A stretch of 64,000 nucleotides of DNA from contig CALGTS010000015.1 of the NCBI GenBank assembly GCA_937901925.1, positions 67,239 to 131,238 on the forward strand. The letters are read 5' to 3'. Positions 1-64,000 of the stretch are shown here, in pieces; within the stretch, counting starts at the first letter, position 1; each line of letters opens with the position of its first letter. Below the pieces are notes generated by a model. The model was not told the origin of the DNA. It ran no database searches and saw only the letters and a program-made list of their open reading frames with translations. The stretch comes from an uncultured Bacteroidales bacterium (GTDB lineage Bacteria > Bacteroidota > Bacteroidia > Bacteroidales > WCHB1-69). The translations under genes were made by a program, and so were the position numbers.

Positions 1-226
1 CATCTTTCTCAATAATTTCAGGACGTACATTTTCAATTCCAAAAATTTTTGGAGCTGAAGGTCCATAAATATCTGCGTCCAACAAAGCGGTTTTATAACC
101 CTTACTTGCCAACATAATCGCTAAATTGGCGGCAACTGTAGATTTTCCTACGCCACCTTTTCCTGAAGAAACAACAACCAAATGCTTTACACCTTCAGGT
201 TTTGATTTCTGTAAAAAATTCACCAT
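1..226 (-). CDS. Mrp/ApbC-family Fe-S cluster carrier ATPase, N-terminal part (continues beyond window start)
   Basis: Hand translation of the reverse complement from ATG 226-224 gives [57 protein letters not shown]. It has the deviant Walker A KGGVGKST. An in-frame stop lies upstream at 295-293. Confidence 0.75.
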
Positions 227-409
227 TTTACTTATATTTAACTGATAATCAATATATTTTATAATTTTATCTCCCCCCAAAAAAATTCTTTTTTAGGAAA
301 CGGCAAAGGTACTAAATTATTTTGCACATCTAATGAAAAAAATTGTCGTTCTATATGCAATTAATCAAGCGAATTTTCGTTTAATTTTATTATCAAAAAA
401 CAAGATACT

Positions 410-1294
410 ATGAAAAAGTTATTTTTATTTGGCATCATCGCATTAACAATGATTGGATTTACCTCCTGCGACAAACTTTCAGAAGACGTTTACAACTCAA
501 AATGCAAAATTGCATCTATCACTTACGATATTGCCGACTTACAAGGGAGCAATGTTACATACATTTACGAAGAGAAAGATGTAAAAACCATTCAATATCA
601 AAATGGCATCTATTTAGAGTTGGATTATAATGATAATAGAACGGTTAATAAAATTACTGAATATAATGCTGATAATACACCCACAGGCGTAGTTATGGAG
701 ATGGTTTATGATAACAAAAAGATTGTCGAAATTAGTTATTACGATAACGGAACCCTTACTCAAAAATACTCTTTTAAAAGAAATAACAATGTTATCAGCA
801 ATATCAATATCTTGATTGATATAGAACTTCTTATGGGAGATTATATGAAGAATAAAGAGGGAATTTACAATCTTGCATTCAATTCTGAAATTCCTTGGGA
901 ACAAATCTCTAAAATTGTAGAAAAATCTGATATAAAAGGTCAGATGGTTGAGATTTCGGGTGTAACTCAATTCACAGATGGTAATTTAACCTCATTCAAT
1001 ATTGAAATTCCGATGGTAGCCTCTATTCAAATGAACTACACGTATGATAACTGTAACAATCCATTCTACGGATTAAATTTTGTAGCAGCTCAATTTAACT
1101 GCTTCAACAGAAATAATATTACTTCTACAACTATAGAAATGAATAATGAATTATTAGATATGAATGTTAACACTACAATGGAATATACATATAACAACAA
1201 AAATTATCCGCTTACATTAAAACAGACTACCATTAATATGATGGATCCTCAATATAACGAAACTATTACACAAACATTTACCTACATAAAATAG
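410..1294 (+). CDS. hypothetical lipoprotein
   Basis: 294-aa ORF. The N-terminal signal peptide ends in the lipobox-like GFTSC. Asn/Tyr/Thr-rich beta-type sequence with no recognised domain. Confidence 0.7.
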   Translation: MKKLFLFGIIALTMIGFTSCDKLSEDVYNSKCKIASITYDIADLQGSNVTYIYEEKDVKTIQYQNGIYLELDYNDNRTVNKITEYNADNTPTGVVMEMVYDNKKIVEISYYDNGTLTQKYSFKRNNNVISNINILIDIELLMGDYMKNKEGIYNLAFNSEIPWEQISKIVEKSDIKGQMVEISGVTQFTDGNLTSFNIEIPMVASIQMNYTYDNCNNPFYGLNFVAAQFNCFNRNNITSTTIEMNNELLDMNVNTTMEYTYNNKNYPLTLKQTTINMMDPQYNETITQTFTYIK

Positions 1295-1317
1295 TATATG
1301 CATTATGGTATAAATAG

Positions 1318-1349
1318 AAGCTCAAGGGGAATTTCTCTTTGAGCTTTTT
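1318..1349 (+). terminator. stem-loop plus T-run after the lipoprotein gene
   Basis: AGCTCAAGG...CTTTGAGCT inverted repeat followed by TTTTT. Confidence 0.5.
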
Positions 1350-1366
1350 AATAAATTAAGAAGAAA

Positions 1367-2140
1367 ATGATTTTTTATTATTCGGGATGTGGAAATAGCA
1401 AATTTATAGCTGAGAGTCTATCTAATATATTGAAAGATAAGTTAATATTTATTCCAGAAGTAGATAGGAAACAACATTACGATTACGCATTAGAAGAGGG
1501 AGAAAGCATAGGTTTTATATTTCCCGTGTATGCGTGGGCACCACCGCAATTAGTACTCAATTTTATTCAAAAATTGAAGTTTTCAAGAACAGATGTTTAC
1601 ACTTATATGGTTGTAACTTGTGGAGATAATGTAGGAATGACCGAAAAAATCTTCGCAAAAGCAGTAAAAGAGATTGGACTTCAGTTGCAAGCTTCATTTT
1701 GCGTAATTATGCCCAACACCTATATGATTATGCGCGGCATGAACTTGGATAAGCCAAACTTGGCGCAACGAAAAGTTGACAATGCAAAACGACTTCTACC
1801 AGAAATTGCGAAAAAAATTGCACAACACGAAAAAGTTTGTAATCAACTTCCCAAAGGTATTTTTCCTTGTTTAAAAAGTTATCCCATCCGTTTGGGTTTT
1901 AATAAATCTATGACAGATAAACCTTTTCACACCACTGAACGTTGCGTTTCGTGCGGAAAATGTGTAACCGTTTGTCCTTTGCAAAATATCACACTTCAAA
2001 CTGGAAAACCACAATGGAACGGAAACTGCACCAACTGCTTGGCGTGTTACCATTTCTGTCCAGAAAATGCGATTCAATATGGAAGCATCTCGGCAGGAAA
2101 AGGACAATATTATTTTGGAAGAGAATCACATTCATTGTAA
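1367..2140 (+). CDS. flavodoxin-like / 4Fe-4S dicluster protein (EFR1-type ferredoxin)
   Basis: 257-aa ORF with two ferredoxin motifs, CVSCGKCVTVCP and CTNCLACYHFCP, in the C-terminal half after a flavodoxin-like N-terminus. Confidence 0.75.
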   Translation: MIFYYSGCGNSKFIAESLSNILKDKLIFIPEVDRKQHYDYALEEGESIGFIFPVYAWAPPQLVLNFIQKLKFSRTDVYTYMVVTCGDNVGMTEKIFAKAVKEIGLQLQASFCVIMPNTYMIMRGMNLDKPNLAQRKVDNAKRLLPEIAKKIAQHEKVCNQLPKGIFPCLKSYPIRLGFNKSMTDKPFHTTERCVSCGKCVTVCPLQNITLQTGKPQWNGNCTNCLACYHFCPENAIQYGSISAGKGQYYFGRESHSL

Positions 2141-2182
2141 TAAACATCTATTTTACGACTAAATAACTAAAATTATAAACGA

Positions 2183-4981
2183 ATGAAAAAAACTTTTTTA
2201 CTGACGGCAGCTATCTTTTTAAGTTGCTTTGCTTGGGCGCAAATGCCTATTCCTATTGACAACAACGTACGCATAGGAAGATTAGAAAACGGACTTACTT
2301 ACTATGTTCGTCACAATGAAGAGCCAAAAGGACAAGCCAATTTTTACATCGCCCAAAAGGTAGGTTCTATACTTGAAGAGGAGGAACAACGCGGTTTAGC
2401 GCACTTTTTGGAACACATGTGCTTTAATGGAACCAAACATTTTCCTGGCAATGGTGTCATCAAATATTGCGAATCTATTGGCGTAAAATTTGGTGCTGAT
2501 TTAAATGCATACACATCTATTGATGAAACTGTTTACAACATCGACAACGTCCCTGTAGCCACTGTTCCTTCTGCTGTTGACTCTTGTCTTTGGATTTTAA
2601 GAGATTGGGCTGATGGGCTATTACTTTTAGATGAAGATATTGATGACGAACGCGGTGTAATTCATGAAGAGTGGCGTAGTCGCAACAACGCGCAAATGCG
2701 TATGCTTGACAAAATTCTTCCTGAAATCTATCCTAACAACCGTTACGGAACCCGCATGCCTATTGGAGTTATGGAGGTTGTGGACTTCTTCCCTTACAAA
2801 GCTCTCCGTGATTATTATCACAAATGGTACAGACCTGATCAACAAGGCATTGTAGTTGTTGGCGATATTGATGTTGACCAAGTAGAAAATAAGATTAGAG
2901 AAATTTTCGGTACGATTGCAAAACCTGAAAATCCTGCGGAACGCTATTATATTCAAGTAGAAGACAACAAAGAACCTATCGTTTCCATTGCCAAAGATAA
3001 AGAGCAACCATACGCACTTACTTACATCTTCTGCAAACACGATGCTTATCCAGACAATGAAAAAGGCGATTTAACATACTACATCTATCAATATGCTGCC
3101 AATGTAATGCAAATTATGCTATCGCAACGCTTAGAAGAGTTAGCACAAAGTGCAACTCCACCATTTATTCAAGCCAGCATTTATGATGGAGATTTCTTCC
3201 TTTCAAAAACTAAAAAAGCGCTTTGTGGCATTGCCGTAACCAATGAAAATGATCTAACCAAAGGAATTTCAACAGTTTATCGTGAAATGTTACGCGCCGT
3301 TCGCAATGGTTTCACCGAAAGCGAATATGAACGCGCTCGCGCTGAAATCCTCACCCACATCGAATCTGCTTACAACGAACGCAACAAAGTGAAAAGCGCC
3401 AACTACTGCAAAGAGTATGTGCGTCACTTTATTGACAACGAACCTATTCCTGGTATTGAAAATGAATTTGCTCTTTCACAACAACTTATTCCAAATATTC
3501 CTCTACAAGTTATTAATCAGTATATCAATACTTTAATTTCTGATAGCAACTTGGTTGTGGCTTGTATGTTACCAGAAAAAGAGGGCGTTACCTATCCTAC
3601 TGAAGCAGAATTGAAAACGCTTTTCGCAAATGTTGCCGCTGAAAACATTGCTCCTTACCAAGATAAAGTTTCCAATGAACCACTTATTGCAAAAGCTCCT
3701 AAGGCTGGAAAAGTGAAAAAAACCGAAGAAAGCCTATTCGGATACAAAAAAATCACCCTTTCTAACGGAGTTGTGGTTTACTATAAAACGACCGACTTCA
3801 AAGCTGACCAAATCAGAATGAACGCTTTCAGTAGAGGTGGAACCAGCTTGTATCCAGAAAGTGATGCTATCAATCTAAAAGTAGCAACCGAAGTTTTCAC
3901 TCTTGGCGGTGTTTCCAACTTCAGTCAAACCGACCTTTCCAAACTTCTTGCTGGCAAAAAGGTATCGTTGTCCCCAGCTATCAACACTTACAGCGAAACC
4001 ATTGACGGCGTCACCACACCGAAAGATTTTGAAACTATGCTTCAGTTGAATTACCTCTATTTTACGGATTTGCGTACTGACCCAGAAGTTTTCAAATCTT
4101 GGCAAACCAAACAGATTGCCATACTTACCAACGCTGCTTCCAATCCTATGACAGCTTTCAGCGACACTCTTCTCAAGGAGTTCTATCCAGAAATTCCAAG
4201 ATTGAAATCTTTCACTACTGATGAGGTAGAAAAAGTTGACTATAATAGAATTATGCAAATTGCTAAAGAACGCTTTGCTAATGCTGCTGATTTCACTTTT
4301 ATCTTCACAGGAAATATTGATGAAACTACTTTTATTCCGATGATCGAACTCTATTTAGCTTCTCTTCCAGCAAAAGGAAAAGCAGAAATCTTCAAAGATT
4401 TCGGAGCTTCTCCACGAAAAGGCGTTCGTGAAAATGTATTCTCCCGCGAAATGGAAACTCCTATTGCTACCATCTTTATGAATAAATTTGGTGATGTAAC
4501 CTACAATTTAAAAAACGAACTTGCTTATAGTATTGCAGGACAAGTACTTGACATTATGATGACCGAAGAAATTCGTGAAAAAGAGGGTGGTACATACGGT
4601 GTAAGCATATCCGCTGACATTAATACATTGCCAAAAACAAGTGGCTCAATGGAAGTATTTTATCAAACCGACCCTGATAAATATGAGTATTTGAACCAAC
4701 GTATTGAAGAGATTATTGCGGGATTTGCCAAAAGTGGTCCTTCAGCAGAAAATATGGCGAAAGTAAAAGATTATATGATTAAGAAACATCAAGAAAACTT
4801 GCGCGAAAACAGTTATTTTGCTGCAGCATTAAAAACAATTCTTCTTCATAACCAAGATATGCTTACAGACTATGAAAAAATATTAGAAAGCATTACAGCT
4901 GAAGATATTCGCTTAGCAATTGACAACCTCCTAAAACAAAATAACAACGTAAAAGTTATCATGAAAGGGATACAAAAATAG
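2183..4981 (+). CDS. M16-family (insulinase/pitrilysin-like) zinc peptidase, secreted
   Basis: 932 aa with a signal peptide. Inverted zinc motif HFLEHMCFNG (HxxEH). Two-lobed M16 length. Confidence 0.9.
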   Translation: MKKTFLLTAAIFLSCFAWAQMPIPIDNNVRIGRLENGLTYYVRHNEEPKGQANFYIAQKVGSILEEEEQRGLAHFLEHMCFNGTKHFPGNGVIKYCESIGVKFGADLNAYTSIDETVYNIDNVPVATVPSAVDSCLWILRDWADGLLLLDEDIDDERGVIHEEWRSRNNAQMRMLDKILPEIYPNNRYGTRMPIGVMEVVDFFPYKALRDYYHKWYRPDQQGIVVVGDIDVDQVENKIREIFGTIAKPENPAERYYIQVEDNKEPIVSIAKDKEQPYALTYIFCKHDAYPDNEKGDLTYYIYQYAANVMQIMLSQRLEELAQSATPPFIQASIYDGDFFLSKTKKALCGIAVTNENDLTKGISTVYREMLRAVRNGFTESEYERARAEILTHIESAYNERNKVKSANYCKEYVRHFIDNEPIPGIENEFALSQQLIPNIPLQVINQYINTLISDSNLVVACMLPEKEGVTYPTEAELKTLFANVAAENIAPYQDKVSNEPLIAKAPKAGKVKKTEESLFGYKKITLSNGVVVYYKTTDFKADQIRMNAFSRGGTSLYPESDAINLKVATEVFTLGGVSNFSQTDLSKLLAGKKVSLSPAINTYSETIDGVTTPKDFETMLQLNYLYFTDLRTDPEVFKSWQTKQIAILTNAASNPMTAFSDTLLKEFYPEIPRLKSFTTDEVEKVDYNRIMQIAKERFANAADFTFIFTGNIDETTFIPMIELYLASLPAKGKAEIFKDFGASPRKGVRENVFSREMETPIATIFMNKFGDVTYNLKNELAYSIAGQVLDIMMTEEIREKEGGTYGVSISADINTLPKTSGSMEVFYQTDPDKYEYLNQRIEEIIAGFAKSGPSAENMAKVKDYMIKKHQENLRENSYFAAALKTILLHNQDMLTDYEKILESITAEDIRLAIDNLLKQNNNVKVIMKGIQK

Positions 4982-4999
4982 AAGATGAGTTTTTAGACA

Positions 5000-5029
5000 A
5001 AAAGTCGGCGTAATAGCCGACTTTTTTTA
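5000..5029 (+). terminator. rho-independent terminator
   Basis: AAAAGTCGGC-GTAATA-GCCGACTTTT hairpin followed by a T-run. Confidence 0.8.
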
Positions 5030-5137
5030 TATTACTATGCACCCAAAATCGAAATTTAAGCCAAAAGAAAGATTGATAAACCTCGGTGGTTTACATAAAA
5101 AAAGAAGGATGCACTCATTGTACATCCTCTTTTTGTT

Positions 5138-5215
5138 TGGCGGTCCGGACGAGACTCGAACTCGCGACCCCATGCGTGACAGGCATGTATTCTAACCAAA
5201 CTGAACTACCGGACC
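5138..5215 (-). tRNA. tRNA-Asp (anticodon GTC), CCA encoded
   Basis: Reverse complement is GGTCCGGTAGTTCAGTTTGGTTAGAATACATGCCTGTCACGCATGGGGTCGCGAGTTCGAGTCTCGTCCGGACCGCCA. It folds by hand into a cloverleaf with a 7-bp acceptor stem, anticodon loop CTGTCAC and T-loop TTCGAGT. Confidence 0.92.
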
Positions 5216-5426
5216 ATGCTTGTTTTTGTGAGTGCAAAAGTACAACTTTTTTCTTTCACTCAGTCAAAAAATGAAAAAATTTTTTTTCTTTTTCTTCTTC
5301 AAACAATTTATTTTGATATTTGTTTCTTTTTTAAGAGTAAAAATTACTAATAATCAAACTGTTGCAAATTACAAGAAAAATATTCGTTTTTCTATATTTC
5401 ACCTTAAAAAATCAAAATTATTAATG

Positions 5427-5434
5427 TATTTTTG
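5427..5434 (+). promoter_or_regulatory. Bacteroidota -7 promoter box (TAnnTTTG) upstream of gap
   Basis: TATTTTTG lies about 100 nt upstream of the gap ATG. Confidence 0.5.
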
Positions 5435-5529
5435 CACTCTAAAAAAAGAGTTACCTCATTTTTGGAATAAAATTTCGGAGAAATTTGAGAAAAAAAGAAA
5501 AAACATCACTTTAAATCAACCTAAAATAA

Positions 5530-6540
<1,011 letters not shown>

Positions 6541-6545
6541 TTCAA

Positions 6546-9038
6546 ATGGAAAAAGTTACATACTTTGCTGATGTACTTCTTCCTCTACCTCTGTCCACTA
6601 CCTTCACCTACCGAATTCCTGTGGAGTTAGAGGACAGAGTGTTTTTTGGTATTCGAGTTGTTGTGCCTTTCGGTCGTAATAAACTGCTTTCAGGAATCGT
6701 TTCTAAAATTCACACCCAAACGCCGCAAGTTCAAGCCAAATATATACTTGATATTTTAGATACGCAACCCATTATTACAACACAACAATTTGAACTATGG
6801 CAATGGATTGCCGATTATTACCTTTGTTCATTGGGAGAAGTGATGGCTGTTGCACTTCCCTCTGCTTTAAAACTTACAGGTGAGTCTGCCGTTACTTTAG
6901 ACGAAAAATTCAATGGAGAGATCTCATCTCTCACACCCAATGAACTTCATATTGTAGAGATTGTTAACGCACATCAACAAATTTCTCTGTCGGAAGTGAG
7001 TAGAATAGCAGGTATCGCTAAAATCTTCCCCATTATCAACTCGTTAGTAGAAAAATTTGTACTAAAAATTGTTGACGAAATTAAAGACCCTTACAAACCA
7101 AAAACTGACCACTTAATTTTCTTAAATTCTCAATATCAATCTGAAATAGAACTATTTAAAATTATTGAGTCTTTAGAAAATTTAAAAAAGAATGAAAAAC
7201 AAGTTCAATTGCTTTTGGGTTTCTTTTCTCTTCTTCAAGCAGAAAATAAAAAATACAATGAAGGAATTAAAAAAACTGATTTACTTAAAAAGGCTCAAGT
7301 TTCCGCTTCTTCATTACAAACTCTTCTTAAAAATGGAATTTTAGAAGAAAAAATTGTAAAAAATTCTCGACTTTTTGAATTTGAAGGAAACTTTCCGACA
7401 GAAACTATCCACCTAACAGAACTACAAGAGAAGAAATTTCAAGAGATTAAGAAACAATTTCAAAAGCAAAAAACTGTTCTATTACATGGTATTACGGGCA
7501 GTGGCAAGACAGAAATCTATATGAAATTAATTGAGGAAAAGCTTGCTGAAGGGAAACAGGTTTTATATCTCCTTCCCGAAATTGCTCTTACTTCTCAGAT
7601 TGTCAATCGGTTAAGGAAATTTTTCGGAAATCAAGTTGGTGTTTATCACTCTCGTTTCAATGAATTTGAACGTGTAGAGATTTGGAATCGAGTACTCAAC
7701 TTTGGAAAAGAGAGCGACAAGAAATATTCGTTAGTATTGGGAGCTCGTTCAGCACTTCTTCTTCCCTATCAAAATTTAGGATTGATTATTGTAGATGAGG
7801 AGCATGACGGTTCATATAAACAACAAGACCCAGCACCTCGCTATCACGCCCGCGACTGCGCCATCATTTTAGCAAATATTCACCACGGGAAAACGCTTTT
7901 GGGTACAGCAACACCATCGTTGGAAAGTTATCACAATGCCAAACAGGGAAAATTCGGTTTGGTACAATTGATGCAACGCTATTCTCAGAATCAATTACCA
8001 GAAATTTGGATTGAGAATTTAGTAGAAGCGCAAAGGCAAAAAAAGATGAATGGACAGCTTTCAAATTATCTCATTGACTGTATTAAAAAGGCGTTAGATA
8101 ATCAAGAGCAGGTAATTCTTTTTCAAAATCGGCGCGGTTATGCAGTGCGACAATTTTGTAACACTTGCCAAACAATGCCTACTTGTATTCATTGCGATGT
8201 TACTCTCACCTATCACAAACGATCCAATCTACTCAAGTGCCACTACTGCGGTTACGCTATTGACGTACCCCAAACTTGCCCCAATTGCGGTAGCCCCGAC
8301 ATAGAGATGAAAGGATTTGGCACAGAGAGAGTTGAAGAAACCTTGGCACTCCTATTTCCAGATGCTATAATTGACCGTATGGATATGGATACCACACGCA
8401 CTAAAAATGCTTACCAACGTATTATCAGCAATTTTGAAAATCATAAAACTGATATTCTTGTTGGTACACAAATGGTTACCAAAGGATTAGACTTTGATAA
8501 AGTGAGCGTTGTTGGAATTTTAGAGGCAGACAACCTCATCAGCTATCCCGACTTTCGATCGTTTGAAAGAGCATTCCAAATTATGTCGCAAGTAAGCGGT
8601 CGCGCAGGTAGAAAAGAGATTCCTGGTAAAGTGATTATCCAAACCTACCAACCATGGCACCCTGCACTTCGATATGTCGTTAGTAATAACTATTTAGATA
8701 TGTATTTGTCGCAAATGGAAGAGCGTAAACTTTTCCACTATCCACCACTCTATCGCCTTATTAAGATTACTGTAAAACATAATGATTTAGAGTGTGTTAA
8801 CAAAGCGTCTCAAGAATTGAAAGAGTACTTTTCACAACATTTTTCTGGAATGTTTCTGGGACCAGAATTTCCTTTAGTTTCTCGAATCCAAAATTATTAT
8901 CTAAAAGATTTCTGGTTAAAATTACCCAAAGACTCTACACTAACAGAGAAAAAAAAGAGATTGAAAGAGATTATAACACAATTTCAATCCACTTCCCCAT
9001 ACAAAAAGGTACGCATTATTCTCAATGTAGATTGCTAA
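6546..9038 (+). CDS. priA: primosomal protein N' (replication restart helicase)
   Basis: 830 aa. Walker A GITGSGKT, DEEH box VDEEHD, and the Cys-rich zinc insertion CNTCQ..CIHCD..CHYCG..CPNCGS. Confidence 0.95.
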   Translation: MEKVTYFADVLLPLPLSTTFTYRIPVELEDRVFFGIRVVVPFGRNKLLSGIVSKIHTQTPQVQAKYILDILDTQPIITTQQFELWQWIADYYLCSLGEVMAVALPSALKLTGESAVTLDEKFNGEISSLTPNELHIVEIVNAHQQISLSEVSRIAGIAKIFPIINSLVEKFVLKIVDEIKDPYKPKTDHLIFLNSQYQSEIELFKIIESLENLKKNEKQVQLLLGFFSLLQAENKKYNEGIKKTDLLKKAQVSASSLQTLLKNGILEEKIVKNSRLFEFEGNFPTETIHLTELQEKKFQEIKKQFQKQKTVLLHGITGSGKTEIYMKLIEEKLAEGKQVLYLLPEIALTSQIVNRLRKFFGNQVGVYHSRFNEFERVEIWNRVLNFGKESDKKYSLVLGARSALLLPYQNLGLIIVDEEHDGSYKQQDPAPRYHARDCAIILANIHHGKTLLGTATPSLESYHNAKQGKFGLVQLMQRYSQNQLPEIWIENLVEAQRQKKMNGQLSNYLIDCIKKALDNQEQVILFQNRRGYAVRQFCNTCQTMPTCIHCDVTLTYHKRSNLLKCHYCGYAIDVPQTCPNCGSPDIEMKGFGTERVEETLALLFPDAIIDRMDMDTTRTKNAYQRIISNFENHKTDILVGTQMVTKGLDFDKVSVVGILEADNLISYPDFRSFERAFQIMSQVSGRAGRKEIPGKVIIQTYQPWHPALRYVVSNNYLDMYLSQMEERKLFHYPPLYRLIKITVKHNDLECVNKASQELKEYFSQHFSGMFLGPEFPLVSRIQNYYLKDFWLKLPKDSTLTEKKKRLKEIITQFQSTSPYKKVRIILNVDC

Positions 9039-9138
9039 GATCATGTTTTCGTGCAAATTTTCTTATTAATGAAAATTTGAAATAATGATTCGCAAAAACT
9101 CACCTAATTCTATTTACAATTTATCAGAAGATAACATT

Positions 9139-9714
9139 TTATCTATATGAGTCAATATCTTTCAAATCATTCAAAATATCAATATTATAAATAGCTCCTA
9201 TCATTGCAACACCGCCAAAATTTAAACTTTTCAAATACAATATTTTATCAAAAGTTACTCCACCTAAGGCAATAACCTTTTTATCGATTATACCCTCTTT
9301 TGATGCTTTTTGTAATTCCTCTTTACCAAAGCCTGATTTATACCCTATCTTAGAAATGCTATCGAAAATAGGGCTCAAAAATAGATAATCGTAATCATTT
9401 TTGTACTTTACAATTTCATCAAACGTATGGCACGAACGAGTTTTTAATCCACTATACTCTCTTGGCAAGGTGGTTACGTTACGGTTTATATGGATCCCTT
9501 TCAAAGAGAACTCAAAATACAGTTCTGGATAGTTGTGAATAATAATCTTTGATCGTTGCTCTACCGTTAATTTTGCTAACAAATTACGACACTTACTAAT
9601 ATCCGAATCTGGTTTTCGCAAGTGAATGATGTCGATGCCTCTATCAAGCAAAGACGTAATGATAGAAGCATCTTCATCAATAACCTTTGGTGTTGTTATC
9701 GCAATGATTTTCAT
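9139..9714 (-). CDS. ThiE/TenI-family protein (second thiamine-phosphate synthase paralog)
   Basis: 191 aa TIM-barrel-like sequence. C-terminal GGV..GGVAMIGAI phosphate-binding motifs. Last gene of the thi operon. Confidence 0.7.
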   Translation of the reverse strand: MKIIAITTPKVIDEDASIITSLLDRGIDIIHLRKPDSDISKCRNLLAKLTVEQRSKIIIHNYPELYFEFSLKGIHINRNVTTLPREYSGLKTRSCHTFDEIVKYKNDYDYLFLSPIFDSISKIGYKSGFGKEELQKASKEGIIDKKVIALGGVTFDKILYLKSLNFGGVAMIGAIYNIDILNDLKDIDSYR

Positions 9715-10484
9715 TACTTTAACTTCTCAATTATAAGATTAGCAACCTTTTTTCCCGACAGAAGCATACCTCCGAAAATAGGGCCCATACGAGGTGTACC
9801 GCTAACAGCTGATGCTGCCATACCGCAGACATAAAGTCCCGGATAAATCTCTTTCGTTCCATTCACGACCTCATTTTCGCCTGCGACTACGTCTAACGAG
9901 CGCTCGCCAATAACATCGCCAGTATCCGTAGCGAGACGTATTCCATTCTTGCGTGCTACTGTTTTGCACATTTCGCTGTCGTGACCGGTACCATCAACAA
10001 CACACTTTGCCATAATATTGAGTGGATCGACATGAAGTCCTTCTCTTAATACTGGAGTCCAATTGACGACAACGCCGCTTACCTTATTATCTTTAAATAC
10101 AACATCTTCAACAGAATAACAGTTAAAAATTGTTGCGCCAGCATGCACTGCCTTGTACAAAAGCGCAGATGTACTTTCGACAGAATCCATGACAAACAAA
10201 TCGTCGTTGTAATGTTCGTAGTTGATGTCAAATTCTTTGATAATGTCTAGGGCTTCTTTTTGCACTACAATCTGATTAAACATCATCGCTCCTCCCCACA
10301 TACCTCCGCCAGGAGATAATTTTCTGTCGAACAAAGCAACACTCTTACCTGCTTTAGCGAGATAATATGCTGCTACAATACCTGAAGGGCCGCCACCGAC
10401 AATAGCGACATCTAATTCCAAATTCTTTTCTAACTTGTGAAAATAGGTACTAATAATTCCCTGTGATACTTTTTTCTCTACCAT
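9714..10484 (-). CDS. thi4: THI4-type thiazole synthase (ADP-thiazole synthase)
   Basis: 256 aa. FAD/NAD fold motif VAIVGGGPSG, then VVDGTGHD and PRMGPIFGGMLLSG, which are characteristic of the Thi4/THI1 family. Confidence 0.88.
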   Translation of the reverse strand: MVEKKVSQGIISTYFHKLEKNLELDVAIVGGGPSGIVAAYYLAKAGKSVALFDRKLSPGGGMWGGAMMFNQIVVQKEALDIIKEFDINYEHYNDDLFVMDSVESTSALLYKAVHAGATIFNCYSVEDVVFKDNKVSGVVVNWTPVLREGLHVDPLNIMAKCVVDGTGHDSEMCKTVARKNGIRLATDTGDVIGERSLDVVAGENEVVNGTKEIYPGLYVCGMAASAVSGTPRMGPIFGGMLLSGKKVANLIIEKLK

Positions 10485-10516
10485 TGTTTAAAGTTTTATG
10501 TAAATTGTTATTTTTA

Positions 10517-12106
<1,590 letters not shown>

Positions 12107-12176
12107 TTACTAGTTAATATGTTATGATTTATACCCAATATCATGGGACACTCCTTGCGTGATGTCTCCATGGAAA

Positions 12177-12839
12177 TCACTTCAATATTTTTACAATATC
12201 TTTCATTTCTTCTATCGGATTTTCTGCTCTTAAGACATTTCCACTCAATGCTATGCCATCGAAACCTATCTTTAAGATATCAGGAATATCATCTTTACCA
12301 ATTCCACCTATTGCCACAAGAGGAATATCGATATTGTTTCTCTTCATATTGCTGATGATATTTTTATATCCCTCTAGACCCAATATTGGAGCGAGATTTT
12401 TCTTTGTAGATGTATAGCGGAATGGGCCACAACCAAAGTAGTTAACCATTGGTTGCTGACCTAAAACTATTGACTCATAGCTATTGGTTATTCTCAATAT
12501 ATCTTCAAAACAATTCACTGTTCCTCCGATGATAAAGCCGTTACCTAGAATTCTGCGTGCTTCAGATATCGGCATATCGTTTTTGCCGAGATGTACGCCA
12601 TCAGCCTTTATTTTCTTTACAAGATGAACATTATCATCGATGATAAATGTAGCTCCGTAATCTTTGCACATCTTCTGTATTATCAATGCATGATGCTCTA
12701 ATGTTGCTTCGGGAACATCTTTCATTCGAAGTTGTATCCATCGACAACCGCCCTCTAATGCAACACGCGCAGAATCGATATAGGAATATTTGTCGGTAAA
12801 GTGTGTTATAAATTGAAGTTTTAGGTTACTTACTCTCAT
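12177..12839 (-). CDS. thiE: thiamine-phosphate synthase
   Basis: 220 aa. Contains IQLRMKD and the VAIGGI..G..GIALSG motifs. Overlaps the end of thiD by 14 nt. Confidence 0.85.
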   Translation of the reverse strand: MRVSNLKLQFITHFTDKYSYIDSARVALEGGCRWIQLRMKDVPEATLEHHALIIQKMCKDYGATFIIDDNVHLVKKIKADGVHLGKNDMPISEARRILGNGFIIGGTVNCFEDILRITNSYESIVLGQQPMVNYFGCGPFRYTSTKKNLAPILGLEGYKNIISNMKRNNIDIPLVAIGGIGKDDIPDILKIGFDGIALSGNVLRAENPIEEMKDIVKILK

Positions 12840-13659
12840 TGATTAACATTTTTTGTGGATTAAAATTATGATTGACGGGCCCAAAACCATTACCAATAGA
12901 CTGATTTGCACCTGCATAAATTGCTTGTTCTATATATCTTTTAGCTGACTTTGCTGCGGTTGTCAACTCTTCTCCTTTTGCAAGAGCAGCAGCAAATGCT
13001 GACGACAAAGTGCATCCTGTGCCGTGCGTATTTCTTGTCTGCACACGCTTAGAGGGCAATTTTGTCATAGTTTCATTTTCTGCATTGTAGAAATAATCCA
13101 CAAGACACTCTCCATCGAGATGACCCGCTTTTAAAAGTACTGACACATTCCCATTATCCGACAACTTGCGAGCAACTTTATCAAAGTCCTGCTCACCTGA
13201 TATTAAGCAATCAGCAAGAATCTCTGCTTCTGGAATATTTGGGGTAATTACTCGAGTTAGTGAGATTAACCTACTTTTAATTGCTTCTATTGCATCTTCC
13301 TCTATTAGCTTATGTCCAGAAGTTGAAACCATAACTGGATCAAGTACAACATTAGTAATGTTATATTTCTCTATCGTATCTGCAATGATATTGACAGCCT
13401 CAGAAGAGTGAAGCATACCGATTTTTATTGCATCTGCACCGATGTCTAAAAGGACAGCATCAATTTGACCTTTCAATATTTCCAATGGAATAGGATGAAC
13501 TGCTTGAACGCCTAAGGTATTCTGTACTGTTATGGCAGTTATTGCTGATGCAGCATAGCAGCCCATAGCGCTGATCGTTTTTATATCTGCTTGAATACCT
13601 GCGCCTCCGCCAGAATCACTACCCGCAATTGTAAGCACTCTATAATATCTTTTTGTCAT
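12826..13659 (-). CDS. thiD: hydroxymethylpyrimidine/phosphomethylpyrimidine kinase
   Basis: 277 aa. Contains IAGSDSGGGAGIQADIKT and NTHGTGCTLSSA motifs. Confidence 0.95.
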   Translation of the reverse strand: MTKRYYRVLTIAGSDSGGGAGIQADIKTISAMGCYAASAITAITVQNTLGVQAVHPIPLEILKGQIDAVLLDIGADAIKIGMLHSSEAVNIIADTIEKYNITNVVLDPVMVSTSGHKLIEEDAIEAIKSRLISLTRVITPNIPEAEILADCLISGEQDFDKVARKLSDNGNVSVLLKAGHLDGECLVDYFYNAENETMTKLPSKRVQTRNTHGTGCTLSSAFAAALAKGEELTTAAKSAKRYIEQAIYAGANQSIGNGFGPVNHNFNPQKMLINESK

Positions 13660-13712
13660 AGCTTTTAGGAATATTTATATCTGATAAATTCATATTCACA
13701 ATGACTCCCACT

Positions 13713-13913
13713 CTAAAAACTTCCAATATTTACGGATAACTTCTCTATCTCATTTTTCCCAGGAATTATAATAGGAAATATGCCAATAGCGATTAAAGCA
13801 TTGACAGCATTTTTTATTACAGAATGGATACAGCTGAACAGAAGAGAATTTTCTAACCTTATTACATCAGCTTTTACAATAAAAAATAGATAGTTAGAAA
13901 TTGTGGTTTTCAT
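13713..13913 (-). CDS. small ORF (66 aa) between the TPP riboswitch and thiD; coding status uncertain
   Basis: ORF-track entry in the operon leader. No recognisable motif and no C-terminal GG. Confidence 0.25.
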   Translation of the reverse strand: MKTTISNYLFFIVKADVIRLENSLLFSCIHSVIKNAVNALIAIGIFPIIIPGKNEIEKLSVNIGSF

Positions 13914-13980
13914 TGTTTTATTCTATTTTACAGCCCAGAGAATACGGCTTCTTTGAAAAGCCTAAACAATGAATTCCATA

Positions 13981-14062
13981 CCGTTTCCCTGCGCTGTTAT
14001 TATACATATCAGGTTCATAGGGTATTATCTCAGCCAAGCCCAAAACTTAGCACCCCTAACAG
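13981..14062 (-). promoter_or_regulatory. TPP (THI-box) riboswitch
   Basis: Reverse complement reads CTGTTAGGGGTGCTAAGTTTTGGGCTTGGCTGAGATAATACCCTATGAACCTGATATGTATAATAACAGCGCAGGGAAACGG. This matches the THI-element core (GGGGTGC, CTGAGA, ACCC, TGAACCTGAT, AGCGCAGGGAA) with P1 as CTGTT/AACGG. Confidence 0.9.
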
Positions 14063-14434
14063 CGTTAAATACGAAAATTCCTTTCGTATCTTAAATAATT
14101 TTACTCAACGACTTTGCAATGAATCTTTTGCAAAACCCTTTTTTATATATGTGGACCTCTTTTTATACATTTTTCATCATTCCCCGAAATCTTGCCGAAG
14201 TCCGTTAAACAAAATCGCAGAAAATGACTTGGCAAAAGTATAATTTTCTTTTGATATAACTTCCCTTTTTGATTTTTCAAAAAGTTTTTCTGAAAATTGT
14301 AGTAAAACAATGGTTTTAAGTATATTACAAATATAATTTGACCTAAATTATTGAATCTTATTCTTAAAATTCATCTTATAATCCAATTTTAGCAGGAGGA
14401 TTTGAACCTCATTTCGAGCAATTTGATAAATGAT

Positions 14435-15661
14435 CTATTCGTAACGTAAAGCTACAATAGGATCCAAATTTGCTGCTTTTTTTGCAGGATACCAACCAAA
14501 GAAAATTCCTGTAATGGCACAAACCCCAAACGAGATAATAATAGCGCTATAACTGATAACGTATGGCCAATTTAAGAAAGAGGAAACCACTTTCGACAAC
14601 AATACACCCAAAATAATTCCTATCACCCCTCCAATCAGACTTAGAATCACACTTTCTGAAAGAAACTGCAACAACACATCGCGGCTTTGCGCGCCAATTG
14701 CCATACGCAAGCCAATCTCTTTTGTCCTTTCTGTTACTGTTACATACATAATATTCATAATTCCAATTCCACCAACAATGAGCGATATAGAAGCAATAGC
14801 TGCTAAAAGCATTGTCATCATATTAGAGATAGAACTCATTGTTGACAACAACTCCTCTTGAGTTCTGATATCAAAATCGTCAACTCCGTTAGCAGGAATA
14901 TTATGAGTGCTTCGCAGAATATGCGTAATTTCTGTTGCCGCCAATTCAGACTGTTCTTCACTAACTGCTGAGGCGAAAAACATACTAAAATGCGTAATAC
15001 CCAGCGCTCGTTTCTGAACTGTTGAATAAGGTGCCAACACCACATCATCTTGATCCTGGCCCATCTGATTTTGACCTTTTGATTTCAAAACCCCAATCAC
15101 CTTCATTGGAATGGAACCAAAACGAATGGTTTGTCCAATAGGATTTTCTCCTTCGGTAAAGAGATTTTCTACAACTGTTTGTCCAATAACGCAAACCTTT
15201 GAATAGGTTTTTACATCCTCTTCGGTAAACATAATTCCGTCGGTCAACTCATATTTTCTAATTTCACAATAATCGGGTGAAACTCCTTGAATGGAAGCTG
15301 GGTGATTGTTTGAACCGAAGATTGCTTGTGCATTGCTGGTTACAAGAGGAGATACCGCTTTGACATATTTTGTATTATTTACCAACGATTGATAATCTTT
15401 CATATCCAAAGACTTAGCGCTGGAATTTCCCATATTTACGCCGCCACGCATCTGCCGTGCTGGATTAATCATAATCATATTGGAACCCATTGAAGAGAGT
15501 TCTTGTTGCACACTTAATGTAGAGCTTTGACCTAAACTCACCATTACAATTACAGAAGTAATACCTATAATAATGCCTAACATCGTAAGGAAAGCGCGAC
15601 CTTTGTTACGTAGGAGTGCAGTAATAGCAATTTTTATAAGGTTAATAATATTCATATACAA
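14435..15661 (-). CDS. ABC transporter permease, MacB/FtsX family
   Basis: 408 aa. N-terminal TM helix, large periplasmic domain and three C-terminal TM helices (FtsX-type). Confidence 0.9.
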   Translation of the reverse strand: MYMNIINLIKIAITALLRNKGRAFLTMLGIIIGITSVIVMVSLGQSSTLSVQQELSSMGSNMIMINPARQMRGGVNMGNSSAKSLDMKDYQSLVNNTKYVKAVSPLVTSNAQAIFGSNNHPASIQGVSPDYCEIRKYELTDGIMFTEEDVKTYSKVCVIGQTVVENLFTEGENPIGQTIRFGSIPMKVIGVLKSKGQNQMGQDQDDVVLAPYSTVQKRALGITHFSMFFASAVSEEQSELAATEITHILRSTHNIPANGVDDFDIRTQEELLSTMSSISNMMTMLLAAIASISLIVGGIGIMNIMYVTVTERTKEIGLRMAIGAQSRDVLLQFLSESVILSLIGGVIGIILGVLLSKVVSSFLNWPYVISYSAIIISFGVCAITGIFFGWYPAKKAANLDPIVALRYE

Positions 15662-15664
15662 TTT

Positions 15665-16414
15665 TTAATGTTCTTGTTCCGGTTTGTACGATGCTAACGC
15701 TTCGGCAGCTGATTGTTGAAAAATCTCTTTATCCAAAATGATATTGCCATCGCGCAACTTGATAGTTCGGGTTGTAAACTCTGCAATATCAGGTTCGTGC
15801 GTAACGAAAATTATTGTTTTTCCTTTACTATGGAAATCTTGCAGAAGAGTCATAATCTCGTAAGAAGTTCGAGTATCGAGGTTTCCTGTGGCTTCATCGG
15901 CAAGCAAAATTACGGGTTCATTGACCAATGCACGCGCAATTGCCACTCTTTGCTGTTGCCCTCCCGAAAGTTGGCTGGGGGTATGGTGAATTCTATCTGT
16001 AAGCTGCACTGCCTCTAAAGCTGCCAATGCACGTTCACGACGTTCTTTCGCCGAAATGGTATTGTTGTATAACAACGGAAGTTCCACATTTTCAAGAGCA
16101 CTTGTACGCGCTAATAAATTGTAATTCTGAAAGATAAATCCAATCTGCCGATTTCTAATTATCGACAACTCGTTGCGCGACAATGAACTTACTGCAATTC
16201 CGTTGATAATATATTCTCCAGAAGTAGGTTTATCTAAACATCCCAAAATATTTAAAAGGGTAGATTTTCCAGAGCCACTCGTGCCCATAATACTTACAAA
16301 TTCGCCCTCGTGAATGTCAAAAGATATTCCCTTCAATGCACGAACATCTTCACTTCCCACTTTGAAAATTCGAGTTAATTCTCTAACTTGTATTACCTCT
16401 TTTGCAGCTACCAT
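15665..16414 (-). CDS. ABC transporter ATP-binding protein (MacB/LolD-like)
   Basis: Walker [10 protein letters not shown], signature [15 protein letters not shown], Walker [13 protein letters not shown]. Confidence 0.95.
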
Positions 16415-16416
16415 AA

Positions 16417-17688
16417 CTATCTCTTTTTTTGTTGTGGAGGTTTCATCATAAATGGATTTCCACCTGACATTTGTTGTTGTTCATTTCCCATTTGCGCTTC
16501 CTCACCCACAATAATCATACAATTTTCTTCCAATCCCGACAGAATAACCACTTTTGCTCCATCGCTTAAGCCCATTTCTATGGGAATAGGTTCGCAAATT
16601 TTATCTCTTTTTATCCATACCATTTTATTATGGATGGGTTTCATCTTTGGAATCATATCCATTGAGGATGATGGCATCTTTCCTTTACCCGCCTTTTTAT
16701 CTAATTTTCCTTTGGGCATCTCTGGAGCGTTGAAGGTAATTCCTTTTTGCTTAAAATATTCCATACTCTCTGGAGTCGGCATATAATAAAGTGCTTCCAT
16801 CGGAATTGTTAACCCAACTTGCTTGTTTACCTCAATAGTTACGTTGGCGGTCATCCCTGGAAATAGCTTCTCTTCATTATTAGGTGCATCAATAATTACA
16901 GTATAGGTTACCACATTAGAAGTAACGACTGGTTCTAAACGAATTTGTTTGACAATACCTGTGAAAACGTCGTTAGGAAAAGCATCAACAGTAAAAGTAA
17001 CCTTTTGTCCCTCTTTTACTTGTCCTATATCAGCTTCATCAACATCAGCCTCAACTTGCATCTGTGTTAGATTATTGGCAATGGTAAATAATGTTGGTGT
17101 ATTGAAAGAAGACGCTACGGTTTGCCCCTCTTCAACCGCTTTATTCAAAACTACTCCAGAGATGGGAGAATATATACGTGAATAGGAAAGATTGACCTGC
17201 GCACGTTGTAAGTCGGATTTTGCGGTAAGGAGTTGATTTTTAGCTTGTATAAACTGATTCGTAGCTTGCTCAAATGACGCTTGCGTTGCCGCTTTGTTGT
17301 CGTACAACGCCTTGATTCTGTCGTAATTCTGTTGTGCTAAACTCAAATTGCTTTCCGCATTAGAAACCATTGCTTGCGACTGATTTACTTGCTCCAATAA
17401 GGTGGATTGGTCTAATTCTGCTAAAAGGTCTCCCTTTTCTACTTGCGAATTGAAATCAACATATAATTTTTGCACAATTCCCGAAACCTGAGTACCTACA
17501 TCTACCTTATACACAGGCTGAATTTCTCCTGTTGCTGTTACGGTAATAGTAACACTGTCAATCTGAACTGTAGTCGTTTTTAACTCAATTGTACTTTTCT
17601 TTTTTCCCCCGAAAATAACGACTAATAATACAATTATGATTATTGCCGAAAGAGTAATCCATAAAAACTTTTTGATAGATTTTTTCAT
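16417..17688 (-). CDS. efflux periplasmic adaptor subunit (HlyD/MacA family)
   Basis: 423 aa. N-terminal TM anchor, coiled-coil hairpin and lipoyl/beta-barrel pattern. Lies between the TolC-like and ABC genes. Confidence 0.88.
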   Translation of the reverse strand: MKKSIKKFLWITLSAIIIIVLLVVIFGGKKKSTIELKTTTVQIDSVTITVTATGEIQPVYKVDVGTQVSGIVQKLYVDFNSQVEKGDLLAELDQSTLLEQVNQSQAMVSNAESNLSLAQQNYDRIKALYDNKAATQASFEQATNQFIQAKNQLLTAKSDLQRAQVNLSYSRIYSPISGVVLNKAVEEGQTVASSFNTPTLFTIANNLTQMQVEADVDEADIGQVKEGQKVTFTVDAFPNDVFTGIVKQIRLEPVVTSNVVTYTVIIDAPNNEEKLFPGMTANVTIEVNKQVGLTIPMEALYYMPTPESMEYFKQKGITFNAPEMPKGKLDKKAGKGKMPSSSMDMIPKMKPIHNKMVWIKRDKICEPIPIEMGLSDGAKVVILSGLEENCMIIVGEEAQMGNEQQQMSGGNPFMMKPPQQKKR

Positions 17689-17715
17689 ATTATTGATTTT
17701 TATTCTATAACAAAA

Positions 17716-19017
17716 TTATAATTTGATTTCTTCTCCCATATAAACATCTAAAATTTTTCTTTCTAAAAGAAAGTTGTATTTATTTTGCATATAATTATGA
17801 AGAATATTTAAGTAGTTGCTTTGTTGTTGCAAAAGATCTGCTGCTGTAATTGAACCATATTTAAATTGTTGTATATAAGCTAAATAATTTGCAAAATAAG
17901 CATTTTTCTGTATTTCAGAAATGGTAAATTTATTGAGTGTAGTTGATAATGTATGATAATAAGATTCAATATCACGCTGGATATCCATTTGTGTTTGTTT
18001 TAGCTGCAACTCTGCTTGTTGAACCGACAATTTTCTCATATCCACATTGCTTTTCACACTATGCCGACTAAAAATAGGAATACTCAAATTCAGACCGACA
18101 GATTCACCAAAACGATTTTTCATTTGGTCACCTATAGGATTGCTATTATTTCTTGACAACCAAGACCAGCCCGTACTTGCTCCTGCATTTAACGATAGCG
18201 ATGGATAGTAGGAAGATTGCGCTAATTTTACATCATATTTCGCTAATTTTACACTATTACTATCTATTTTAATATCAGGAAGATAGCCTAATGTTTTGTT
18301 TAAAACTTCCGATAATTCAGGAACCTCTAATTGGCGCATTAACGATACACTATCTGGAATTTTCAATTGAAATGTTGCCGAAGATTCCATTACCAACAAA
18401 TTCCGCAATGTTACATATTGATTAGCAATGGTAATTTTCGTATTTTCTATATTTAAAGAATCTGATTTATATTGTGATTCCAACATTAAAAAATCACTTT
18501 CCAAAATCTGTCCTACTTTGAATTGCTGTTTTCCTTGTTCAAATTGTTCACGGCTCGCATTCAATACTACTTGTTGATAATCTATCATCTCATAGTTCAT
18601 CAAGATGGAAAGATAACTTTGTATAATACTTATTTTCAACTGATTGAAAGCTCTTTCTCGTTGGAGTTCGGATTGTTGTACGGAAAGTTGATTCTGCTTA
18701 ATGGCGTTGTAGTTGTACAATCCATTAAAAAGGCTCATACCCATATTGATTCCATAATTTCCGTTTAACGATAAGCCATCACCAATAGAATGGTTTAATC
18801 CTTGCGATGCAGAAGCAGAAATAGTTGGTGTAAGATTGAGTTTAGATTGCCTCAAAGAGATTTCAGACATCTCTTTTGAGATCTCTGCGGTTTGCAAAGT
18901 CAAACTATGTTGTTCTGCATAACGAATACAATCTGCCAATGAAAGGGTGGTAGGGTTTTGGGCAACACCAATGAAGATAAGACCTAATAGTCCCAATAAA
19001 AAACAAAACTTCTTCAT
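17716..19017 (-). CDS. TolC-family outer membrane efflux protein
   Basis: 433 aa with a signal peptide. Two-fold repeated coiled-coil-rich sequence. First gene of the efflux operon. Confidence 0.88.
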   Translation of the reverse strand: MKKFCFLLGLLGLIFIGVAQNPTTLSLADCIRYAEQHSLTLQTAEISKEMSEISLRQSKLNLTPTISASASQGLNHSIGDGLSLNGNYGINMGMSLFNGLYNYNAIKQNQLSVQQSELQRERAFNQLKISIIQSYLSILMNYEMIDYQQVVLNASREQFEQGKQQFKVGQILESDFLMLESQYKSDSLNIENTKITIANQYVTLRNLLVMESSATFQLKIPDSVSLMRQLEVPELSEVLNKTLGYLPDIKIDSNSVKLAKYDVKLAQSSYYPSLSLNAGASTGWSWLSRNNSNPIGDQMKNRFGESVGLNLSIPIFSRHSVKSNVDMRKLSVQQAELQLKQTQMDIQRDIESYYHTLSTTLNKFTISEIQKNAYFANYLAYIQQFKYGSITAADLLQQQSNYLNILHNYMQNKYNFLLERKILDVYMGEEIKL

Positions 19018-19119
19018 CTTTTATACTTTATTTAACGATTTGTAGACTAATGAACAAGTGAAAAATTTAATATTTAGATTACGTTTTTATACAAAAAGGA
19101 GATATAATATTATTTCGAA

Positions 19120-20937
19120 TTATAACAATCTCATTTCGCAATTCTTACAATCAAATTGCAACGTAAATTTTAGATTTTGACTTTTTAGATACCAAGGTTC
19201 CGCAGGTACATTTTTGGGATTTAACTTCGTACAATATCCCATTGCGTACTTAATGCAATATTTGCAAAACATAAGCGGCACTTTTTCTGTTGGTTTCTGT
19301 TTTTCAAAAGCTGGTGCAATTTCTGAAAATCCCAACTGCAGATAAACCGACTTTGCACGCAAATTCATCACATTTTGCAAATAGGTTGCCGTTTCATTTT
19401 CAAAAAGTTGAGGAAACTCTTGTAAGTGCATAAACATTTGTCGATTTTGATGCCATAATATCTGCCATTTCTCTTCTAAAATCGATAGTATCTCATTGCG
19501 CCACTGTGTGATAAGAGAAATTGGAATAAAGAAACTATTTTCTGTTTTTTTAATGAAATTTCGAAGAAAATAGTGTGTATTTCCTAACTTAGAAAGTTGT
19601 TTTTGCAACTGTTGGTTGGCTTGTTCCGCTTGTAAAGCCAACTCCTTTTCCAACGTTACCTTATAATTAAAATTACAGCCTCGCTCATCTGTTACATTAA
19701 AAAGAAAACCCGAATCGGTTTCCGAAAATTTGATATCAATAGCAATTTTACGTTCTGCACTTTTTCCCTTCAAAAATTTCAAAAAATTATGGTCATAATT
19801 TCTGAAAATCTCCTGTCCTACTGCAATTTTAGGCATTTCATTGGGAAAAATTCTATTTCCTTCCACACGATTGGCGCGGAAACCTTTCGCTTTATTATTG
19901 TCATCAAAAAAGAGAAACCCATCTCCATTATTCAACACCTCATTTGTTTCAATAATCAAATAGTTATACTTTTTAGCTTCTACTTTTCCTATAAATTGAC
20001 CCACCGATTTAGGCGTATTCCATTGCTGTAATTCATTTTTATTCTCTGAAGGAAAATATTCTGTTTTTCCGCGGTGGAAAGTTTTGGCTGGATTGGGAGT
20101 AAAATGATATGTAATTTTACCGAAAGAGGATTTTTCACAATTTAGTTTTTCTAAAACGGAATCGATTTTTTGCCGGTAAAAAGCGGTAACATTTTTAACA
20201 TACTCCACCTCTTTTAATCGACCTTCGATTTTAAAAGAAGATATGCCTGCCAGAATCATATCTTCAATATAATCAGAGCGATTCATATCTTTTAGTGAAA
20301 GTAGGTGTTTATCGTGAAGTAAAACATTGCCGTTAGCATCGGTTAAGGTATAGGGCAATCGGCACAACTGAGCGCAAGCGCCTCTATTTGCGCTTCTTCC
20401 GACTGCAGCTTGGCTCAAGTAGCACTGACCGCTGCAACTTACACAAAGTGCGCCGTGCACAAAAGCTTCCAATTCAATATTTGTTTGTTGTCGAATTTTT
20501 GCCATCTCCGAAATAGAAAGTTCGCGTGCCAACACCACACGATTGAAGCCCAAATTCTCCAACATTTTCACCTTTTCGGGTGTACGATTATCCATTTGCG
20601 TACTTGCATGCAATTCAAGGGGCGGCAAGTTGAGAGTGAGTAAACCCAAATCCTGAATAATTAGCACATCAACACCCACTTCATAGAGTTGCTTTATTAA
20701 CATTTCGCACTCCTTCAACTCATTATCTGTCAGAATTGTATTTAAAGCAACATGAACTTTTGCGCCAAAATTATGTGCATAATTGCATAACTTCTCAATA
20801 TCACCAATTTCGTTGCCAGCAGCCACGCGCGCACTGAAACGCGGAGCGCCAATATACACAGCATCGGCACCATGATTTATCGCTTCAATACCACAAATCA
20901 AATCCTTTGCAGGAGAGAGAAGTTCAATTTTTCGCAT
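19120..20937 (-). CDS. U32-family peptidase-like protein
   Basis: 605 aa. The N-terminal region MRKIELLSPAKD..GADAVY.. and the conserved Cys-rich block (CVSCSGQCYLS..GACAQLCR) are typical of U32. Confidence 0.85.
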   Translation of the reverse strand: MRKIELLSPAKDLICGIEAINHGADAVYIGAPRFSARVAAGNEIGDIEKLCNYAHNFGAKVHVALNTILTDNELKECEMLIKQLYEVGVDVLIIQDLGLLTLNLPPLELHASTQMDNRTPEKVKMLENLGFNRVVLARELSISEMAKIRQQTNIELEAFVHGALCVSCSGQCYLSQAAVGRSANRGACAQLCRLPYTLTDANGNVLLHDKHLLSLKDMNRSDYIEDMILAGISSFKIEGRLKEVEYVKNVTAFYRQKIDSVLEKLNCEKSSFGKITYHFTPNPAKTFHRGKTEYFPSENKNELQQWNTPKSVGQFIGKVEAKKYNYLIIETNEVLNNGDGFLFFDDNNKAKGFRANRVEGNRIFPNEMPKIAVGQEIFRNYDHNFLKFLKGKSAERKIAIDIKFSETDSGFLFNVTDERGCNFNYKVTLEKELALQAEQANQQLQKQLSKLGNTHYFLRNFIKKTENSFFIPISLITQWRNEILSILEEKWQILWHQNRQMFMHLQEFPQLFENETATYLQNVMNLRAKSVYLQLGFSEIAPAFEKQKPTEKVPLMFCKYCIKYAMGYCTKLNPKNVPAEPWYLKSQNLKFTLQFDCKNCEMRLL

Positions 20938-20951
20938 ACAAAAATGGATAA

Positions 20952-21809
20952 CTATTGAATATGCATTTTGTATAAATCTACAGTATTTTGCAATAACGAA
21001 GCAATTGTCATTGGACCAACACCACCTGGAACGGGAGAGATAGCTGCTGCTTTCTTCTCAATTCCAGAAACGTCAATACTATTGTAAATATCGCCTACCA
21101 ATTTTCCATCTACATTATTAATGCCTACATCAATTACTACTGCACCCTCTTTCAACATTTCGGCAGTCACCAAATTGGGACAACCAATAGCAATAATCAA
21201 GATTTCTGCTTGTCGTGTAAGTGCTGCCAAATCTCGAGTTTTGGAGTGACAAATAGTAACCGAAGCGTTTTCGTTCAGCATCAATTGTGCCATAGGTTTG
21301 CCAACTAAATTACTTCGACCAATAACCACACAATGCTTTCCAGTAATCTCAATTCCCTCCTCTTTCAACAACGAAATTATTCCACGTGGCGTACAAGGAA
21401 TAACACCTTTTTGAGAACTATTAAGCAAGCCCACATTCATCGGGTGCAAGCCGTCAACATCTTTTCTGTAATCAATAGCTGACAAAATTGCATTTCTATC
21501 AATATGCTTAGGAACAGGAAGTTGAACTAAAATTGCATCTATGGTATCATCTTGATTCAATCCTTCAATCACCTTAATCAACTCCACTTGACGAATAGAG
21601 TTGGGAAGGATATGTAAATCACAATCGATACCGATAGCGGAACAAGATTTCTTTTTGCTATTGACATATTGCACGCTGGCAGGGTCATCACCTACTAAAA
21701 TGATAGCCAATTTTGGAGCACGTCCATACTTTTTCATCATAAATTCAATTTCTATAGCGAGAATTGATTTGATTTTTTTCGCTAATTCTGTTCCGTTAAT
21801 TATCTTCAT
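20952..21809 (-). CDS. folD: bifunctional methylenetetrahydrofolate dehydrogenase/cyclohydrolase
   Basis: 285 aa. Contains GRSNLVGKPMAQLM and PVPGGVGPMT motifs. Confidence 0.95.
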   Translation of the reverse strand: MKIINGTELAKKIKSILAIEIEFMMKKYGRAPKLAIILVGDDPASVQYVNSKKKSCSAIGIDCDLHILPNSIRQVELIKVIEGLNQDDTIDAILVQLPVPKHIDRNAILSAIDYRKDVDGLHPMNVGLLNSSQKGVIPCTPRGIISLLKEEGIEITGKHCVVIGRSNLVGKPMAQLMLNENASVTICHSKTRDLAALTRQAEILIIAIGCPNLVTAEMLKEGAVVIDVGINNVDGKLVGDIYNSIDVSGIEKKAAAISPVPGGVGPMTIASLLQNTVDLYKMHIQ

Positions 21810-21984
21810 TACCTTTACATTGTTTGGTTATAAAACTGAAATTCACATTCTAAAAGAGGGAAAGGAAAAAAAATCTACTTTCTATAAAAACCTTTCAATT
21901 TATCTTTTAGAAGTTCATTATGGTTTGCAAAAGTATAAAATTTATGGAAATAAAAAACAGCGTTTTTCATATTTAAAAAAATTG

Positions 21985-21992
21985 TAATTTTG
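21985..21992 (+). promoter_or_regulatory. -7 promoter box (TAATTTTG) upstream of recA
   Basis: Matches TAnnTTTG about 30 nt before the recA ATG. Confidence 0.5.
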
Positions 21993-22023
21993 CCATTGTT
22001 TAACCTTCTAAAAACTTACTGAT

Positions 22024-23019
22024 ATGGAAAACGAAAAAAGAAACGAAGAAAGACTAAAAGTGCTCAATTCAACACTTGAAAAACTTGAAAAAACTTACGG
22101 AAAAGGTGCAATTATGAAACTGGGTGAAAAACCCGCAGAAAATATAGATGTTATCCCAACAGGCTCCTTAGGTTTAGATGTTGCTTTAGGAGTTGGAGGA
22201 TTTCCAAAAGGCAGAGTAATTGAAATTTTCGGACCAGAATCTTCTGGTAAAACTACCTTAGCAATTCACGCTATTGCAGAAGCTCAAAAAAATGGCGGAA
22301 TTGCAGCATTTATCGATGCGGAACATGCTTTTGATAGATTTTATGCTGAAAAATTAGGTGTTAATACTGCTGAACTTTTAGTTTCGCAACCCGATAACGG
22401 CGAGCAAGCTTTAGAAATTGCTGATAACCTAATCCGTTCAGGTGCTATCGACATTATCGTTATCGATTCTGTAGCCGCTCTTACTCCCAAAAGCGAAATT
22501 GAAGGTGATATGGGAGATTCGAAAATGGGACTTCAGGCAAGACTTATGTCACAAGCATTGAGAAAATTAACAGCAACAATCAGCAAAACAGGATGTTGCT
22601 GCATCTTCATCAACCAATTGCGCGAAAAAATCGGCGTGATGTTCGGAAATCCAGAAACCACTACAGGTGGTAATGCACTCAAATTTTACGCTTCCGTTCG
22701 TATCGATATCCGCAGAAGCTCACAAATCAAAGATGGTGATTCCGTTACTGGAAACCGCGTGAAAGTAAAAGTGGTAAAAAACAAAGTAGCACCTCCTTTC
22801 CGTAATGCTGAATTTGATATTCTTTATGGAGAAGGAATCTCAAAAGTGGGTGAAATCATTGATCTCGGCGTTGAGAAAAATATTATCAAAAAATCTGGCT
22901 CTTGGTTCTCCTACGGAGATTCCAAACTAGCACAAGGTCGTGAAGCCGCAAAACAGGTTCTTCTCGATAATCCTGAATTAGCTGAAGAATTAGAAAATAA
23001 GATTAAAGAGGTATTATAA
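22024..23019 (+). CDS. recA: recombinase RecA
   Basis: 331 aa. Walker [10 protein letters not shown] and a conserved RecA core throughout. Confidence 0.98.
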
Positions 23020-23047
23020 TTTATTGAAAATCAATCATATATTTATA

Positions 23048-24043
23048 ATGAAAAAGATTTTATTTCTTCTTTTGGGATTTATTGTTTTACTCACTTCTTG
23101 TAAACCCAAAACCGACAAATACGCCAATTTACCAGCAGCTTTGGCAGAGTTATGCTTACAAATCGATAAAAATCCTGACGATGCTGAACTTTACTATCAA
23201 CGTTCGCACTATTATCTCCAAAATGGATTTATGGATAAAGGATTTGAAGATATAAAAAAAGCTGTAGAACTGAATCCTAACGTTTCTAAATATCAAGTGT
23301 TAATTTCTGACTACTATTTCTCCCAACGAGAAACCGACTTAGCAGAAGAATCTTTGGAAAAAGCCATCGCATTGGATGAAAAAAACAATGAAGCGCGCTT
23401 GAAATTGGCAGAACTCTATTTTCACCTCAATATGATTGATGATTGTAATCTTGCGTTAGATGAAGCCATTGAGTTGCAAAGTCATAATCCTAAAGCTTAT
23501 CTCACCAAAGCATTCTGTTACAAAGAGATGCAAGATACTGCCAATATGATTCGTATGCTCCATTTAGTTTTGGACCAAGATCCTAAAGAGAAAAAAGCTC
23601 ATTTGGAATTGGGATATTTCTATCAACAACAGAACGATCCTATTGCTATTGAATACTATCGTACTGCATTGAATCACTATCCATCGGATAAAGAAATTAT
23701 TCATAATTTGGCTACGATGTATATGGATTTGGGTGAGATTGAGTTGGCGAAAGAGCAGTACAATTATCTGTTAACCGTTGATTCAGAAAATATTGGTGCT
23801 TTTACCCAATTGGGATATATCTATTTAGTTTATGAAGATAAATATGATGATGCTATTCGTTATTTTACACAAGCTATTAATTTAGATTCTACATTTGTTA
23901 ATGCAGTCTGCAACAGAGGTTTAGCTTTTGAATTAAAGGGTGAATTGGATAATGCGCGTCAAGATTATGGATACTGTTTGAAGATGCAACCCAACTTTGA
24001 ACCTGCAGTAAAAGGATTAAATCGCTTGGATAAATTAAAATAG
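23048..24043 (+). CDS. TPR-repeat lipoprotein
   Basis: I prefer the start at [18 protein letters not shown] (lipobox) over the upstream TTG at 23024. Multiple 34-aa TPR-like repeats. Confidence 0.75.
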
Positions 24044-24050
24044 GAAAGCT

Positions 24051-25085
24051 ATGCAAAACAAAAACCTTGACCCTTCCAAAGAGCGAATGTCGTCGGCTGA
24101 AAAGGAATTTGAAAGAGCGATTCGGCCAGCGGATTTTTCAAACTTTTTTGGGCAAGAGCAAGTGATAGAGAACATTATGATTTTTGTGCAAGCTGCCAAA
24201 AATCGTGGAGAAGCTCTCGACCATGTTCTTTTGCACGGACCTCCTGGGCTGGGAAAAACCACACTTTCTCATATCATCGCTAACGAAATGGGCGTGAATA
24301 TGAAGATAACTTCTGGACCAGTAATTGACAAACCTGGAGAATTAGCAGGACTTTTAACCAATTTAGAGCCCAACGATGTGCTCTTTATTGATGAAATTCA
24401 CCGCTTATCGCCTGTTGTAGAGGAGTATCTCTACTCTGCGATGGAAGATTATAAGATTGACATTATGATTGAAAGCGGTCCTAATGCTCGCAGTGTTCAG
24501 ATTTCGTTGAATCCCTTTACATTGGTAGGTGCAACCACGCGCTCTGGCTTACTAACAGCACCTCTTCGCTCGCGATTCGGTATCAACCTCCGCCTGCACT
24601 ACTACGACGCCGAAACTCTCTCCCGCATTCTGTTGCGCTCAGCTTCCATTCTCAATATTGGCATTACGAAAGATGCCGCTTTAGAGATTGCCCGCCGCAG
24701 TCGAGGAACCCCTCGTATTGCAAACCTCTTGTTGCGCCGAGTACGCGATTTTGCTCAAGTAAAAGGAGATGGAACCATAACATACGACATTACGCAGGTT
24801 GCTCTTTCTGCTCTCAACGTGGACCAACACGGTTTAGATGAAATGGATAACAAAATTTTGGGAACCATTATCGAAAAATTTAAAGGGGGTCCTGTAGGAA
24901 TTACTACCATTGCTACTGCGGTAGGAGAAGACGCTGGAACCATTGAAGAGGTGTATGAACCTTTCCTTATTCAAGAAGGCTACCTGATGAGAACTCCACG
25001 CGGGCGTGAAGCTACCGCTGCCGCATACAAACACCTCGGTAAAATTAAAATCAATGATTCATCTCCCTCATTATTCGATCTTTAA
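24051..25085 (+). CDS. ruvB: Holliday junction branch migration ATPase RuvB
   Basis: 344 aa. Contains [19 protein letters not shown] and [14 protein letters not shown]-like motifs. Confidence 0.97.
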
Positions 25086-25095
25086 TATTTGTACT

Positions 25096-25860
25096 ATGAG
25101 AAAATGCTTCCTTTTTTTTCTTCTACTTTTAGCAAGTTTATCTATCTTTGCTCAAGAAAAACCATCAAGAAAAGGGAAAAAACCGCATATTTCGCAAACA
25201 AATAATTTGCCCGAAAGACCGAGAATGCTAATCGGAACCATCTCTGTAGCACCAACTTGTGAATGGTTGATGCCTCTATCAGATTGTATAGAAAGTTATT
25301 CTCCCAAAATGGGAACTCGATATGGAATTACCTTAGATATCAACATTTCACAAAAAAATCGGTCTGATAACTTCTATTTTATGGTTGGTGCAATGGCAAA
25401 AAACAGCCATTACAATATCGTTTCAACAGAAGAATATACCATACAAGATAGCAGTTATATTTGTAATGCTCAGCAACATTTCTCAGCTATGCACCTTGTA
25501 ATTCCAACAGGAATACGTTTTCGCACAACGCCGAAAAATAGTTGCGTATTTGCTGGAAATATTGGTCTTTACAACCAATTATACCTCACAGGAAAGAGAT
25601 ATGACGAATTTGTTTTCGATGAAAATTATATTCTAAAAACCAAAGAAACAAGTAATACAGATTTTGTTCGCATTTCAGAGTCTATTTTTGCTGGTGTTGG
25701 ATTTGAATATATTTTTCATAAACATTGTCGATTATCTTTTTATGCTAATTATGTATGTACTCTTCCCCCATTTTTTAACAAAGCTGCAACAAATTTTGAG
25801 GGAAAACAGAAAAAAGCATTCAGTCATAGCATTGAATTTTCTTTGGGATTTGGTTTTTAA
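25096..25860 (+). CDS. hypothetical outer-membrane beta-barrel protein
   Basis: Start moved to MRKCFLFFLLLLASLSIFAQ (signal peptide). Alternating beta-strand pattern ending ...SLGFGF (aromatic C-terminus). Confidence 0.6.
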   Translation: MRKCFLFFLLLLASLSIFAQEKPSRKGKKPHISQTNNLPERPRMLIGTISVAPTCEWLMPLSDCIESYSPKMGTRYGITLDINISQKNRSDNFYFMVGAMAKNSHYNIVSTEEYTIQDSSYICNAQQHFSAMHLVIPTGIRFRTTPKNSCVFAGNIGLYNQLYLTGKRYDEFVFDENYILKTKETSNTDFVRISESIFAGVGFEYIFHKHCRLSFYANYVCTLPPFFNKAATNFEGKQKKAFSHSIEFSLGFGF

Positions 25861-25886
25861 CTCATTAATAATCAAAAGAAAAAATA

Positions 25887-26498
25887 ATGAAAATTATTTG
25901 TATCGGCCTAAATTACAAATCACATATTCAGGAATTAAAATGTGAAACTCCTGAACAACCTCTCTTTTTTCTAAAACCTGAAACGTCGATGATTCTTCGG
26001 AATCGACCTTTCTTTCTTCCTGATTTTTCTAATGACATTCATTACGAAGTGGAACTTTTGGTTAAAATCAACAAAGTGGGGAAATTTATCCAAAAGCGAT
26101 TTGCGCACACCTATTATGATGAAATCGGTTTAGGAATAGACTTCACCGCTCGCGACATACAACAGGAAGCTATGGCGAAAGGTTTGCCTTGGGAACTCAG
26201 CAAAGCTTTTGATGGTTCTGCCATTATTGGAAACTTCCTTCCAAAATCTCAATTTCCTAATTTACAGAATATAAACTTTCATTTACAGAAAAATGAACAA
26301 ATTGTGCAAAAGGGAAACTCTGCAGATATGTTGTTTGAAATTGATGATATCATTGCTTATGTTTCCCAATTCATCACGCTGAAGATTGGGGATATTATCT
26401 TTACAGGTACACCCGTTGGCGTAGGAAGAATTGAGATCAACGACCGCTTGCAAGGTTTTATTGAAGAACAAAAAATGTTTGATTTTAGAGTAAAATAG
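25887..26498 (+). CDS. fumarylacetoacetate hydrolase (FAH)-family protein
   Basis: 203 aa. Contains CIGLNY, EVEL..I and GDIIFTGTPVGVG motifs. Confidence 0.85.
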   Translation: MKIICIGLNYKSHIQELKCETPEQPLFFLKPETSMILRNRPFFLPDFSNDIHYEVELLVKINKVGKFIQKRFAHTYYDEIGLGIDFTARDIQQEAMAKGLPWELSKAFDGSAIIGNFLPKSQFPNLQNINFHLQKNEQIVQKGNSADMLFEIDDIIAYVSQFITLKIGDIIFTGTPVGVGRIEINDRLQGFIEEQKMFDFRVK

Positions 26499-26504
26499 AG
26501 AATT

Positions 26505-27863
26505 ATGAATTTAAAATTTCGTCTTATCATTATGAATTTTCTCCAATTTGCAGTGTGGGGAGCTTATCTCACCTGCATGGGAGCCTATCTTGCCACACAC
26601 GAAATGGCAGGAAAAATCGGAATTTTCTACTCAATTCAAGGAATAGTTTCCATTTTTATGCCTGCACTAATGGGAATCATTGCTGACAAATGGATTCCTG
26701 CGCAACGTCTTTTGGGAATATGCCACGGAATCTCGGGAATCGCTATGATTTGCGCAGCCATATACGGACTTAATGCTGGCGATGCTGTGCAATTTGCTCC
26801 TTTATTCTCGTTGTACACTTTAGGTGTAGCCTTTTATATGCCTACATTAGCGTTATCTAATTCCGTAGCTTACAATGCTTTGGAAAGATCAGGGCTGGAT
26901 ACTGTAAAAACTTTCCCCTCCATTCGTGTTTTCGGAACCATCGGTTTCATCATTTCTATGTGGATTGTGGATATTTTGAGATTCCAAACTACAGCAGCGC
27001 AATTTGCTGTCAGTGGTGCAATAGGTGTGATATTGGCACTTTACGCATTCACATTGCCTCATTGTCCCACCAATCCAACCTCCGACAAAAAATCAATTGT
27101 AGAAGCGCTTGGATTGAAAGCATTTGCTCTTTTCAAACAGCCAAGAATGGCTATCTTCTTTGTTTTCAGCATGCTATTAGGAGTTTCATTACAAATTACC
27201 AATGGTTTTGCCAATCCATTCCTACATAGTTTTGGCAATTTGCAAGAGTATTCTAACACCTTTGGCGTTCAACACGCTAATATTCTCATCTCATTATCAC
27301 AAATCTCTGAAACCCTCTGTATTCTGCTAATTCCTTTCTTCTTAAAACGATTTGGTATTAAGAAAGTTATGTTAATTGCTATGCTGGGTTGGGTCCTCCG
27401 ATTTGCTCTTCTCGGAGCAGGAAATCCTGGAAATGGCGTGTGGCTTTTTGTCCTTTCTTGCATCGTATATGGCGTGGCTTTCGACTTTTTCAACATCAGC
27501 GGTTCGCTTTTTGTTGACAAAGAAACAACTCCTGAAACCCGCTCTTCAGCACAAGGTTTATTTATGCTTATGACCAATGGTATTGGTGCTACTATCGGAA
27601 CTCTTGGTGCGCAATTAGTTGTTAATAAGTGTATTCCAAAAGTGGATTGGCATAATTTAGGCATCGGACACGACTTTGGAACCTTTGAAAAAGGTAAAAT
27701 TCTTTGGGATAAACTCACCTCTCTACAATTAGAAACCATTCACGAACAAGCAATGGTCATTTGGCAAGGCTGGCAGCATGCGTGGTACATTTTCGCCGCA
27801 TACGCACTTGTCGTTACCATTCTCTTTGCCATCATATTCAAAGAGAAAAAAGAAAACTTGTAA
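26505..27863 (+). CDS. MFS transporter, nucleoside:H+ symporter (NupG-like) family
   Basis: 452 aa with about 12 TM helices. The N-terminus LRLIIMNFLQFAVWGAYL resembles NHS-family permeases. Confidence 0.7.
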   Translation: MNLKFRLIIMNFLQFAVWGAYLTCMGAYLATHEMAGKIGIFYSIQGIVSIFMPALMGIIADKWIPAQRLLGICHGISGIAMICAAIYGLNAGDAVQFAPLFSLYTLGVAFYMPTLALSNSVAYNALERSGLDTVKTFPSIRVFGTIGFIISMWIVDILRFQTTAAQFAVSGAIGVILALYAFTLPHCPTNPTSDKKSIVEALGLKAFALFKQPRMAIFFVFSMLLGVSLQITNGFANPFLHSFGNLQEYSNTFGVQHANILISLSQISETLCILLIPFFLKRFGIKKVMLIAMLGWVLRFALLGAGNPGNGVWLFVLSCIVYGVAFDFFNISGSLFVDKETTPETRSSAQGLFMLMTNGIGATIGTLGAQLVVNKCIPKVDWHNLGIGHDFGTFEKGKILWDKLTSLQLETIHEQAMVIWQGWQHAWYIFAAYALVVTILFAIIFKEKKENL

Positions 27864-27900
27864 AAAAGTGAAATCGAGAAAATCTTTTAAGAAAAAAAAC

Positions 27901-27908
27901 TATCTTTG
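27901..27908 (+). promoter_or_regulatory. -7 promoter box (TATCTTTG)
   Basis: TAnnTTTG about 45 nt upstream of the 27954 ATG. Confidence 0.5.
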
Positions 27909-27953
27909 CAAACTTTATTTTCAGTACAATATTAAATCATAAAAATCATAAAA

Positions 27954-29150
27954 ATGGAAAAATTTGATCCTGCAACCAACATTGAAAAGTTGGACAAAAA
28001 AGATGCTTACCGTGGTGTAAACCCTATCATTTGCGACAGCGCTACATTTATGTTTGAACGCGCTCAACTAATGACGGACACTTTCCACGGCGAAACTGAA
28101 GGTTACTTCTTATATTCAAGACACTGGAACCCAACTACTTTGGCATTGTCTCAATCATTGGCCGCTATGGAAGGTACAGAAGCTGCTTGGGTTACGGGCT
28201 CTGGTATGGCTGCTATTACAGTAGCTTTGTTACACGAAGTAAAAGCTGGCGATCATATCGTATCAAGTATGACTACCTACGGAGGTACTTTTGCTTTTTT
28301 GAACAACTACATTAAAAAATTTGGTGTTGAAGTTACTTTCGTTAACATGCAAGACCTTGACGCAGTGAAAAAGGCGATCAAACCTAATACAAAAGTGCTT
28401 TATACTGAAGCAATGAACAACCCATTACTTCGTATCGCTAACATTCCTGAACTTTCAAAAATTGCTCATGCTAATGGTGCTAAATTATTGGTTGATAATA
28501 CTTTCACTCCAATGATTTTCTCTCCTTACCGTTTGGGTGCTGACGTGGTTATTTATAGTATGACCAAATATGTTAACGGAATGAATGATTGCGTTGCTGG
28601 TGCAATCTGCGGAACTCAAGATTATGTAAACTCTTTGATTGATGTGAACGATGGTACTGCAATGTTATTAGGTCCTGTTTTGGATCCAATGCGTTCATCA
28701 AGCATTCAAAAGAACTTACATACTTTGCACATCCGTATGAAAAAACATAGCGAAAATGCGATGTATTTGGCAAAACGCTTCAAAGAAACTGGTATTAAAT
28801 ATAACTACCCAGGTCTTGAAGAACACCCAGATCACGAACTTTTCACTAGTATGATGAATGATGGCTATGGTTATGGTGGTATGATTTCTATCGATATGGG
28901 AACTGCTGAAAGAGCCAGCGCTATTATGGAAAAAATGCAAGAACTTGGCGTAGGTTACCTCGCTGTAAGTTTAGGATATTTCAAAACATTATTCAGCAAC
29001 TCTGGAAAATCTACCTCTTCTGAAGTTCCTGACGATATTCAAAAAGAGATGGGTATGAGCGAAGGTCTTATCCGTTTCTCTGTAGGTTTGGATAACGATC
29101 CAGAAAGAACTTTCCAATTGATTAAACAAGCTATCGAAGCTACAAGATAA
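27954..29150 (+). CDS. Cys/Met-metabolism PLP-dependent enzyme (methionine gamma-lyase / cystathionine gamma-synthase family)
   Basis: 398 aa. Contains GSGMAAI and the PLP-lysine motif SMTKYVNG. The exact reaction cannot be assigned by eye. Confidence 0.8.
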   Translation: MEKFDPATNIEKLDKKDAYRGVNPIICDSATFMFERAQLMTDTFHGETEGYFLYSRHWNPTTLALSQSLAAMEGTEAAWVTGSGMAAITVALLHEVKAGDHIVSSMTTYGGTFAFLNNYIKKFGVEVTFVNMQDLDAVKKAIKPNTKVLYTEAMNNPLLRIANIPELSKIAHANGAKLLVDNTFTPMIFSPYRLGADVVIYSMTKYVNGMNDCVAGAICGTQDYVNSLIDVNDGTAMLLGPVLDPMRSSSIQKNLHTLHIRMKKHSENAMYLAKRFKETGIKYNYPGLEEHPDHELFTSMMNDGYGYGGMISIDMGTAERASAIMEKMQELGVGYLAVSLGYFKTLFSNSGKSTSSEVPDDIQKEMGMSEGLIRFSVGLDNDPERTFQLIKQAIEATR

Positions 29151-29170
29151 GCTAACTTATTCAATAAATA

Positions 29171-29207
29171 AAAAGAGAATATATCACACGGTATATTCTC
29201 TTTTTTA
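29171..29207 (+). terminator. rho-independent terminator
   Basis: AAAAGAGAATATA...TATATTCTCTTTT hairpin plus a T-run. Confidence 0.8.
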
Positions 29208-29503
29208 TTAGCATCTTCACAACGAAAATGCGCTTCTCTCAAAACAATAAAAAAAGTTATTGTATCTGATAAAAATCCAAAGTAATATATTTCAATTACA
29301 GTATTTATAAGGCTGAGCCTTCATTTTTCCAATTCCAACCCGTCATCATCAGTGTAGAATATCACTATCTATAATGAATAAAATAGTACGCAGAATATTT
29401 AATCAAAAGAGATAATAGCCAACAGCTATCTCGTTTGTTTATGCTATTTCTGCACAACTTAACAAAAATGTATCCATGCTATCCACCAACTTACGGATCA
29501 TGC

Positions 29504-30400
29504 TTAAATCAGTAACCGGGTTTGCTTTCGGTATTCAGCATACTCGGGTTTGTTTGCTAACTGACGGTTTTCCATTAATGGAATACTGATACACATAAAC
29601 AACGCGGTCATAGCAATAGGACCTAAAATATACCAATCTATCCCATTAACGGCTGCATAGATAATCCAAATACCCCACCAAAACTGAATTTCACCGAAAT
29701 AGTTAGGATGACGACCATTCTTCCACAGCCCAACATTGCAGCACTTACCTGGATGAGCAGCACGAAAATTGTGAATCTGCTTATCTGCAATCAGTTGTAT
29801 AGTAGCAGAAGCCAAACAAACAACACAGCCAAACACCATTAGTACGTACCCAAGCCAACCCATCGTTTCGCTTCGCACAACACACTCACATTCATACAGT
29901 TGTAGCCCAGGAAGCATAGCCACAAAGACCACCAACGTGGGAACCATATTCAAACCGAAAAAATTAATCAAATGAAATAGCACAGGGTGCAGACTGCGAT
30001 ATTTGGTATAGCGCCAATCCTCATGAGCTATACCTTTGAAAGTGATTGCCCAATTGCGTGTCAATCTCCATCCCCAGTAGCACGATGCTACTAATAATAG
30101 TATCACAGGCAACGACCATACACTTGTATATATCCCCCATAACAAGAAAACAATAGGAGGAAACACACTCCAATATGGGTCATATACCGATACATTTTCA
30201 TATACCAATCCCCAAGCCCAAACTACTATCGTAGCTATCACATCTGCCACAAATAATGCCCAAAGAGGGTGTAAAATGGGCAACGAAAGAAAACCACTTC
30301 CTGTCAATTCTCTGAAAACTAACCAGCCAATCAAACTCGCAATTAGATAGATAGCTGTAATCAATATAATACTGCACCCTTTAGAATAGAACCGTTTCAT
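29504..30400 (-). CDS. DUF1295 / steroid-5-alpha-reductase-like integral membrane protein (intact copy)
   Basis: 298 aa, polytopic. The C-terminal motif NGRHPNYFGEIQFWWGIW is typical of the DUF1295/ICMT-like fold. Confidence 0.75.
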   Translation of the reverse strand: MKRFYSKGCSIILITAIYLIASLIGWLVFRELTGSGFLSLPILHPLWALFVADVIATIVVWAWGLVYENVSVYDPYWSVFPPIVFLLWGIYTSVWSLPVILLLVASCYWGWRLTRNWAITFKGIAHEDWRYTKYRSLHPVLFHLINFFGLNMVPTLVVFVAMLPGLQLYECECVVRSETMGWLGYVLMVFGCVVCLASATIQLIADKQIHNFRAAHPGKCCNVGLWKNGRHPNYFGEIQFWWGIWIIYAAVNGIDWYILGPIAMTALFMCISIPLMENRQLANKPEYAEYRKQTRLLI

Positions 30401-30582
30401 ATTAGTTATTAAACTGCAAAAGTACTACATTTTGTCGAAATATTAATTTACATGCCGAAAAATTATATTTTGTCATAATGAAAATAGTTAGTGTCCGAAA
30501 AATATATCCTTTTGCCCATAGTTTTAGGTTTGGGAGAAACAAAAATAACATAGAGGACTAAATCCGCAGAATGGAATCAGCC
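30042..30582. repeat. direct repeat copy A (541 nt), left boundary of the island
   Basis: Aligned by eye to 39564-40105. Substitutions occur only in about the first 135 nt and last 25 nt. About 380 central nt are identical. Confidence 0.95.
30417..30424 (-). promoter_or_regulatory. -7 promoter box (TACTTTTG on minus strand) of the DUF1295 gene
   Basis: The reverse complement of CAAAAGTA lies about 17 nt upstream of the ATG. It is duplicated at 39939-39946 inside the second repeat copy. Confidence 0.5.
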
Positions 30583-30641
30583 TTTTTTTTATTTTGGCAA
30601 AAAAAAGTTTTACTGGACACTAATAATTTAAAATAATTTCG

Positions 30642-30649
30642 TATTTTTG
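30642..30649 (+). promoter_or_regulatory. -7 promoter box P1 (TATTTTTG) at the island left end
   Basis: TAnnTTTG match in a very AT-rich stretch, about 130 nt upstream of the long hairpin. Confidence 0.4.
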
Positions 30650-30775
30650 CCAACATGTTCCATATTGGGCACCGTAAATGTATTTTTAACTTAAAAAATT
30701 GTAATATAGGAAATTAGAGATTAAAGAAACGAATTAAAAAAAACATATTAAAAGGCGTTTTCGCTTTTCTTTGGA

Positions 30776-30881
30776 TGTGGAAATCTGGACAATTTCCTCT
30801 ATGCTACACAAGAAAAGAGAAACGCTCACGATTGTTCGTGAGCTTTCTTGTTTGTAGCATAGGCAGTCCAGAGCCTCCACA
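30776..30881 (+). ncRNA. 106-nt long imperfect hairpin (candidate structured RNA or DNA hairpin element)
   Basis: Paired by hand: TGTGGA/TCCACA, TCTGGAC/GTCCAGA, CTATGCTACA-CAAGAAAG/CTTTCTTG-TTTGTAGCATAG, and CTCACGA-TTGT-TCGTGAG at the apex. Confidence 0.45.
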
Positions 30882-30983
30882 TAAACAATTGAAGTTCACG
30901 ATTTTTTTATGCCCGTTTGTGAAGCCCTAGAAGGGGACGAAAAAGAACCAAAAAAGAACCTAACTGCGTGAGGGAAAGAGAGG

Positions 30984-30991
30984 TACTTTTG
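30984..30991 (+). promoter_or_regulatory. -7 promoter box P2 (TACTTTTG) upstream of the radical SAM gene
   Basis: TAnnTTTG about 40 nt upstream of ATG 31032. Confidence 0.5.
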
Positions 30992-31031
30992 CGGCAAGGA
31001 ACGAGAAAGTATAAATTATAAAGAAAGAAAT

Positions 31032-32852
31032 ATGTTAGTAAGACAATGTAAAAACACGTTTATCCGGTTTATCGGCGAGATGGGGTACATCACCAACCAG
31101 ATGACTCGACACGATAGAACTTACAATGAAACAGGGGCCGATTTCTTGAGAGAGATTAACCGCCAGCCTCAGGAAGTGGACGATATTGTTGCCCGTCTGC
31201 GCAAAGTTTATAACGATAGTGTCTCTACGGAGGAATTGAGAGCGGACTTCATCGAATTTATCAAGGATTTGGACAAGCATCTCTTCCTTGTAGTGGGCGA
31301 AACACCCGAAGAGTTGGATGAAAAAGATTTGGATTTCTCTTACAGCATGGAGAATCCTAAAACTTTAGTGGAGGATTATACACAGGAGACAGATCAGCAA
31401 GTGGATGAAACCACGCAGGATTTCATGCTGGAAGCCACGCAACGTGAACCTCGGCTGAATGGTATACAGTTTGAACTAACCAGCCGCTGTAATGAAAGGT
31501 GCATTCATTGCTACATTCCTAACCCAAAGAAGAATGCGGGTGGCGACATGCCTGTTGAGAAAGTAAAATCATTGATAGATGAGTTCACAGATATGGGTGG
31601 ACTCCACGTGACTCTTTCCGGAGGAGAGGTGTTCTTGCACAGAGACATTATTGCCATAATGCAATATTGTAGAGAGAAAGACATGCAGATTTCCGTTCTG
31701 AGCAATTTGATTGCGTTGAAAGACGAGCTAATCCCTGCCATTAAAGAAGCCAATGTTTCTATTGTGCAAACTTCTCTATACAGTATGGATCCAGATATTC
31801 ACGACTTGATAACTACTGTGAAAGGCTCGCATGTGAAAACCAAGGCTGCCATTGAGAAGTTAGTAGCAGCAGATATTCCCGTGCAGATTTCCTGCCCTAT
31901 AATGAAAGCCAACTACCAAGGTTATGCCGAAGTGCTACAATATGCACAATCGCTACGCTGCAAAGCACAAACTGACTACATTCTGATAGCACAATCAGAT
32001 TTGAATACTACCAATTTAGCAAATCGTCTTTCTTTGGAGGAGACAGGACAATTACTAAAAGATATTATGAAATGGGACAAGGATTACAGAGAGGGTATCC
32101 TGAAACATTCTCCTCTTTCAGAAAAAATTGCTTTTGATCCCGAACAATTCGCTAAACAACCATTATGTGGTGCGGGAGTCAACAGTTGTTGTATTACAGA
32201 AAATGGCGATGTATATCCTTGTGCAGGATGGCAAGCAATGGTGTGCGGCAATGTATATCAGCAGAGTTTGAAGGATATTTGGGAAAATTCTCTGCAAATG
32301 AAGCAGATACGTGCTGTTACACAAGGAGATTTCCCTAAATGTTTGAAATGCAATGCCCGAGATTACTGCGCTATGTGCTTGGTGCGCAATTACAATGAGA
32401 GCGGTGGTAACATGTTCAAAATCAACCAGCACTTTTGTGATGTAGCTTTTATAAACAAAAAAGTGGTGGAAGAATATGCAGCATCCCATGCCGAGGATTA
32501 TGCTATGCACTATGAATGGTTAATATGCGATATCTACCAATGTAGTCGATATGGGGTGGACGCAGCCGATGCGGACAGATATAGAAGACTTGTAACAAAT
32601 TATTTCAAATTAGTTCAAGCACAAAATAATCCCTGTCAATATAATGTACGTGAATATAAAAAGGATTATCAAAGTATTTTGGAAGAGATAAACAATCATT
32701 TGAAGTATGCAATTGATAATTGCAGATGCAGAAAAACGGAAAGTTATCAAAAACTAGAAAAACTGAAAACTGATTTCCCTTTGTCCAATATTATAGCCAT
32801 AAACTATATGATAGATTCAATGCGGAACATTTTAAAAGAAGATAAACAATAA
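31032..32852 (+). CDS. radical SAM/SPASM peptide-modifying enzyme with fused N-terminal PqqD-like (RRE) domain and unassigned C-terminal extension
   Basis: 606 aa. N-terminus ..YNETGADFLREINRQPQEVDDIVARL..ELRADFIEFIKDL is PqqD-like. rSAM cluster CNERCIHCY with GGEVFL. SPASM cysteines CGAGVNSCCITENGDVYPCAG and CLKCNARDYCAMC...FCD. About 127 extra C-terminal residues. Confidence 0.88.
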   Translation: MLVRQCKNTFIRFIGEMGYITNQMTRHDRTYNETGADFLREINRQPQEVDDIVARLRKVYNDSVSTEELRADFIEFIKDLDKHLFLVVGETPEELDEKDLDFSYSMENPKTLVEDYTQETDQQVDETTQDFMLEATQREPRLNGIQFELTSRCNERCIHCYIPNPKKNAGGDMPVEKVKSLIDEFTDMGGLHVTLSGGEVFLHRDIIAIMQYCREKDMQISVLSNLIALKDELIPAIKEANVSIVQTSLYSMDPDIHDLITTVKGSHVKTKAAIEKLVAADIPVQISCPIMKANYQGYAEVLQYAQSLRCKAQTDYILIAQSDLNTTNLANRLSLEETGQLLKDIMKWDKDYREGILKHSPLSEKIAFDPEQFAKQPLCGAGVNSCCITENGDVYPCAGWQAMVCGNVYQQSLKDIWENSLQMKQIRAVTQGDFPKCLKCNARDYCAMCLVRNYNESGGNMFKINQHFCDVAFINKKVVEEYAASHAEDYAMHYEWLICDIYQCSRYGVDAADADRYRRLVTNYFKLVQAQNNPCQYNVREYKKDYQSILEEINNHLKYAIDNCRCRKTESYQKLEKLKTDFPLSNIIAINYMIDSMRNILKEDKQ

Positions 32853-32912
32853 GATTATGGAGTATTGCCGAAAATCCAATAAAGAGTAGGCTTTAATTAA
32901 AACTCAAAAAAA

Positions 32913-33053
32913 ATGAAAAATTACAAAAAGGTAAAAATGGTGGCAAAAAATGCCCCGAGTGGTTCGTACGCAGCAGGCTGCCGAGTGGACACAAGTAAAG
33001 GCAGAAAAAACATGACTGGCAGATACTGCGAAGAATGCCAGATGGCTTCGTAG
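32913..33053 (+). CDS. 46-aa Cys-containing small ORF, candidate RiPP precursor peptide
   Basis: Hand translation gives MKNYKKVKMVAKNAPSGSYAAGCRVDTSKGRKNMTGRYCEECQMAS. It starts 61 nt after the rSAM stop on the same strand and is followed by a stem-loop. It is not in the ORF track because it is under 60 aa. Confidence 0.5.
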   Translation: MKNYKKVKMVAKNAPSGSYAAGCRVDTSKGRKNMTGRYCEECQMAS

Positions 33054-33063
33054 AATTCATATT

Positions 33064-33091
33064 CCTCCCTCATTATTGTTGATGAGGGAGG
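33064..33091 (+). terminator. 10-bp GC-rich stem-loop after the small ORF (attenuator or partial terminator)
   Basis: CCTCCCTCAT-TATTGTTG-ATGAGGGAGG. There is no clear T-run after it. Confidence 0.4.
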
Positions 33092-33162
33092 GATTAATCA
33101 AAGCAGCGGAAGCCGAAAAGCTATAATAGAGTAGGAGAAACTTAAAAATAAATTAAAAACAC

Positions 33163-33372
33163 ATGGGTATTACTCTTTATGACACCCCTAAGGTTTATAA
33201 AATTAAAGATGAGAAACTTTGTCCGATTTTCCCTGCAACTATTGTGGTGAAAGGTGAATGCGAATTACAGACTGTTTACAATGATCAAACTCCCGAAATC
33301 AAGAGGTGGTTATTTGTTGACGACAAAGTTATGTATTCAGAAGAATTTATTCTGAAAAATTATACATTGTAA
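33163..33372 (+). CDS. hypothetical protein (69 aa)
   Basis: ORF-track entry, co-directional with the rSAM gene and followed by a strong terminator. No recognised motif. Confidence 0.5.
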   Translation: MGITLYDTPKVYKIKDEKLCPIFPATIVVKGECELQTVYNDQTPEIKRWLFVDDKVMYSEEFILKNYTL

Positions 33373-33385
33373 TATTTTGGAACTA

Positions 33386-33420
33386 AGACAGCCTACAGTT
33401 TTTTTTGTGGGCTGTCTTTT
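33386..33420 (+). terminator. rho-independent terminator
   Basis: AGACAGCCTAC-AGTTTTTTTT-GTGGGCTGTCT followed by TTT. Confidence 0.75.
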
Positions 33421-33437
33421 AATCTAAAGGAATAGTC

Positions 33438-33839
33438 ATGGATATAAACAATGAAAAATATCAAATAGGAGATATAGTGCAGAAACCAACAGGCGGCCCA
33501 GAAATGATAATCAGAGAAATAAATAGTGATGGGCGAATGATATGCGATTGGTTTGATGAAAATGATAGTTTATGTAACTCAGAAGTGACGGAGGCTGAGT
33601 TAAGATACCATCCAACAGAAACGTTTTCATTTTCTGTCGGCGATTTTGTGTCAACTAACCTTAATAGTGTTTTGAAAATGCAGGTTGTTGAAGTGAATGA
33701 TTCTATGGTTAGATGTGAATGGTACAACAAAAAGGGGGTGTTACAATCATCATACTTCAAAATAGAAGAGTTGGAGAAAGGGAGAATGTATGATGGAAAA
33801 GAAAAGTTTCTTCACGTAAATTATGTACCTTATAAGTAA
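33438..33839 (+). CDS. protein with two tandem YodC/DUF2158-like modules
   Basis: 133 aa. GDIVQKPTGGPEMIIREI..RMICDWFDEND and GDFVSTNLNSVLKMQVVEV..MVRCEWYNKKG both resemble the E. coli YodC pattern (V..K.GGP.M.V..... .C.W). Confidence 0.65.
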   Translation: MDINNEKYQIGDIVQKPTGGPEMIIREINSDGRMICDWFDENDSLCNSEVTEAELRYHPTETFSFSVGDFVSTNLNSVLKMQVVEVNDSMVRCEWYNKKGVLQSSYFKIEELEKGRMYDGKEKFLHVNYVPYK

Positions 33840-33845
33840 ATCAAC

Positions 33846-34118
33846 ATGGGCCTCCTTTCCGACCTCCTATTTCTGAATTTTATCAAACGCCGGGCCAAGC
33901 GCAAAGGGTGCGGCATCGGCGACATGGTGATGCTGAAAACCGGTAGTCCCGTTATGATGGTGGTGGATGTTGATCTTGAGGAGGCCGAATGCGAGTGGTT
34001 CTCCGAAAAGGATCAAAGGACACACCGCAAGTCGTTCATGTTTGAAATGCTCGTGAATGTAAACAATATTAATTCGAAAATAGATCAAAAATTTATAAAT
34101 CAAAAATCACTGAAATGA
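33846..34118 (+). CDS. YodC/DUF2158-like small protein
   Basis: 90 aa. GDMVMLKTGSPVMMVVDVDLEEAECEWFSEKDQ shows the same module. Its stop overlaps the next ATG (ATGA). Confidence 0.6.
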   Translation: MGLLSDLLFLNFIKRRAKRKGCGIGDMVMLKTGSPVMMVVDVDLEEAECEWFSEKDQRTHRKSFMFEMLVNVNNINSKIDQKFINQKSLK

Positions 34119-35293
34119 AAAAATCTTTGTTATTTACTACAATTTTGTTGCCTTTGTGCCTCATTGTGGCCAGCTGCGAAAACAACGCCGAAGTGAAAGT
34201 CACCACATACGAGCCAGCAAACATCACACCTAAGAGCGCAGAGTGTGGCGGTGATGTGGTGCTTAACGGGAACATCCCTTTAAGTGAATTGGGTGTCTGC
34301 TGGAGTACAAAACGCAATCCAACCCCGAATGACAATAAGATGTTTACAAGAGACTACCAGTATCCTTTCTCCTGTAAAATCACTCATCTCACGCCCGGTA
34401 CCAAATATTATGTGCGTGCATACGTTATTCGGGGACATCATGAGGCATACTATGGAAAGGAGATGTCCTTCACCACTCCTATCAACTCGAATAGCGGTGT
34501 GATAGAGGGCAGTCTCAGCGGCAAATTCTCTGTAGCAATGGGCGAACAGGTTTATTTCTCAAAAGGGAATCTGCAATTTCATCCGGTCCAACGAAAATGG
34601 CGTTTCGCCGAGCATCAATGGGACATCATTGGTGCAGAAAATGCTAATGTATCAGAAAACTACAATGGTTGGTTGGATCTGATGGGTTGGGCCACCAGCG
34701 GTTACAATAACTGCAACCCCTGGATGACCAGTTCTTCATCATTAGACTATGGAGAACTTTATGTTGATATTGCAGGAACCAATTACGATTGGGGTGTTTA
34801 TAATGCCATAAGCAATGGCGGAGGCCAGAAGGGGTTGTGGCGCACGCTGGAGTATTCAGAGCTGGTATATCTTTTCGAAACTCGTCATACTTCTTCGGGA
34901 AGCCGCTTTGCTAAAGCCACGGTGAACGGCATCTATGGTGTCATACTCCTTCCTGATGATTGGAACAACTCTTACTATTCGTTAAGCCACGTAAACGACA
35001 ACTCTATCAACGGAGAATACACTTACAATGTAATCAGCTTGTCGGATTGGAATAACAAGCTGGAGAGCCATGGAGCCGTATTTTTGCCTGCCGGTGGTGA
35101 TCGCATAGGCACTTCCATCCATTATTACAGCAATGGCATCCCCACAGCCGCCCAAGGTAATTACTGGACATCTTCCACACATAGCGGTGAACGCGCTTGG
35201 GCTTTATATTTCAGCGACCACTCCTGCTATTGGAACTATCCTGCTTATATCGGTCCCGCCAAGTCGGTCCGGCTAGTCAGGGATGTGGAATAA
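34115..35293 (+). CDS. surface lipoprotein whose C-terminal half resembles the Fibrobacter-succinogenes-paralogous (TIGR02145-like) domain
   Basis: 392 aa. Lipobox LIVASC. N-terminal Ig/FN3-like segment (GVCWSTKRNPT). C-terminal pattern GLWRTLEYSELVYLF..AVFLPAGGDR..YWTSS..AWALYFS..SVRLVRD, recalled from memory as typical of that family. Confidence 0.6.
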   Translation: MKKSLLFTTILLPLCLIVASCENNAEVKVTTYEPANITPKSAECGGDVVLNGNIPLSELGVCWSTKRNPTPNDNKMFTRDYQYPFSCKITHLTPGTKYYVRAYVIRGHHEAYYGKEMSFTTPINSNSGVIEGSLSGKFSVAMGEQVYFSKGNLQFHPVQRKWRFAEHQWDIIGAENANVSENYNGWLDLMGWATSGYNNCNPWMTSSSSLDYGELYVDIAGTNYDWGVYNAISNGGGQKGLWRTLEYSELVYLFETRHTSSGSRFAKATVNGIYGVILLPDDWNNSYYSLSHVNDNSINGEYTYNVISLSDWNNKLESHGAVFLPAGGDRIGTSIHYYSNGIPTAAQGNYWTSSTHSGERAWALYFSDHSCYWNYPAYIGPAKSVRLVRDVE

Positions 35294-35633
35294 CATGATT
35301 TTTCAAAGATTAGTACTAAACAAATATATCACAGTTATGAGTTTTTATTCAGCAAAAACGGGTTTGGAAATACTAGTATGGTCTATGTTGAGCATAGAAA
35401 AAAATCATCGAATGAAATATGAGACAAAGAAAAGAGTCAATGACACGTTAGACATTCTGGAACGCGAGACTTTTTTAGGACCGGATTTTATCGCTGAAAT
35501 ATACAAATTTAGAAGATTGTTCCGCTCTTTGGAGCCTCTTGATACTATACAAGATGAGGATGAATATGAAATGATTAGTGATCAAATTAAGGAGTCCATG
35601 GACAAATGTTTAGCGATCTTGGCATGTTATTAA
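35283..35633 (+). CDS. hypothetical protein (start uncertain; 35337 ATG also possible)
   Basis: 116-aa ORF in the packed operon. Acidic C-terminal half. No motif recognised. Confidence 0.45.
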   Translation: MWNNMIFQRLVLNKYITVMSFYSAKTGLEILVWSMLSIEKNHRMKYETKKRVNDTLDILERETFLGPDFIAEIYKFRRLFRSLEPLDTIQDEDEYEMISDQIKESMDKCLAILACY

Positions 35634-35652
35634 CCAATATAATTGTATAATT

Positions 35653-36117
35653 ATGCAACCCCAAACCTACATCCAGTTATTAGAAATCCTCACCTGTATG
35701 GGAGTGTACAATGCCAGAGTGTATAACTTCAAAGACAATCCTAAAGAGGTGGCCCAGTGTGCCGACGGCCTCAAGGAGATGGCGGAAGACCTGCAATTGC
35801 TTGGCTCCAAAACCTTCAACCCGTCACTGTGGCAAAAGTTCTGCAAAGAGTTGCATGGCGACAAACCTGTAGATATTGCCGCATCGGAACTCCAATCGGA
35901 AGCGTGGCGGCAAATTTTGCAGATACTGCCCCGCATCGCCTCCACAGCAGCCGTGTTGGAGGGAAAATGCCAGGATCCCGAAACGGTGGCCCACATCACT
36001 GCCCGTGAACTCAAACCGCTCCTCAACCAATGCAACGAACTGCTCGATAGCGAGCGCACTGAAATCCGTGGCAAAAGTTTCCTTGAAAGGGTTATGGAGA
36101 AGCTCGGACGAAAATAA
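35653..36117 (+). CDS. hypothetical protein (154 aa, helical)
   Basis: It is the longest ORF here that is co-directional with its neighbours. Antisense ORFs in this stretch are explained by the high GC. Confidence 0.55.
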   Translation: MQPQTYIQLLEILTCMGVYNARVYNFKDNPKEVAQCADGLKEMAEDLQLLGSKTFNPSLWQKFCKELHGDKPVDIAASELQSEAWRQILQILPRIASTAAVLEGKCQDPETVAHITARELKPLLNQCNELLDSERTEIRGKSFLERVMEKLGRK

Positions 36118-36135
36118 AAATACCTTATCGCTATC

Positions 36136-36864
36136 GTGACAGATCACCACACTCATATTGGTCAATTCTACGACATTTACACGTCTCCTTCGGAACTAAT
36201 TCATGTAATGGATTCCGTAGAAGTGGAGCGGTTTGCTTGTTCTTCAACCACTATATGCGAAGGAAATTATGAAAAAGTGTTGTCGGAAATGTCTGAATTG
36301 GTTCGCCTTGCTGTAAATCGTGTGTTACCTGTTCTGTGGATGCTTCCGCAAATGTTGTCGGATGGTGGTTTGCAACGCTTTTTGGATAGTGGTATTCCTT
36401 GGAAGATGTTGAAAATCCATTCTCAACTGAATCCGTTGGCATGGCAATGTGGAAGCAGGCGTTTGCAAAAAGTGGTTCGGTTGTCCAAACAGCTGAATCT
36501 GCCATTGCTGATTCACACAGGAGAAAGTCCAGGTTGCTATCCTTCTTTGTTCGAGCGTGCTATTCGTTACAATCCGTCTGTTACATTCATTTTGGCACAC
36601 GGTCGCCCATTGGACGAAACCATTTCGCTTATGCGAAAATATCCCAATGTTTTGACAGACACCGCTTTTATGCCTGTGAAACATGTCGCAAAACTCTGTC
36701 ATTTCGGTCTCGCTCACCGTATTCTTTGGGGTACAGATGTCCCCATACAACGATATTACAGCCGTAAAGAAGACATCGTAGTTTATTACAAAAAACGTCT
36801 ATGCGAGTTGCGTGATGTTGTCTCAAATGAACATTATGAAACAATCATTTCAAATATCATATAA
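36136..36864 (+). CDS. metal-dependent amidohydrolase (Amidohydro_2/TIM-barrel hydrolase-like)
   Basis: 242 aa with a GTG start. N-terminal DHHTH metal motif, then LLIHTGE, ILAHGRP and ILWGTDVP strand-end motifs. Confidence 0.65.
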   Translation: MTDHHTHIGQFYDIYTSPSELIHVMDSVEVERFACSSTTICEGNYEKVLSEMSELVRLAVNRVLPVLWMLPQMLSDGGLQRFLDSGIPWKMLKIHSQLNPLAWQCGSRRLQKVVRLSKQLNLPLLIHTGESPGCYPSLFERAIRYNPSVTFILAHGRPLDETISLMRKYPNVLTDTAFMPVKHVAKLCHFGLAHRILWGTDVPIQRYYSRKEDIVVYYKKRLCELRDVVSNEHYETIISNII

Positions 36865-36900
36865 AAAAAGTACAAATCGTAAAAATTTCAAATATAATTC

Positions 36901-37134
36901 ATGGACAACACTTTCATCAATGCTATGCTCGCCCTGCATACCCTTGCCGCCAAGGAGACTTTCGGATCGGACGCTGTGGTGGCACTGAACGCCGGAGAGC
37001 CAGGTGTGTACGAGAACAACCCTACCATTATCGAATATGAGCAAAAGGGCTACAAATTCTGTGATGCCAACATGTTCGGAGAAGGGTTGGAAAGAATGGA
37101 AACGCTCACTTTCAGGAAAATGAACAAAGGTTGA
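36901..37134 (+). CDS. hypothetical protein (77 aa)
   Basis: ORF-track entry, co-directional and closely spaced. Confidence 0.45.
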   Translation: MDNTFINAMLALHTLAAKETFGSDAVVALNAGEPGVYENNPTIIEYEQKGYKFCDANMFGEGLERMETLTFRKMNKG

Positions 37135-37161
37135 TAAGGTTAGCGTAAAATATCCAATAGA

Positions 37162-38094
37162 ATGTCAGAAAAGAAATGGAAGATAGACAGCCGGGTGCCG
37201 CACAAATATCGTGGCGGTCGTAGAGGGAAAGGTTCGGAGTTCCCGCGCCACGGCATGAACGAATACGAGGGTGAACGGCTCTCCATGAGCAAACACAGAC
37301 TTTCCAAACACAAAACGATGAGCTACAACAAAGGAAACGGTTGGGCATCGTTGCATGAAAAACATATAGAAGGACTCCTTAACAAGTACCTCAACAAGCC
37401 ATTCGACGAGATGCTGAGCGAATTTTACGCCAAAACCAAATCGCTGCGCCAAAGCGGACGACAACGTATGTGGAACACCCCATCCTACTTCTCTCATGAT
37501 GTGGATGGGTTTAAACATCGCCGATATGTGTCATGGGAAGAGAAAAAGTATTATGTCGATGACAACGGCATTCTCCGTCTAAAGGATAACCATGCCGACA
37601 GCACCCCGAAGACAAAATTGACCCGCAAACAGAAAGCCTACAACCGTCAAGTTCCGGTGCCCACATTCGGCTTGAAAACTGACCAGTTCGAACTTTTAAG
37701 ACAAAAGTACGACACCGCCGATCTTTTTGTGGGAGAATATTACGCTATAGTGGATGGAGAAGTTTGCAAAGTGCCGATTTACACCTCGCCAAAGACAGAA
37801 AATGATTACGAATTGTCTGACAGAATTGCCGTGGATGGTTTTAGTTTTGATGCAAAATTCAACCATGTTTTTTGGAACTACACTTATAAAAAAGCGAACA
37901 GCTACAAAACCGAAGTCCGTGAAAAATTGGAGGCTTTGAAAAAAGAAAACAATAATGAAAATGAGGACGATGTGGCGCGCATGGAGCGTCGGATCTGTTC
38001 CATGAAGGATTATTGGACAATGCACGGATGCATGGCTCTGGAGTTTTATACAAAGAAAATAGACTATATACGATCAAACAAAAATAGAAGTTAA
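37162..38094 (+). CDS. hypothetical protein (310 aa, basic N-terminus)
   Basis: Long ORF with an Arg/Lys-rich N-terminal 60 aa. No domain recognised. Confidence 0.6.
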   Translation: MSEKKWKIDSRVPHKYRGGRRGKGSEFPRHGMNEYEGERLSMSKHRLSKHKTMSYNKGNGWASLHEKHIEGLLNKYLNKPFDEMLSEFYAKTKSLRQSGRQRMWNTPSYFSHDVDGFKHRRYVSWEEKKYYVDDNGILRLKDNHADSTPKTKLTRKQKAYNRQVPVPTFGLKTDQFELLRQKYDTADLFVGEYYAIVDGEVCKVPIYTSPKTENDYELSDRIAVDGFSFDAKFNHVFWNYTYKKANSYKTEVREKLEALKKENNNENEDDVARMERRICSMKDYWTMHGCMALEFYTKKIDYIRSNKNRS

Positions 38095-38111
38095 CAAAAA
38101 CCCTATATACT

Positions 38112-38390
38112 ATGTACCGTCAATTCACCGCCTCCCGCATTTCCGAATCCAACGTGCTGTTCCCGCCCACCATTATCTTCAATGATGAGGGCATCACCAT
38201 CAAAACACCGGCGCTGCTGCACCACAACACCGACTTCATCCCATACGAGGCGGTGTCGAGTGTGATGATCCACACCCCGCTCGCTGGCTTCTCCACCATT
38301 ACCTTCTACGCTTACGGCCGCGAAATCCGCGTTCACGGCTTCCTCCAACGCGAGGTGCGCGAGATGAAACAGTTGGTGGAAGAGAGGTAG
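38112..38390 (+). CDS. hypothetical protein (92 aa; possibly a bacterial PH-like fold)
   Basis: The pattern ..PPTIIFNDEGITIKTP....IPYEAVSSVMIHTPLAGFSTITFYAYGREIRVHGF weakly resembles bPH domains. Low certainty. Confidence 0.45.
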   Translation: MYRQFTASRISESNVLFPPTIIFNDEGITIKTPALLHHNTDFIPYEAVSSVMIHTPLAGFSTITFYAYGREIRVHGFLQREVREMKQLVEER

Positions 38391-38440
38391 AATGTAACAA
38401 CCTTTTGTAGTTAGATATTTACATTTTTATATACAGTTGA

Positions 38441-38476
38441 TTTAAAAAGGAGGGCTTTCACCCCCTCCTTTTTAAA
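38441..38476. terminator. bidirectional terminator hairpin
   Basis: TTTAAAAAGGAGGG-CTTTCACC-CCCTCCTTTTTAAA. The A-run and T-run flank a GC stem between convergent genes. Confidence 0.75.
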
Positions 38477-38608
38477 TCAAGTTTTTTGCTTCATTCTCAA
38501 GGAAAAACTTTGTTTCTCCCAAGGCATATATTCGGTAGCTCAACTCCATTGCCAATTCATCACTCAAACGCTCTATCTTTTCGGCAATGCCATTGCGCCA
38601 CTTTTCGT

Positions 38609-38893
38609 CTATCCTTGCCTTTTTGCCGTTGTAAAACATTTAATGGCAGTTTTATACGTGCAGCCCAGACGAACGGCAAAAAGTAACATATCAGGGTCTA
38701 TAACTTTGTAAATCAGCCTCAGTTCCTTATCTGTCAGCCCCGCTAACTCTTGGTACAGCCGTTTTTCAATTTCTATCAGCCCCAAGTTTAAGTGGTCAAC
38801 AAAGTTGTCTATGGCATGCCCTAATTGGTCGGATTTTCCTTCGGCAAGTTTATACTCCTCTGTTTTGGTCGTAATTAATTCACTCATAATCAA
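38609..38893 (-). CDS. hypothetical protein (94 aa), possibly the N-terminal part of a frameshifted gene
   Basis: ORF-track entry. A 55-codon ORF (38639-38472, minus strand) overlaps its end in another frame. Confidence 0.45.
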   Translation of the reverse strand: MIMSELITTKTEEYKLAEGKSDQLGHAIDNFVDHLNLGLIEIEKRLYQELAGLTDKELRLIYKVIDPDMLLFAVRLGCTYKTAIKCFTTAKRQG

Positions 38894-39276
38894 TCTTTAT
38901 ATACTATTGTATTTATAATTGTTGAGGTTAAATTTCATTTCCCATCTTCCTCCTACAACATATGCAATTTGGCAGGATTTTGGTTGCTTAAGTGGTTTTT
39001 CGTTCACCTTGCTTATGTTGCCAACCTGCACTTGTGCGTTATGCGAACATTACACATGTACAAGGGTGTAACCATGCGGAGATATAACACAAATGGAGAT
39101 GTAACCGATGCGGAAACCAAAACAAGCGTTAAAGGTGCGGACATTGCACCACTTTTTACAGTATTATATATAACTATACAATCTCATACATCATAGTTGT
39201 TAAAAAAAATGGTGCAAAACAAATATAATTATCAGTAAAATAATAAATTACATACCTACTGTGTTTGAAAAAATTG

Positions 39277-39284
39277 TACCTTTG
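39277..39284 (+). promoter_or_regulatory. -7 promoter box (TACCTTTG) in the non-coding right end of the island
   Basis: TAnnTTTG match with no convincing ORF downstream. Confidence 0.3.
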
Positions 39285-39556
39285 CCGCGTAAAAAAAGCA
39301 CGTTCTTTGTCAAGGTATATATGGGCTATATATAGCGACAGTTGTGGCATTTGCAACTCAAATTGGTGTAACAGCTATAATGCGCCAATGTACTAACCCC
39401 ATATATTTAAAAGGAAAACCAGCCAAGTGTAGGTTGGTATTCGGCTATGTGAGGTTTAAGGTGGCTCACCCGATTTTACGGGATTCGCGCCAAAATTCTA
39501 TAATAATTCACAAATGCCGAAATTGGGAATCGGTCAAGTGTTTGTGCGCTAAAAGA

Positions 39557-39922
39557 TTACACGGTAATTACCCAATTGCGTGTCAATCGCCATCCCCAGT
39601 ACCACGATGCTACTAATAATAGTATCACAGGCAACGACCATACATTTGTATATATCCCCCATAACAAGAAAGCAATAGGAGGAAACACACTCCAATAGGG
39701 GTCATATACCGATACATTTTCATATACCAATCCCCAAGCCCAAACTACTATCGTAGCTATCACATCTGCCACAAATAATGCCCAAAGAGGGTGTAAAATG
39801 GGCAACGAAAGAAAACCACTTCCTGTCAATTCTCTGAAAACTAACCAGCCAATCAAACTCGCAATTAGATAGATAGCTGTAATCAATATAATACTGCACC
39901 CTTTAGAATAGAACCGTTTCAT
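39557..39922 (-). pseudogene. truncated duplicate of the DUF1295 gene (first ~118 codons plus 3 foreign codons)
   Basis: The 121-aa ORF is nearly identical to the N-terminus of 29504-30400 (differences V/A, S/N, C/W, A/V). It ends ...RNWVITV* at the repeat boundary. Confidence 0.9.
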
Positions 39923-40105
39923 ATTAGTTATTAAACTGCAAAAGTACTACATTTTGTCGAAATATTAATTTACATGCCGAAAAATTATATTTTGTCATAA
40001 TGAAAATAGTTAGTGTCCGAAAAATATATCCTTTTGCCCATAGTTTTAGGTTTGGGAGAAACAAAAATAACATAGAGGACTGAATCCTGCAGAATGGAAT
40101 CAGCC
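39564..40105. repeat. direct repeat copy B (542 nt), right boundary of the island
   Basis: See copy A. One extra T (AATCCTGCAG versus AATCCGCAG). Confidence 0.95.
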
Positions 40106-40187
40106 CTAAATTATTCATGCAAAAAAGTTTTATCGAATAAATAAAAGAGAGAAACAAGTCCGTATGAAGAGAGGTTTTCCGCACAAA

Positions 40188-40844
40188 CTATAAATCGGTA
40201 TGTTTCACATTAATACCTTCTACTAAATAGACCAAATCTTCAGCAATGTTGGTGCAGCAATCACCGATACGCTCCAACATATACAGCACACGACTCAAAT
40301 TGAGATAGGAAGGCATAATGTCTGCTTTTACATCATTTTGAAAGAGTTGGCGGTGAATTTCGTGGTAATAATCATCCACTTGGTCATCCGTAGCGATAAT
40401 ATTGCGGGCAATATAATCATTTTCCGTTTCGAAAGCGTAAATAATATTTTCGTTCATTTTCTGCACCATTGAGAAGAGACTCCGAATTTTATGCTGATAA
40501 GGTTTCCACACTTCATCAGAATTGGCAATAATAGGAAGCCTTTTGTTGATACTATTGAGCAGATCACCCATTCTTTCCATATCAATAATGATGTTGAGCA
40601 GAGCGATAATGCGGCGCAAATCGCGGGCACGCGGCGTAAGACGGACAATATCGTTTACGATGCTCTCGCGAAATTGAATCTCATATTGATCCAATTGTTT
40701 CTCATTGGCTTTTATCTTTGCGGTCGTTTCTAAGTTAATAGGACCATCAATCTGTTTTTCGAGTAGCGAAAATTGCTCCGTCAGCAATTTAGCCATTGCT
40801 GCGAAATCCTCATTCATTTTCTTTAAAGATTCTTCTCTTATCAT
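40188..40844 (-). CDS. phoU: phosphate signalling complex protein PhoU
   Basis: 218 aa. Two PhoU repeats with ERIGD/ERMGD motifs. Downstream of pstB. Confidence 0.93.
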   Translation of the reverse strand: MIREESLKKMNEDFAAMAKLLTEQFSLLEKQIDGPINLETTAKIKANEKQLDQYEIQFRESIVNDIVRLTPRARDLRRIIALLNIIIDMERMGDLLNSINKRLPIIANSDEVWKPYQHKIRSLFSMVQKMNENIIYAFETENDYIARNIIATDDQVDDYYHEIHRQLFQNDVKADIMPSYLNLSRVLYMLERIGDCCTNIAEDLVYLVEGINVKHTDL

Positions 40845-40871
40845 AACTGTAACATTAAAAATTCAAAATTA

Positions 40872-41642
40872 TTAACCCACTCTTCCGATGAGGTAATCTT
40901 CCGTTCGTTTGTCTTTTGGATTGGTGAACATAATGCTTGTATTCTCATATTCAACTAATTCTCCTAAATACATAAACATTGAGTTGTCTGAAATTCGGGA
41001 TGCTTGTGACATATTATGGGTAACAATCATAATAGTTACTTGTTTTTTCAGTTTCACCAAAAGTTCCTCTATTTTGAGAGTTGCGATTGGGTCGAGTGCG
41101 GAGGTAGGCTCATCCAGCAGCAGCAAGTCTGGTTTTAAGGCAAGTGCGCGAGCAATGCAAAGACGTTGCTGTTGTCCTCCCGAGAGGAAAGATCCCTTTT
41201 TGTGCAGGGTACTGCTCACCTCATCCCAAAGACCTACATTACGCAAATTCTCCTCTACGATTTCATCGCGTTTTTCCTTGCTCAATTTTATCCCTTTCAA
41301 CAGAAAACCGGCAATCACATTGTCGTAAATGCTCATTGTAGAGAAAGGATTAGGACGTTGGAATACCATTCCTGCTTTGGAGCGCACATCGATAGGATTC
41401 ATCTTCAATACATCCTTTTCTTCGAGCAGAATCTCTCCGGAAATACTGATACCATCGTGCAGTTCGTGCATTCTGTTGATAGCGCGTAGCAAAGTACTCT
41501 TACCGCAACCTGACGGTCCCATAATGGCAGTGATAGAGTTGCGCGCAATATCAGCGGAAACATCTTTAACAGCGTATTTATCTGCTGCATAAGAGATGCT
41601 TAAATCTTTTATTTGTAAAATAGGATTTGTTATCGGTTCCAT
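40872..41642 (-). CDS. pstB: phosphate ABC transporter ATP-binding protein
   Basis: Contains [24 protein letters not shown] and LLLDEPTSALDP. Confidence 0.96.
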   Translation of the reverse strand: MEPITNPILQIKDLSISYAADKYAVKDVSADIARNSITAIMGPSGCGKSTLLRAINRMHELHDGISISGEILLEEKDVLKMNPIDVRSKAGMVFQRPNPFSTMSIYDNVIAGFLLKGIKLSKEKRDEIVEENLRNVGLWDEVSSTLHKKGSFLSGGQQQRLCIARALALKPDLLLLDEPTSALDPIATLKIEELLVKLKKQVTIMIVTHNMSQASRISDNSMFMYLGELVEYENTSIMFTNPKDKRTEDYLIGRVG

Positions 41643-42490
41643 CGTTTTGTAATTATTTTAGCTGTGATATTTAAGGTTAACACTATTAACAAGAGGAAAA
41701 GTGAGGCGCTCCAGATTAAGCTCTGTAGGTTCGGGTCGTTGTAAAACTCCCAAATCAACAGTGACACGGAGCTGTTGGGTTGCGTCAAGTTCCATTGGAT
41801 GTAAGCGCTGCCCAAGATGGTAAGCATCAGCGGTGCGGTTTCGCCCATCACACGTGAAATAGCCAGAAGAATTCCTGTAAAGATTCCGGAAAATCCTGAC
41901 GGTAACCAAACCTTGAAAATCATTGAAGTGTAAGAAGCTCCGAGCGCCAACGCCGACTCTTTCAAACTCATCGGCAACAAATTTAACGTCTCTTCAGTAG
42001 AGCGAATGATGAGTGGCAACATCATAATGGCGAGTGCACCAGCACCAGCAATGGCGGAATAACTACCCATCGGAACAACGATCCAAAGGTAAGCAATGAT
42101 ACCAATTACAATAGAGGGCGTGCCTTGCAGCAACTCGCTAAGAAAACGAATAATGCTGGCAAAACGACGTTCTCTGTTTTCTGAAACATAGATACCGCAA
42201 AAAATTCCTATCGGGATTGCCACAATCGCCGCCAACGCTACTATTATCAACATTCCCACAATGCCGTTGGCGATACCTCCTGGAATTGGCTCTCCAATAT
42301 TTTTTGCTAACATAGCTTCCAATGTGGTAGGAGAGATTTCCGTGAAAAATGCCCAATTTATCTGCCCAATTCCATTGATGAATACTTTTCCTAAGATTGC
42401 AAACAGCGGAATAGAAGTGAGAAGAGAAAAGAATATAATGAGTGCTAAAAAAGCCTTATCCTGAAATAGTCTTATGCTGTTTCTTTTCAT
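41630..42490 (-). CDS. pstA: phosphate ABC transporter permease PstA
   Basis: 286 aa, 6 TM helices, EAA-loop-like SLKESALALGAS. Confidence 0.9.
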   Translation of the reverse strand: MKRNSIRLFQDKAFLALIIFFSLLTSIPLFAILGKVFINGIGQINWAFFTEISPTTLEAMLAKNIGEPIPGGIANGIVGMLIIVALAAIVAIPIGIFCGIYVSENRERRFASIIRFLSELLQGTPSIVIGIIAYLWIVVPMGSYSAIAGAGALAIMMLPLIIRSTEETLNLLPMSLKESALALGASYTSMIFKVWLPSGFSGIFTGILLAISRVMGETAPLMLTILGSAYIQWNLTQPNSSVSLLIWEFYNDPNLQSLIWSASLFLLLIVLTLNITAKIITKRWNR

Positions 42491-43344
42491 TATCTTTTTG
42501 ATTTTCTGATTAAAAATCTTCCTATCATATTAGTAATCATAGTGATGAAGAATAGTGCCAGCGCAATGGCAATCAGTACGGAGAGTCGAGAGTCTGACGC
42601 TTCACCAAATTGGTTAGCGATTATACTAGCCATCGTGTTACCAGTATCACCCAAACCGCGAGGAATATTATTGGTATTACCAATTAACATTGTTACCGCC
42701 ATGGTTTCTCCCAACGCACGGCCTAGCGCCAAGATGTATGAGGAGATGATTCCCGATGATACGGAAGGGAAAATCACTCGCGTTACCACTTCGCTGCGTG
42801 TTGCCCCTAAGCCGTAAGCACCCTCTTTCAGGTCGGTAGGAACCATCTTGATAAACTGGCTGCTCAACGACGCGGCGTACGGAATAATCATTATTGCTAA
42901 AATGATGGCTGCGGTAAAAACACCGAATCCCTGATCCGAAATGCCCAAGTCTGCAATAATCGGTCTTAACACGTAGAATCCCCATAAACCATAAACAATA
43001 GAAGGAATTCCCGCTAACAAATCCACCATCGTTTCCAATACGGAAGCTATTTTCTTGCCTTTGAAATATTCTCCAATGAAAAGAGCAATGGAAAGGGAGA
43101 ATGGAATGCAGATCAGAAGTGCCAACAGTGAGGAGAGCAATGTGCCCGCAATGAACGCCAGCGCACCATATTGCTCAGAACCTTCTGTGTAATCCCATTC
43201 TGCTGAGAAAAGGAAGTTGAAAAATCCGAACTGCTTGAAGGCAGGTAAAGAGCCTGTAATCAAAGAGTAAACCATTCCGATTCCTACCACTAATAGCAGC
43301 AGCGCAGTCGCAAATAGCCCAATTTTAAAAATCTTATCTTTCAT
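42490..43344 (-). CDS. pstC: phosphate ABC transporter permease PstC
   Basis: 284 aa, 6 TM helices, DLKEGAYGLGATRSEV loop. Confidence 0.9.
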   Translation of the reverse strand: MKDKIFKIGLFATALLLLVVGIGMVYSLITGSLPAFKQFGFFNFLFSAEWDYTEGSEQYGALAFIAGTLLSSLLALLICIPFSLSIALFIGEYFKGKKIASVLETMVDLLAGIPSIVYGLWGFYVLRPIIADLGISDQGFGVFTAAIILAIMIIPYAASLSSQFIKMVPTDLKEGAYGLGATRSEVVTRVIFPSVSSGIISSYILALGRALGETMAVTMLIGNTNNIPRGLGDTGNTMASIIANQFGEASDSRLSVLIAIALALFFITMITNMIGRFLIRKSKR

Positions 43345-43379
43345 CTTTTCTTCTTAATACTCTTTTCCAGCTTAGCCAA

Positions 43380-44435
43380 TTATTTTGTGCTTTCACTAAC
43401 ACTATACTGAATGTTATCTATATTTTTGAATGCTTGGGTTTGAACCGCTTTCGGAAGTGGAGCATAATGAATCTGTTCTGAAATTTTTTGCATATCATCA
43501 GAGATTATAAATCGGAGCATTTCTTTTATGCCTTCTGCTTCCATTTGAGTGCGTTTACCATTATTCAAATCTTTTTTCACGATAATCCAAGTGAATAAAC
43601 TGATGGGATAAGCATCTGGTATTTCGGAATTGGTAATCATACAGCGCATATCTTCAGGTATTTCCCCTTGTGCGGCTGCTGAAATGCTGGCTGCTGACGG
43701 CTTGACAAACTTACCACTTTGATTCTGCAAGTTGGCATAGGTGAGTTGCTGTGCAAACGCATATTCTGAGCCGATATAGCCGATAGTTCCTTCCGTTTGA
43801 CTGAGTACGCCTGCAATACCCGTATTTCCCTTTGCAGCAATACCCGTCGGGAAAGAGACCGCCTTGCCAAAACCGAACCTATTTTTCCAATCTTCACTCA
43901 CTTTGCTGAGATAATCTGTGAAGACAAAGGTGGTACCACTGCCATCAGAACGATAAACGGGAGAGATTTTTTTGTGCGGAAGTGCTACACCCTCATTTAT
44001 AACTTGTATTTGCTCGTCATCCCAATAGGAGATTTCACCAGCAAAAATCTGCGCTACCAACTCACCCGTCAGATTCAACTCCTGAATTCCTGGCAGATTG
44101 TAAGCAACTACTACAGCTCCCATGCAAGTAGGAATATGGAATACATCACCAATCTCAGCCATCTCTTCGTCAGAAAGGTAAGCGTCGCTGCCTGCAAAAT
44201 CCACAACACCTTCTTTCAAACTATTGATTCCTCCACCACTGCCGATACCTCCATAAGTTACTTTGTTATGCGTTTCATCGTAAAATTTTTTGAATACTAT
44301 AGAGTAGAAAGGTTGCGGAAATGTAGCTCCAGCTCCAGTAATGTTTACTGAAGAAGTGTTGTTCTTACAACTTACTGCTAATAAAGAAATTATAGTAGCA
44401 ATAATCATTAGTTTTCCTTTTTTAATCTTTTTCAT
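43380..44435 (-). CDS. pstS: phosphate ABC transporter substrate-binding lipoprotein PstS
   Basis: 351 aa. Lipobox LLAVSC. Contains GAGATFP and GSG.G motifs. Confidence 0.9.
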   Translation of the reverse strand: MKKIKKGKLMIIATIISLLAVSCKNNTSSVNITGAGATFPQPFYSIVFKKFYDETHNKVTYGGIGSGGGINSLKEGVVDFAGSDAYLSDEEMAEIGDVFHIPTCMGAVVVAYNLPGIQELNLTGELVAQIFAGEISYWDDEQIQVINEGVALPHKKISPVYRSDGSGTTFVFTDYLSKVSEDWKNRFGFGKAVSFPTGIAAKGNTGIAGVLSQTEGTIGYIGSEYAFAQQLTYANLQNQSGKFVKPSAASISAAAQGEIPEDMRCMITNSEIPDAYPISLFTWIIVKKDLNNGKRTQMEAEGIKEMLRFIISDDMQKISEQIHYAPLPKAVQTQAFKNIDNIQYSVSESTK

Positions 44436-44487
44436 TTTTTCTTTTTTTTAGTTGTGCAAAAAAAGCTTTATTAAATTACATTAAAGT

Positions 44488-44513
44488 TGTCTTTCTGTTA
44501 CGTTTTTGTTACA
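44488..44513 (-). promoter_or_regulatory. Pho-box-like tandem heptamers upstream of pstS
   Basis: Minus strand reads TGTAACA-AAAA-CGTAACA-GAAA-GACAAC (7+4+7+4 spacing). Confidence 0.55.
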
Positions 44514-45498
44514 ATTTTACCTCGATATTTAAATAACCTAAGAGGGTGATTTCGGAGACGCCCGCGCGCGGAACCGCCGCTCTGAAGTTTGGCGAAATTT
44601 TAAAGTGCGAATTTGGCGAGTATTGGAAACCTATCAATGCCGCCATCTCATCCTTGCTTTGGTCTTGTCGGCGTTGCGAAAGCAGTAGATCGTAACGGGC
44701 GAAAAGTTCAAATTTCTTGGGCAGTTTCAAAGTGACAAATGCCGATACACCTTGCATATTTTTCCCAAACTCCCCTTTTGCGTTCCATATCGTAGCGTAT
44801 TCTGCTCCAACACCTACTTTTTTCCCTTTGTAACCCACAAAGAGAGTGAGATTTTCCTGTCCTGTCAGCGTGGAATCTTGGTCGTGGTACGAACCATAAA
44901 CACGAAGAGTGAGTGAAGAGATGGGATTGAAGGTCACTCCCAAACCATACAAGAAGTACGGGTCCATTTTCAAATTTTTATATCCGTCGCCATTAACAAA
45001 GGTAAAATCCGCCTTTACCCAAGATGCAAATTTATATTGTGCCACCAATCCCAAGTCGGCGCTGGAACCAAATTTATATTGGTCTTGAAACGATTTGTAC
45101 AAGTAGCGATGTCCCCACGCTTTTTCTTGAACCGAAAACTGTTCCATTCCCGTGAGCCCTGCGTGAAGAGTGAAATTCCCTTTATGCCAAGTAATACACG
45201 CATTTTTTAAATAAGCAAGTTTCGTAAGGTCAAAAACTTCCGACGATTTACCCACATCCAAAACCACTTTTGCCGATAATCCTTCGGTGAACTGATATTG
45301 ATAACCTAAGTAGGCGCGCTCAATGCTGAATCCTGTGTTTTTGGTATCAGTAAACTCAGAATGAAAATCACCAAAAAGAGTTAAAATCATTTTCCCTTTG
45401 GGTTTGAAAACGTTGGCTGTGCTGTCTTTTTGCGCCCAAAGTACAGGCTTTGCCAAGATAAATAATACACTTAAAATTAATAGAGTAATCTTTTTCAT
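44509..45498 (-). CDS. putative porin (phosphate-regulated by context)
   Basis: Start taken at MKKITLLILSVLF (signal peptide). Beta-barrel-like alternating sequence. It has its own Pho-box promoter copy. Confidence 0.6.
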   Translation of the reverse strand: MKKITLLILSVLFILAKPVLWAQKDSTANVFKPKGKMILTLFGDFHSEFTDTKNTGFSIERAYLGYQYQFTEGLSAKVVLDVGKSSEVFDLTKLAYLKNACITWHKGNFTLHAGLTGMEQFSVQEKAWGHRYLYKSFQDQYKFGSSADLGLVAQYKFASWVKADFTFVNGDGYKNLKMDPYFLYGLGVTFNPISSLTLRVYGSYHDQDSTLTGQENLTLFVGYKGKKVGVGAEYATIWNAKGEFGKNMQGVSAFVTLKLPKKFELFARYDLLLSQRRQDQSKDEMAALIGFQYSPNSHFKISPNFRAAVPRAGVSEITLLGYLNIEVKL

Positions 45499-45550
45499 TT
45501 TTTCTTTTTTTTTGTTGTGCAAAAAAAGCTTTATTAAATTACATTAAAGT

Positions 45551-45576
45551 CGTCTTTCTGTTACACTTTTGTTACA
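45551..45576 (-). promoter_or_regulatory. Pho-box-like tandem heptamers upstream of the porin gene
   Basis: Minus strand reads TGTAACA-AAAG-TGTAACA-GAAA-GACGAC. Confidence 0.55.
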
Positions 45577-45675
45577 TTTTTTGAAGGATTACACGACAGA
45601 ATTTTTCTCAAAAACCATAAAAAAAAGCACCCCGACAAAGCAGGGTGCTTGGCGCAATTCAAATTTATCACTCTT

Positions 45676-46395
45676 TTACTTGTTTTCTTTTGAAAATCCC
45701 AGTTTCTTTTCAACCTCCTCTTTAGAGAGTTGTTTGGTGCAGAAGAACCAATCGTAGCAATGAAAATCGCCCTCTTTGCCTTCCATACGGTTCTTTGCTA
45801 CTCCGCATGAACCTGCGGTCGGAACAATCACTTCGTCTCCAGGTCTCCAGTCTGCTGGAAGCGCTACGCCGAAGTTGTCGGCTGTCTGCAAACCTATCAG
45901 CACGCGCTTGATTTCATCAAAGTTGCGACCCAAAGCCAACGGATAGTACATAATGGTACGAATTTTATCGTTCGGGTCGATGAAAAATACCGCTCTTACA
46001 GCTGAAGTGTCGCTGTCGCCTGGATGTATCATTCCGTATAAACTTGCTACTTCCATCTTTACATCATCGATAAGCGGAAACATAATCTCGATATTTTTCA
46101 TTCCTTTCCAATCAATCTTCTCTTTGATAGTGCGCAACCACGCAATGTGACTGTACAATCCATCAATCGATACGCCAACTAATTGACAGTTAAGTTTTTC
46201 GAAATCTTCCGCCATACTGCCAAAAGTCATAAATTCAGAGGTACATACTGGCGTAAAATCTGCTGGGTGACTGAATAATATTTTCCACTTTCCTTTGTAA
46301 TCTGCTGGGAAATTGATAATACCTTGTGTAGTTTTTGCTTGAAATTCTGGAGCTTTATCGCCAATTCTTGGCATTGCTTTTACTTGATTTTCCAT
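45676..46395 (-). CDS. peroxiredoxin (Prx6/1-Cys-like)
   Basis: 239 aa. Motif HPADFTPVCTSE. An alternative start is MPRIGDK at 46374. Confidence 0.9.
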   Translation of the reverse strand: MENQVKAMPRIGDKAPEFQAKTTQGIINFPADYKGKWKILFSHPADFTPVCTSEFMTFGSMAEDFEKLNCQLVGVSIDGLYSHIAWLRTIKEKIDWKGMKNIEIMFPLIDDVKMEVASLYGMIHPGDSDTSAVRAVFFIDPNDKIRTIMYYPLALGRNFDEIKRVLIGLQTADNFGVALPADWRPGDEVIVPTAGSCGVAKNRMEGKEGDFHCYDWFFCTKQLSKEEVEKKLGFSKENK

Positions 46396-46458
46396 AATCT
46401 TAAATTTTAATTGGTTTATATTTTGTTTTATTGAGTTCTTAAATAACCCTTGTATTCT

Positions 46459-46818
46459 CTATTTGTTTATTAGTAAAACTTGATTGATGATTTTTTCTAT
46501 CTCTTCTTTAGGAAGCGCTCCTTGCGTCATTGTGGGCATTCCTTCCATCGGAATAAAAATCATTGTCGGAATGCTTACGATACCAAACATCGCTGCTAAC
46601 TGTTGCTCCTGCTCTGTATCTACTTTATAAATGTACAAATCTCCATCGTATTTCTGCGCCAATTGCTCCAATGTGGGCGCTAAAGAGCGACAGGGTCCGC
46701 ACCACGAAGCATAAAAGTCGATGATGGCGGGTTTGTCTCCTTTATATTTAAATTCATTACTATCTAAATCTGTAATCTTATTTTTGAAATCTTGTAGCGT
46801 TATTTGTATTGTTTTCAT
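46459..46818 (-). CDS. trx: thioredoxin
   Basis: WCGPC active site. I prefer the start at MKTIQITL over the upstream ATG at 46881. Confidence 0.88.
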   Translation of the reverse strand: MKTIQITLQDFKNKITDLDSNEFKYKGDKPAIIDFYASWCGPCRSLAPTLEQLAQKYDGDLYIYKVDTEQEQQLAAMFGIVSIPTMIFIPMEGMPTMTQGALPKEEIEKIINQVLLINK

Positions 46819-46903
46819 CTCTTCTATTTTTTTGTTCTTGTTATCTCTTTTTTTCTGTCGCAAAAATATAGCAAAAAACAATATCTATTTGATAGAATTT
46901 ATA

Positions 46904-46911
46904 TATCTTTG
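46904..46911 (+). promoter_or_regulatory. -7 promoter box (TATCTTTG) upstream of oxyR
   Basis: TAnnTTTG about 25 nt before the ATG. Confidence 0.5.
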
Positions 46912-46934
46912 CATCGATAAAAACGATTGAGATT

Positions 46935-47861
46935 ATGACTTTACAACAGATGGAATATATTGTAGCGGTGGACCGTTACCGTCACTTTATCAAAGCAGCG
47001 GAAGCGTGTGGTGTTACGCAATCTACGCTCAGCACACTAATACAGAAACTTGAGCAGGAGTTAGATATTCAGATTTTCGATAGGAAAGCGCATCCGATTG
47101 TGCCGACGCCGATGGGTGAGAAGGTGATTGCGCAGGCGAAGGTGTTGCTTTACAACGCATCGCAGTTGCAAGAAATGGTACATTCGGAGCGCGCAACTGA
47201 AGAGGGCATATTGAATGTTGGCATAATTTCTACGGTGGCGCCATATATTCTTCCAAAGATGGTGAAGAAAATGCACGAATCGTTTCCCAAAATAAAACTT
47301 CATGTTTTGGAAGCCCGAATCAATACATTGGTTCAGAAATTGGAGATGGCAGAGTTAGATATGGTATTGATTTCCAATGCTCCACAATCGGAAAATTTGT
47401 TGGAAATTCCTATTTACAAGGAGCCATTTGTAGCTTATCTTTCTCCTGATGAGGAGATCTATTCGCAGGAGGAAATCACGTTGAAAAAACTTCCGATGGA
47501 TCACATTTGGGTGTTGCGGGAGGATATGTGCTTCGGGAAACAGGTGTTGAATGTATGCGGAATGCGGCCCGGAAATGCAGCCATTTATGAGGCAGGAAGC
47601 ATTGACACCTTAGTGAGAATTGTAGATGAAAATGGCGGCTTTACTATTATTCCTGAGTTTCATTTAAACCTATTGCGGGAAGAACAGAAGCGAAATGTGC
47701 GAAAATTTATGACTCCGGAGCCGATGCGGGAGGTTTCGCTTTTAATTCGAAAAGATTACGTAAAAGAACGAATGCTTAATATTGTGGCACAAATGGTTCA
47801 AGAGATTGTGCCTGAAGAATATATCGACCCCAGAATCAAAAAATTTGGAATAAGGATATAA
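46935..47861 (+). CDS. oxyR: LysR-family redox regulator (OxyR-like)
   Basis: 308 aa. N-terminal HTH (AAEACGVTQSTLSTLIQKLE). Divergent from trx/prx. Confidence 0.8.
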   Translation: MTLQQMEYIVAVDRYRHFIKAAEACGVTQSTLSTLIQKLEQELDIQIFDRKAHPIVPTPMGEKVIAQAKVLLYNASQLQEMVHSERATEEGILNVGIISTVAPYILPKMVKKMHESFPKIKLHVLEARINTLVQKLEMAELDMVLISNAPQSENLLEIPIYKEPFVAYLSPDEEIYSQEEITLKKLPMDHIWVLREDMCFGKQVLNVCGMRPGNAAIYEAGSIDTLVRIVDENGGFTIIPEFHLNLLREEQKRNVRKFMTPEPMREVSLLIRKDYVKERMLNIVAQMVQEIVPEEYIDPRIKKFGIRI

Positions 47862-48088
47862 TGGTCACATCTAATCATTTCTAATTGAAAAATGGGATAA
47901 AAACGTACTCAAATGTTCAATCCTAAATCTTTAGCTTGAATGTTTGTTTTTTGATATTTATTTTAATTTACTATAATTCAAATAATTATTTGTAGATCTG
48001 CAGAAAATTAATGGTGGAATGAAACAGAAAAAGCCGATATAAAAAACATTAAGATCAACAAAATTAATGATTTATCAAAAATAATTAG

Positions 48089-48096
48089 TAACTTTG
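48089..48096 (+). promoter_or_regulatory. -7 promoter box (TAACTTTG)
   Basis: TAnnTTTG upstream of the small-gene cluster. Confidence 0.45.
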
Positions 48097-48193
48097 CAGC
48101 GTCAATTTTTCAGATTTTGTCTAACGGACATTCGCAAGGTCTGGAATGTTGGCCAAAAAGAATAAAAATAGAAGTCCCCATAAATATCTCGCT

Positions 48194-48547
48194 ATGAAGA
48201 TATTGTTACTCCTCCCTATTTTCTTGTTTTTATTTTTCGGATGCTCTCATCACCAAGATTTTGAACAACAAGAGGAAAAAAGTATTTACGAAAAAACTAT
48301 TGGAGTTTCAAATGGATTTTGTTTTTTTTCAAAAGAACAGAAGCCACGTGAAGCATATACGAATAATGAAGGAGAATCTCGCTTCGAACGCCAAATACTC
48401 AACTGTTTGTCGTACCAAATTGATGGTCATTTAGAAACAATTGCAGGGACAATTCTCTACATTTCGAGTATGCCACAAAGTTTTTTCGGTGACCTAATTA
48501 CTTGTGGAAATGAAATTTACGATGGAATGTGGAATCACGTAAATTAA
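48194..48547 (+). CDS. hypothetical small lipoprotein
   Basis: MKILLLLPIFLFLFFGC lipobox. The upstream ATG at 48146 is less likely. Confidence 0.55.
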   Translation: MKILLLLPIFLFLFFGCSHHQDFEQQEEKSIYEKTIGVSNGFCFFSKEQKPREAYTNNEGESRFERQILNCLSYQIDGHLETIAGTILYISSMPQSFFGDLITCGNEIYDGMWNHVN

Positions 48548-48553
48548 TCAACT

Positions 48554-48766
48554 ATGAATATGTTTTTATTGCGTTTTATGATAGTCTTTTCCATCTTATG
48601 GGCGCTTATTTCGCTTGTGGTTTTGGTTTGGTCGGTAGTGGCAATGGTAAAAGAGAAACGAGATATCGGAGAGATTATCTTTTGGGTATTTTTAGTTTTT
48701 GTTACTTGTGCGATTGCAATTCCATTTATGCCTGTTAATCAGTTAAAAAAGGAGGAATATGTTTAA
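48554..48766 (+). CDS. hypothetical 2-TM small membrane protein (70 aa)
   Basis: Two hydrophobic helices separated by KEKRDIGE. Confidence 0.5.
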   Translation: MNMFLLRFMIVFSILWALISLVVLVWSVVAMVKEKRDIGEIIFWVFLVFVTCAIAIPFMPVNQLKKEEYV

Positions 48767-48947
48767 ATTTATCTTTCTCATTTACATATTTCCTGTATTA
48801 GCATTTTATATCTATCTAACTATTTTATTAGCACAAAAAAGGATAGAAATTAGAACTTTCTTCTGCTGGTTAGCAGCAGGAGCCTTTCACATTGGAATCC
48901 TTCTCTTTTTCATATTTAAAAAGAGATTTGTAAAATCTATAAATTAG
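48759..48947 (+). CDS. hypothetical 2-TM small membrane protein (62 aa)
   Basis: Overlaps the previous ORF by 8 nt. Two hydrophobic helices. Confidence 0.45.
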   Translation: MFKFIFLIYIFPVLAFYIYLTILLAQKRIEIRTFFCWLAAGAFHIGILLFFIFKKRFVKSIN

Positions 48948-49014
48948 AATATCTGCAACTTTTAGTAAAGTACAACTCTATAAGAGATAACTCTATAATC
49001 TAATTTACACAGAT

Positions 49015-50103
49015 CTAGACCTTTTCTTTACTTACTGCCATCACTTGAGAAGCTGCCTGATAAGGTGTAATTTTCTCCTCCTTTATCATCAACTCCATTT
49101 CTTCTATTTTCTGTTCTACCGCTTTATCCGAGTAGAAAGAATCCTTCAAACTATAATCCATCCAATCGTAAAAAATCTTTATCAGTTGTTCAGTTCTCTG
49201 TTTGTGGAAAAATCCATTTTCTTGGGTATGATTTACAAATTCCTCTACCATTTTCCAAACCTGCTCAATATTAGTCTTTTCCGTAGAGGAGCAAACTCCC
49301 ACAGGCACAGTCCACTGACTTTCGAGCGGCGGAAATAGTTTCAGCGCGGAGCGATAAAGAGCGGTAGCGGCAACGGCTTTGGTATAATTATCACCATCGG
49401 CTTTTGTAATTACAATAGCGTCCGCCATCTCCATAATACCGCGTTTAATTCCCTGCAACTCATCGCCAGCACCTGCCAACTGCAGCAGCAGGAAGAAATC
49501 AACCATCGATTTTACCACCGTTTCTGATTGTCCGACGCCCACCGTTTCCACGAAAATAACATTAAATCCGGCAGCTTCGCACAAAACAATCGTTTCACGG
49601 GTTTTCCTGGCCACACCTCCCAATGTAGAACCAGAGGGTGAAGGGCGAATATAAGCATTTTTATCTACCGAGAGTTCCTCCATGCGGGTTTTATCGCCCA
49701 AAATACTACCTTTTGAGCGCTCGCTGCTGGGGTCGATAGCCAAAACTGCCAATTTCAAACCTAAACCTGTAAGATATTTGCCAATTGCTTCAATAAAAGT
49801 ACTTTTCCCTACGCCAGGAACGCCAGTAATACCCACGCGCACCGATTTTCCTGCGTAAGGAAGGCATTTTTCTATCACCTCCTGTGCCAACTGAAAATGG
49901 GTCGGATTCACACTTTCAATCAAGGTAATGGCTTGACTTAAAATCACACGATTTCCCTCCAAAATCCCTTGCACATAGTAATCGGCAGGTTGCAGAGTAC
50001 GTGCTCTTTTTTTTCTTAAATGCAAATAGGGTGAAACTTGTTCGGGTTGTTCAATACCCTCCTGCACATTCAATGCTGATTCAAAATGATCAAATTCAGA
50101 CAT
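49015..50103 (-). CDS. meaB: methylmalonyl-CoA mutase-associated GTPase MeaB/ArgK
   Basis: 362 aa. Contains GVPGVGKST, ETVGVGQSE and TKADG motifs. Confidence 0.92.
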   Translation of the reverse strand: MSEFDHFESALNVQEGIEQPEQVSPYLHLRKKRARTLQPADYYVQGILEGNRVILSQAITLIESVNPTHFQLAQEVIEKCLPYAGKSVRVGITGVPGVGKSTFIEAIGKYLTGLGLKLAVLAIDPSSERSKGSILGDKTRMEELSVDKNAYIRPSPSGSTLGGVARKTRETIVLCEAAGFNVIFVETVGVGQSETVVKSMVDFFLLLQLAGAGDELQGIKRGIMEMADAIVITKADGDNYTKAVAATALYRSALKLFPPLESQWTVPVGVCSSTEKTNIEQVWKMVEEFVNHTQENGFFHKQRTEQLIKIFYDWMDYSLKDSFYSDKAVEQKIEEMELMIKEEKITPYQAASQVMAVSKEKV

Positions 50104-50121
50104 CTTTATAGTTTTTTTAAA

Positions 50122-52299
50122 TTATCTTCTTTTTTTATGTGGATAGCTACTCTTAATCTCCTTCTGTTCTATACCCAAATTTTTTTGATGGAACTGCTCA
50201 ATTTTGCGCCACAAATGTACGCGATCCATTCCAGAAACATTATGAGGATGGTTAGGATAGATAAAATAATCAAACAAAACTCCATCTTTTATACTCTGAT
50301 TGATTAAAGATTGGGAATGTTTCCAAAGAACGACATCATCTTGTGCACCATGGAAAACAAGAAGCGGAGTTTTTAAGTTTTTGATTTTGTTGATGATAGA
50401 AGTTTGTTCATAACCTTCAGGATTTTCCTCTGGGGTATCCATATAGCGCTCGCCGTACATAATTTCGTACCAACGCCAATCTACAACTGGACCACCACAA
50501 GTTGCCGATGCAAACACATCAGGGTAAGTAGTAATGAGCGAAAGTGTCATAAAACCGCCATAACTCCAGCCGTCAACAGCAATGCGATTAGAATCCACAT
50601 AAGGTAAACTTTTTAGGTATTCCACACCACACATCTGATCTTCCATCTCCAACTTACCCACATTTCTGTGAATACATTTTTCAAACTCCACACCTCGATT
50701 TGCAGTTCCGCGATTGTCGAGCGTGAAAACGATGTAACCTTTTTGTGCCAAATATTGCAAATGCACTCCACCGCTCATAAAGGTGTTGTCAACCAACTGA
50801 GAGTGTGGCCCTCCATAAACATACACCATACAGGGATATTTCTTGCTGGCATCGAAATTTGGAGGCAAAATCATTCGGCAATATAAATCAATATTCTCCT
50901 TATTTTTAATCGTGAAAATAGAAGTTTTACCCAAATCAGTTTTAGCGTATGGATTTTCGGCACGGAAAATCTCCTCAATTTTCTTTCCTTTATTATTATA
51001 CAAATCAATAACAGAAGGAGTTTCAAGGTTAGTAAAGTAATCGATAAAATAGGTTTTATCCTCCGAAAAATAGGGAGTGTGAGTGCCAGAAGTTGTGGTA
51101 AGTGCTGTCATCTTTCCACTTTTGATATTTACGGCATAAACTTGTCTGTCAACTGGAGAGGGATTTGTAGAAACGAAATAGATATTTTGCTCCTTTTTAT
51201 CCCAACCCAAAAAATCAGTTACGCACCATTCTCCTTTTGTCAATTGGGCAATTTGCTTTCCATCAGCGCTATGTAAATAGAGATGAGGCCAGCCATCGCG
51301 GTCGCTCAAAAGGATAAAATTTCCGTTTGTCAAAAATTGCATACGAGAAGAGGGTTCCACATAGCGAGAATCGCGTTCTTCCATCAAAATTTTTACTTTA
51401 TCGCCTGTTTTCACATCATACTCAATCAATTTACTATGATTTTGTGCACGATTTAAGTGACTAATATAAAGTTTACTTTCATCTGGAGAGAAGGTAACGT
51501 TTGTCAAAAATTCACCATCTACCATATCTGTTTTGATATAATGATAAACGGGCGTATTTTTCTGTGCTGACGCTGCCACGTCAAAAATTCCCACTTTCAC
51601 CTGATGATTTTTTCTACCAGCCATCGGATATTTAATCATACGGGTATCAGCAACATCAGCAGTAATATCCACCAAAGGATAATCATCTACCATACTTTCA
51701 TCCATACGATAAAAAGCGATATATTTTCCGTTGGAAGAGATATATTGTCCCTCTCCTATTCCCCATTCGTTACGGTGAACCGACTCACCAAACACAATAT
51801 TTTTTCCAGTATCAGGACATAATAACACTGGCTCGAAGTTATTCAAAGCGGACTTCACAAATACATTTTTTCCCACTTTTACTACGAAAATCGACTCTTT
51901 CAAGTTGTAATCAATAATATTTTCCTGCTTTTTGATTGGAAATTCTTTCACTTGAATACCCGTTTCTGTTACAGTAATCATAAGATTGTTTTGACTCAAA
52001 AAGATAGAATTTTGGTCTACCCAAGAAAAACCGCGCAACGTATTAATATCCGCAATTTTCTTTTGAACATCTGACAAACATAAAAAAACTGTTTTCTTCG
52101 TACTTTGCGGATTTTTCAGAAAAATTGTATCATTTTTAAGAATTGAAATCTGATTTGTACTAGGTCTCCAACTCAAGTTTGGTCTGCCTTGTACACGATA
52201 TTTTCCTTTGAAAACACCCTCCAAATCAATAATATTTTCCTGTGCAAAAGAGCACATTAAGAGAAAAAAAGATAAAGATAATACCAATAATTTTTTCAT
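50122..52299 (-). CDS. dipeptidyl-peptidase IV (S9B family)
   Basis: 725 aa with a signal peptide. Beta-propeller N-terminal half. Catalytic motif DGWSYGG, then the D..V and H triad region. Confidence 0.92.
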   Translation of the reverse strand: MKKLLVLSLSFFLLMCSFAQENIIDLEGVFKGKYRVQGRPNLSWRPSTNQISILKNDTIFLKNPQSTKKTVFLCLSDVQKKIADINTLRGFSWVDQNSIFLSQNNLMITVTETGIQVKEFPIKKQENIIDYNLKESIFVVKVGKNVFVKSALNNFEPVLLCPDTGKNIVFGESVHRNEWGIGEGQYISSNGKYIAFYRMDESMVDDYPLVDITADVADTRMIKYPMAGRKNHQVKVGIFDVAASAQKNTPVYHYIKTDMVDGEFLTNVTFSPDESKLYISHLNRAQNHSKLIEYDVKTGDKVKILMEERDSRYVEPSSRMQFLTNGNFILLSDRDGWPHLYLHSADGKQIAQLTKGEWCVTDFLGWDKKEQNIYFVSTNPSPVDRQVYAVNIKSGKMTALTTTSGTHTPYFSEDKTYFIDYFTNLETPSVIDLYNNKGKKIEEIFRAENPYAKTDLGKTSIFTIKNKENIDLYCRMILPPNFDASKKYPCMVYVYGGPHSQLVDNTFMSGGVHLQYLAQKGYIVFTLDNRGTANRGVEFEKCIHRNVGKLEMEDQMCGVEYLKSLPYVDSNRIAVDGWSYGGFMTLSLITTYPDVFASATCGGPVVDWRWYEIMYGERYMDTPEENPEGYEQTSIINKIKNLKTPLLVFHGAQDDVVLWKHSQSLINQSIKDGVLFDYFIYPNHPHNVSGMDRVHLWRKIEQFHQKNLGIEQKEIKSSYPHKKRR

Positions 52300-52480
52300 A
52301 AAGCTATTTTTAATTGTTTAATTTTCAATCAACTATAATAATTTTCAAAAGAATATAATCATTGGCAAATATACAATAAAAAGGTAGGAAATTTTCAGGG
52401 ATAAAAAAGAAGAAAATTGGAATAAGATTGGAATTAAAAATAAAAAAAGGGCAAGGAGTTGGATATATTAAAAAAAATTG

Positions 52481-52488
52481 TATTTTTG
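52481..52488 (+). promoter_or_regulatory. -7 promoter box (TATTTTTG) upstream of tRNA-Cys
   Basis: TAnnTTTG about 14 nt before the tRNA 5' end. Confidence 0.5.
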
Positions 52489-52501
52489 CGGCACGAAAAA
52501 A

Positions 52502-52572
52502 GGGTCTCTTGGCCGAGTGGCTAGGCACCGGTCTGCAAAACCGTTTACTCCAGTTCGAATCTGGAAGAGACC
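52502..52572 (+). tRNA. tRNA-Cys (anticodon GCA), no encoded CCA
   Basis: GGTCTCT/AGAGACC acceptor stem, anticodon loop CTGCAAA, T-arm TCCAG-TTCGAAT-CTGGA, discriminator T. One C-T mismatch at the top of the anticodon stem. Confidence 0.85.
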
Positions 52573-52573
52573 T

Positions 52574-52606
52574 CAAGAAGTTCCATCGTTAGGTGGAACT
52601 TCTTTT
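52574..52606 (+). terminator. rho-independent terminator after tRNA-Cys
   Basis: AAGAAGTTCCA-TCGTTAGG-TGGAACTTCTT followed by a T-rich tail. Confidence 0.75.
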
Positions 52607-52711
52607 ATTATAAATCGTGGATGTTTTTAACAAAATCATCTATCTTTTTAAAATAAAAACAGTTAGAAAACTTTTTTTTCAGATAGCTGTTGTACAAATA
52701 TAAAAAAAGTG

Positions 52712-52719
52712 TATTTTTG
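52712..52719 (+). promoter_or_regulatory. -7 promoter box (TATTTTTG) upstream of infC
   Basis: TAnnTTTG about 50 nt upstream of the proposed ATT start. Confidence 0.5.
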
Positions 52720-52771
52720 CACGCCCCAAAAATAGGGGTAGAAAATAATAGTAATAACTTAAAAAGAAGTA

Positions 52772-53335
52772 ATTATCGCAACACAACCATTTCGTCCTAA
52801 CAATGTAAAAAGGACAGCACCTCAGAAGAAAGAGGCAGCACACAAAATTAATGAATATATCACCTCTCCCATGGTTCGAGTAGTAGGTGAAGGTATGGAA
52901 CCTAAAATTCTTTCTTTACGAGATGCATTAGCATTGGCAGAAAGTATGGAATTGGATTTGGTAGAAATTTCACCACAAGTTAATCCGCCTGTATGTAAAG
53001 TTATGGATTATCAGAAATTTCTTTATGACCAAAAGAAGAAACAGAAAGATATAAAAGCCAAATCTGCAAAAGTTGTTATTAAAGAGATTCGTTTAGGACC
53101 ACAAACCGACAATCACGATTTTGACTTTAAGGTAAACCACGCCATTCGATTTTTAAAAGAGGGATGTAAAGTAAAAGTGGATGTGTTTTTTAAAGGAAGA
53201 TCCATCGTTTATAAAGATCAAGGCGAGTTGATTTTATTGAAATTTGCACAAGCCCTTGAAGAGTATGGAAAGTTGGAGCAAATGCCAAAATTGGAAGGAA
53301 AGAGAATGATAATCGTTATCAATCCCAAAAAATAA
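52772..53335 (+). CDS. infC: translation initiation factor IF-3 (probable ATT start; the first ATG at 52871 would truncate the N-domain)
   Basis: The frame is open from 52763. Upstream in-frame residues ...KINEYITSPMVRVV match the IF-3 N-terminal INE.I....VR motif, so the start must lie upstream of the first ATG. Confidence 0.85.
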   Translation: MIATQPFRPNNVKRTAPQKKEAAHKINEYITSPMVRVVGEGMEPKILSLRDALALAESMELDLVEISPQVNPPVCKVMDYQKFLYDQKKKQKDIKAKSAKVVIKEIRLGPQTDNHDFDFKVNHAIRFLKEGCKVKVDVFFKGRSIVYKDQGELILLKFAQALEEYGKLEQMPKLEGKRMIIVINPKK

Positions 53336-53382
53336 AAAGATAGCAGAAAACTCATCATATTAACATTAAAAATTACTTAGCA

Positions 53383-53580
53383 ATGCCAAAAATGAAAACC
53401 AAATCCGCTGCAAAAAAGAGATTTACTCTTACAGGCACCGGTAAAGTAAAAAGACATCACGCTTATCATAGCCACATTCTTACGAAAAAAAGTACAAAAA
53501 GAAAACGTAACTTGGCTTACAGCGCAATCGCCGACAAATCGATGGAAGGAACCATCAAACAAATGTTAGGCTTACAATAA
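53383..53580 (+). CDS. rpmI: 50S ribosomal protein L35
   Basis: 65 aa, [14 protein letters not shown]... Confidence 0.97.
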
Positions 53581-53662
53581 GAAAAATTAATTATTAACTT
53601 TACTATCAGCAAATTAAGAGTTTATATAGATAAACCGCTGACGTAAAAAGAAAGGAGAATTT

Positions 53663-54007
53663 ATGTCAAGATCAGTAAATCACGTTGCTTCAAGAGCAAG
53701 AAGAAAAAAGATTTTGAATCGTACCAAAGGGTACTTCGGAAAACGTAGAAACGTATGGACCGTTGCCAAAAATACTTGGGAAAAAGGTCAACAATACGCT
53801 TATCGTGACCGTAAAGCTAAAAAAAGAGCATTTAGAAGTTTGTGGATTACCCGTATTAATGCGGGCGTTCGCGAATATGGCTTATCCTACTCTGTATTTA
53901 TGGGTAGCTTAGCAAAGAAGGGTATCGAATTAAATCGTAAAACCCTCGCCGACCTCGCAATGAATAATCCCGAGGCATTCAAAGCTATCGTTGATTTAGT
54001 TAAATAA
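53663..54007 (+). CDS. rplT: 50S ribosomal protein L20
   Basis: 114 aa. Contains YAYRDRK..KR.FR.LWI.RINA. Confidence 0.97.
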
Positions 54008-54060
54008 CATTTTTAGCAAAATCACTGAAATTTCGTATTAATTGAGTTTTTTGCAATATG

Positions 54061-54089
54061 AAAGAGCAACTTTTTAGTTGCTCTTTTTT
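54061..54089 (+). terminator. rho-independent terminator after rplT
   Basis: AGAGCAACT-TTTT-AGTTGCTCT plus a T-run. Confidence 0.8.
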
Positions 54090-54162
54090 ATTTCCCTTAT
54101 CTTAATGATATATATTAAAATTTGATGTAAATTTGCAGGTTAATATAAAAGAGTTTTTGAAA

Positions 54163-54720
54163 ATGGTTATTATTGGCATTACAGGCACCATCGGTGCAGG
54201 AAAAGGTACAATTGTGGAATACCTTTTGAAACATTATAAGTTTTCTCATTTCTCTGTAAGACAATATCTTATAGAAGAAGCAACACGCAGAAATCTTCCA
54301 CTAAACCGAGATACTTACGTAATGGTTGCCAACGACCTACGCGCAAAAAATTCTCCCTCTTTCATTACCGATGAACTTTATAAACAAGCAGAAAAAGAGA
54401 ATGTAAATGCTGTAATTGAAAGTATTAGAACACCTGGTGAGGTGGAATCGCTGCGCAAAACCAACCATTTTACTCTCTTAGCTGTTGATGCACAACCTGA
54501 AATTCGTTACCAAAGAGTGGTAAAACGAAACTCCGAAACGGACTCTATCAGCTACGAAACATTCCTCGAAAACGAAAAAAGAGAAATCTCATCTACCGAC
54601 CCTAACAAACAAAATCTTGCTGCTTGTATTCAACACGCTGATTTTGTCCTCAATAATGATGGAAATATTGAACAACTTTACACAACCATTGATTCTATAA
54701 TGAATAAAATTATCAAGTAA
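54163..54720 (+). CDS. P-loop nucleotide kinase-like protein (dephospho-CoA kinase / dNMP kinase-like)
   Basis: MVIIGITGTIGAGKGT Walker A at the N-terminus. About 185 aa. The substrate cannot be assigned by eye. Confidence 0.65.
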   Translation: MVIIGITGTIGAGKGTIVEYLLKHYKFSHFSVRQYLIEEATRRNLPLNRDTYVMVANDLRAKNSPSFITDELYKQAEKENVNAVIESIRTPGEVESLRKTNHFTLLAVDAQPEIRYQRVVKRNSETDSISYETFLENEKREISSTDPNKQNLAACIQHADFVLNNDGNIEQLYTTIDSIMNKIIK

Positions 54721-54727
54721 TCAATCT

Positions 54728-55777
54728 ATGAAAATCAAAACCTTGAAAAAGATATTACAATTTATTCTCTTTTTTGGGATAGGAATCCTTTTGGTTTGGA
54801 TTTCTATTAAAGATTTTCAATCTGATGATATTCAGGTCATTAAAGATTGTCTCAATAACTTACTAAATCCCAAAAGTATATTTTTTCTTTCTCTCTGCTT
54901 CCTTTTTGAAATTGCTTCACACTACGTTCGAGGATTGCGCAATATTCTTATGATTGAACCTTTAGGTTTTAAGGTGACGAAAAGAACCTCTTTCTTTGCT
55001 GTAATGATTTGTTACTTAGGTAATTTAGCTTTCCCTCGATTAGGAGAAGTTTTGCGTTGCTCCTTCTTAAAACGATGTGATAATATTCCTTTTGAGAAGA
55101 GTTTAGGAACCATTGTTACAGAAAGAATTATCGATATTGTAATTTGGCTCCTGCTTTTCTTGGTTGCTGCATTGACAAACTCTACTCTTATTTCTCATTT
55201 CTCTATCGATGAAAAAGGAACTACTGTGAAAGATGCGTTGAGCGATAAATTCTTTGCTATTGCTACAAATTACACCTTATATGTCCTATTTTTCGCTTTT
55301 TTAGCTCTTGTAGGAACCATCTATTTTACCCGAAAATATTGGAAAAAATCCTCCTTATTTCTAAAAATCTATGAGTTTATGAAAGGTATTTGGCAAGGTC
55401 TTATCTCTGTCAAAAATATGAAAAATAAAACTCTTTTTATTCTCTACTCTTTTGGAATTTGGATTTTCTACTTCTTGAGCGTTTACGCAAGCTTTTTCGC
55501 TTTCGACTTTTTACAACATTTAGGTCCTATGCCAGCACTCACAATCTTAGCTTTTTCTACCCTATCGTTTGTTATTGCTCAAGGAGGTTTGGGCGCATAT
55601 CCATTGATGGTAGCTGGCGTTCTAATTCTTTACAATATCGATTATAATCAAGGTTTTACCGTAGGTATGGTAAATTGGTTAGTTCAAACTACTACCTCTA
55701 TTATTTTAGGAATCGTAGCTCTTGTATATGTTTCACAAATTGAAAAAAATTCAAAATCTAAAAGTTATGAGGAATAA
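54728..55777 (+). CDS. UPF0104 / lysylphosphatidylglycerol-synthase-TM-region-like membrane protein
   Basis: 349 aa with about 8 TM helices. Family call recalled from overall pattern. Confidence 0.55.
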
Positions 55778-56234
55778 AGTGATTACATTAGAGCAATTTA
55801 TCGCATTGAAACCCACTTTGCAAGATAAAAAAATCGTTTTTACCAATGGTTGCTTCGATGTTTTGCATTACGGACATGTAGATTACCTTCAAAAAGCCAA
55901 AGAGTTGGGAGATCTTCTTGTTTTAGGACTAAATAGCGACAATTCCGTAAAAAGATTGAAAGGAGAAAGTCGACCCATAAATCCTGAGTGGGCGCGTGCT
56001 GGTGTTTTAAGCGCATTAGAAGCTGTAGATTTCGTTATTCTTTTCAAAGAAGACACTCCTAAAAACCTCATCGAAGCTATCGTTCCCAATATTTTGGTAA
56101 AAGGCGGCGATTACTCCATCGACCAGATTGTCGGTGCTGACTTTGTACAAAAAAATGGTGGTCAAGTAATTACAATTGCATTTGTAGATGGATTTTCAAG
56201 TACTAATATCATTCATAAAATGAAACAAAAATGA
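55767..56234 (+). CDS. D-glycero-beta-D-manno-heptose 1-phosphate adenylyltransferase-like cytidylyltransferase (RfaE domain II)
   Basis: [17 protein letters not shown] (HxGH) and LNSD.SV..LKG..RP motifs. Start taken at ATG 55767. Confidence 0.85.
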
Positions 56235-57184
56235 AAAGATTTCTTTTTATTATTTTTGTAATTAGTTGTTTTTCTGCATATTCTCAACGAATTAATGTGG
56301 ATATTAACGAAAATACGCAAAACATAACTTTAGTATCTTCCCAAAACTTATCTGCTAATTTTTCCGACCATTTCAACGGAAAAAAATCTTTTGTGCATGA
56401 AAATTATCAAATTCCCGCTTTTAATCTTTATAATAATTTGTGGGATACACTTCATATTCGCTCTCAAAAATTAGAAATTCCATTTTTTGATAATCTCATC
56501 AAAATTATTCTTGTTCAAGAGAATAACTCACCTTTTATATTTCCGTGCGCAGGAGAACTCGCCCTTAAATATGGAAATCAACGCGACCGAAAATTTCATA
56601 CAGGAATAGATTATATTCTCGAACAAGGCGACCCTATTGTTTGCTGTTTCGATGGCGTAGTACGTATGGTACGAAAATATGGAGACTACGGAAATTGTAT
56701 CGTAATAAGACATTACAACGGATTGGAAACCATTTATGCACATTTAGAAGAAACTTTTGTTAAACCTGGCCAAATTGTAAAAGCGGGTAACTTAATTGGA
56801 AATGCAGGCTTGAGCGGAAATACTGACCTCTGCATTCTGCACCTTGAAATGCGCTTTATGAACGAATTTTTCGACCCTGAAAAGGTTATTGATAACTCCA
56901 CACGCCGCCTAAAAACCAACATCTTAGAATTAACACCTGAAGATTTCTACATTTTGCCTTTGCCTACAAAGAAAAATAATCAACTTGAAAAAAATGAAGA
57001 AAAAGATGAAGAGATTATAAATACAAATTCACCTAATTCTGTTTATCACATTGTAAAACAGGGTGAAACTTTGTATAAAATTTCGAGAATTTATAACGTT
57101 TCTATTAAACAGATTATCTCTCTTAATAATCTGAAAAATAATGGAGAAAATATTCAAGCAGAACAAAAATTAAAAATCAAATAA
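56231..57184 (+). CDS. M23-family peptidase with C-terminal LysM domain
   Basis: HTGIDY..GDPI..DG.V motifs. C-terminal [30 protein letters not shown] is LysM. Confidence 0.88.
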
Positions 57185-57185
57185 G

Positions 57186-57668
57186 ATGGAAGAGAATAAA
57201 AATGTTCGTCCTTCGTGGGACGAATACTTTATGGAAATTGCCAATACAGTAAGCAAACGTGCCACTTGTGACCGCGGAAGAAGCGGCTGTGTAATTGTTC
57301 GCGACCGCCAAATTTTAGTTACCGGCTATGTAGGTTCACCGAAAGGTCTTCCGCACTGCGACGATGTAGGACACCAGATGAAGCAAACCATTCATGAAGA
57401 TGGCTCCATTACCAATCACTGCGTACGAACTGTTCACGCAGAACAAAACGCCATTTGTCAAGCGGCAAGATTAGGAATTTCGCTTATCGACAGTACTTTA
57501 TATTGCAGAATGACACCATGCCGTGTTTGTGCAATGCTCATTATCAACTGCGGAATTACCCGCGTAGTTTGCGAAAAAAAATATCATGCTGGTGCTGAAT
57601 CGGAAGAGATGTTCCGAAAAGCAGGTGTACAATTGGAATTTTTCTCTGAAGATATTCAACAATACTAA
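57186..57668 (+). CDS. dCMP deaminase (ComEB-type)
   Basis: HAEQNAI and PCRVCA zinc motifs. 160 aa. Confidence 0.92.
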   Translation: MEENKNVRPSWDEYFMEIANTVSKRATCDRGRSGCVIVRDRQILVTGYVGSPKGLPHCDDVGHQMKQTIHEDGSITNHCVRTVHAEQNAICQAARLGISLIDSTLYCRMTPCRVCAMLIINCGITRVVCEKKYHAGAESEEMFRKAGVQLEFFSEDIQQY

Positions 57669-57669
57669 A

Positions 57670-58746
57670 ATGAAAAATCTCACTTTAAGTACTCTTTTCT
57701 TACTGCTATTTCTTTTGGCTTCTGCGCAGGCCCCTGCCTACTACTACAATATTGCTGATGGTAAAAGCGGAAATCAATTGCGCATAGCCCTTTTTAATAT
57801 CATAAAAAATCATAATCAACAAAGTTACAGTAGTTTATGGGAACATTTCCGACAAACCGATGCCAAAAATGACGGAACGGTTTGGGATATGTATTCTGAT
57901 AATCCTGACGGAAATTCTGCCTATTCTTACACCTTTGCCAACCAATGTGGAAACTTCAATAGCGAAGGCGACTGCTTTAACCGCGAACATAGCGTTCCTA
58001 AAAGCTGGTTTGACGATCAATATCCAATGTACACCGACCTTTTTCACCTCTACCCTACTGATGGTTATGTAAATAACAAACGGGGTAATTTTCCTTTCGG
58101 GGAAGTGGAAAACGCTACTTGGACAAGTACTAATGGCTCTAAATTAGGACTAAACTCAACAAATGGCTATAGCGGAACTGTATTTGAACCTATTGATGCC
58201 TACAAAGGCGATTTTGCACGCACACTTTTCTATATGGCAACCCGCTATATGGATAAAGATTTATCGCAAACCGAATCTTCTGCTTTTATTGGAAGCGATT
58301 TAAAACCTTGGGCTCTCGAAATTATGCTGCAATGGCATATCGATGACCCCGTTAGTGAAAAGGAGATTGAACGAAATAATGCAGTTTACGAAATTCAAGG
58401 AAACCGAAATCCTTTTATCGACTTTCCTGATTTAGTTGAGAAAATTTTTGGAAGTGACACTCTCGCTATATTTTTGCTTTCTTCTGTTGAAGAATATGAA
58501 AATCAATTATATACAAAAATTTCTCCTAATCCAGCAGAAGACTTTATTACTATTTTTATTCCCGAAAAATTTCTCAATTTAAAATCTTTCTGCCAAATTC
58601 TAAACCTTTCTGGACAATTAATAGAACAGCATTCTTTAAATCAGCAAAATACAGAAATTTCCATTTCACATCTCCCAAAAGGTTTTTATCTGATTAAAAT
58701 TTATAATTCCATCTATTCCAAAATCCAAAAACTTATCATTCAATAA
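57670..58746 (+). CDS. secreted endonuclease I-family nuclease with a T9SS-type C-terminal sorting domain
   Basis: Start at MKNLTLSTLFLLLFLLASAQA. FNREHSVPKSWF and NRGNFPFG motifs indicate endonuclease I. The C-terminal ~80 aa (ISPNPAEDFITI...LPKGFYLIKI) resembles a Por secretion tail. Confidence 0.8.
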   Translation: MKNLTLSTLFLLLFLLASAQAPAYYYNIADGKSGNQLRIALFNIIKNHNQQSYSSLWEHFRQTDAKNDGTVWDMYSDNPDGNSAYSYTFANQCGNFNSEGDCFNREHSVPKSWFDDQYPMYTDLFHLYPTDGYVNNKRGNFPFGEVENATWTSTNGSKLGLNSTNGYSGTVFEPIDAYKGDFARTLFYMATRYMDKDLSQTESSAFIGSDLKPWALEIMLQWHIDDPVSEKEIERNNAVYEIQGNRNPFIDFPDLVEKIFGSDTLAIFLLSSVEEYENQLYTKISPNPAEDFITIFIPEKFLNLKSFCQILNLSGQLIEQHSLNQQNTEISISHLPKGFYLIKIYNSIYSKIQKLIIQ

Positions 58747-58747
58747 A

Positions 58748-59194
58748 ATGGCAACAATTCGTATTACTAGAATTTTTAATTTTGATATGGCTCACGCTCT
58801 TCCTGGTTACGACGGAAAATGTAAAAATATTCATGGCCATACTTACCAATTAGAAGTTACCGTAAAGGGTGAAACTTTACCCGAAAATAGTACTCCAAAA
58901 AACGGAATGCTAATCGACTTTTCAGTATTGAAAAATTTGATTAATAAAGAGTTAGATGAAAGATGGGACCACGCACTCATTTTGAAAAAAGATGAAAATA
59001 ATCAATTGCACCACGAACTAAAAAAGCAATTTGAAAGAGTATTTTTTGTGGACTACTCCCCTACTACCGAAAATCTTCTTTGTGATTTTGCTAAAAGAAT
59101 TTCTGCCATTCTTCCAGAAAATGTTTCCCTATTTTCTTTAAAACTTATGGAAACCCCTAAATCTTTTGCAGAATGGTATGCTTCTGAAAATTAA
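58748..59194 (+). CDS. queD: 6-carboxytetrahydropterin synthase
   Basis: 148 aa. Contains FDMAHAL.. and CKNIHGHTYQLEV motifs. Confidence 0.9.
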   Translation: MATIRITRIFNFDMAHALPGYDGKCKNIHGHTYQLEVTVKGETLPENSTPKNGMLIDFSVLKNLINKELDERWDHALILKKDENNQLHHELKKQFERVFFVDYSPTTENLLCDFAKRISAILPENVSLFSLKLMETPKSFAEWYASEN

Positions 59195-59214
59195 GAATTT
59201 ATAATAAGATAACT

Positions 59215-60105
59215 ATGACTGAAAATACACATCGTGCAGGTTTTGTAAATATTATTGGAAACCCCAACGTGGGAAAAAGTACTCTAATGAACCATTTAGT
59301 GGGTGAACCTCTTTCTATTATCACTGCCAAAGCCCAAACTACAAGACACAGAATTAAAGGAATTGTCAACGGAGATGATTATCAGATTGTCTATTCTGAC
59401 CTTCCTGGCATCTTAACACCTGCCTATAAAATGCAGGAAATGATGATGCGATTTGTCAACGAAGCTTTAAAAGACGCTGATCTGATTCTCTATTTGGTAG
59501 AATGTGGCGAAACCAAATATCAGCAGGAAATTATTGAAAGATTGAACAAATTTGAAATTCCTATTTTATTAGTAATCAATAAAATTGATAAAGCTACTGC
59601 TGAAGAAATTGCGGCTGCTAAAGCATTATGGCAAACCATTCTTCCTAAAGCAGAAATCATTGAAATTTCAGCAATACAACAGCTAAATTTGGATATTTTA
59701 TTGGAAAAAATTATCTCTTTTCTTCCTCCTTCTCCCCCATTTTTTCCTAAAGATGAACTTACCGACCGTCCTACTCGCTTTTTTATCTCCGAAATCATCA
59801 GAGAAAAGATTCTTTTACTTTACAAAAAAGAGATTCCGTACAGCGTAGAAGTAGTAGTAGAAAGTTACAAAGAGGAGGAAGAAATGGTGCGAATCAGCGC
59901 TATGTTATATGTTGAGCGCGACACGCAAAAAGGTATCATCATTGGAAATAAAGGCTGCGCTATTAAACAGTTGGGAATTGTCTCCCGCCAAGCTATCGAA
60001 GAGTTCATTCAAAAGCACGTTTTCCTTGAACTATCTGTAAAAGTGCTTAAAGATTGGCGCAATCAGGAGTTGATGATGAAAAAATTTGGATATTTCGAAG
60101 GATAA
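59215..60105 (+). CDS. era: GTPase Era
   Basis: GNPNVGKST, DLPG and NKID motifs with a C-terminal KH domain. Confidence 0.96.
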   Translation: MTENTHRAGFVNIIGNPNVGKSTLMNHLVGEPLSIITAKAQTTRHRIKGIVNGDDYQIVYSDLPGILTPAYKMQEMMMRFVNEALKDADLILYLVECGETKYQQEIIERLNKFEIPILLVINKIDKATAEEIAAAKALWQTILPKAEIIEISAIQQLNLDILLEKIISFLPPSPPFFPKDELTDRPTRFFISEIIREKILLLYKKEIPYSVEVVVESYKEEEEMVRISAMLYVERDTQKGIIIGNKGCAIKQLGIVSRQAIEEFIQKHVFLELSVKVLKDWRNQELMMKKFGYFEG

Positions 60106-60110
60106 TCTCA

Positions 60111-60151
60111 AAAGGTGAATTTCGGTGAAAATCAAAATTCACCTTTTTTTT
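60111..60151 (+). terminator. rho-independent terminator of era (overlaps the yidD 3' end)
   Basis: AAAGGTGAATT...AATTCACCTTT followed by T8. Confidence 0.7.
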
Positions 60152-60425
60152 CGCGTTTTAACGTGAATTTTTCAGGTACTGGATCGTAACCACTTCCGCC
60201 CCACGGATTGCAGCGTAGAATACGATAAATGGTCAAAATGGAGCCTTTTATTGCCCCATGTTTACGTAATGCTTCAATTCCATAATTGGAACAAGATGGC
60301 ATAAAACGACAATTTCTTCCTATAAATGGAGAAAGTGTATATTGATAAACCTTTATCAATCCTATCAAAAATCCAGAAAATATTTTTCTGAAAAAAAGAA
60401 AAATAGATATCACTATTTGTTTCAA
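60132..60425 (-). CDS. yidD: membrane protein insertion efficiency factor YidD
   Basis: YQ..LSP......CRF.PSCS.Y...A...HG..KG..L...RILRC.P motif. Confidence 0.92.
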
Positions 60426-61945
60426 CGTTTGATTATATTTAATGCTTTTTTAATCAATGAATTAATCTCATTTGAAATCTTCAAATAGTAAGTTAAAAAT
60501 ATGCCTAAACCTACTATTAGAACCGTTTTTAGCAAAGCTTCTATCATTCCATTAACAAATGAACTAAAATGCAAATTAGCAAATATTGAAGAGAGATTAT
60601 TTTGCCAAATTACATTGAGTAAAAATAACGAAACAACCAACAAAACCACCTTAATTTGAGAAAAAGAGAATGGAGAAGTTTTCATTTTCCAATTTATCAA
60701 AGAGAGAACACACAAATAGTAAATGAAGTAGGAGATAAAAGTTGCCAATGCCGCTCCGTTCATTCCAAAAATAGGAATCAATTTTATATTTAAAAATATA
60801 GCAGTAAAAGTTAAAATAAAGGTGAAAACAAGCGATAAATAGTACCAACGTGAGTAACTAAGTACTGAAATTCCAACACTTAACGAGGAGTTGAAAAGTT
60901 TTGACAAAGAGAGTATAAAAACCACCCACTTTCCAGTTCCATAACTATCTCCATTGGGAATTATTCCAAACAAAAAATCGATATTAACCCAAATAATTAA
61001 AAACACAAAAGAACCAGCCAATAATTGATGTAAAGAGACTTTTTTACACAAATTATTTGCCATTGTAATATCATTTTCTTTAATAGCGGCTGAGATTTGC
61101 GGCTGCGCAATCGTTCCCAAAGAGCGGTAAGGAACCTCTATCACGGCAGCAATATAGTTAGCAATAGCAAAAATTCCTGTAAAGGTTAGTCCCATCTTGG
61201 CGGAAACAAAAAATGTGTTGAGAATTGGCGTAATATTTCCTGCCAACGCTGCTGTTACTAAAAAAAGCGTATAAAAGGAAAAATTACGTACCAAGTCTTT
61301 GGTAAGAAATTTAAAATCAGGTTTAAAAGATATTTTCTTAATAGATAAAAGAAAAACTACATTCAACAAAGCAGCAATACCATAAACTACACAAAATGCA
61401 ATTACTAAACCTTTTAGCGTAATAATTCCAAATCCAAAAAGTAGATAACTAATAAGTAACATGGCTCGAACCCCTACCTCACGAATAAATTTGGGCCACG
61501 CTATCCGCATTAATACGTTGGAATTTACTTCAAAAACCGACATATAAAGCATAAAGAAAGATAGAGGTAACACAAAGTAGAAATAGTTGACAAAAAGTGG
61601 CGATTTTTCTGCGAAAATAGATACTAATTGTGTTTTAAAAATAAAAAAAACAGCAAGAAAAATAAAAAAACCGATAAATGGAATAATTAAACTCCAAAAG
61701 AAAATTCCATGATCTTGCTCCTCTTCATCTTTAAAATAGGGATAGAAACGAATCATAGAAGCGGTAGTTCCTAACTGTGCCAAGCCCGAAAAAAGAACTG
61801 CCGCATCTACCAAAACTCGAGTTAATCCAACTTGTTCCTCAGTGAGATAATGCGTTAAAATAAAAAAGGTCGTAACAAAACCAATGGCAATGCCCACATA
61901 ATTAGCCAAAGTTCCTCGTATCGATTGCCGCATTATTACTCCCAT
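60422..61945 (-). CDS. polysaccharide/oligosaccharide flippase (Wzx/MOP superfamily)
   Basis: 507 aa with about 14 TM helices. The start may be 61933 (MRQSIRGT). Confidence 0.7.
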
Positions 61946-62089
61946 AATTCAATATTTAAAGTTGCAAATATCTATCTTTTTTTTGATTTGGCAATATTTG
62001 TGAAAAATAATTTTCAACATTTCAATGATTGAAAAAAATAAAAAAGGGACTACCTAACGATAGTCCCCTATTTTTCTATAACTAGAATT

Positions 62090-63706
62090 TTATTTAATAT
62101 TTGGTTCTTCCAAACCGAGGTTTTTCTTCTTATCCCAAGCTTTCAAAACGATACCCAAAATAAGAGCAGCCACGCCTAAGCAAGCTAACATAACCAAAGG
62201 CCAGGTATAATCCAATTTTGTAGCATCAGTAACGCCTTCATTTGTCTTATCCAAAACTTTACCAATAAGCAATGGGAACAACCACAAACCAATATTTTGA
62301 ATCCAGAAAATCAACGCGTAAGCGGAACCAATAATTTTTTCATCAACCAATTTTGGAACGCTTGGCCACAAAGATGCAGGAACCAAAGAGAATGAAGCAC
62401 CCAAAACTAAAATAGTTACATAAGCCACAATAGTTCCACCAATTGCACTACCTTTAAACATTGGCAATACAAATGCGAAAGTTAAGTGACAAACAATCAA
62501 TAACAAAGAACCAATCATCAACATTGAAGCGGCTTTTCCTTTTTTATCTACATAATTACCCAAAATAGGAGTAATTGCCACTGCCAACAATGGGAAAACA
62601 GCGAAAATAGATTCTGCAGTTCCTTTCATATAACCCATATAGCAATATACTACCAAAGCAACGATTGCAATAACCATAAACAGAGATTTCAAACTTGCTT
62701 TTTTCATAAAATTGCTTGAGAATGAGAAACCAGCAACTACAAGCATAATCAAATATTGAATAATAGTAACAGCTTCACCAGCCCAGAATGAACCTGCTTC
62801 TGGAAGTTGAAGTGTTAAGTTACATTGCAACATATTTACAGCATATTTTTGGAATGGGAAAATTGCAGAGTAATAAAGAACGCAAAGAAGAGCAACCAAC
62901 CAGAAACCAACACTGGTTAAAATTTTACCCAAGTCACTAATTTTGAAAGGATCGTCTTTTTCTTCTGCTTCGCCAGTTTGTGCGTCTAACTTATTATCCA
63001 TAAAGAAGTAAACAATAAACATAATCAAAGCAATACAGAGTAAAACAACGCCGAATGCTACAGAGCGAGAAACATCAACAGTACCGCCTAATTTTGCGAA
63101 GAATGGGGAGAAAATCATACAAGTTGCTACGCCTAAACGAGCCAAAGCCATTTCAGAACCCATTGCTAAAGCCATTTCACGACCTTTGAACCATTTTACA
63201 ATACCACGAGAAACTGTGATTCCTGCCATCTCAACACCGCAACCAAAAATCATAAAACCAACAGCTGCCAATTTTGCAGAAGCAGGCATTTCTCTATAAA
63301 ATGGTGCTACTCCTATCTCTTCAAATACGGGAATGTAATTAAGATTATTTGTAAACCAAGTTTCAAGACCACTGCCTACAAATGCACCATCAACAGCATA
63401 CCATTTAATTAAGGCTCCTACTAACATTACTGCTCCTGATAAAAGAGCTGTAAAACGCACGCCCATTTTATCCAAAATAATACCTGCAAAAATGAGGAAG
63501 AAAACAAATACATTCAAAAATGTTTCTGCCCCCTGCATAGTTCCGAAAGCGGTAGAATTCCAATTACGAGTAGTTACCATTAAGTCCTTAATTGGAGAAA
63601 GAATGTCCATAAAAATATATGAACAAAACATAGCTAATGCTAACAATAACAACGCTATCCAACGAATTGCAGCGTTGTCTCTCAAAGTTGTAAGTTTTTC
63701 TGTCAT
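62090..63706 (-). CDS. MFS transporter
   Basis: 538 aa with about 12-14 TM helices and a central hydrophilic loop. Confidence 0.75.
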   Translation of the reverse strand: MTEKLTTLRDNAAIRWIALLLLALAMFCSYIFMDILSPIKDLMVTTRNWNSTAFGTMQGAETFLNVFVFFLIFAGIILDKMGVRFTALLSGAVMLVGALIKWYAVDGAFVGSGLETWFTNNLNYIPVFEEIGVAPFYREMPASAKLAAVGFMIFGCGVEMAGITVSRGIVKWFKGREMALAMGSEMALARLGVATCMIFSPFFAKLGGTVDVSRSVAFGVVLLCIALIMFIVYFFMDNKLDAQTGEAEEKDDPFKISDLGKILTSVGFWLVALLCVLYYSAIFPFQKYAVNMLQCNLTLQLPEAGSFWAGEAVTIIQYLIMLVVAGFSFSSNFMKKASLKSLFMVIAIVALVVYCYMGYMKGTAESIFAVFPLLAVAITPILGNYVDKKGKAASMLMIGSLLLIVCHLTFAFVLPMFKGSAIGGTIVAYVTILVLGASFSLVPASLWPSVPKLVDEKIIGSAYALIFWIQNIGLWLFPLLIGKVLDKTNEGVTDATKLDYTWPLVMLACLGVAALILGIVLKAWDKKKNLGLEEPNIK

Positions 63707-63760
63707 AATTTTTTATTTTTGTGAATATTAATTTTCTTGAACGTGCAAAAGTATATTTTT

Positions 63761-63976
63761 TTATTCTTCACTCTTACTTTGGTTTGAATTTTTCACCAAA
63801 TCCATCGTTATATAGCCAATTGCTGCTCCCATAATTGAAATTATGTAGGGATTATTTTTAATAATCATCTCATTAAACTGCCCCGCTTTCCACCAATAAA
63901 TTAAGGCAAAAACTACACCTATAATAATTCCAATAATATGAATACCCGTAAGGTTCTTTTTAAAAAACTCTTTCAT
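63761..63976 (-). CDS. hypothetical small membrane protein (71 aa)
   Basis: Two predicted TM helices. Confidence 0.45.
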   Translation of the reverse strand: MKEFFKKNLTGIHIIGIIIGVVFALIYWWKAGQFNEMIIKNNPYIISIMGAAIGYITMDLVKNSNQSKSEE

Positions 63977-64000
63977 TATTCTTTCTCTTGTAATGCTTTA

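Follow-up and report, generated by a model that had tools for sequence, protein, structure and literature searches.

An island between direct repeats of a DUF1295 gene in a Bacteroidales genome, probably the integrase-less remnant of a tRNA-Asn element

How an island without a recombinase comes to lie between long direct repeats of a protein-coding gene is the question raised by a locus in an uncultured Bacteroidales bacterium. Within the stretch of 64,000 nucleotides that was analysed, here called the window, an insert of 8,951 nt running from a leader to an arm and containing no recombinase gene (30613-39563) is bracketed by direct repeats of 571 and 569 nt (30042-30612 and 39564-40132). The insert is recognised by its absence from seven same-species loci, by its GC content and by family scans. 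As judged from sequence comparison, it is probably the stranded, integrase-less remnant of a tRNA-Asn island that landed in the DUF1295 gene, and the gene would have been rebuilt by a second event.

Each repeat contains the DUF1295 promoter and about the first 115-120 codons. The left copy, R (30042-30612, minus strand), consists of 212 nt of upstream DNA with a promoter box, the ATG and the 5' coding part, and overlaps the intact gene of 298 aa (29504-30400, minus strand; Pfam PF06966, E = 1.6e-37), which is 99% identical to the gene at the empty sites. The right copy, R' (39564-40132, minus strand), is the orphaned native promoter and 5' part, with a truncated DUF1295 ORF of 121 aa (39557-39922, minus strand). 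Its outer end runs on natively into the right flank with phoU (40188-40844, minus strand; Pfam PhoU), and this gene, whose protein is 100% identical across strains, was used to anchor the population comparison. A Bacteroidetes-type TAnnTTTG box (TACTTTTG) can be read 5' of the ATG in both copies.

An earlier note on this DNA, made by reading the letters, had described the repeats, and a repeat search and MAFFT alignment bore out their positions, edge substitutions and identical centre, as well as the order of intact gene, insert and promoter-proximal fragment. Between 30042-30582 and 39564-40105 there are five substitutions in the gene-internal ~135 nt and, near the upstream end, one substitution and one 1-nt indel, while the central ~380 nt are identical. 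Past a divergent patch of ~19 nt the homology picks up again for 12 nt (TAAAACTTTTTT). The island-proximal end of R carries a 19-nt patch that is linked to the island (TTGCCAAAATAAAAAAAAG in gene orientation).

The same note had called the composition of the insert foreign. Its GC content is indeed raised, 41.3% against 36.6% in the rest of the window, and none of 90 segments of the same size elsewhere reaches this value (mean 37.05%, sd 1.6, maximum 40.0); the difference is nevertheless smaller than hand counts had suggested, and the recA ORF used for comparison (22024-23019, named through a RecA Pfam match on its syntenic counterpart in locus L081) has 38.8% GC rather than 35%. The cargo is foreign and shared: in another contig, L085, the same cluster lies at an unrelated locus with 93% nucleotide identity. 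The claim that the insert lacks a recombinase also held: no integrase, transposase or relaxase domain was found by Pfam in the 16 ORFs between the repeats, or by NCBIfam, PADLOC or PHROGs in 10-12 inter-repeat ORFs, and tblastn with the integrase of the related element in L106 found no homologue in the window or among the same-species loci that were retrieved. A phage or prophage remnant was considered and rejected, as the only PHROGs match was to a DUF2158-type family without known function and viral contig scans were empty.

The cargo operon is headed by a promoter and a structured leader (30642-30885, plus strand), delimited by comparison of the variants and RNAalifold. The conserved promoter TATTTTTG is found at 30642-30649 (plus strand), and the leader forms a long predicted hairpin at ~30775-30882 (tip 30824-30843; RNAalifold 50 pairs, 13 of them compensatory). 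Every island variant whose left end was sequenced has this promoter and leader, and the leader has no Rfam match. The first large gene encodes a radical SAM/SPASM enzyme of 606 aa with an N-terminal PqqD-like domain (31032-32852, plus strand; Pfam, NCBIfam and homologues). Every NCBIfam equivalog match to it is far below the cutoff, and its C-terminal half is hypervariable, with 74-89% identity over 31500-32750 in a background that is >99% identical. No convincing RiPP precursor peptide was identified next to it; the upstream 51-codon ORF overlaps the structured RNA. The remaining cargo (32857-38390, plus strand; ORF list, Pfam and RNA-motif matches) comprises two DUF805b RNA motifs, a 69-aa ORF, two DUF2158 proteins, a 392-aa lipoprotein, ORFs of 116 and 154 aa, an Amidohydro_2 protein and ORFs of 77, 310 and 92 aa; in L081 the region 32980-35651 is replaced. 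The last gene of the element (38472-38893, minus strand) is frameshifted here into ORFs of 94 and 55 aa. It encodes 138 aa in L081 and L094, where it is intact, and in other genomes it is always linked to the arm; the AlphaFold2 model of the protein is predicted to be all-helical, with no fold match.

Empty sites were looked for in close relatives, and exact ones with a single repeat copy were found at seven same-species loci (L001, L089, L090, L091, L093, L095, and L096). All seven carry the other allele of the patch, and none has the island-linked 19 nt. The duplicated arrangement itself recurs in assemblies made independently from other samples (L081/L087, L088, L092, and L094). The islands differ in content in L081, L088, L092, L094, and L099, and at least four variants share both junctions. 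Among the long contigs sampled the island is present in about half, and its presence shows no clustering by flank haplotype. One contig, L082, has a 115-nt terminal overlap such as a circle would show, but a collapsed repeat in an assembly with k=141 would produce it just as well.

In the island-carrying strains the two repeat copies are 94.7-98.7% identical and polymorphic from strain to strain. Variants private to one genome occur in both of its copies, including the identical centre seen here, which points to gene conversion between the repeats. The right junction forms a graded series from L081 through L084 and the window to L094, increasingly overwritten toward DUF1295 sequence. The earlier note had taken the divergence at the repeat edges as a sign that the incoming copy came from a related but non-identical genome. 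The matter is not so simple: the inner edge is arm sequence that has been converted step by step from the intact copy, and the outer edge is population polymorphism. In both repeats the variants linked to the island do lie at the end next to it, as predicted by a single crossover and equally by simple linkage.

The origin of the insert is traced from its right end. A conserved non-coding arm (38894-39579, minus strand), read as the att P-arm, ends at an att core; it is ~690 nt long, and positions 39564-39579 are partly overwritten toward DUF1295 sequence. The arm is about 70% identical to sequences in L097 and L100 and ~99% identical over ~270 nt to L106 and L107. In all four the homology stops exactly at the start of a tRNA-Asn 3' fragment, which begins at the anticodon loop CTGTTAA. 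Over the stretch from this loop to the acceptor end the fragment agrees with real tRNA-Asn(GTT), taken from L050 and L109, in 42 of 43 nucleotides. ARAGORN found no whole tRNA in these four loci. An element terminus abutting such a core is found throughout the family (L097, L100, L106, L107, and L109), and at the DUF1295 locus copies of the L081/L083 type keep CTGTTAA. These two read GGTAATTACACAGTGA-CTGTTAA-TCTCC, that is arm, tRNA-type core and DUF1295. In the window the core of this junction, here called junction B, is converted to GTGTCAA (39580-39586, from comparison with L081, L083 and tRNA-Asn). Junction B is the same in L081, L088, L092, and L094, while the right end was not reached in L099.

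The island does not lie in a tRNA gene, the nearest in the window being tRNA-Asp at 5138 and tRNA-Cys at 52503; it is inserted at codons ~113-115 of DUF1295. In the intact gene these codons contain a putative pseudo-att core (30058-30064) that matches 39580-39586 of the right copy and reads GTGTCAA on the plus strand here and GTGTTAA in other strains, compared with CTGTTAA in the tRNA-Asn anticodon loop. With its surroundings the DUF1295 site is GA-TTAACAC-GCAAT and the att sequence GA-TTAACAG-GCA(A/C)T. The 8-nt identity GATTAACA is expected about four times by chance per 64 kb, so the argument rests not on the match itself but on the fact that the element terminates just where the tRNA core lies. 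Junction B is read as integrase-made at the look-alike site GTGTTAA in codons 113-115.

Further members of the family suggest what the parent may have looked like. L106 and L107 have an attP-like order of integrase, hairpin, tRNA 3' fragment, core and arm, which on these short contigs could equally come from tandem elements. L109 has the order of an attL, with an intact tRNA-Asn, the same hairpin and then a 64%-identical integrase. The L106 integrase matches Phage_int_SAM_5 (E = 1.7e-10) and is homologous over its full length to proteins named site-specific integrases by NCBI/JGI, several of them with PF00589; Pfam and a PDB sequence search detected the catalytic domain only in these homologues and not in the L106 protein itself. 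We infer that the parents are small integrative islands of oral and gut Paludibacteraceae-like Bacteroidales that target the anticodon loop of tRNA-Asn(GTT). Their order would be a ~400-aa tyrosine integrase, further cargo, the promoter and structured leader, a variable cargo operon, the 138-aa gene and the ~690-nt arm.

The left end is of another kind. At junction A (30607-30620, defined by comparison of island copies) the upstream end of the repeat at 30612 is joined to the island at 30613, and the join is the same in the window, L081, L083, L088, L092, and L099, while the left end was not reached in L094. It shows no att-like core, no tRNA fragment and no informative microhomology. In the parent-type contig L101 further element genes adjoin the leader, and by this comparison junction A evidently arose illegitimately, at a breakpoint that lies within the parent element. 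Being internal to the parent, it implies that a second, illegitimate event must have restored the gene and removed the integrase end. With only one att-type junction there is no attL/attR core pair for excision, and as the integrase is missing as well, site-specific excision is no longer possible.

The anatomy of the junctions suggests the following history. The element would have integrated at the look-alike site in DUF1295 and split the gene at codons ~113-115, leaving the promoter and 5' part, now R', beside phoU and joined to the element arm. Integration of tRNA-specific elements at secondary sites is documented and impairs their later excision (PMC3715440, PMC2297512). An illegitimate join would then have connected DNA upstream of the DUF1295 promoter (...TAAAAC) to a point just 5' of the leader promoter, which would give an intact DUF1295 on the island's left side, duplicate ~555-570 bp and discard the integrase end. 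Two routes to this join can be envisaged. By aberrant excision, as in lambda-dgal, a circle with R' and a partial element could have formed and then entered an intact DUF1295 by a single homologous (Campbell) crossover; in this form a Campbell step is still viable as the second event. Alternatively, homology-facilitated illegitimate recombination, which is documented (PMC3240628), could have taken place with incoming DNA of the intact allele. No intermediate with DUF1295 split by a complete element and the reciprocal junction was found. As to the later history, the comparison of strains shows that the repeat copies exchange sequence by gene conversion, that presence and absence of the island segregate as alleles within the species, and that the cargo inside is exchanged while the leader and the arm on either side of it are conserved. 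The ~570-bp duplication most likely now allows loss or exchange of the island by ordinary homologous recombination.

The earlier note had favoured insertion of a Campbell type throughout, in which a circle with a 5' DUF1295 fragment from a related strain would have entered with arbitrary junctions and without any site-specific recombinase. The topology, the one-copy empty sites, the island without a recombinase gene and the island-linked variants at the island-proximal repeat ends all agree with this. Junction B, however, is not arbitrary: on its inner side the fragment stops precisely at the tRNA-Asn att terminus, with the tRNA-type core kept in L081 and L083, and the model gives no origin for a circle that already carries the fragment, so that insertion by homology only is unlikely. 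The note had itself named a recombinase with a short att core inside the repeat as the finding that would speak against it, and what is seen comes close to this, except that the core lies on the margin of the repeat and that the integrase gene has since been lost. The same coincidence bears on a microhomology-mediated illegitimate insertion, in which the 8-14-nt similarity GATTAACA.GCAAT would have been used in end-joining or replication slippage and the duplication would have arisen in the same event. The DUF1295 site and the arm/core of L097 agree at 13 of 14 positions and junction A is clearly illegitimate, but the break must then fall by chance on the exact att boundary of the element, and the microhomology itself consists of the anticodon-loop core and the first arm bases, i.e., the site that the integrase reads. 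To our knowledge, no end-joining route has been well described in Bacteroidales, and we regard this explanation as rather doubtful.

It is more improbable still that the 570-bp repeats are functional att sites, with the core inside them, of a cis-mobilizable element served by a recombinase in trans. Such a system would account for the clean empty sites, the roughly 50:50 presence in the sampled long contigs and the lack of clustering by flank haplotype. Against it, the arm adjoins the right copy only, and the left core lies 550 nt from junction A inside the intact gene, a placement that makes recombination between the two cores indistinguishable from homologous recombination. A tyrosine recombinase has no need of 570-bp repeats in concerted evolution, and no integrase was seen in the 64 kb of the window or in the same-species loci. 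Finally, short-read contigs do break at the repeats (L082-L084), as they would if a chimeric join or a collapsed strain mixture had made the duplication; that this is an artefact of assembly is nevertheless hardly credible, since L081, L088, and L092, assembled independently from different samples, run through both repeats into the flank on either side, the positions at which the copies differ are fixed, and the junctions are reproducible. A more speculative proposal, which we consider possible but not likely, is that the island is now a RecA-driven, recombinase-free cassette that pops out as a one-repeat circle and re-enters empty-site strains by Campbell crossover, the leader and arm serving as homology handles for the swapping of defence or RiPP-like cargos. 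The locus would then be a plug-in site based on homologous recombination and not a scar. A second indel that is bracketed by repeats (96 nt) and duplicates a promoter was seen 4 kb away, at a porin gene, and hints that this mode may be general in the organism.

Read as the remnant of a tRNA-Asn island, the locus combines traits of several known systems. Like the tRNA-targeting tyrosine-integrase islands, such as the NBU elements of Bacteroides and ICEBs1 at tRNA-Leu, the parent family has its integrase beside a reconstituted tRNA, leaves a duplicated tRNA 3' part from the anticodon loop and has an arm that recurs from one site to another. ICEBs1 and SGI1 are both documented to insert within genes, at secondary sites that resemble the usual one (PMC3715440, PMC2297512). 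The copy in the window differs from these islands in having no integrase, a single att-type junction and a ~570-bp duplication of the 5' part of its target, which is a protein-coding gene struck in the middle of its ORF and later repaired. With lambda-dgal/dbio it shares a host promoter and 5' part of a gene attached to a partial element without the integrase end, the order of intact gene, element and gene fragment, and instability through homologous pop-out; unlike them, it gives no sign of phage or packaging, and the circle is conjectural; homology-facilitated illegitimate recombination could give the same product without one. Integration of a suicide vector by a Campbell crossover has the same final topology when the cloned fragment contains the promoter and 5' end, while here the event is natural, one end of the fragment is an att junction and the repeats have long evolved in concert. 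Cis-mobilizable elements (CIMEs) and decayed islands are likewise accessory cargo without recombination or transfer genes, flanked by direct repeats and polymorphic within the species. In CIMEs these repeats are att sites, however, while at this locus they are a long target duplication with an att core at one end only.

If this history is right, the locus is a natural record of the aftermath of a tRNA-specific island misfiring into a coding gene, and it explains how long direct repeats can come to flank an island that has no recombinase. From experiments, such insertions would be expected to burden the host and to excise poorly (PMC3715440). Both difficulties appear to have been overcome together in the host lineage, the gene being rebuilt and the integrase end deleted, and the outcome would be a stable yet recombinogenic accessory locus with cargo that varies among near-identical strains. 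Repeats of this kind should accordingly be read with caution, as they are neither necessarily att sites nor proof of a purely homologous insertion. The locus also exposes for study an uncharacterised family of tRNA-Asn islands, a conserved structured leader RNA and a widespread radical-SAM/DUF2158/amidohydrolase cargo, in poorly known Paludibacteraceae-like Bacteroidales from oral, gut or rumen metagenome samples.

The two direct repeats noted earlier at positions 30042-30582 and 39564-40105, together with the listed differences between them, are confirmed by alignment. Past a divergent patch of about 19 nt at the outer end there are 12 nt more of homology (TAAAACTTTTTT), and the duplicated unit thus comprises 30042-30612 and 39564-40132, that is 571 and 569 nt. 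It contains the first 115-120 or so codons of DUF1295, from the ATG on, and about 210 nt of DNA before them, with a TAnnTTTG-type box. The left copy is included in the intact gene (29504-30400, minus strand, 298 aa, Pfam E = 1.6e-37), and the right copy gives a truncated ORF of 121 aa. To the left of the repeats lies the gene of a Cys/Met PLP enzyme, to the right phoU-pstBACS. Exact-protein look-ups of the DUF1295 and radical SAM proteins of the window found no match on record.

The locus was sampled in other genomes using a one-genome-per-species DUF1295 scan and the invariant PhoU protein as anchor. The sampled loci evidently come from one species of uncultured Paludibacteraceae-like Bacteroidales, with flanks diverging by 0.6-2%. 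Single-copy empty sites, the existence of which had been left as a question, are indeed found: in the comparison loci L001, L089, L090, L091, L093, L095, and L096 the PLP, DUF1295, and phoU genes are contiguous and there is one repeat copy. A 7.1-kb island between two repeats is present in L081/L087, L088, and L092; here 32980-35651 is replaced and the C-terminal half of the radical SAM protein is 74-89% identical. A third cargo variant, L094, carries genes for an FGE-sulfatase, an FtsK-like protein and others, followed by a window-type right part from 35651, and a fourth, L099, encodes RloB/AAA_21, DUF559, and Band_7/GYF_2 and has only a 400-nt leader and the terminal 138-aa gene in common with the window. 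Junction A (30612|30613), at the left repeat, is identical in the window, L081, L083, and L099, which are all the loci with a sequenced left end except L084, where a few substitutions are found beside it. Junction B, at the right repeat, is common to every variant with a sequenced right end. Counting both the loci shown and those collapsed as similar, the island is present in about half (16 of the 24 long contigs were read), and judged by their flanks island-bearing strains are no nearer to one another than they are to empty strains. In none of 79 DUF1295 loci from other species is the gene beside the PLP or phoU genes or accompanied by island genes, the sole exception being a leader-like stretch in L067. 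A second 121-aa ORF in L094 was considered as a tandem third repeat and rejected as a spurious ORF within the arm, and a 115-nt terminal overlap of contig L082 was rejected as evidence of a circle, since repeat collapse fits.

When all copies are aligned, variants unique to the window are present in both of its copies, and the two L081 copies likewise share others; within the window the two copies are 98.7% identical, within L081 94.7%. These private variants indicate that gene conversion has homogenised the centre of the repeat; the edges diverge for specific reasons of their own. The 19-nt patch has two alleles, of which GCATGAA-TAATTTAG is found at all empty sites and in the phoU-side copy of the window and L094, and TTGCCAAAATAAAAAAAAG in every left copy adjacent to an island and in both L081 copies. 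The duplication, the empty sites, the shared junctions with variable cargo, and the conversion between copies are all directly observed.

As the earlier note claimed, recombinase, transposase, and relaxase domains are absent from the ORFs between the repeats when these are scanned with Pfam, NCBIfam, PADLOC, and PHROGs. Viral contigs were scanned with the 310-aa protein and with the arm sequence, without any hit. Homologous recombination, via the repeats or the flanks, is now the only way for the island to move or be lost. Its foreign composition holds in that the deviation is real, but it is only moderate in size: the GC content is 41.3% versus 36.6% in the rest of the window, and same-size windows elsewhere have a mean of 37.05% (sd 1.6, maximum 40.0), none being as high as the insert. 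The deviation is driven by a few GC-rich genes, for instance o92 (GC3 0.80).

At its right end, over 1.2 kb (38391-39563), the island contains the 138-aa gene (minus strand, frameshifted in the window) and a conserved non-coding arm of about 690 nt. L085, an unrelated locus, has the same cargo at 93% identity, but is without this segment. The 138-aa protein has few homologues. A role as excisionase or regulator is unsupported; its AlphaFold2 model is all-helical (pLDDT 78) and gave no Foldseek match better than E = 0.2. A metagenome search with a DNA pattern for the arm gave 0 matches, and one useful locus, L100, came from a metagenome scan at the protein level. In every longer context (L097, L100, L106, and L107) the arm, about 70% identical to the window in L097/L100 and about 99% over some 270 nt in L106/L107, ends at a fixed point followed by a tRNA fragment, CTGTTAATCAGAGGGTCC(A/T)AGGTTCAAGTCCT(T/A)GAGGGAGCGC. 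Compared with ARAGORN-called genes, the fragment agrees with tRNA-Asn(GTT) at 42 of 43 positions between the anticodon loop and the acceptor end; it was identified in this way, Rfam having not reported the half-tRNA, and ARAGORN found no whole tRNA in these loci. In L097 chromosomal DNA with an AraC gene lies behind the fragment, an attR-like arrangement. In the short contigs L106 and L107 a hairpin and the gene of a 398-aa Phage_int_SAM_5 protein lie behind it, which is attP-like or tandem, and L109, an attL, has an intact tRNA-Asn, then the same hairpin, then an integrase with 64% identity. The 398-aa protein shows full-length homology to annotated site-specific integrases, several with PF00589. 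The catalytic domain of the L106 protein was undetected by PDB sequence search, NCBIfam, and Pfam on the C-terminal half, and it is called an integrase because of its SAM_5 domain and its homologues. The metagenomic contigs L106 and L107 (4.2-4.4 kb, grouped with L100) have the order integrase, hairpin, tRNA-Asn 3' fragment, core, arm, 138-aa gene; the parent element occurs in the sampled communities either as excised circles or as tandem copies.

In tRNA orientation, junction B in L081 and L083 reads GGTAATTACACAGTGA on the arm side, core CTGTTAA, and TCTCC on the DUF1295 side, and is thus pure arm, tRNA-type core, and DUF1295. The other copies display graded overwriting toward the intact-gene sequence: ...ACACAATTGC, GTGTCAA, TCGCC in L084; ...ACCCAATTGC, GTGTCAA, TCGCC in the window; and GGTGATTGCCCAATTGC, GTGTTAA, TCGCC in L094, the intact gene having AGTGATTGCCCAATTGC, GTGT(T/C)AA, and TC(G/T)CC at these positions. 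The native DUF1295 site matches the core plus the first arm bases at 13 of 14 positions, and the 8-mer by itself is statistically unremarkable. Junction B is read as an att junction because the homology of the island to elements elsewhere stops at their att core. The comparison directly shows that there is a parent family with tRNA-Asn and integrase, and that its terminus and junction B coincide.

At junction A, DNA from upstream of the DUF1295 promoter meets the island shortly before the promoter of the island itself (TATTTTTG, 30642-30649), and inspection of the junction revealed no core, tRNA fragment, or informative microhomology. In the parent-type contig L101, a 94% identical leader is followed by more genes of the element, namely a 174-aa ORF and those for a pentapeptide-repeat protein and a 508-aa protein: junction A is an internal breakpoint of the parent element.

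Junction B suggests that the element entered a secondary site in DUF1295 by means of its integrase, an event that would have split the gene. The predicted reciprocal product is the 3' part of tRNA-Asn plus core fused to DUF1295 from about codon 116 onward, e.g., GGACCCTCTGATTAACACGCAATTGGGCAATCAC; a split-gene intermediate was not found among the loci examined. Because of junction A and the intact left copy, a second, illegitimate event is proposed, which would have restored the gene and deleted the integrase end. The earlier note had explained the whole arrangement by Campbell-type insertion of a circle carrying a 5' fragment of DUF1295. This is viable as the second step, but the att-type junction B argues that entry itself was integrase-made. 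The second event might have been aberrant excision followed by Campbell re-insertion, a route resembling that of lambda-dgal, or homology-facilitated illegitimate recombination (PMC3240628). Experiments have shown poor excision of elements from secondary sites, and harm to their hosts (PMC3715440), and loss of the integrase end would fit this. tRNA-specific integrative islands, secondary-site integration, and insertion-duplication are already known. A limited literature search found no described case of their combination as seen here, with one att and one illegitimate junction, a gene-repairing promoter-proximal target duplication of about 570 bp, concerted evolution of the copies, and cargo swapping between conserved ends.

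The leader of about 400 nt ahead of the cargo operon, which also heads unrelated cargo in L099 and L101, contains a conserved long hairpin (region 30750-30885, plus strand) with the tip GCTCACGA/TCGTGAGC at 30824-30843. RNAalifold on five sequences (window, L099, L101, L085, and L067) gave 50 pairs, 13 with compensatory changes, and an Rfam search gave no match; the leader is a candidate for a new cis-regulatory RNA or sRNA. A 51-codon ORF at 30775-30930 is probably not coding, since it overlaps the structured hairpin. In L085 a 107-nt piece of the hairpin (7946-8052 and 9735-9841) forms a direct repeat flanking an AAA_14/DUF4143 ATPase gene just upstream of the radical SAM cluster.

The cargo encodes a radical SAM/SPASM protein with a PqqD-like domain, far under every NCBIfam equivalog cutoff and having only generic radical-SAM similarity to viperins in PADLOC, as well as two DUF2158 proteins, a lipoprotein, an Amidohydro_2 protein, and several orphan ORFs. 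PHROGs and NCBIfam yielded no function for the small island proteins. Elsewhere, the neighbours of these genes are of the defence type (for example AbiE, RloB/AAA_21, and AAA ATPases). Two DUF805b RNA motifs above the Rfam gathering threshold (32857-32892 and 33103-33137, plus strand, 35.8 and 44.7 bits) sit between the radical SAM gene and the downstream small ORFs. The C-terminal half of the radical SAM gene (31500-32750) is 74-89% identical between strains with >99% identical flanks, and the 2.7 kb at 32980-35651 (69-aa ORF, DUF2158, lipoprotein, and 116-aa ORF) correspond to about 0.8 kb in L081-type strains; together they have the look of a cargo segment that is diversifying or recombining. 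In other genomes the 92-aa gene has an insertion hot spot at its 3' end (window 38263-38388; the stretches concerned are 16972-17194, 18777-18890, and 20430-20569 in L085, 10500-10533 and 12597-12672 in L097, and about 480-506 and 2561-2680 in L099), with AAA ATPase genes inserted in L085 and RloB/AAA_21 pairs in L097 and L099. These inserts are bracketed by 33-140-nt duplications of that 3' end and TGTACA-rich ends and may be another small site-specific cassette type. An imperfect 44-nt palindrome (38437-38480, 86% self-complementary, core AAAAAGGAGGG...CCCTCCTTTTT) separates the convergent genes of the 92-aa and 138-aa proteins and probably serves as a terminator in both directions.

A second repeat-bracketed indel is found 4.3 kb from the island, where direct 96-nt repeats (44423-44518 and 45486-45581, 95% identical) containing the pstS promoter and first four codons enclose a Porin_O_P gene (44509-45522, minus strand). 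This gene is in place in L089, L090, and L093-L096 and missing, with one repeat copy remaining, in L081, L088, L091, and L092; all four combinations of porin indel and island are seen.

Follow-up and report, generated by a model that had tools for sequence, protein, structure and literature searches.

Does the 46-codon open reading frame (ORF) that follows a radical SAM gene in an uncultured Bacteroidales bacterium encode the substrate of that enzyme? The two genes lie in a stretch of 64,000 nucleotides of contig CALGTS010000015.1 (hereafter the window), and an earlier note, made from the letters alone, had read them as a maturase fused to a RiPP recognition element (RRE) and an adjacent precursor peptide of an unrecognised family. 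Our analysis supports this central reading, and the two genes are very probably a precursor/maturase pair of the RiPP type. Both ORFs lie where the note had placed them (31032–32852 and 32913–33053, plus strand), and the 46-aa translation reads as it had been quoted.

The maturase

The maturase gene (31032–32852, plus strand) encodes a 606-aa protein composed of an RRE/PqqD domain (aa 31–83, nt 31122–31280), a radical SAM core (aa 148–292), a SPASM domain (aa 379–441) and a C-terminal five-helix extension seen in the AF2 model (aa 466–605, nt 32427–32846). The proposed RRE-fused radical SAM/SPASM architecture is borne out by Pfam, in which PqqD (PF05402) scores 31.9 bits against a gathering score of 23.4, and Radical_SAM (PF04055, 86.4 bits) and SPASM (PF13186, 44.9 bits) also exceed their gathering scores. 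Across 41 aligned homologues, C153 and C157 of the CxxxCxxC motif are invariant and C160 is retained in at least 90%. The SPASM-region residues C379, C387, C397, C437 and C440, together with C446, C449 and C469 beyond the Pfam domain, are likewise invariant; two auxiliary SPASM clusters take seven to eight cysteines.

The AF2 model of the maturase (pLDDT 83) contains strands plus helices at its N-terminus. Foldseek comparison of the full-length fold places SuiB, CteB and SkfB nearest, with anSME and PqqE ranking below, and about 490–500 columns of the model can be aligned to SuiB and CteB, both of which bear an RRE. SuiB is a C–C cross-linker whose structure is available in complex with the precursor. 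The best PDB sequence match is PqqE. In NCBIfam, all of the best 25 of 47 matches fall far below their family cutoffs, including the top-scoring AhbD and NirJ2 (131 and 116 bits versus cutoffs of 500), the sactipeptide maturases AlbA (99.7 versus 850) and StsB (82.7 versus 625), MftC (99.3 versus 265) and PqqE (92.3 versus 381), and the anSME family is absent among these best 25 of 47. With no cutoff reached among them and a fold nearest to RiPP maturases, the enzyme very probably stands outside the non-RiPP SPASM families; a place within one of them would, according to the earlier note, have refuted its reading. PADLOC returned one generic pVip radical-SAM match and nothing else for the module genes.

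Upstream of the gene, the octamer TACTTTTG (30984–30991, plus strand), 41 nt before the maturase ATG, matches the Bacteroidetes –7 box (TAnnTTTG) and is kept at the equivalent place in loci L001, L002, L003 and L026, suggesting that it may be the promoter of the maturase gene. At the other end of the gene, homology of the C-terminal extension to a free-standing 113-aa ORF of L004 was considered and found unsupported for the window's type (BLASTP E = 0.22). The extension of P0050, judged by eye, closely resembles that 113-aa ORF.

The precursor peptide

When a profile of the peptide was searched against a protein database, at least 1339 related clusters emerged at 90% identity, or 145 at 50%; members of this family share the layout MKxYKKVEMVAKNAPxGSYAAGC(P), a hypervariable stretch of 12–28 aa and a C-terminal CxxC(E)xxx. 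In the window, codons 1–23 (32913–32981, plus strand) encode the leader MKNYKKVKMVAKNAP plus SGSYAAGC, a segment defined by invariant columns, synonymous codons and identity to L014; codons 24–46 and the stop (32982–33053, plus strand), delimited by the tail counts and by the end of similarity to related loci, encode the hypervariable middle RVDTSKGRKNMTGRY and the tail CEECQMAS. The Lys-rich N-terminus that had been read as a leader is indeed conserved, but the conserved part reaches as far as GSYAAGC and is accompanied by the fixed C-terminus. The residues K2, Y4, N13, P15, G17, Y19, A21, G22, C23, C39 and C42 are invariant, Tyr19 being conserved as strongly as the cysteines, with either Tyr or Phe at this position among distant members. 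Of 121 family members, 118 have a tail of exactly 8 residues, and the residue after its CxxC is Glu in 111 of the 121 (Glu or Asp in 116) and Gln, as in the window copy, in 3. The window peptide is atypical in this respect, with CEECQ instead of CxxCE, and also carries Arg instead of Pro after Cys23; were Glu the acceptor residue, it would need another acceptor. The middle is rich in Gly (17%), Pro (9%), Ser (9%) and Asn (8%). One class of middle segment, with 38 members, is itself conserved (PQYxxGxGxDxNxGxGNP...), and in L012 tandem precursor genes carry differing cores.

The invariant residues are encoded by 2–4 synonymous codons across loci, which argues that the ORF is translated, and leader codons differ by 725 synonymous versus 334 non-synonymous changes. 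By these codon patterns the peptide is under purifying selection at the protein level, and the selection, together with an A-rich context at the start of the ORF, upholds the translation that had been assumed. On such sequence grounds, and with a family of this size lying well outside what chance would produce, the 46-codon ORF is to be regarded not as an artefact but as a translated precursor; the family, large and as yet without a name, is one of Bacteroidales of the gut and rumen. It had been described as unannotated; a 96%-identical copy in an NCBI Bacteroidales MAG is in fact annotated, albeit only as a hypothetical protein (MBQ6070622.1), and adjoins MBQ6070623.1, annotated as 'PqqD family peptide modification chaperone'. 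The view that the peptide belongs to no recognised family, and not to SCIFF, agrees with its three conserved Cys, not six, and with the absence of a matching model in Pfam or NCBIfam: no NCBIfam model, SCIFF TIGR03973 included, matched any of 15 family members at E ≤ 10. The peptide also lacks ExxxY and the C/S-x-P/A-x-R sulfatase motif, and it ends in CxxCExxx, not GVY. A text search of the literature found its motifs in no paper, and an earlier listing in large surveys is possible.

A third conserved gene

In 18/18 related loci whose flanks are long enough, the peptide gene adjoins the maturase gene, whichever of the two comes first, and this strict adjacency spans maturases down to ~60% identity; the conservation of a small ORF beside homologous enzymes, by which the earlier note would have its reading judged, is thus observed. 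Every related locus with flank contains, in addition, a gene for an amidohydrolase, which lies 3.1 kb downstream of the peptide in the window (36136–36864, plus strand, GTG start) and directly adjacent to it in other loci. The remark that no transporter or protease is adjacent had overlooked this hydrolase. The conserved set includes neither an exporter nor an immunity gene nor a protease of a classical type, an unusual composition for a secreted antimicrobial.

The 242-aa amidohydrolase, a length at which many of its homologues are also called, matches PF04909 (Amidohydro_2) at 35.4 bits against a cutoff of 26.4, and a sequence search against PDB chains gave no match. Its AF2 model (pLDDT 95.8) forms a TIM barrel of eight strand–helix units, for which Foldseek retrieves LigI, ACMSD and dihydroorotase folds (E = 1e-9 to amidohydrolases). 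The residues H5, H7, K93, H127, H155 and D201 are invariant. These include the (beta/alpha)8 barrel features of an HxH on strand 1 (H5, H7) and an Asp after strand 8 (D201), and in the model K93 (strand 91–95), H127 and H155 sit at the strand ends expected for the dinuclear subtype I, which has a bridging Lys on strand 4 and His on strands 5 and 6. A dinuclear site is predicted on the basis of residue conservation and placement along the strands rather than of atomic coordinates. Amidohydro_2 proteins are better known as decarboxylases, hydratases and lactonases. In RiPP pathways, by comparison, the dinuclear amidohydrolase PurAH removes the follower peptide of bottromycin, and MftE cleaves modified MftA in the mycofactocin pathway (PMC10885120). 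On these precedents, the window enzyme is a candidate for removal of leader or tail, and we put the chance that it cleaves the peptide at about even.

RNA elements and the downstream small ORF

The DUF805b RNA motif (Rfam RF02914) occurs twice in the window. Copy 1 (32857–32892, plus strand; cmscan 35.8 bits versus a gathering score of 35.6) has its end 21 nt upstream of the peptide ATG, copy 2 (33103–33137, plus strand; 44.7 bits) is placed 26 nt upstream of the small ORF that follows, and both match the full 35-nt model. Copy 1 was also found independently as GCCGAAAA-N-AGAGTAGGC. There are 15 more matches in related loci, and the motif stands at an equal distance (~20 nt) before the peptide gene in 10/13 scanned loci. 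A separate RNA structure across this upstream element, drawn from our own alignment, was discarded: it had 3 pairs only and no covariation, and the element turned out to be DUF805b itself.

Downstream, a hairpin of 15 bp with a 4-nt loop (33061–33094, plus strand) begins 8 nt past the peptide stop. The 10-bp stem-loop reported at 33064–33091 is therefore real but larger than described. Its folding energy of –23.9 kcal/mol (z = –4.75) is reached by 0/200 shuffles, and hairpins at least as strong as –22 kcal/mol, unrelated in sequence, follow the peptide gene in 8/14 gene copies. The hairpin lacks a T-tract and was thus missed by the terminator scan; scans for sigma-70 promoters and intrinsic terminators did not rise above shuffles. 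We propose that it forms the 3' end of the precursor transcript or stabilises it.

The ORF behind the second DUF805b copy (69 aa, 33163–33372, plus strand) is a variable cassette, its position being taken by unrelated small ORFs in other loci. It matches no family in NCBIfam, Pfam or PHROGs, and it may or may not take part in the function of the module. A pairing of each core with a cognate immunity protein encoded by the next ORF was considered and rejected: the window's exact core type precedes a 72-aa Zn-ribbon ORF in L026–L030 and the unrelated 69-aa ORF here, and the Zn-ribbon ORF follows a different core in L014.

Island boundaries and apparent exchange of the core segment

The module is enclosed by direct repeats of ~540 bp. 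The left copy (30042–30585) comprises the 5' third of a DUF1295 gene on the minus strand and its upstream region, and the right copy (39564–40107) includes a truncated DUF1295 fragment (ORF 39557–39922, minus strand), so that the DUF1295 family (F16) occurs twice in the window. Repeat search and pairwise alignment put the identity of the copies at 98–99%, and L014 has the same pair. Between them lies an island of ~7.7 kb (30676–38388, plus strand) with all genes co-directional, bounded by blastn block ends on the left at 30676 (L001, L026, L027), 30677/30682 (L002) and 30712 (L028), and on the right at 38251–38388. In L026–L030, a Ser/Thr kinase gene and an AAA_14/DUF4143 gene stand upstream of the island in place of DUF1295; the island thus occupies other chromosomal contexts elsewhere. 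The direct repeats and alternative contexts support the claim of foreign DNA, on which base composition is uninformative. Searches of PHROGs matched DUF2158 proteins only, and IMG/VR contained one distant relative (35% identity), indicating that the module is not typically phage-borne.

Comparison with sister loci revealed breakpoints within the precursor gene itself. The window and L014 are 100% identical in nucleotide sequence through codon 23, and blastn alignments with L014, L001 and L002 run no further than 32980/32981, right after the invariant Cys23 codon. At the next DUF805b copy the alignments to sister loci either pick up again, as a block at 33098–33147 (L014), or break off, at 33135 (L026 and L027). 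The core consequently behaves as an exchangeable cassette.

Proposed mechanism and alternatives

As a whole explanation of the locus, we favour a three-gene RiPP module on a small mobile island, whose invariant cysteines are cross-linked by the maturase, and we consider it likely. The 46-aa precursor would be translated and bound through its N-terminus (MKxYKKVxMVAKNAP...) by the PqqD-like recognition element of the 606-aa enzyme. The radical SAM core and two SPASM auxiliary Fe–S clusters would then install one or more cross-links at invariant residues of both peptide ends, namely Cys23 in GSYAAGC and the CxxC-Glu/Gln four residues from the C-terminus. Sactipeptide/ranthipeptide chemistry is what the module suggests, and the links would most likely be Cys thioether bridges; we advance thioether chemistry on the peptide tentatively, at somewhat less than an even chance. 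The hypervariable middle of 12–28 residues would thereby be enclosed in a macrocycle. This Gly/Pro/Ser/Asn-rich middle could also be a mere linker, which counts against the explanation. The amidohydrolase, predicted to be dinuclear, would subsequently take off the leader or trim the tail. Flanked by DUF805b on its 5' side and by the hairpin on its 3' side, the precursor cistron could give rise to a separate, stable and abundant transcript, and its core-encoding segment may be swapped between strains as a cassette.

The same pair of genes could be engaged in a chemistry other than thioether formation, a reading that we find unlikely without dismissing it. Tyr19 would be the reactive centre, for a C–C or C–O link (a PqqE-like Glu–Tyr bond or a streptide/cyclophane-type bridge) or for epimerisation or other residue editing, and the cysteines would serve only as cluster ligands or in a disulfide. 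Tyr19 is as conserved as the cysteines, a near-invariant Glu stands at the peptide C-terminus, and the maturase has PqqE as its best PDB sequence match and the C–C cross-linker SuiB as its best fold match; that likeness, however, is one of shared scaffold, with an NCBIfam PqqE score of 92 versus 381 bits. Phe replaces Tyr in several distant members, which disfavours phenol-oxygen chemistry, and the three Cys are strictly invariant, a hallmark of thioether substrates.

Two further readings change the role of the peptide. As in the PQQ and mycofactocin pathways, the peptide might serve to make a cofactor or another small molecule for use inside the cell; modification would then be confined to the conserved residues at the termini, the amidohydrolase would cut these out, and the middle would be a disposable linker. 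The trio without exporter mirrors MftA/B/C/E and PqqA/D/E (PMC10885120), the tail is conserved at a fixed distance from the C-terminus, and the composition of the middle (G 17%, P 9%, S 9%, N 8%) is linker-like. Yet the module has a scattered distribution, is carried on an island and turns up in several chromosomal settings, unlike a housekeeping cofactor pathway, and no downstream cofactor-using or -tailoring enzymes are conserved with it. Furthermore, the middle is replaced abruptly by recombination, not by drift, the conserved 38-member class implies selection on the middle segment, and the tandem precursors of L012 carry different cores, so that we regard the cofactor as improbable. Far more improbable still is that the small ORF is not the substrate at all, but an unrelated small Cys protein beside a non-RiPP SPASM enzyme akin to anSME or AhbD/NirJ. 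AhbD (131 bits) and NirJ2 (116 bits) do give the top NCBIfam scores, far below cutoffs of 500, and anSME is among the fold matches. The enzyme, however, has an RRE, which is absent from solved anSME, and aligns over its full length with the RRE-bearing SuiB and CteB. Strict adjacency in either gene order, among enzymes down to ~60% identity, a window with no sulfatase or heme gene near the module, and a peptide without C/S-x-P/A-x-R also speak against it.

The three-gene module with cross-linked cysteines may be extended, speculatively and in our estimate with a modest probability, to a system of cassette-diversified macrocyclic peptides, in which a constant leader/GSYAAGC...CxxCE scaffold clasped by the radical SAM enzyme would display a hypervariable loop, the loop segment being recombined between strains with the leader codons and DUF805b as junctions, and the island often being placed among defence genes. 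If true, such a system would amount to a population-level peptide 'library' with which gut Bacteroidales could antagonise rivals, signal or resist phages in a strain-specific manner. A first function would then also fall to the orphan DUF805b: that of an expression element between cistrons, of a cassette junction, or of both.

Comparison with known systems

The SCIFF/ranthipeptide systems (CteA–CteB, Tte1186a–Tte1186) resemble the module in having a short Cys precursor beside an RRE–radical SAM–SPASM maturase and no conserved exporter or immunity gene, and in being widespread in one anaerobic lineage; CteB is moreover among the best fold matches of the maturase. A SCIFF peptide has six Cys in ~45 residues, whereas the window family has three invariant Cys, occurs in Bacteroidales instead of Clostridia, and differs in its hypervariable middle between conserved ends, its amidohydrolase partner and its island. 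The QhpC/QhpD and PapA/PapB (freyrasin) systems, which form Cys-to-Asp/Glu thioethers, offer an analogy in which the SPASM enzyme could join a Cys sulfur to an acidic-residue carbon: Glu/Asp follows CxxC directly in 116/121 members of the window family. Unlike them, the family has CxxCE in place of CX3D repeats, Gln stands after CxxC in the window copy, and no dehydrogenase subunits are encoded nearby.

Mycofactocin and PQQ share with the module a peptide, an RRE, a radical SAM–SPASM enzyme and a metallohydrolase without exporter, as well as a motif fixed from the C-terminus. They are set apart by family scores (MftC 99 versus 265, PqqE 92 versus 381), by the missing GVY and ExxxY, by a hydrolase that is a TIM-barrel amidohydrolase and not of the creatininase fold, and by the patchy, mobile distribution of the module. 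As a dinuclear RiPP hydrolase of the amidohydrolase superfamily, bottromycin PurAH/BotAH is the precedent for the protein encoded at 36136–36864 (PMC10885120); by contrast, the window hydrolase has no PDB sequence match and belongs to Amidohydro_2, and the bottromycin pathway is YcaO-based, not radical SAM-based.

Neither the peptide nor the enzyme has a specific Pfam/NCBIfam family model, and the hydrolase matches the generic PF04909 only. Bacteroidales dominate gut and rumen communities, and more than 1300 precursor clusters with a dedicated maturase and hydrolase occur in this order. The rule by which antiSMASH calls ranthipeptides depends on the SCIFF model (PMC13289728), and the peptide family would therefore escape it. 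The module offers a putative radical-SAM reaction on a compact three-Cys scaffold, whose natural set of more than 100 unrelated loops is attractive for peptide engineering, and it provides a clear example of core-cassette exchange within a RiPP gene. In addition, it gives the orphan DUF805b a concrete genomic association: the Rfam entry RF02914 describes a cis-regulatory candidate only, named for another gene family, whereas in the window the motif is intercistronic, ~20 nt ahead of the precursor gene and of further small ORFs, and falls at the junctions of mosaic segments.

A probable maturase with a conserved peptide partner

The earlier note had correctly placed both ORFs, a 606-aa enzyme at 31032–32852 (+) and a 46-aa putative precursor peptide, MKNYKKVKMVAKNAPSGSYAAGCRVDTSKGRKNMTGRYCEECQMAS, at 32913–33053 (+). 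In the enzyme, Pfam recognizes PqqD (aa 31–83), Radical_SAM (aa 148–292) and SPASM (aa 379–441) domains, every score lying above the gathering cutoff. In 41 aligned homologues, C153 and C157 never vary, C160 hardly does, and eight cysteines of the SPASM region (C379, C387, C397, C437, C440, C446, C449 and C469) are invariant. The AF2 model (pLDDT 83) contains a winged-helix-like RRE at the N-terminus, a disordered linker (aa 108–126), the radical SAM barrel, the SPASM domain and a confident five-helix C-terminal bundle (aa 466–605; nt 32427–32846). This bundle is optional; relatives of the enzyme number in thousands in the protein search, and most homologues end at ~485–497 aa. In the longer homologues (P0019–P0108), the C-terminal extensions are of at least five kinds, unrelated to one another, that of P0050 closely matching, as judged by eye, a free-standing 113-aa ORF (7468–7809) of the related locus L004.

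Conservation of a small ORF beside homologous enzymes, on which the earlier note had made its proposal depend, is found in all loci with enough flank: a same-family ORF lies on the enzyme strand in 18 of 18, either 20–60 nt downstream or up to ~500 nt upstream of the enzyme gene. Thirteen of the sampled loci came from genome assemblies and the others from exact-protein look-ups; one locus, L012, carries two tandem peptide genes. A profile built from 14 peptides retrieves 1339 clusters at the 90% identity level of the protein database, all unnamed or 'hypothetical', and 145 members turn up when the 50%-identity representatives are searched exhaustively with an HMM. The suspicion that the precursor family was unrecognised is borne out in NCBIfam (release 20) and Pfam, where no model matches the peptide even at E ≤ 10. 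At each of the invariant positions (A, N, A, P, G, S, Y, A, A, G and C), 2–4 synonymous codons are in use, both Ser codon families included, and the conserved block holds 725 synonymous vs 334 non-synonymous differences, which together show that the ORF is translated and under purifying selection.

Conserved ends enclose a variable middle

The anatomy of the peptide was read from 121 members and from a separate 74-sequence alignment. The leader, MKxYKKVEMVAKNAP, is followed by the conserved block xGSYAAGC; Pro comes next in 117 of the 121 and Arg in the window. The middle, of 12–28 residues, is enriched for Gly, Pro, Ser, Asn, Tyr and Asp, and the tail, CxxC-E-x-x-x, is exactly eight residues long in 118 of 121. 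CxxC is followed by Glu in 111 members, by Asp in 5, by Gln in 3 (among them the window, with its tail CEECQMAS) and by Lys in 2. Clustering the middles of 210 complete peptides at 50% identity gives 147 groups, 125 of them singletons and one of them a large class (n = 38), PQYxxGxGxDxNxGxGNPxxxCxYCEC[ST]K. A sub-family (P0452, P0461, P0476 and P0520) ends in CYICDYGG in place of CxxCExxx and often has GCR after the leader, as does the window; in locus L025, a peptide gene of this type precedes a same-family enzyme.

Signals around the peptide gene

A conserved DNA element 5' of every peptide gene, GCCGAAAA-N8-10-AGAGTAGGC, corresponds to the Rfam motif DUF805b (RF02914). Two copies in the window score above the gathering threshold, one at 32857–32892 (+), 21 nt upstream of the peptide ATG, and one at 33103–33137 (+), 26 nt upstream of the small ORF that follows. 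A scan of 144 kb of related loci (L001–L021) gave 15 DUF805b matches, all on the strand of and beside the module (peptide, enzyme and amidohydrolase genes), the sole other Rfam match being one tRNA; ten of the 15 end ~20 nt before a peptide ATG and the others precede different small ORFs. Since the motif usually begins directly at the stop codon of the gene before it or overlaps that codon, where it is translated as ...AEAEKL, it is a nucleic-acid element between cistrons and not a protein feature. An orphan motif in Rfam, DUF805b is here tied to the precursor gene and to small ORFs of the island. The window also holds a TPP riboswitch (RF00059, 67.6 bits) at 13969–14067 (–), unrelated to the module.

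The hairpin reported after the peptide gene is present, its described extent (10 bp, 33064–33091) being too small: it spans 33061–33094 with 15 bp and a 4-nt loop (–23.9 kcal/mol, z = –4.75, equalled by 0 of 200 shuffles), and it has no T-tract. Hairpins of –22 kcal/mol or stronger, unrelated in sequence, follow 8 of 14 peptide gene copies. A Bacteroidetes-type –7 box, TACTTTTG, lies at 30984–30991 (+), 41 nt before the enzyme ATG, and is kept in the window's sub-clade. About 20 nt upstream of this TAnnTTTG box, a tandem AAAAAGAACC / AAAAGAACCTA repeat (30940–30965, +), kept at the equivalent site in L001, L002, L003 and L026, could be a regulator site. An A-rich stretch precedes the peptide ATG, which would fit translation initiation in Bacteroidetes.

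An amidohydrolase is the third conserved gene

ORF clustering across loci reveals one further family wherever flank exists, a ~245-aa Amidohydro_2 protein, and no conserved exporter or immunity gene. Its gene abuts or overlaps the enzyme stop codon in L006, L007, L010, L011 and L021; in the window it lies at 36136–36864 (GTG start), separated from the peptide gene by inserted small genes, and encodes the 242-aa form most often called in databases. Its AF2 model is very confident (pLDDT 95.8), and Foldseek matches it (TM ~0.6–0.7) to superfamily barrels, among them LigI, uncharacterised amidohydrolases, ACMSD and dihydroorotase. The invariant residues H5-x-H7 (strand 1), K93 (strand 4), H127 (strand 5), H155 (strand 6) and D201 (after strand 8) would, judged by position, supply the same metal ligands as in dinuclear amidohydrolases. 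Amidohydrolase-type enzymes are known to act as RiPP peptidases: PurAH strips bottromycin of its follower peptide, and MftE, a metallohydrolase, cuts modified MftA (PMC10885120). Given these precedents and the conserved amidohydrolase in every locus with flank, the earlier statement that no protease is adjacent needs amending.

Mosaic structure and mobility

The window aligns with locus L014 at 95.9% identity over 25039–32980, up to the penultimate base of the codon for Cys23 of the peptide; similarity is next seen only at the second DUF805b copy (33098–33147), after that in a DUF2158 gene, and finally, at 97.8%, from position 35651 on. L001 and L002 lose similarity to the window at the same place, 32980/32981. 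In L026–L030, which share the window's own core type (the segment after Cys23), similarity covers core and hairpin and stops at the end of the second DUF805b copy (blast break at 33135 against L026 and L027), and a different small ORF follows. From these breaks at the Cys23 codon and DUF805b, the core-plus-hairpin and the following small ORFs appear to behave as exchangeable cassettes bounded by leader codons and DUF805b copies. The variable stretch between peptide and amidohydrolase holds two consecutive small DUF2158 proteins (33438–33839 and 33846–34118, +), the first with two domain repeats, both matching phage family phrog_3261, in which function is unassigned. That the next small ORF encodes a cognate immunity protein was considered and rejected, since the type of small ORF varies independently of the core type.

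The module is carried on a ~7.7-kb island (30676–38388) common to loci with different chromosomal surroundings; in those loci, a Ser/Thr kinase and an AAA_14/DUF4143 gene lie upstream in place of DUF1295. In the window and L014, the island is enclosed by ~540-bp direct repeats (30042–30585 and 39564–40107; 98–99% identical), each a copy of the 5' third of DUF1295 together with its upstream region, the right copy containing a truncated DUF1295 fragment. No integrase was found inside the island or between the repeats, and base composition of the island is uninformative on foreign origin. A near-perfect palindrome, GTTGATTTAAAAAGGAGGG...CCCTCCTTTTTAAATCAAG (38437–38480), lies just past the right end and is matched on both strands in L014. 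Beside the module in other genomes, L018/L019 carry a large serine recombinase (L018, 3596–5194), and defence-type genes are present in L006, with AbiE (AbiEi/AbiEii) and PDC-S01 (3342–4457, 9040–10738), and in L004, with PDC-S04 (3770–4651). An IMG/VR search found only one distant relative, on the viral contig L031, with a 35%-identical radical SAM/SPASM enzyme (5974–7428) and, upstream, a 40-aa ORF (5795–5917), MKKFKKPMLMAQGSVKMADCRPNSRPCGRPCNPPGPGGHR, whose leader resembles that of the peptide family and whose core differs.

Relation to known systems and proposed mechanism

By sequence, the module belongs to none of SCIFF, AlbA/StsB, PqqE, MftC and anSME. Among the best 25 of 47 NCBIfam matches listed for the enzyme, no family reaches its cutoff: AhbD leads (131 vs 500), followed by NirJ2, TIGR04053 and GeoRSP, all below cutoff, and AlbA (100 vs 850), MftC (99 vs 265) and PqqE (92 vs 381) fall short likewise. 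In Foldseek, the enzyme model is matched first by SuiB (a structure determined with the precursor bound), CteB and SkfB, with anSME and PqqE next; the grouping with non-RiPP SPASM enzymes (anSME) that the earlier note had named as a counter-indication is thus not seen. NCBI labels on close relatives read only 'PqqD family peptide modification chaperone', 'hypothetical protein' and 'amidohydrolase family protein'. The peptide motif strings are absent from the literature searched, although the family may still figure in bulk surveys. A Bacteroidales RiPP mining study analysed other clusters (PMC10352776), and the antiSMASH ranthipeptide rule rests on the SCIFF model (PMC13289728). The peptide module represents a real, widespread and uncharacterised family, most probably of RiPPs, unusual in its two conserved ends around a cassette-exchanged core, its amidohydrolase partner and its association with DUF805b.

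A RiPP system is the best-supported reading of the module, working much as SCIFF-type ranthipeptide and sactipeptide systems do. A cofactor-type reading, following mycofactocin or PQQ logic, is weakened by the patchy distribution and mobility of the module, by abrupt swapping of the core with no gradual drift, and by the occurrence of a conserved core class and of tandem precursors. In the RiPP system, the RRE of the enzyme would bind the conserved leader, the radical SAM/SPASM core would cross-link residues of both conserved peptide ends to form a ring over the variable middle, and the amidohydrolase would trim leader or tail. Thioether formation, the chemistry of CteB, PapB and QhpD, is tentatively the leading candidate for the predicted cross-link, in view of the three invariant Cys and of the acidic residue found almost without exception after CxxC. 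Alternatively, the cross-link may arise by C–C or other radical chemistry, in favour of which Tyr/Phe19 of the peptide is conserved.

Follow-up and report, generated by a model that had tools for sequence, protein, structure and literature searches.

The nine genes between positions 33438 and 38390 of the window (the whole 64,000-nucleotide stretch that was analysed) are the tail of an operon that is uncharacterised to date, and not an autonomous system. We put at roughly 60% the probability that this block makes up the distal portion of a RiPP operon of about 7.5 kb, which carries facultative cargo and lies on a strain-variable insertion. In the order that we propose, a promoter at about 30.98 kb would be followed by a radical SAM/SPASM maturase, a 46-aa precursor, a 69-aa ORF, the nine genes and a terminator at 38437-38480. 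The preliminary description had treated the block as a separate unit, splitting off the maturase and overlooking the precursor.

The head of the operon, like the block itself, is read from the forward strand. It begins with a conserved non-coding leader (30676-31001) that shares 71-81% DNA identity with L002 and L004-L010 at the same position; Bacteroides-type -7 boxes (TAnnTTTG) occur in this region at 30642 and 30984, and the leader is a probable promoter region. The 606-aa peptide maturase (31032-32852) combines PqqD (RRE), radical SAM and SPASM domains according to Pfam, and both its CxxxCxxC motif (C153/C157/C160) and its SPASM cysteines are invariant in the family alignment. None of the NCBIfam maturase models scores above its cut-off for this protein, the best reaching 131 against 500 bits. 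A first copy of the DUF805b RNA motif (RF02914; 32857-32892; 35.8 bits against a gathering score of 35.6) ends 21 nt 5' of the precursor ATG, a position that is kept in other loci. The precursor (32914-33054), with the sequence MKNYKKVKMVAKNAPSGSYAAGCRVDTSKGRKNMTGRYCEECQMAS, belongs to a family in which a constant MKKYxKxxxxAKNxPxGSYAAGC is followed by a variable Cys-containing core; in the canonical form (…GSYAAGC…CxxCER), the core enclosed by the conserved Cys motifs is hypervariable among loci. This family (…AKNxPxGSYAAGC…CxxCER) has no match in Pfam or NCBIfam, and a literature search found no paper containing the motif. An attenuator-like hairpin (33061-33094; -23.9 kcal/mol, z = -5.4) lies 3' of the precursor gene, and a second DUF805b motif (33103-33137; 44.7 bits) lies 5' of the 69-aa ORF, o69 (33163-33372). 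The latter is a recurrent small partner of the operon family, with homologues of 34-96% identity in L019-L021 and L024-L026 and a clustered 67-aa member in L034.

The block itself had been described as a ten-gene operon; we count nine ORFs, as does the product list of that description. The co-directional arrangement, the coordinates and the ATGA stop/start overlap of genes 2 and 3 (34115-34118) were all found again. Successive genes are separated by 6, -4, -11, 19, 18, 36, 27 and 17 nt, which reproduces the reported range, except that the value of -11 nt (genes 3/4) holds for only one of two candidate ATGs of the 116-aa gene. These ORFs are real genes, and pairwise comparison with orthologues in other loci gives dN/dS values of 0.02-0.45 for genes 2-9. 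The block is the GC-richest core of the island, as had been claimed, by a narrow measure (0.44 against 0.43 for the pst operon, on a 2-kb scale), but it is not uniform, the values of its individual genes lying between 0.33 and 0.56. Likewise, the two hairpins proposed as good flanking terminators both exist but do not delimit a discrete unit. The one at the operon end (38437-38480), a strong bidirectional terminator hairpin with an 18-bp perfect stem (-25.7 kcal/mol, z = -7.1), is listed by the consensus terminator scan, whereas the upstream hairpin with its T-run (33385-33419; 14-bp stem, -22.2 kcal/mol, z = -6.8) is not. Because this upstream hairpin lies only 18 nt from gene 1 and no TAnnTTTG box is found between 30984 and 35079, the block probably lacks a promoter of its own. 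We infer that it is co-transcribed with the maturase and the precursor; transcription could, however, truly terminate at the two hairpins 33061-33094 and 33385-33419, which counts against the single-operon reading.

The operon is carried on a 9.5-kb insertion bounded by a direct repeat of about 550 nt, the two copies of which are spaced 9522 nt apart and are about 98.5% identical. The left copy (30049-30583) comprises the 5' part of a DUF1295 gene and its upstream region and is part of the intact gene (29504-30400, reverse strand), while the right copy (39571-40105) adjoins the native PhoU side and contains a truncated 121-aa DUF1295 fragment (39557-39922, reverse strand). Island-specific DNA of 8951 bp (30613-39563) is missing from the same-species contigs L106-L108; here PhoU-DUF1295 is uninterrupted, the flanks are about 99% identical, and window positions 25000-30612 and 39564-45000 abut with a single shared segment of about 550 nt. 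This empty site bears out the earlier view of the block as foreign DNA. A shorter island variant occurs at the same site in the same species (L104), in which o69 and genes 1, 3 and 4 are missing and window positions 34067-35650 are gone. The insertion is strain-variable, carried by only some strains of the species. An opposite-strand island gene (38472-38893, reverse strand) is split in the window by a 1-nt deletion into ORFs of 94 and 55 aa; it is intact at 138 aa in L104 and L002. The accessory region of a conjugative transposon, an origin that the preliminary description had considered, is ruled out by the housekeeping genes on both flanks and by an island that holds no integrase, transposase or other mobility gene.

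A profile search with the radical SAM protein recovered at least 522 metagenome loci from gut and rumen Bacteroidales, 94 of which we analysed. The canonical cassette runs from precursor to radical SAM gene to amidohydrolase, often with a PH-fold protein next, and what lies 3' of the hydrolase is hypervariable throughout the family. The block is not a fixed system: the full nine-gene set has a single counterpart, in L026 at 92.8% DNA identity, and elsewhere subsets appear in many combinations. Genes 6 and 9 are old, conserved partners of the maturase, and the other seven are facultative, confined to loci of close relatives and found there in varying combinations according to the presence/absence matrix. 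Hence, the possibility raised earlier of a random cargo mosaic applies to seven of the nine genes, but not to the hydrolase and the PH-like protein.

The domain assignments made earlier agree with our own, as detailed here for each gene. Gene 1 (33438-33839; 133 aa; facultative) is a tandem DUF2158 protein (Pfam, 1.1e-9) with two stretches matched by PHROG 3261; its close orthologue is found only in L026 (97%), other tandem DUF2158 proteins in this slot being 24-29% identical. Gene 2 (33846-34118; 90 aa), carried by most members of the close subgroup, is a DUF2158 protein according to Pfam score, and its amphipathic, basic N-terminus is conserved. Gene 3 (34115-35293; 392 aa; facultative) is the lipoprotein, with the lipobox LIVAS-C, an Ig/FN3-like N-terminal domain and a weakly DUF1566/Lcl_C-like C-terminus; it alone among the block genes has a hydrophobic N-terminus, and the block encodes no other membrane protein and no transporter. 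Gene 4 (35283-35633; 116 aa; no family) travels with gene 3. Gene 5 (35653-36117; 154 aa; GC 0.51) is helical and belongs to a lineage-restricted family of only 14 clusters among 5.8 billion proteins; it shows dS of only 0.04-0.08 to loci in which the adjacent genes reach 0.3-0.8, and dS is mosaic among the facultative genes. Gene 7 (36901-37134; 77 aa; no family) recurs in three clades (L019, 54%; L102, 49%). Gene 8 (37162-38094; 310 aa), facultative and of a rare family, encodes a protein of net charge +16 whose basic N-terminus is disordered and whose C-terminal domain is folded; the gene occurs without a radical SAM gene in L001, L008 and L013 and is truncated in L010 and L025.

One could regard all nine genes as accessories dedicated to the RiPP, within one integrated bacteriocin or signal system. 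Immunity of the producer, handling of the peptide or its display on the surface would then fall to the lipoprotein and the small cytoplasmic proteins. The spacing is tight, every gene is under purifying selection, the set is complete in L026, g3-like lipoproteins recur near the divergent loci L041, L024 and L006, and DUF805b leaders precede not only precursors but elsewhere also tandem-DUF2158 and o69-type genes. The order of genes 2, 5 and 7-9 is constant across a dozen loci, and this order and the selection on these genes exceed the expectation for pure hitch-hiking. However, an identical core peptide is found in L005 with genes 2-5, 7 and 8 and in L023 with none of them, the window and L026 combine the same accessories with different core peptides, and the accessory set accompanies two unrelated precursor families. 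With genes 1, 3 and 4 dispensed with in the same-species variant and gene 8 decayed in two loci, we consider a dedicated set unlikely. If instead the operon carries facultative cargo, the seven cassettes would have been slotted into intergenic joints and swapped between loci by recombination, as co-transcribed passengers dispensable for the peptide. We would tentatively see them as conflict-related cargo with self-protection or phage-related functions, the clearest case being gene 8: it has a crAss-like phage structural match and distant homologues on phage-like contigs, and one copy is flanked by an IetA-like ATPase and a type III restriction-modification system.

Gene 6 (36136-36864; 242 aa) is a binuclear-metal amidohydrolase with an Amidohydro_2 score of 35.4 bits against a Pfam cut-off of 26.4 (the TatD match is weak) and no detectable sequence match among solved structures. 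All 65 homologues retain DxHxH, K93, H95, H127, H155, D175 and D201 are likewise invariant, and none of the ligands of the binuclear metal centre varies. The hydrolase is found in 66 of the 94 loci, usually 5-40 nt 3' of the radical SAM gene. It is absent from most loci with a second type of head, where a 132-aa protein occupies its slot, and is therefore not indispensable to every tail-carrying operon. Gene 9 (38112-38390; 92 aa; GC3 0.80), at the conserved 3' end of the operon, is given a PH fold by AlphaFold (pLDDT 87.6) and Foldseek (PH domains, probability 1.0, TM 0.6-0.72). Its family, limited to a few Bacteroidales lineages (61 clusters), is represented in 26 loci, in nine of them immediately behind the hydrolase. 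It is kept at 95-98% identity in L001 and L008, both of which have no radical SAM gene, and this persistence suggests a role that is not strictly tied to the maturase. The 3' end of this gene has repeatedly received ATPase cassettes in related loci; the ATPases directly behind it are defence candidates according to PADLOC (PDC-S01 and PDC-S27; E down to 1e-138). Such candidates gather at both operon ends, each bounded by a duplicated anchor stretch.

A tail that includes the hydrolase and the PH-fold protein might also be an independent mobile module at a recombination hot spot behind the radical SAM gene. The tail-only loci L001 and L008 would fit this, as would the hypervariability 3' of the hydrolase, the repeated insertion point after gene 9 and the same tail, 85-98% identical, joined to two radical SAM/precursor heads that share only about 52% identity. 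Against this, the hydrolase abuts the radical SAM gene (gap of 5-40 nt) even where the radical SAM protein is only 56-68% and the hydrolase 28-57% identical to that of the window, and divergence side by side indicates long co-inheritance and not recent capture. In addition, the succession of hydrolase and PH-fold protein recurs in at least four separate clades, and L008 retains an upstream head marker gene and so looks like a deletion derivative; we hold such a module to be quite improbable. As parts of the RiPP operon, the hydrolase would most likely act after radical-SAM cross-linking of the Cys-containing core, as a peptide-bond hydrolase trimming leader or follower by analogy with PurAH/BotAH in bottromycin biosynthesis, and the small, soluble product of gene 9 would most likely bind the modified peptide as its adaptor or protector.

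A self-contained, undescribed anti-phage defence or anti-defence system is very doubtful, for although the genes lie on inserted DNA, with phage relatives of DUF2158 (PHROG 3261) and of gene 8, a gene 8 copy in a defence-island-like context and PDC-S01/PDC-S27 ATPases after gene 9 in related loci, PADLOC matches none of the nine, gene content varies, no nuclease, NTPase or sensor-type domain is present besides the RiPP-core hydrolase, and genes 2, 5 and 9 have no close relatives among 2.9 million viral contigs. Of the cassette for defence or competition that had been suggested, the competition half is a reasonable reading of a block that belongs to a RiPP operon, while the defence half drew no match from PADLOC. 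No NCBIfam model matches the block genes either, in line with the earlier statement that no characterised system is known to have this content.

Variable gene arrays between conserved anchors are likewise a feature of defence islands and cassette hot spots, but here the array lies inside a biosynthetic operon, has no integrase or attC-like sites and, in the window itself, no ATPase cassettes. The gene 9 model superposes on bacterial PH domains (DUF1696 structures 3dcx and 3hsa; 3b77) at TM 0.55-0.66 and shares their seven strands and C-terminal helix, but has neither a Pfam bPH sequence match nor a membrane segment. Parallels are also found among radical SAM/SPASM RiPP clusters, the sactipeptides and ranthipeptides (AlbA/subtilosin, CteB/thermocellin), in which the maturase likewise has an N-terminal PqqD-type domain, CxxxCxxC and SPASM, and the short adjacent precursor likewise has a conserved leader, a variable Cys-containing core and a hairpin after it. 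The window operon differs in having no protease or ABC exporter, its constant partner being the amidohydrolase; its maturase falls below the NCBIfam cut-offs, and its precursor lies outside Pfam and NCBIfam. A precedent for an amidohydrolase as RiPP peptidase is PurAH of the bottromycin pathway, which removes the follower peptide (PMC10885120). PurAH/BotAH and gene 6 share the amidohydrolase superfamily, a binuclear metal centre and a place in a RiPP cluster, but gene 6 is short (242 aa) and of the Amidohydro_2 type; the likeness is functional only. The mycofactocin and PQQ pathways follow the same three-part logic of a peptide, a radical SAM/SPASM protein with PqqD and a dedicated hydrolase. 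Their peptides, however, are invariant cofactor precursors, whereas the core of the window family is hypervariable between loci, a better match for a bacteriocin or signal than for a cofactor.

We regard the nine genes at 33438-38390 (plus strand) as the downstream tail of a RiPP operon in which an amidohydrolase (gene 6) and a PH-fold protein (gene 9) are core partners of the peptide pathway and the remaining seven genes are facultative cargo, a composite model to which we assign a probability of about 0.6. The preliminary description had listed ten co-directional ORFs here; their coordinates and strand match exactly, but the count is nine: gene 1 (33438-33839, 133 aa), gene 2 (33846-34118, 90 aa), gene 3 (34115-35293, 392 aa), gene 4 (35283-35633, 116 aa), gene 5 (35653-36117, 154 aa), gene 6 (36136-36864, 242 aa, GTG start), gene 7 (36901-37134, 77 aa), gene 8 (37162-38094, 310 aa) and gene 9 (38112-38390, 92 aa), all on the plus strand. 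The packing is as tight as described, with gaps of 6, -4, -11, 19, 18, 36, 27 and 17 nt and an ATGA junction at 34115, and the flanking hairpins do fold strongly (33385-33419, -22.2 kcal/mol; 38437-38480, -25.7 kcal/mol), each beating all 200 shuffles. For genes 2-9, dN/dS against orthologues in other loci is 0.02-0.45, indicating that the block ORFs are real genes.

The block does not stand as a discrete unit, since a radical SAM (rSAM) maturase and a 46-aa precursor adjoin it upstream. The maturase (31032-32852, plus strand, 606 aa), directly upstream of the precursor and the block, carries every feature of a peptide-modifying rSAM/SPASM enzyme, with Pfam matches to Radical_SAM (3.3e-24) and SPASM (1.4e-11), a RiPP recognition element (PqqD, 1.7e-7, residues 31-83), and C153, C157 and C160 of the CxxxCxxC motif as well as the SPASM cysteines invariant in 12 of 12 sequences. 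It scores below the NCBIfam cut-offs (at best 131 bits vs 500 for AhbD and 99.7 vs 850 for AlbA). Maturases of this family come in forms of 606 and about 485 aa, the ~120 extra C-terminal residues in the window (32300-32852) having no domain match; locus L026 (11479-11534) is devoid of window positions 32558-32724, and in loci with a second, ~52 %-identical rSAM type (L007, L014) the shorter rSAM gene is succeeded by a separate gene of 93 aa. The precursor (32914-33054, plus strand, MKNYKKVKMVAKNAPSGSYAAGCRVDTSKGRKNMTGRYCEECQMAS) has more than 60 homologues, which share the conserved N-terminal part MKKYxKxxxxAKNxPxGSYAAGC and differ in a hypervariable, Cys-containing core ending in CxxCER; neither Pfam nor NCBIfam has a model that matches the precursors. 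A cofactor product of the PQQ or mycofactocin-like kind was rejected on account of the hypervariable core.

After the precursor come a hairpin, a 69-aa ORF (o69), a second hairpin and, only 18 nt on, gene 1, so that two stable hairpins stand between precursor and block. The DUF805b RNA motif (Rfam RF02914; 32857-32892 and 33103-33137, plus strand) lies 21-26 nt ahead of the start codons of the precursor and o69, and seems to form the 5' leader of operon ORFs that are small and probably highly expressed. The same motif was seen upstream of the precursors checked in L002, L004-L007, L009, L014, L034, L040-L042, L047 and L048, and ahead of o69-type and tandem-DUF2158 genes. Bacteroides-type -7 boxes (TAnnTTTG) occur on the same strand at 30642 and 30984, within a non-coding leader that is conserved in other loci. 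Because a same-strand scan found no such box between 30984 and 35079, and because only 18 nt separate the second hairpin from gene 1, we infer a single transcription unit spanning ~30.98-38.48 kb, in which the internal hairpins would serve as attenuators. The operon has no transporter genes. Upstream of the operon in 19 loci (among them L004, L007, L009, L010, L014, L019-L021, L023 and L026), and outside the window's island, there is a Ser/Thr protein kinase of ~500 aa that may be a regulator; a divergently oriented 191-aa protein, often together with the kinase, lies upstream of the rSAM gene in 18 loci.

The two genes of the block that we place in the core have recognisable folds, as the preliminary description had supposed for both. 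The gene 6 product is Amidohydro_2-like (Pfam 35.4 bits vs a gathering score of 26.4), its DxHxH motif (D3-x-H5-x-H7) is present in 65 of 65 homologues, and conservation of K93, H95, H127, H155, D175 and D201 is 100 % across 66 sequences. To judge from the sequence, this is the ligand set of the binuclear-metal amidohydrolases (HxH, Lys, His, His, Asp), and the ligands would lie on strands 1 (HxH), 4 (Lys), 5 (His), 6 (His) and 8 (Asp). The gene 9 product, predicted by AlphaFold with a pLDDT of 87.6 as seven strands and a C-terminal helix, is matched by Foldseek to PH domains, including bacterial ones, with probability 1.0 and TM 0.6-0.72 for the predicted model; no Pfam bPH family matches at E <= 0.1. 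Peptide binding is common among PH and PTB folds. In the mechanism that we propose, the maturase would cross-link the core peptide and the gene 6 enzyme would then cut the modified peptide, a role suggested by the example of PurAH/BotAH, a binuclear zinc amidohydrolase by which the follower peptide of bottromycin is removed (PMC10885120). The gene 9 protein may bind the peptide, given the binding habit of its fold and a hydrolase that has no recognition domain of its own, and the seven facultative genes are probably dispensable for synthesis.

We compared the window with other loci. A maturase profile recovered at least 522 metagenome loci, of which 80 were fetched, and 94 rSAM loci were analysed, many of them on short contigs and with ORFs outside the window called from ATG starts only. 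The constant cassette across these 94 loci consists of one or more precursors with the N-terminal motif and CxxCER end described here, then the rSAM gene, then a gene 6 homologue. The last was found in 66 of the 94, or almost all contigs that extend 1 kb or more downstream, usually 5-40 nt 3' of the rSAM gene and with 28-57 % identity to gene 6. The comparison shows the hydrolase to be co-inherited with the maturase. Homologues of gene 9 are present in 26 loci, nine of them, from at least four groups, directly 3' of the hydrolase; gene 7 recurs in three clades and o69 in eight loci. Searches with gene 9 turned up loci of greater divergence, arranged as kinase, rSAM, precursor, o69, gene 7, gene 6, gene 9 and without genes 1-5 and 8; those with gene 8 uncovered ten genomes of uncultured rumen and gut Bacteroidales in which the form of the block varies. 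Conservation of the neighbourhood holds in part: genes 6 and 9 recur with the maturase, but genes 1-5 and 8 are variable, confined to close relatives in many combinations, and the full gene set of the window was seen only once more, in L026 (92.8 % DNA identity).

In L026 this full set adjoins a kinase and an ATPase, not DUF1295, and the core peptide differs from that of the window. One identical core peptide occurs in L005 together with genes 2-5, 7 and 8, and in L023 with none of them. At 85-98 % identity, the tail is also joined to a second head whose rSAM is only ~52 % identical and whose precursors belong to an unrelated family (MKKYQKVQRLASSG…), and there a 132-aa protein often takes the place of gene 6; a short tail without any rSAM gene is kept in two loci, and L010 and L025 have truncated copies of gene 8. 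Divergence is mosaic as well, dS to the same partner loci being 0.02-0.08 for genes 4 and 5 and 0.3-0.9 for genes 3, 8 and 9. Taken together, the variable combinations, exchanged heads, headless tails, truncations and mosaic dS show that cassettes are shuffled through recombination between conserved anchors. The second precursor family, for its part, comprises one to three tandem genes of 39-40 aa, e.g. MKKYQKVQRLASSGTANFANCHGDEQTQSYCGSKLNYKAF, upstream of the rSAM gene (L004, L006, L007, L009, L010, L014). Pfam and NCBIfam searches with seven neighbouring families from other loci returned only DUF559, for one of them.

These data bear on two alternatives to the composite model. That all block genes form a fully integrated accessory or immunity set of the RiPP we consider unlikely, since the same peptide occurs with and without the cassette genes. 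That the tail is wholly unrelated to the peptide appears very unlikely, because rSAM and hydrolase have diverged together to great depth. Under the composite model, the seven facultative genes are most likely conflict-related cargo expressed from the operon promoter, and any specific role for each of them is held with far less confidence than the model itself.

The products of the seven genes are diverse. Genes 1 and 2 do encode a double and a single DUF2158 protein (PF09926; 38.3 and 24.3 bits vs a gathering score of 22.3); in gene 1 Pfam scores the first repeat only and PHROG 3261 matches two stretches. The literature on DUF2158 gives no function. Gene 3, described previously as a surface lipoprotein, is a lipoprotein by its signal peptide and lipobox (MKKSLLFTTILLPLCLIVAS-C21), the sole hydrophobic N-terminus in the block; its N-terminal domain is Ig/FN3-like, and Lcl_C matches it below threshold. 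A sensor domain that it seemed to have in common with the upstream Ser/Thr kinases was an artefact of single-linkage clustering, and BLASTP finds nothing. Genes 4, 5 and 7 match no family, and the gene 5 family comprises only 14 clusters among 5.8 billion proteins. The basic N-terminus noted for gene 8 is also predicted to be disordered, and the C-terminal half is confidently folded. Foldseek finds nothing in the PDB below E = 0.35 for gene 8, its one structural match being an uncharacterised crAss-like phage protein (E = 5e-6); a profile search yielded only 75 relatives among 1.84 billion representatives, none annotated. Its distant homologues sit in phage-like contigs, and a copy with 75 % identity has an IetA-like ATPase on one side and a type III restriction-modification system on the other. 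One such contig (L017, 10001-14496) carries a ~27-30 % identical homologue three genes upstream of an adenylosuccinate-synthase-family gene, which may be akin to phage PurZ. Genes 1, 3 and 6 had no usable match when their sequences were searched against solved structures. The whole block as a prophage or phage was rejected, as genes 2, 5 and 9 have no close relatives in IMG/VR and only gene 8 has distant viral ones.

The suggestion that the block is a self-contained defence or anti-defence system is highly improbable: its gene content varies, a defence-type domain is absent and, in agreement with the earlier remark that no characterised system has this content, the nine proteins gave no match in PADLOC-DB 2.0 at E <= 0.01. 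Candidate defence genes do occur beside related blocks. ATPase arrays of 1.4-1.8-kb units stand 3' of gene 9 in several loci (L003, 4760-9885; L001, L002, L006-L009, L025, L026), each unit consisting of a single ATPase gene (AAA_14+DUF4143 or ATPase_2+DUF234) flanked by repeats of a 3' segment of gene 9; the L003 array has a 204-nt repeat that occurs four times, the first two copies identical. The array ATPases match the PADLOC candidate families PDC-S01 and PDC-S27 (E 1e-41 to 1e-138). Cassettes of this sort, accompanied by duplicates of the operon 5' leader, are also found on the upstream side in L002 and L008; the window has none.

The preliminary description had called the block the GC-richest core of a foreign island. 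At the 2-kb scale its GC of 0.44 is indeed the window maximum, but the pst operon comes close with 0.43. Gene by gene, GC is 0.35, 0.44, 0.46, 0.33, 0.51, 0.42, 0.49, 0.44 and 0.56 for genes 1-9. Gene 9 (38112-38390) reaches GC 0.56 and GC3 0.80 against a window GC of 0.37, and GC3 is 0.56-0.62 also in genes 2, 5 and 7; foreign origin is one possible cause of the high GC3 of these four genes, GC-biased conversion at a recombination hot spot another.

That the DNA was inserted is borne out within the species. A direct repeat of ~550 nt (30049-30583 and 39571-40105, copies ~98.5 % identical), made up of the 5' part of a DUF1295 gene and the DNA upstream of it, encloses the island. Same-species contigs retrieved through the adjacent PhoU protein were of two kinds. 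In L106-L108, PhoU adjoins an intact DUF1295 gene with a single repeat copy and flanks 98.7-99.1 % identical to the window, and this is the empty site; the insertion is thus strain-variable. The other kind (L104, L105, L109) carries a shorter island at the identical site, in which window positions 35651-44518 are 98.2 % identical, the maturase end is more diverged than the rest, 32981-33842 (o69 and gene 1) is replaced and 34067-35650 (genes 3 and 4) is missing. No integrase, transposase, relaxase or tra/transfer gene was found in the 8951 bp of island-specific DNA (all ORFs of at least 50 aa, 30400-39560), and housekeeping genes make up the flanks (DUF1295, a Cys/Met PLP enzyme, PhoU and the Pst transporter genes). 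With mobility genes absent and such flanks, the region is not the conjugative-transposon accessory region whose possibility had been raised earlier.

The 9522-bp insertion duplicates ~550 nt of its target (the DUF1295 5' end and promoter region) without an integrase, which fits a Campbell-type single crossover of a circle with its own copy of the target, or a recombinase acting in trans. A bolder reading, which we hold to be quite unlikely as a whole, makes the operon an integrase-free landing pad and the seven genes a new pool of conflict genes. Homology anchors would be provided by the intergenic joints, the 5' leader and the PH-fold gene at its 3' end; circular DNA pieces with a copy of an anchor would insert and be swapped there; and the seven genes, with immunity, anti-phage or anti-defence roles, would borrow the expression of a peptide-antibiotic operon. 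In keeping with it are the duplicated 550 nt that enclose the island as a whole, the 204-nt repeats bordering each candidate-defence ATPase cassette, and the cassette-like presence and absence of genes 1, 3-4, 5, 6/F29 and 7-8.

Some further features of the island ends were observed. Homology between the islands of the window and L002 extends 18 nt into the right repeat (39571-39588; L002 13900-14000) as a ATTGCGTGTCAATC-like stretch, possibly a recombination core that both have in common. Beyond this stretch, L002 has a tRNA T-arm-like fragment (GGTTCAAGTCC) and a terminator, with no tRNA gene detected; a tRNA as integration target was rejected, ARAGORN finding no tRNA in any locus. The sole minus-strand gene of the island (38472-38893) is split by a 1-nt deletion near 38642 into ORFs of 94 and 55 aa, and is either a pseudogene or a sequencing error; it is intact at 138 aa in L104 (98 % DNA identity) and L002, and its protein has no Pfam match.

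What was an anonymous block of hypothetical genes thereby becomes a testable object, a large gut and rumen Bacteroidales RiPP family (at least 522 loci) of which we found no description. Its minimal cassette is clear, comprising precursor, rSAM/SPASM enzyme, amidohydrolase and often a PH-fold protein, with a recognisable DUF805b RNA leader, and what deserves cloning for peptide chemistry (31032-33054 together with genes 6 and 9) is set apart from the seven passengers. Empty site, short island and long island provide same-species natural controls for competition and phage assays, and the long target duplications without integrase hint at the route of insertion. The interest lies in this clean separation of core and cargo, in the natural strain series and in the integrase-free insertions with long duplications; the nine-gene block by itself is no new system. 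In a literature search that was not exhaustive and leaves novelty unproven, neither the GSYAAGC motif nor a Bacteroidales rSAM-amidohydrolase pairing was found, and a survey of Bacteroidales RiPPs (PMC10352776) does not mention an amidohydrolase or hydrolase. The maturase falls short of every curated NCBIfam family cut-off and the precursor has no matching model; in its architecture the operon is of the rSAM/SPASM RiPP kind, with the maturase motif, the SPASM domain, PqqD and the adjacent precursor all in place.
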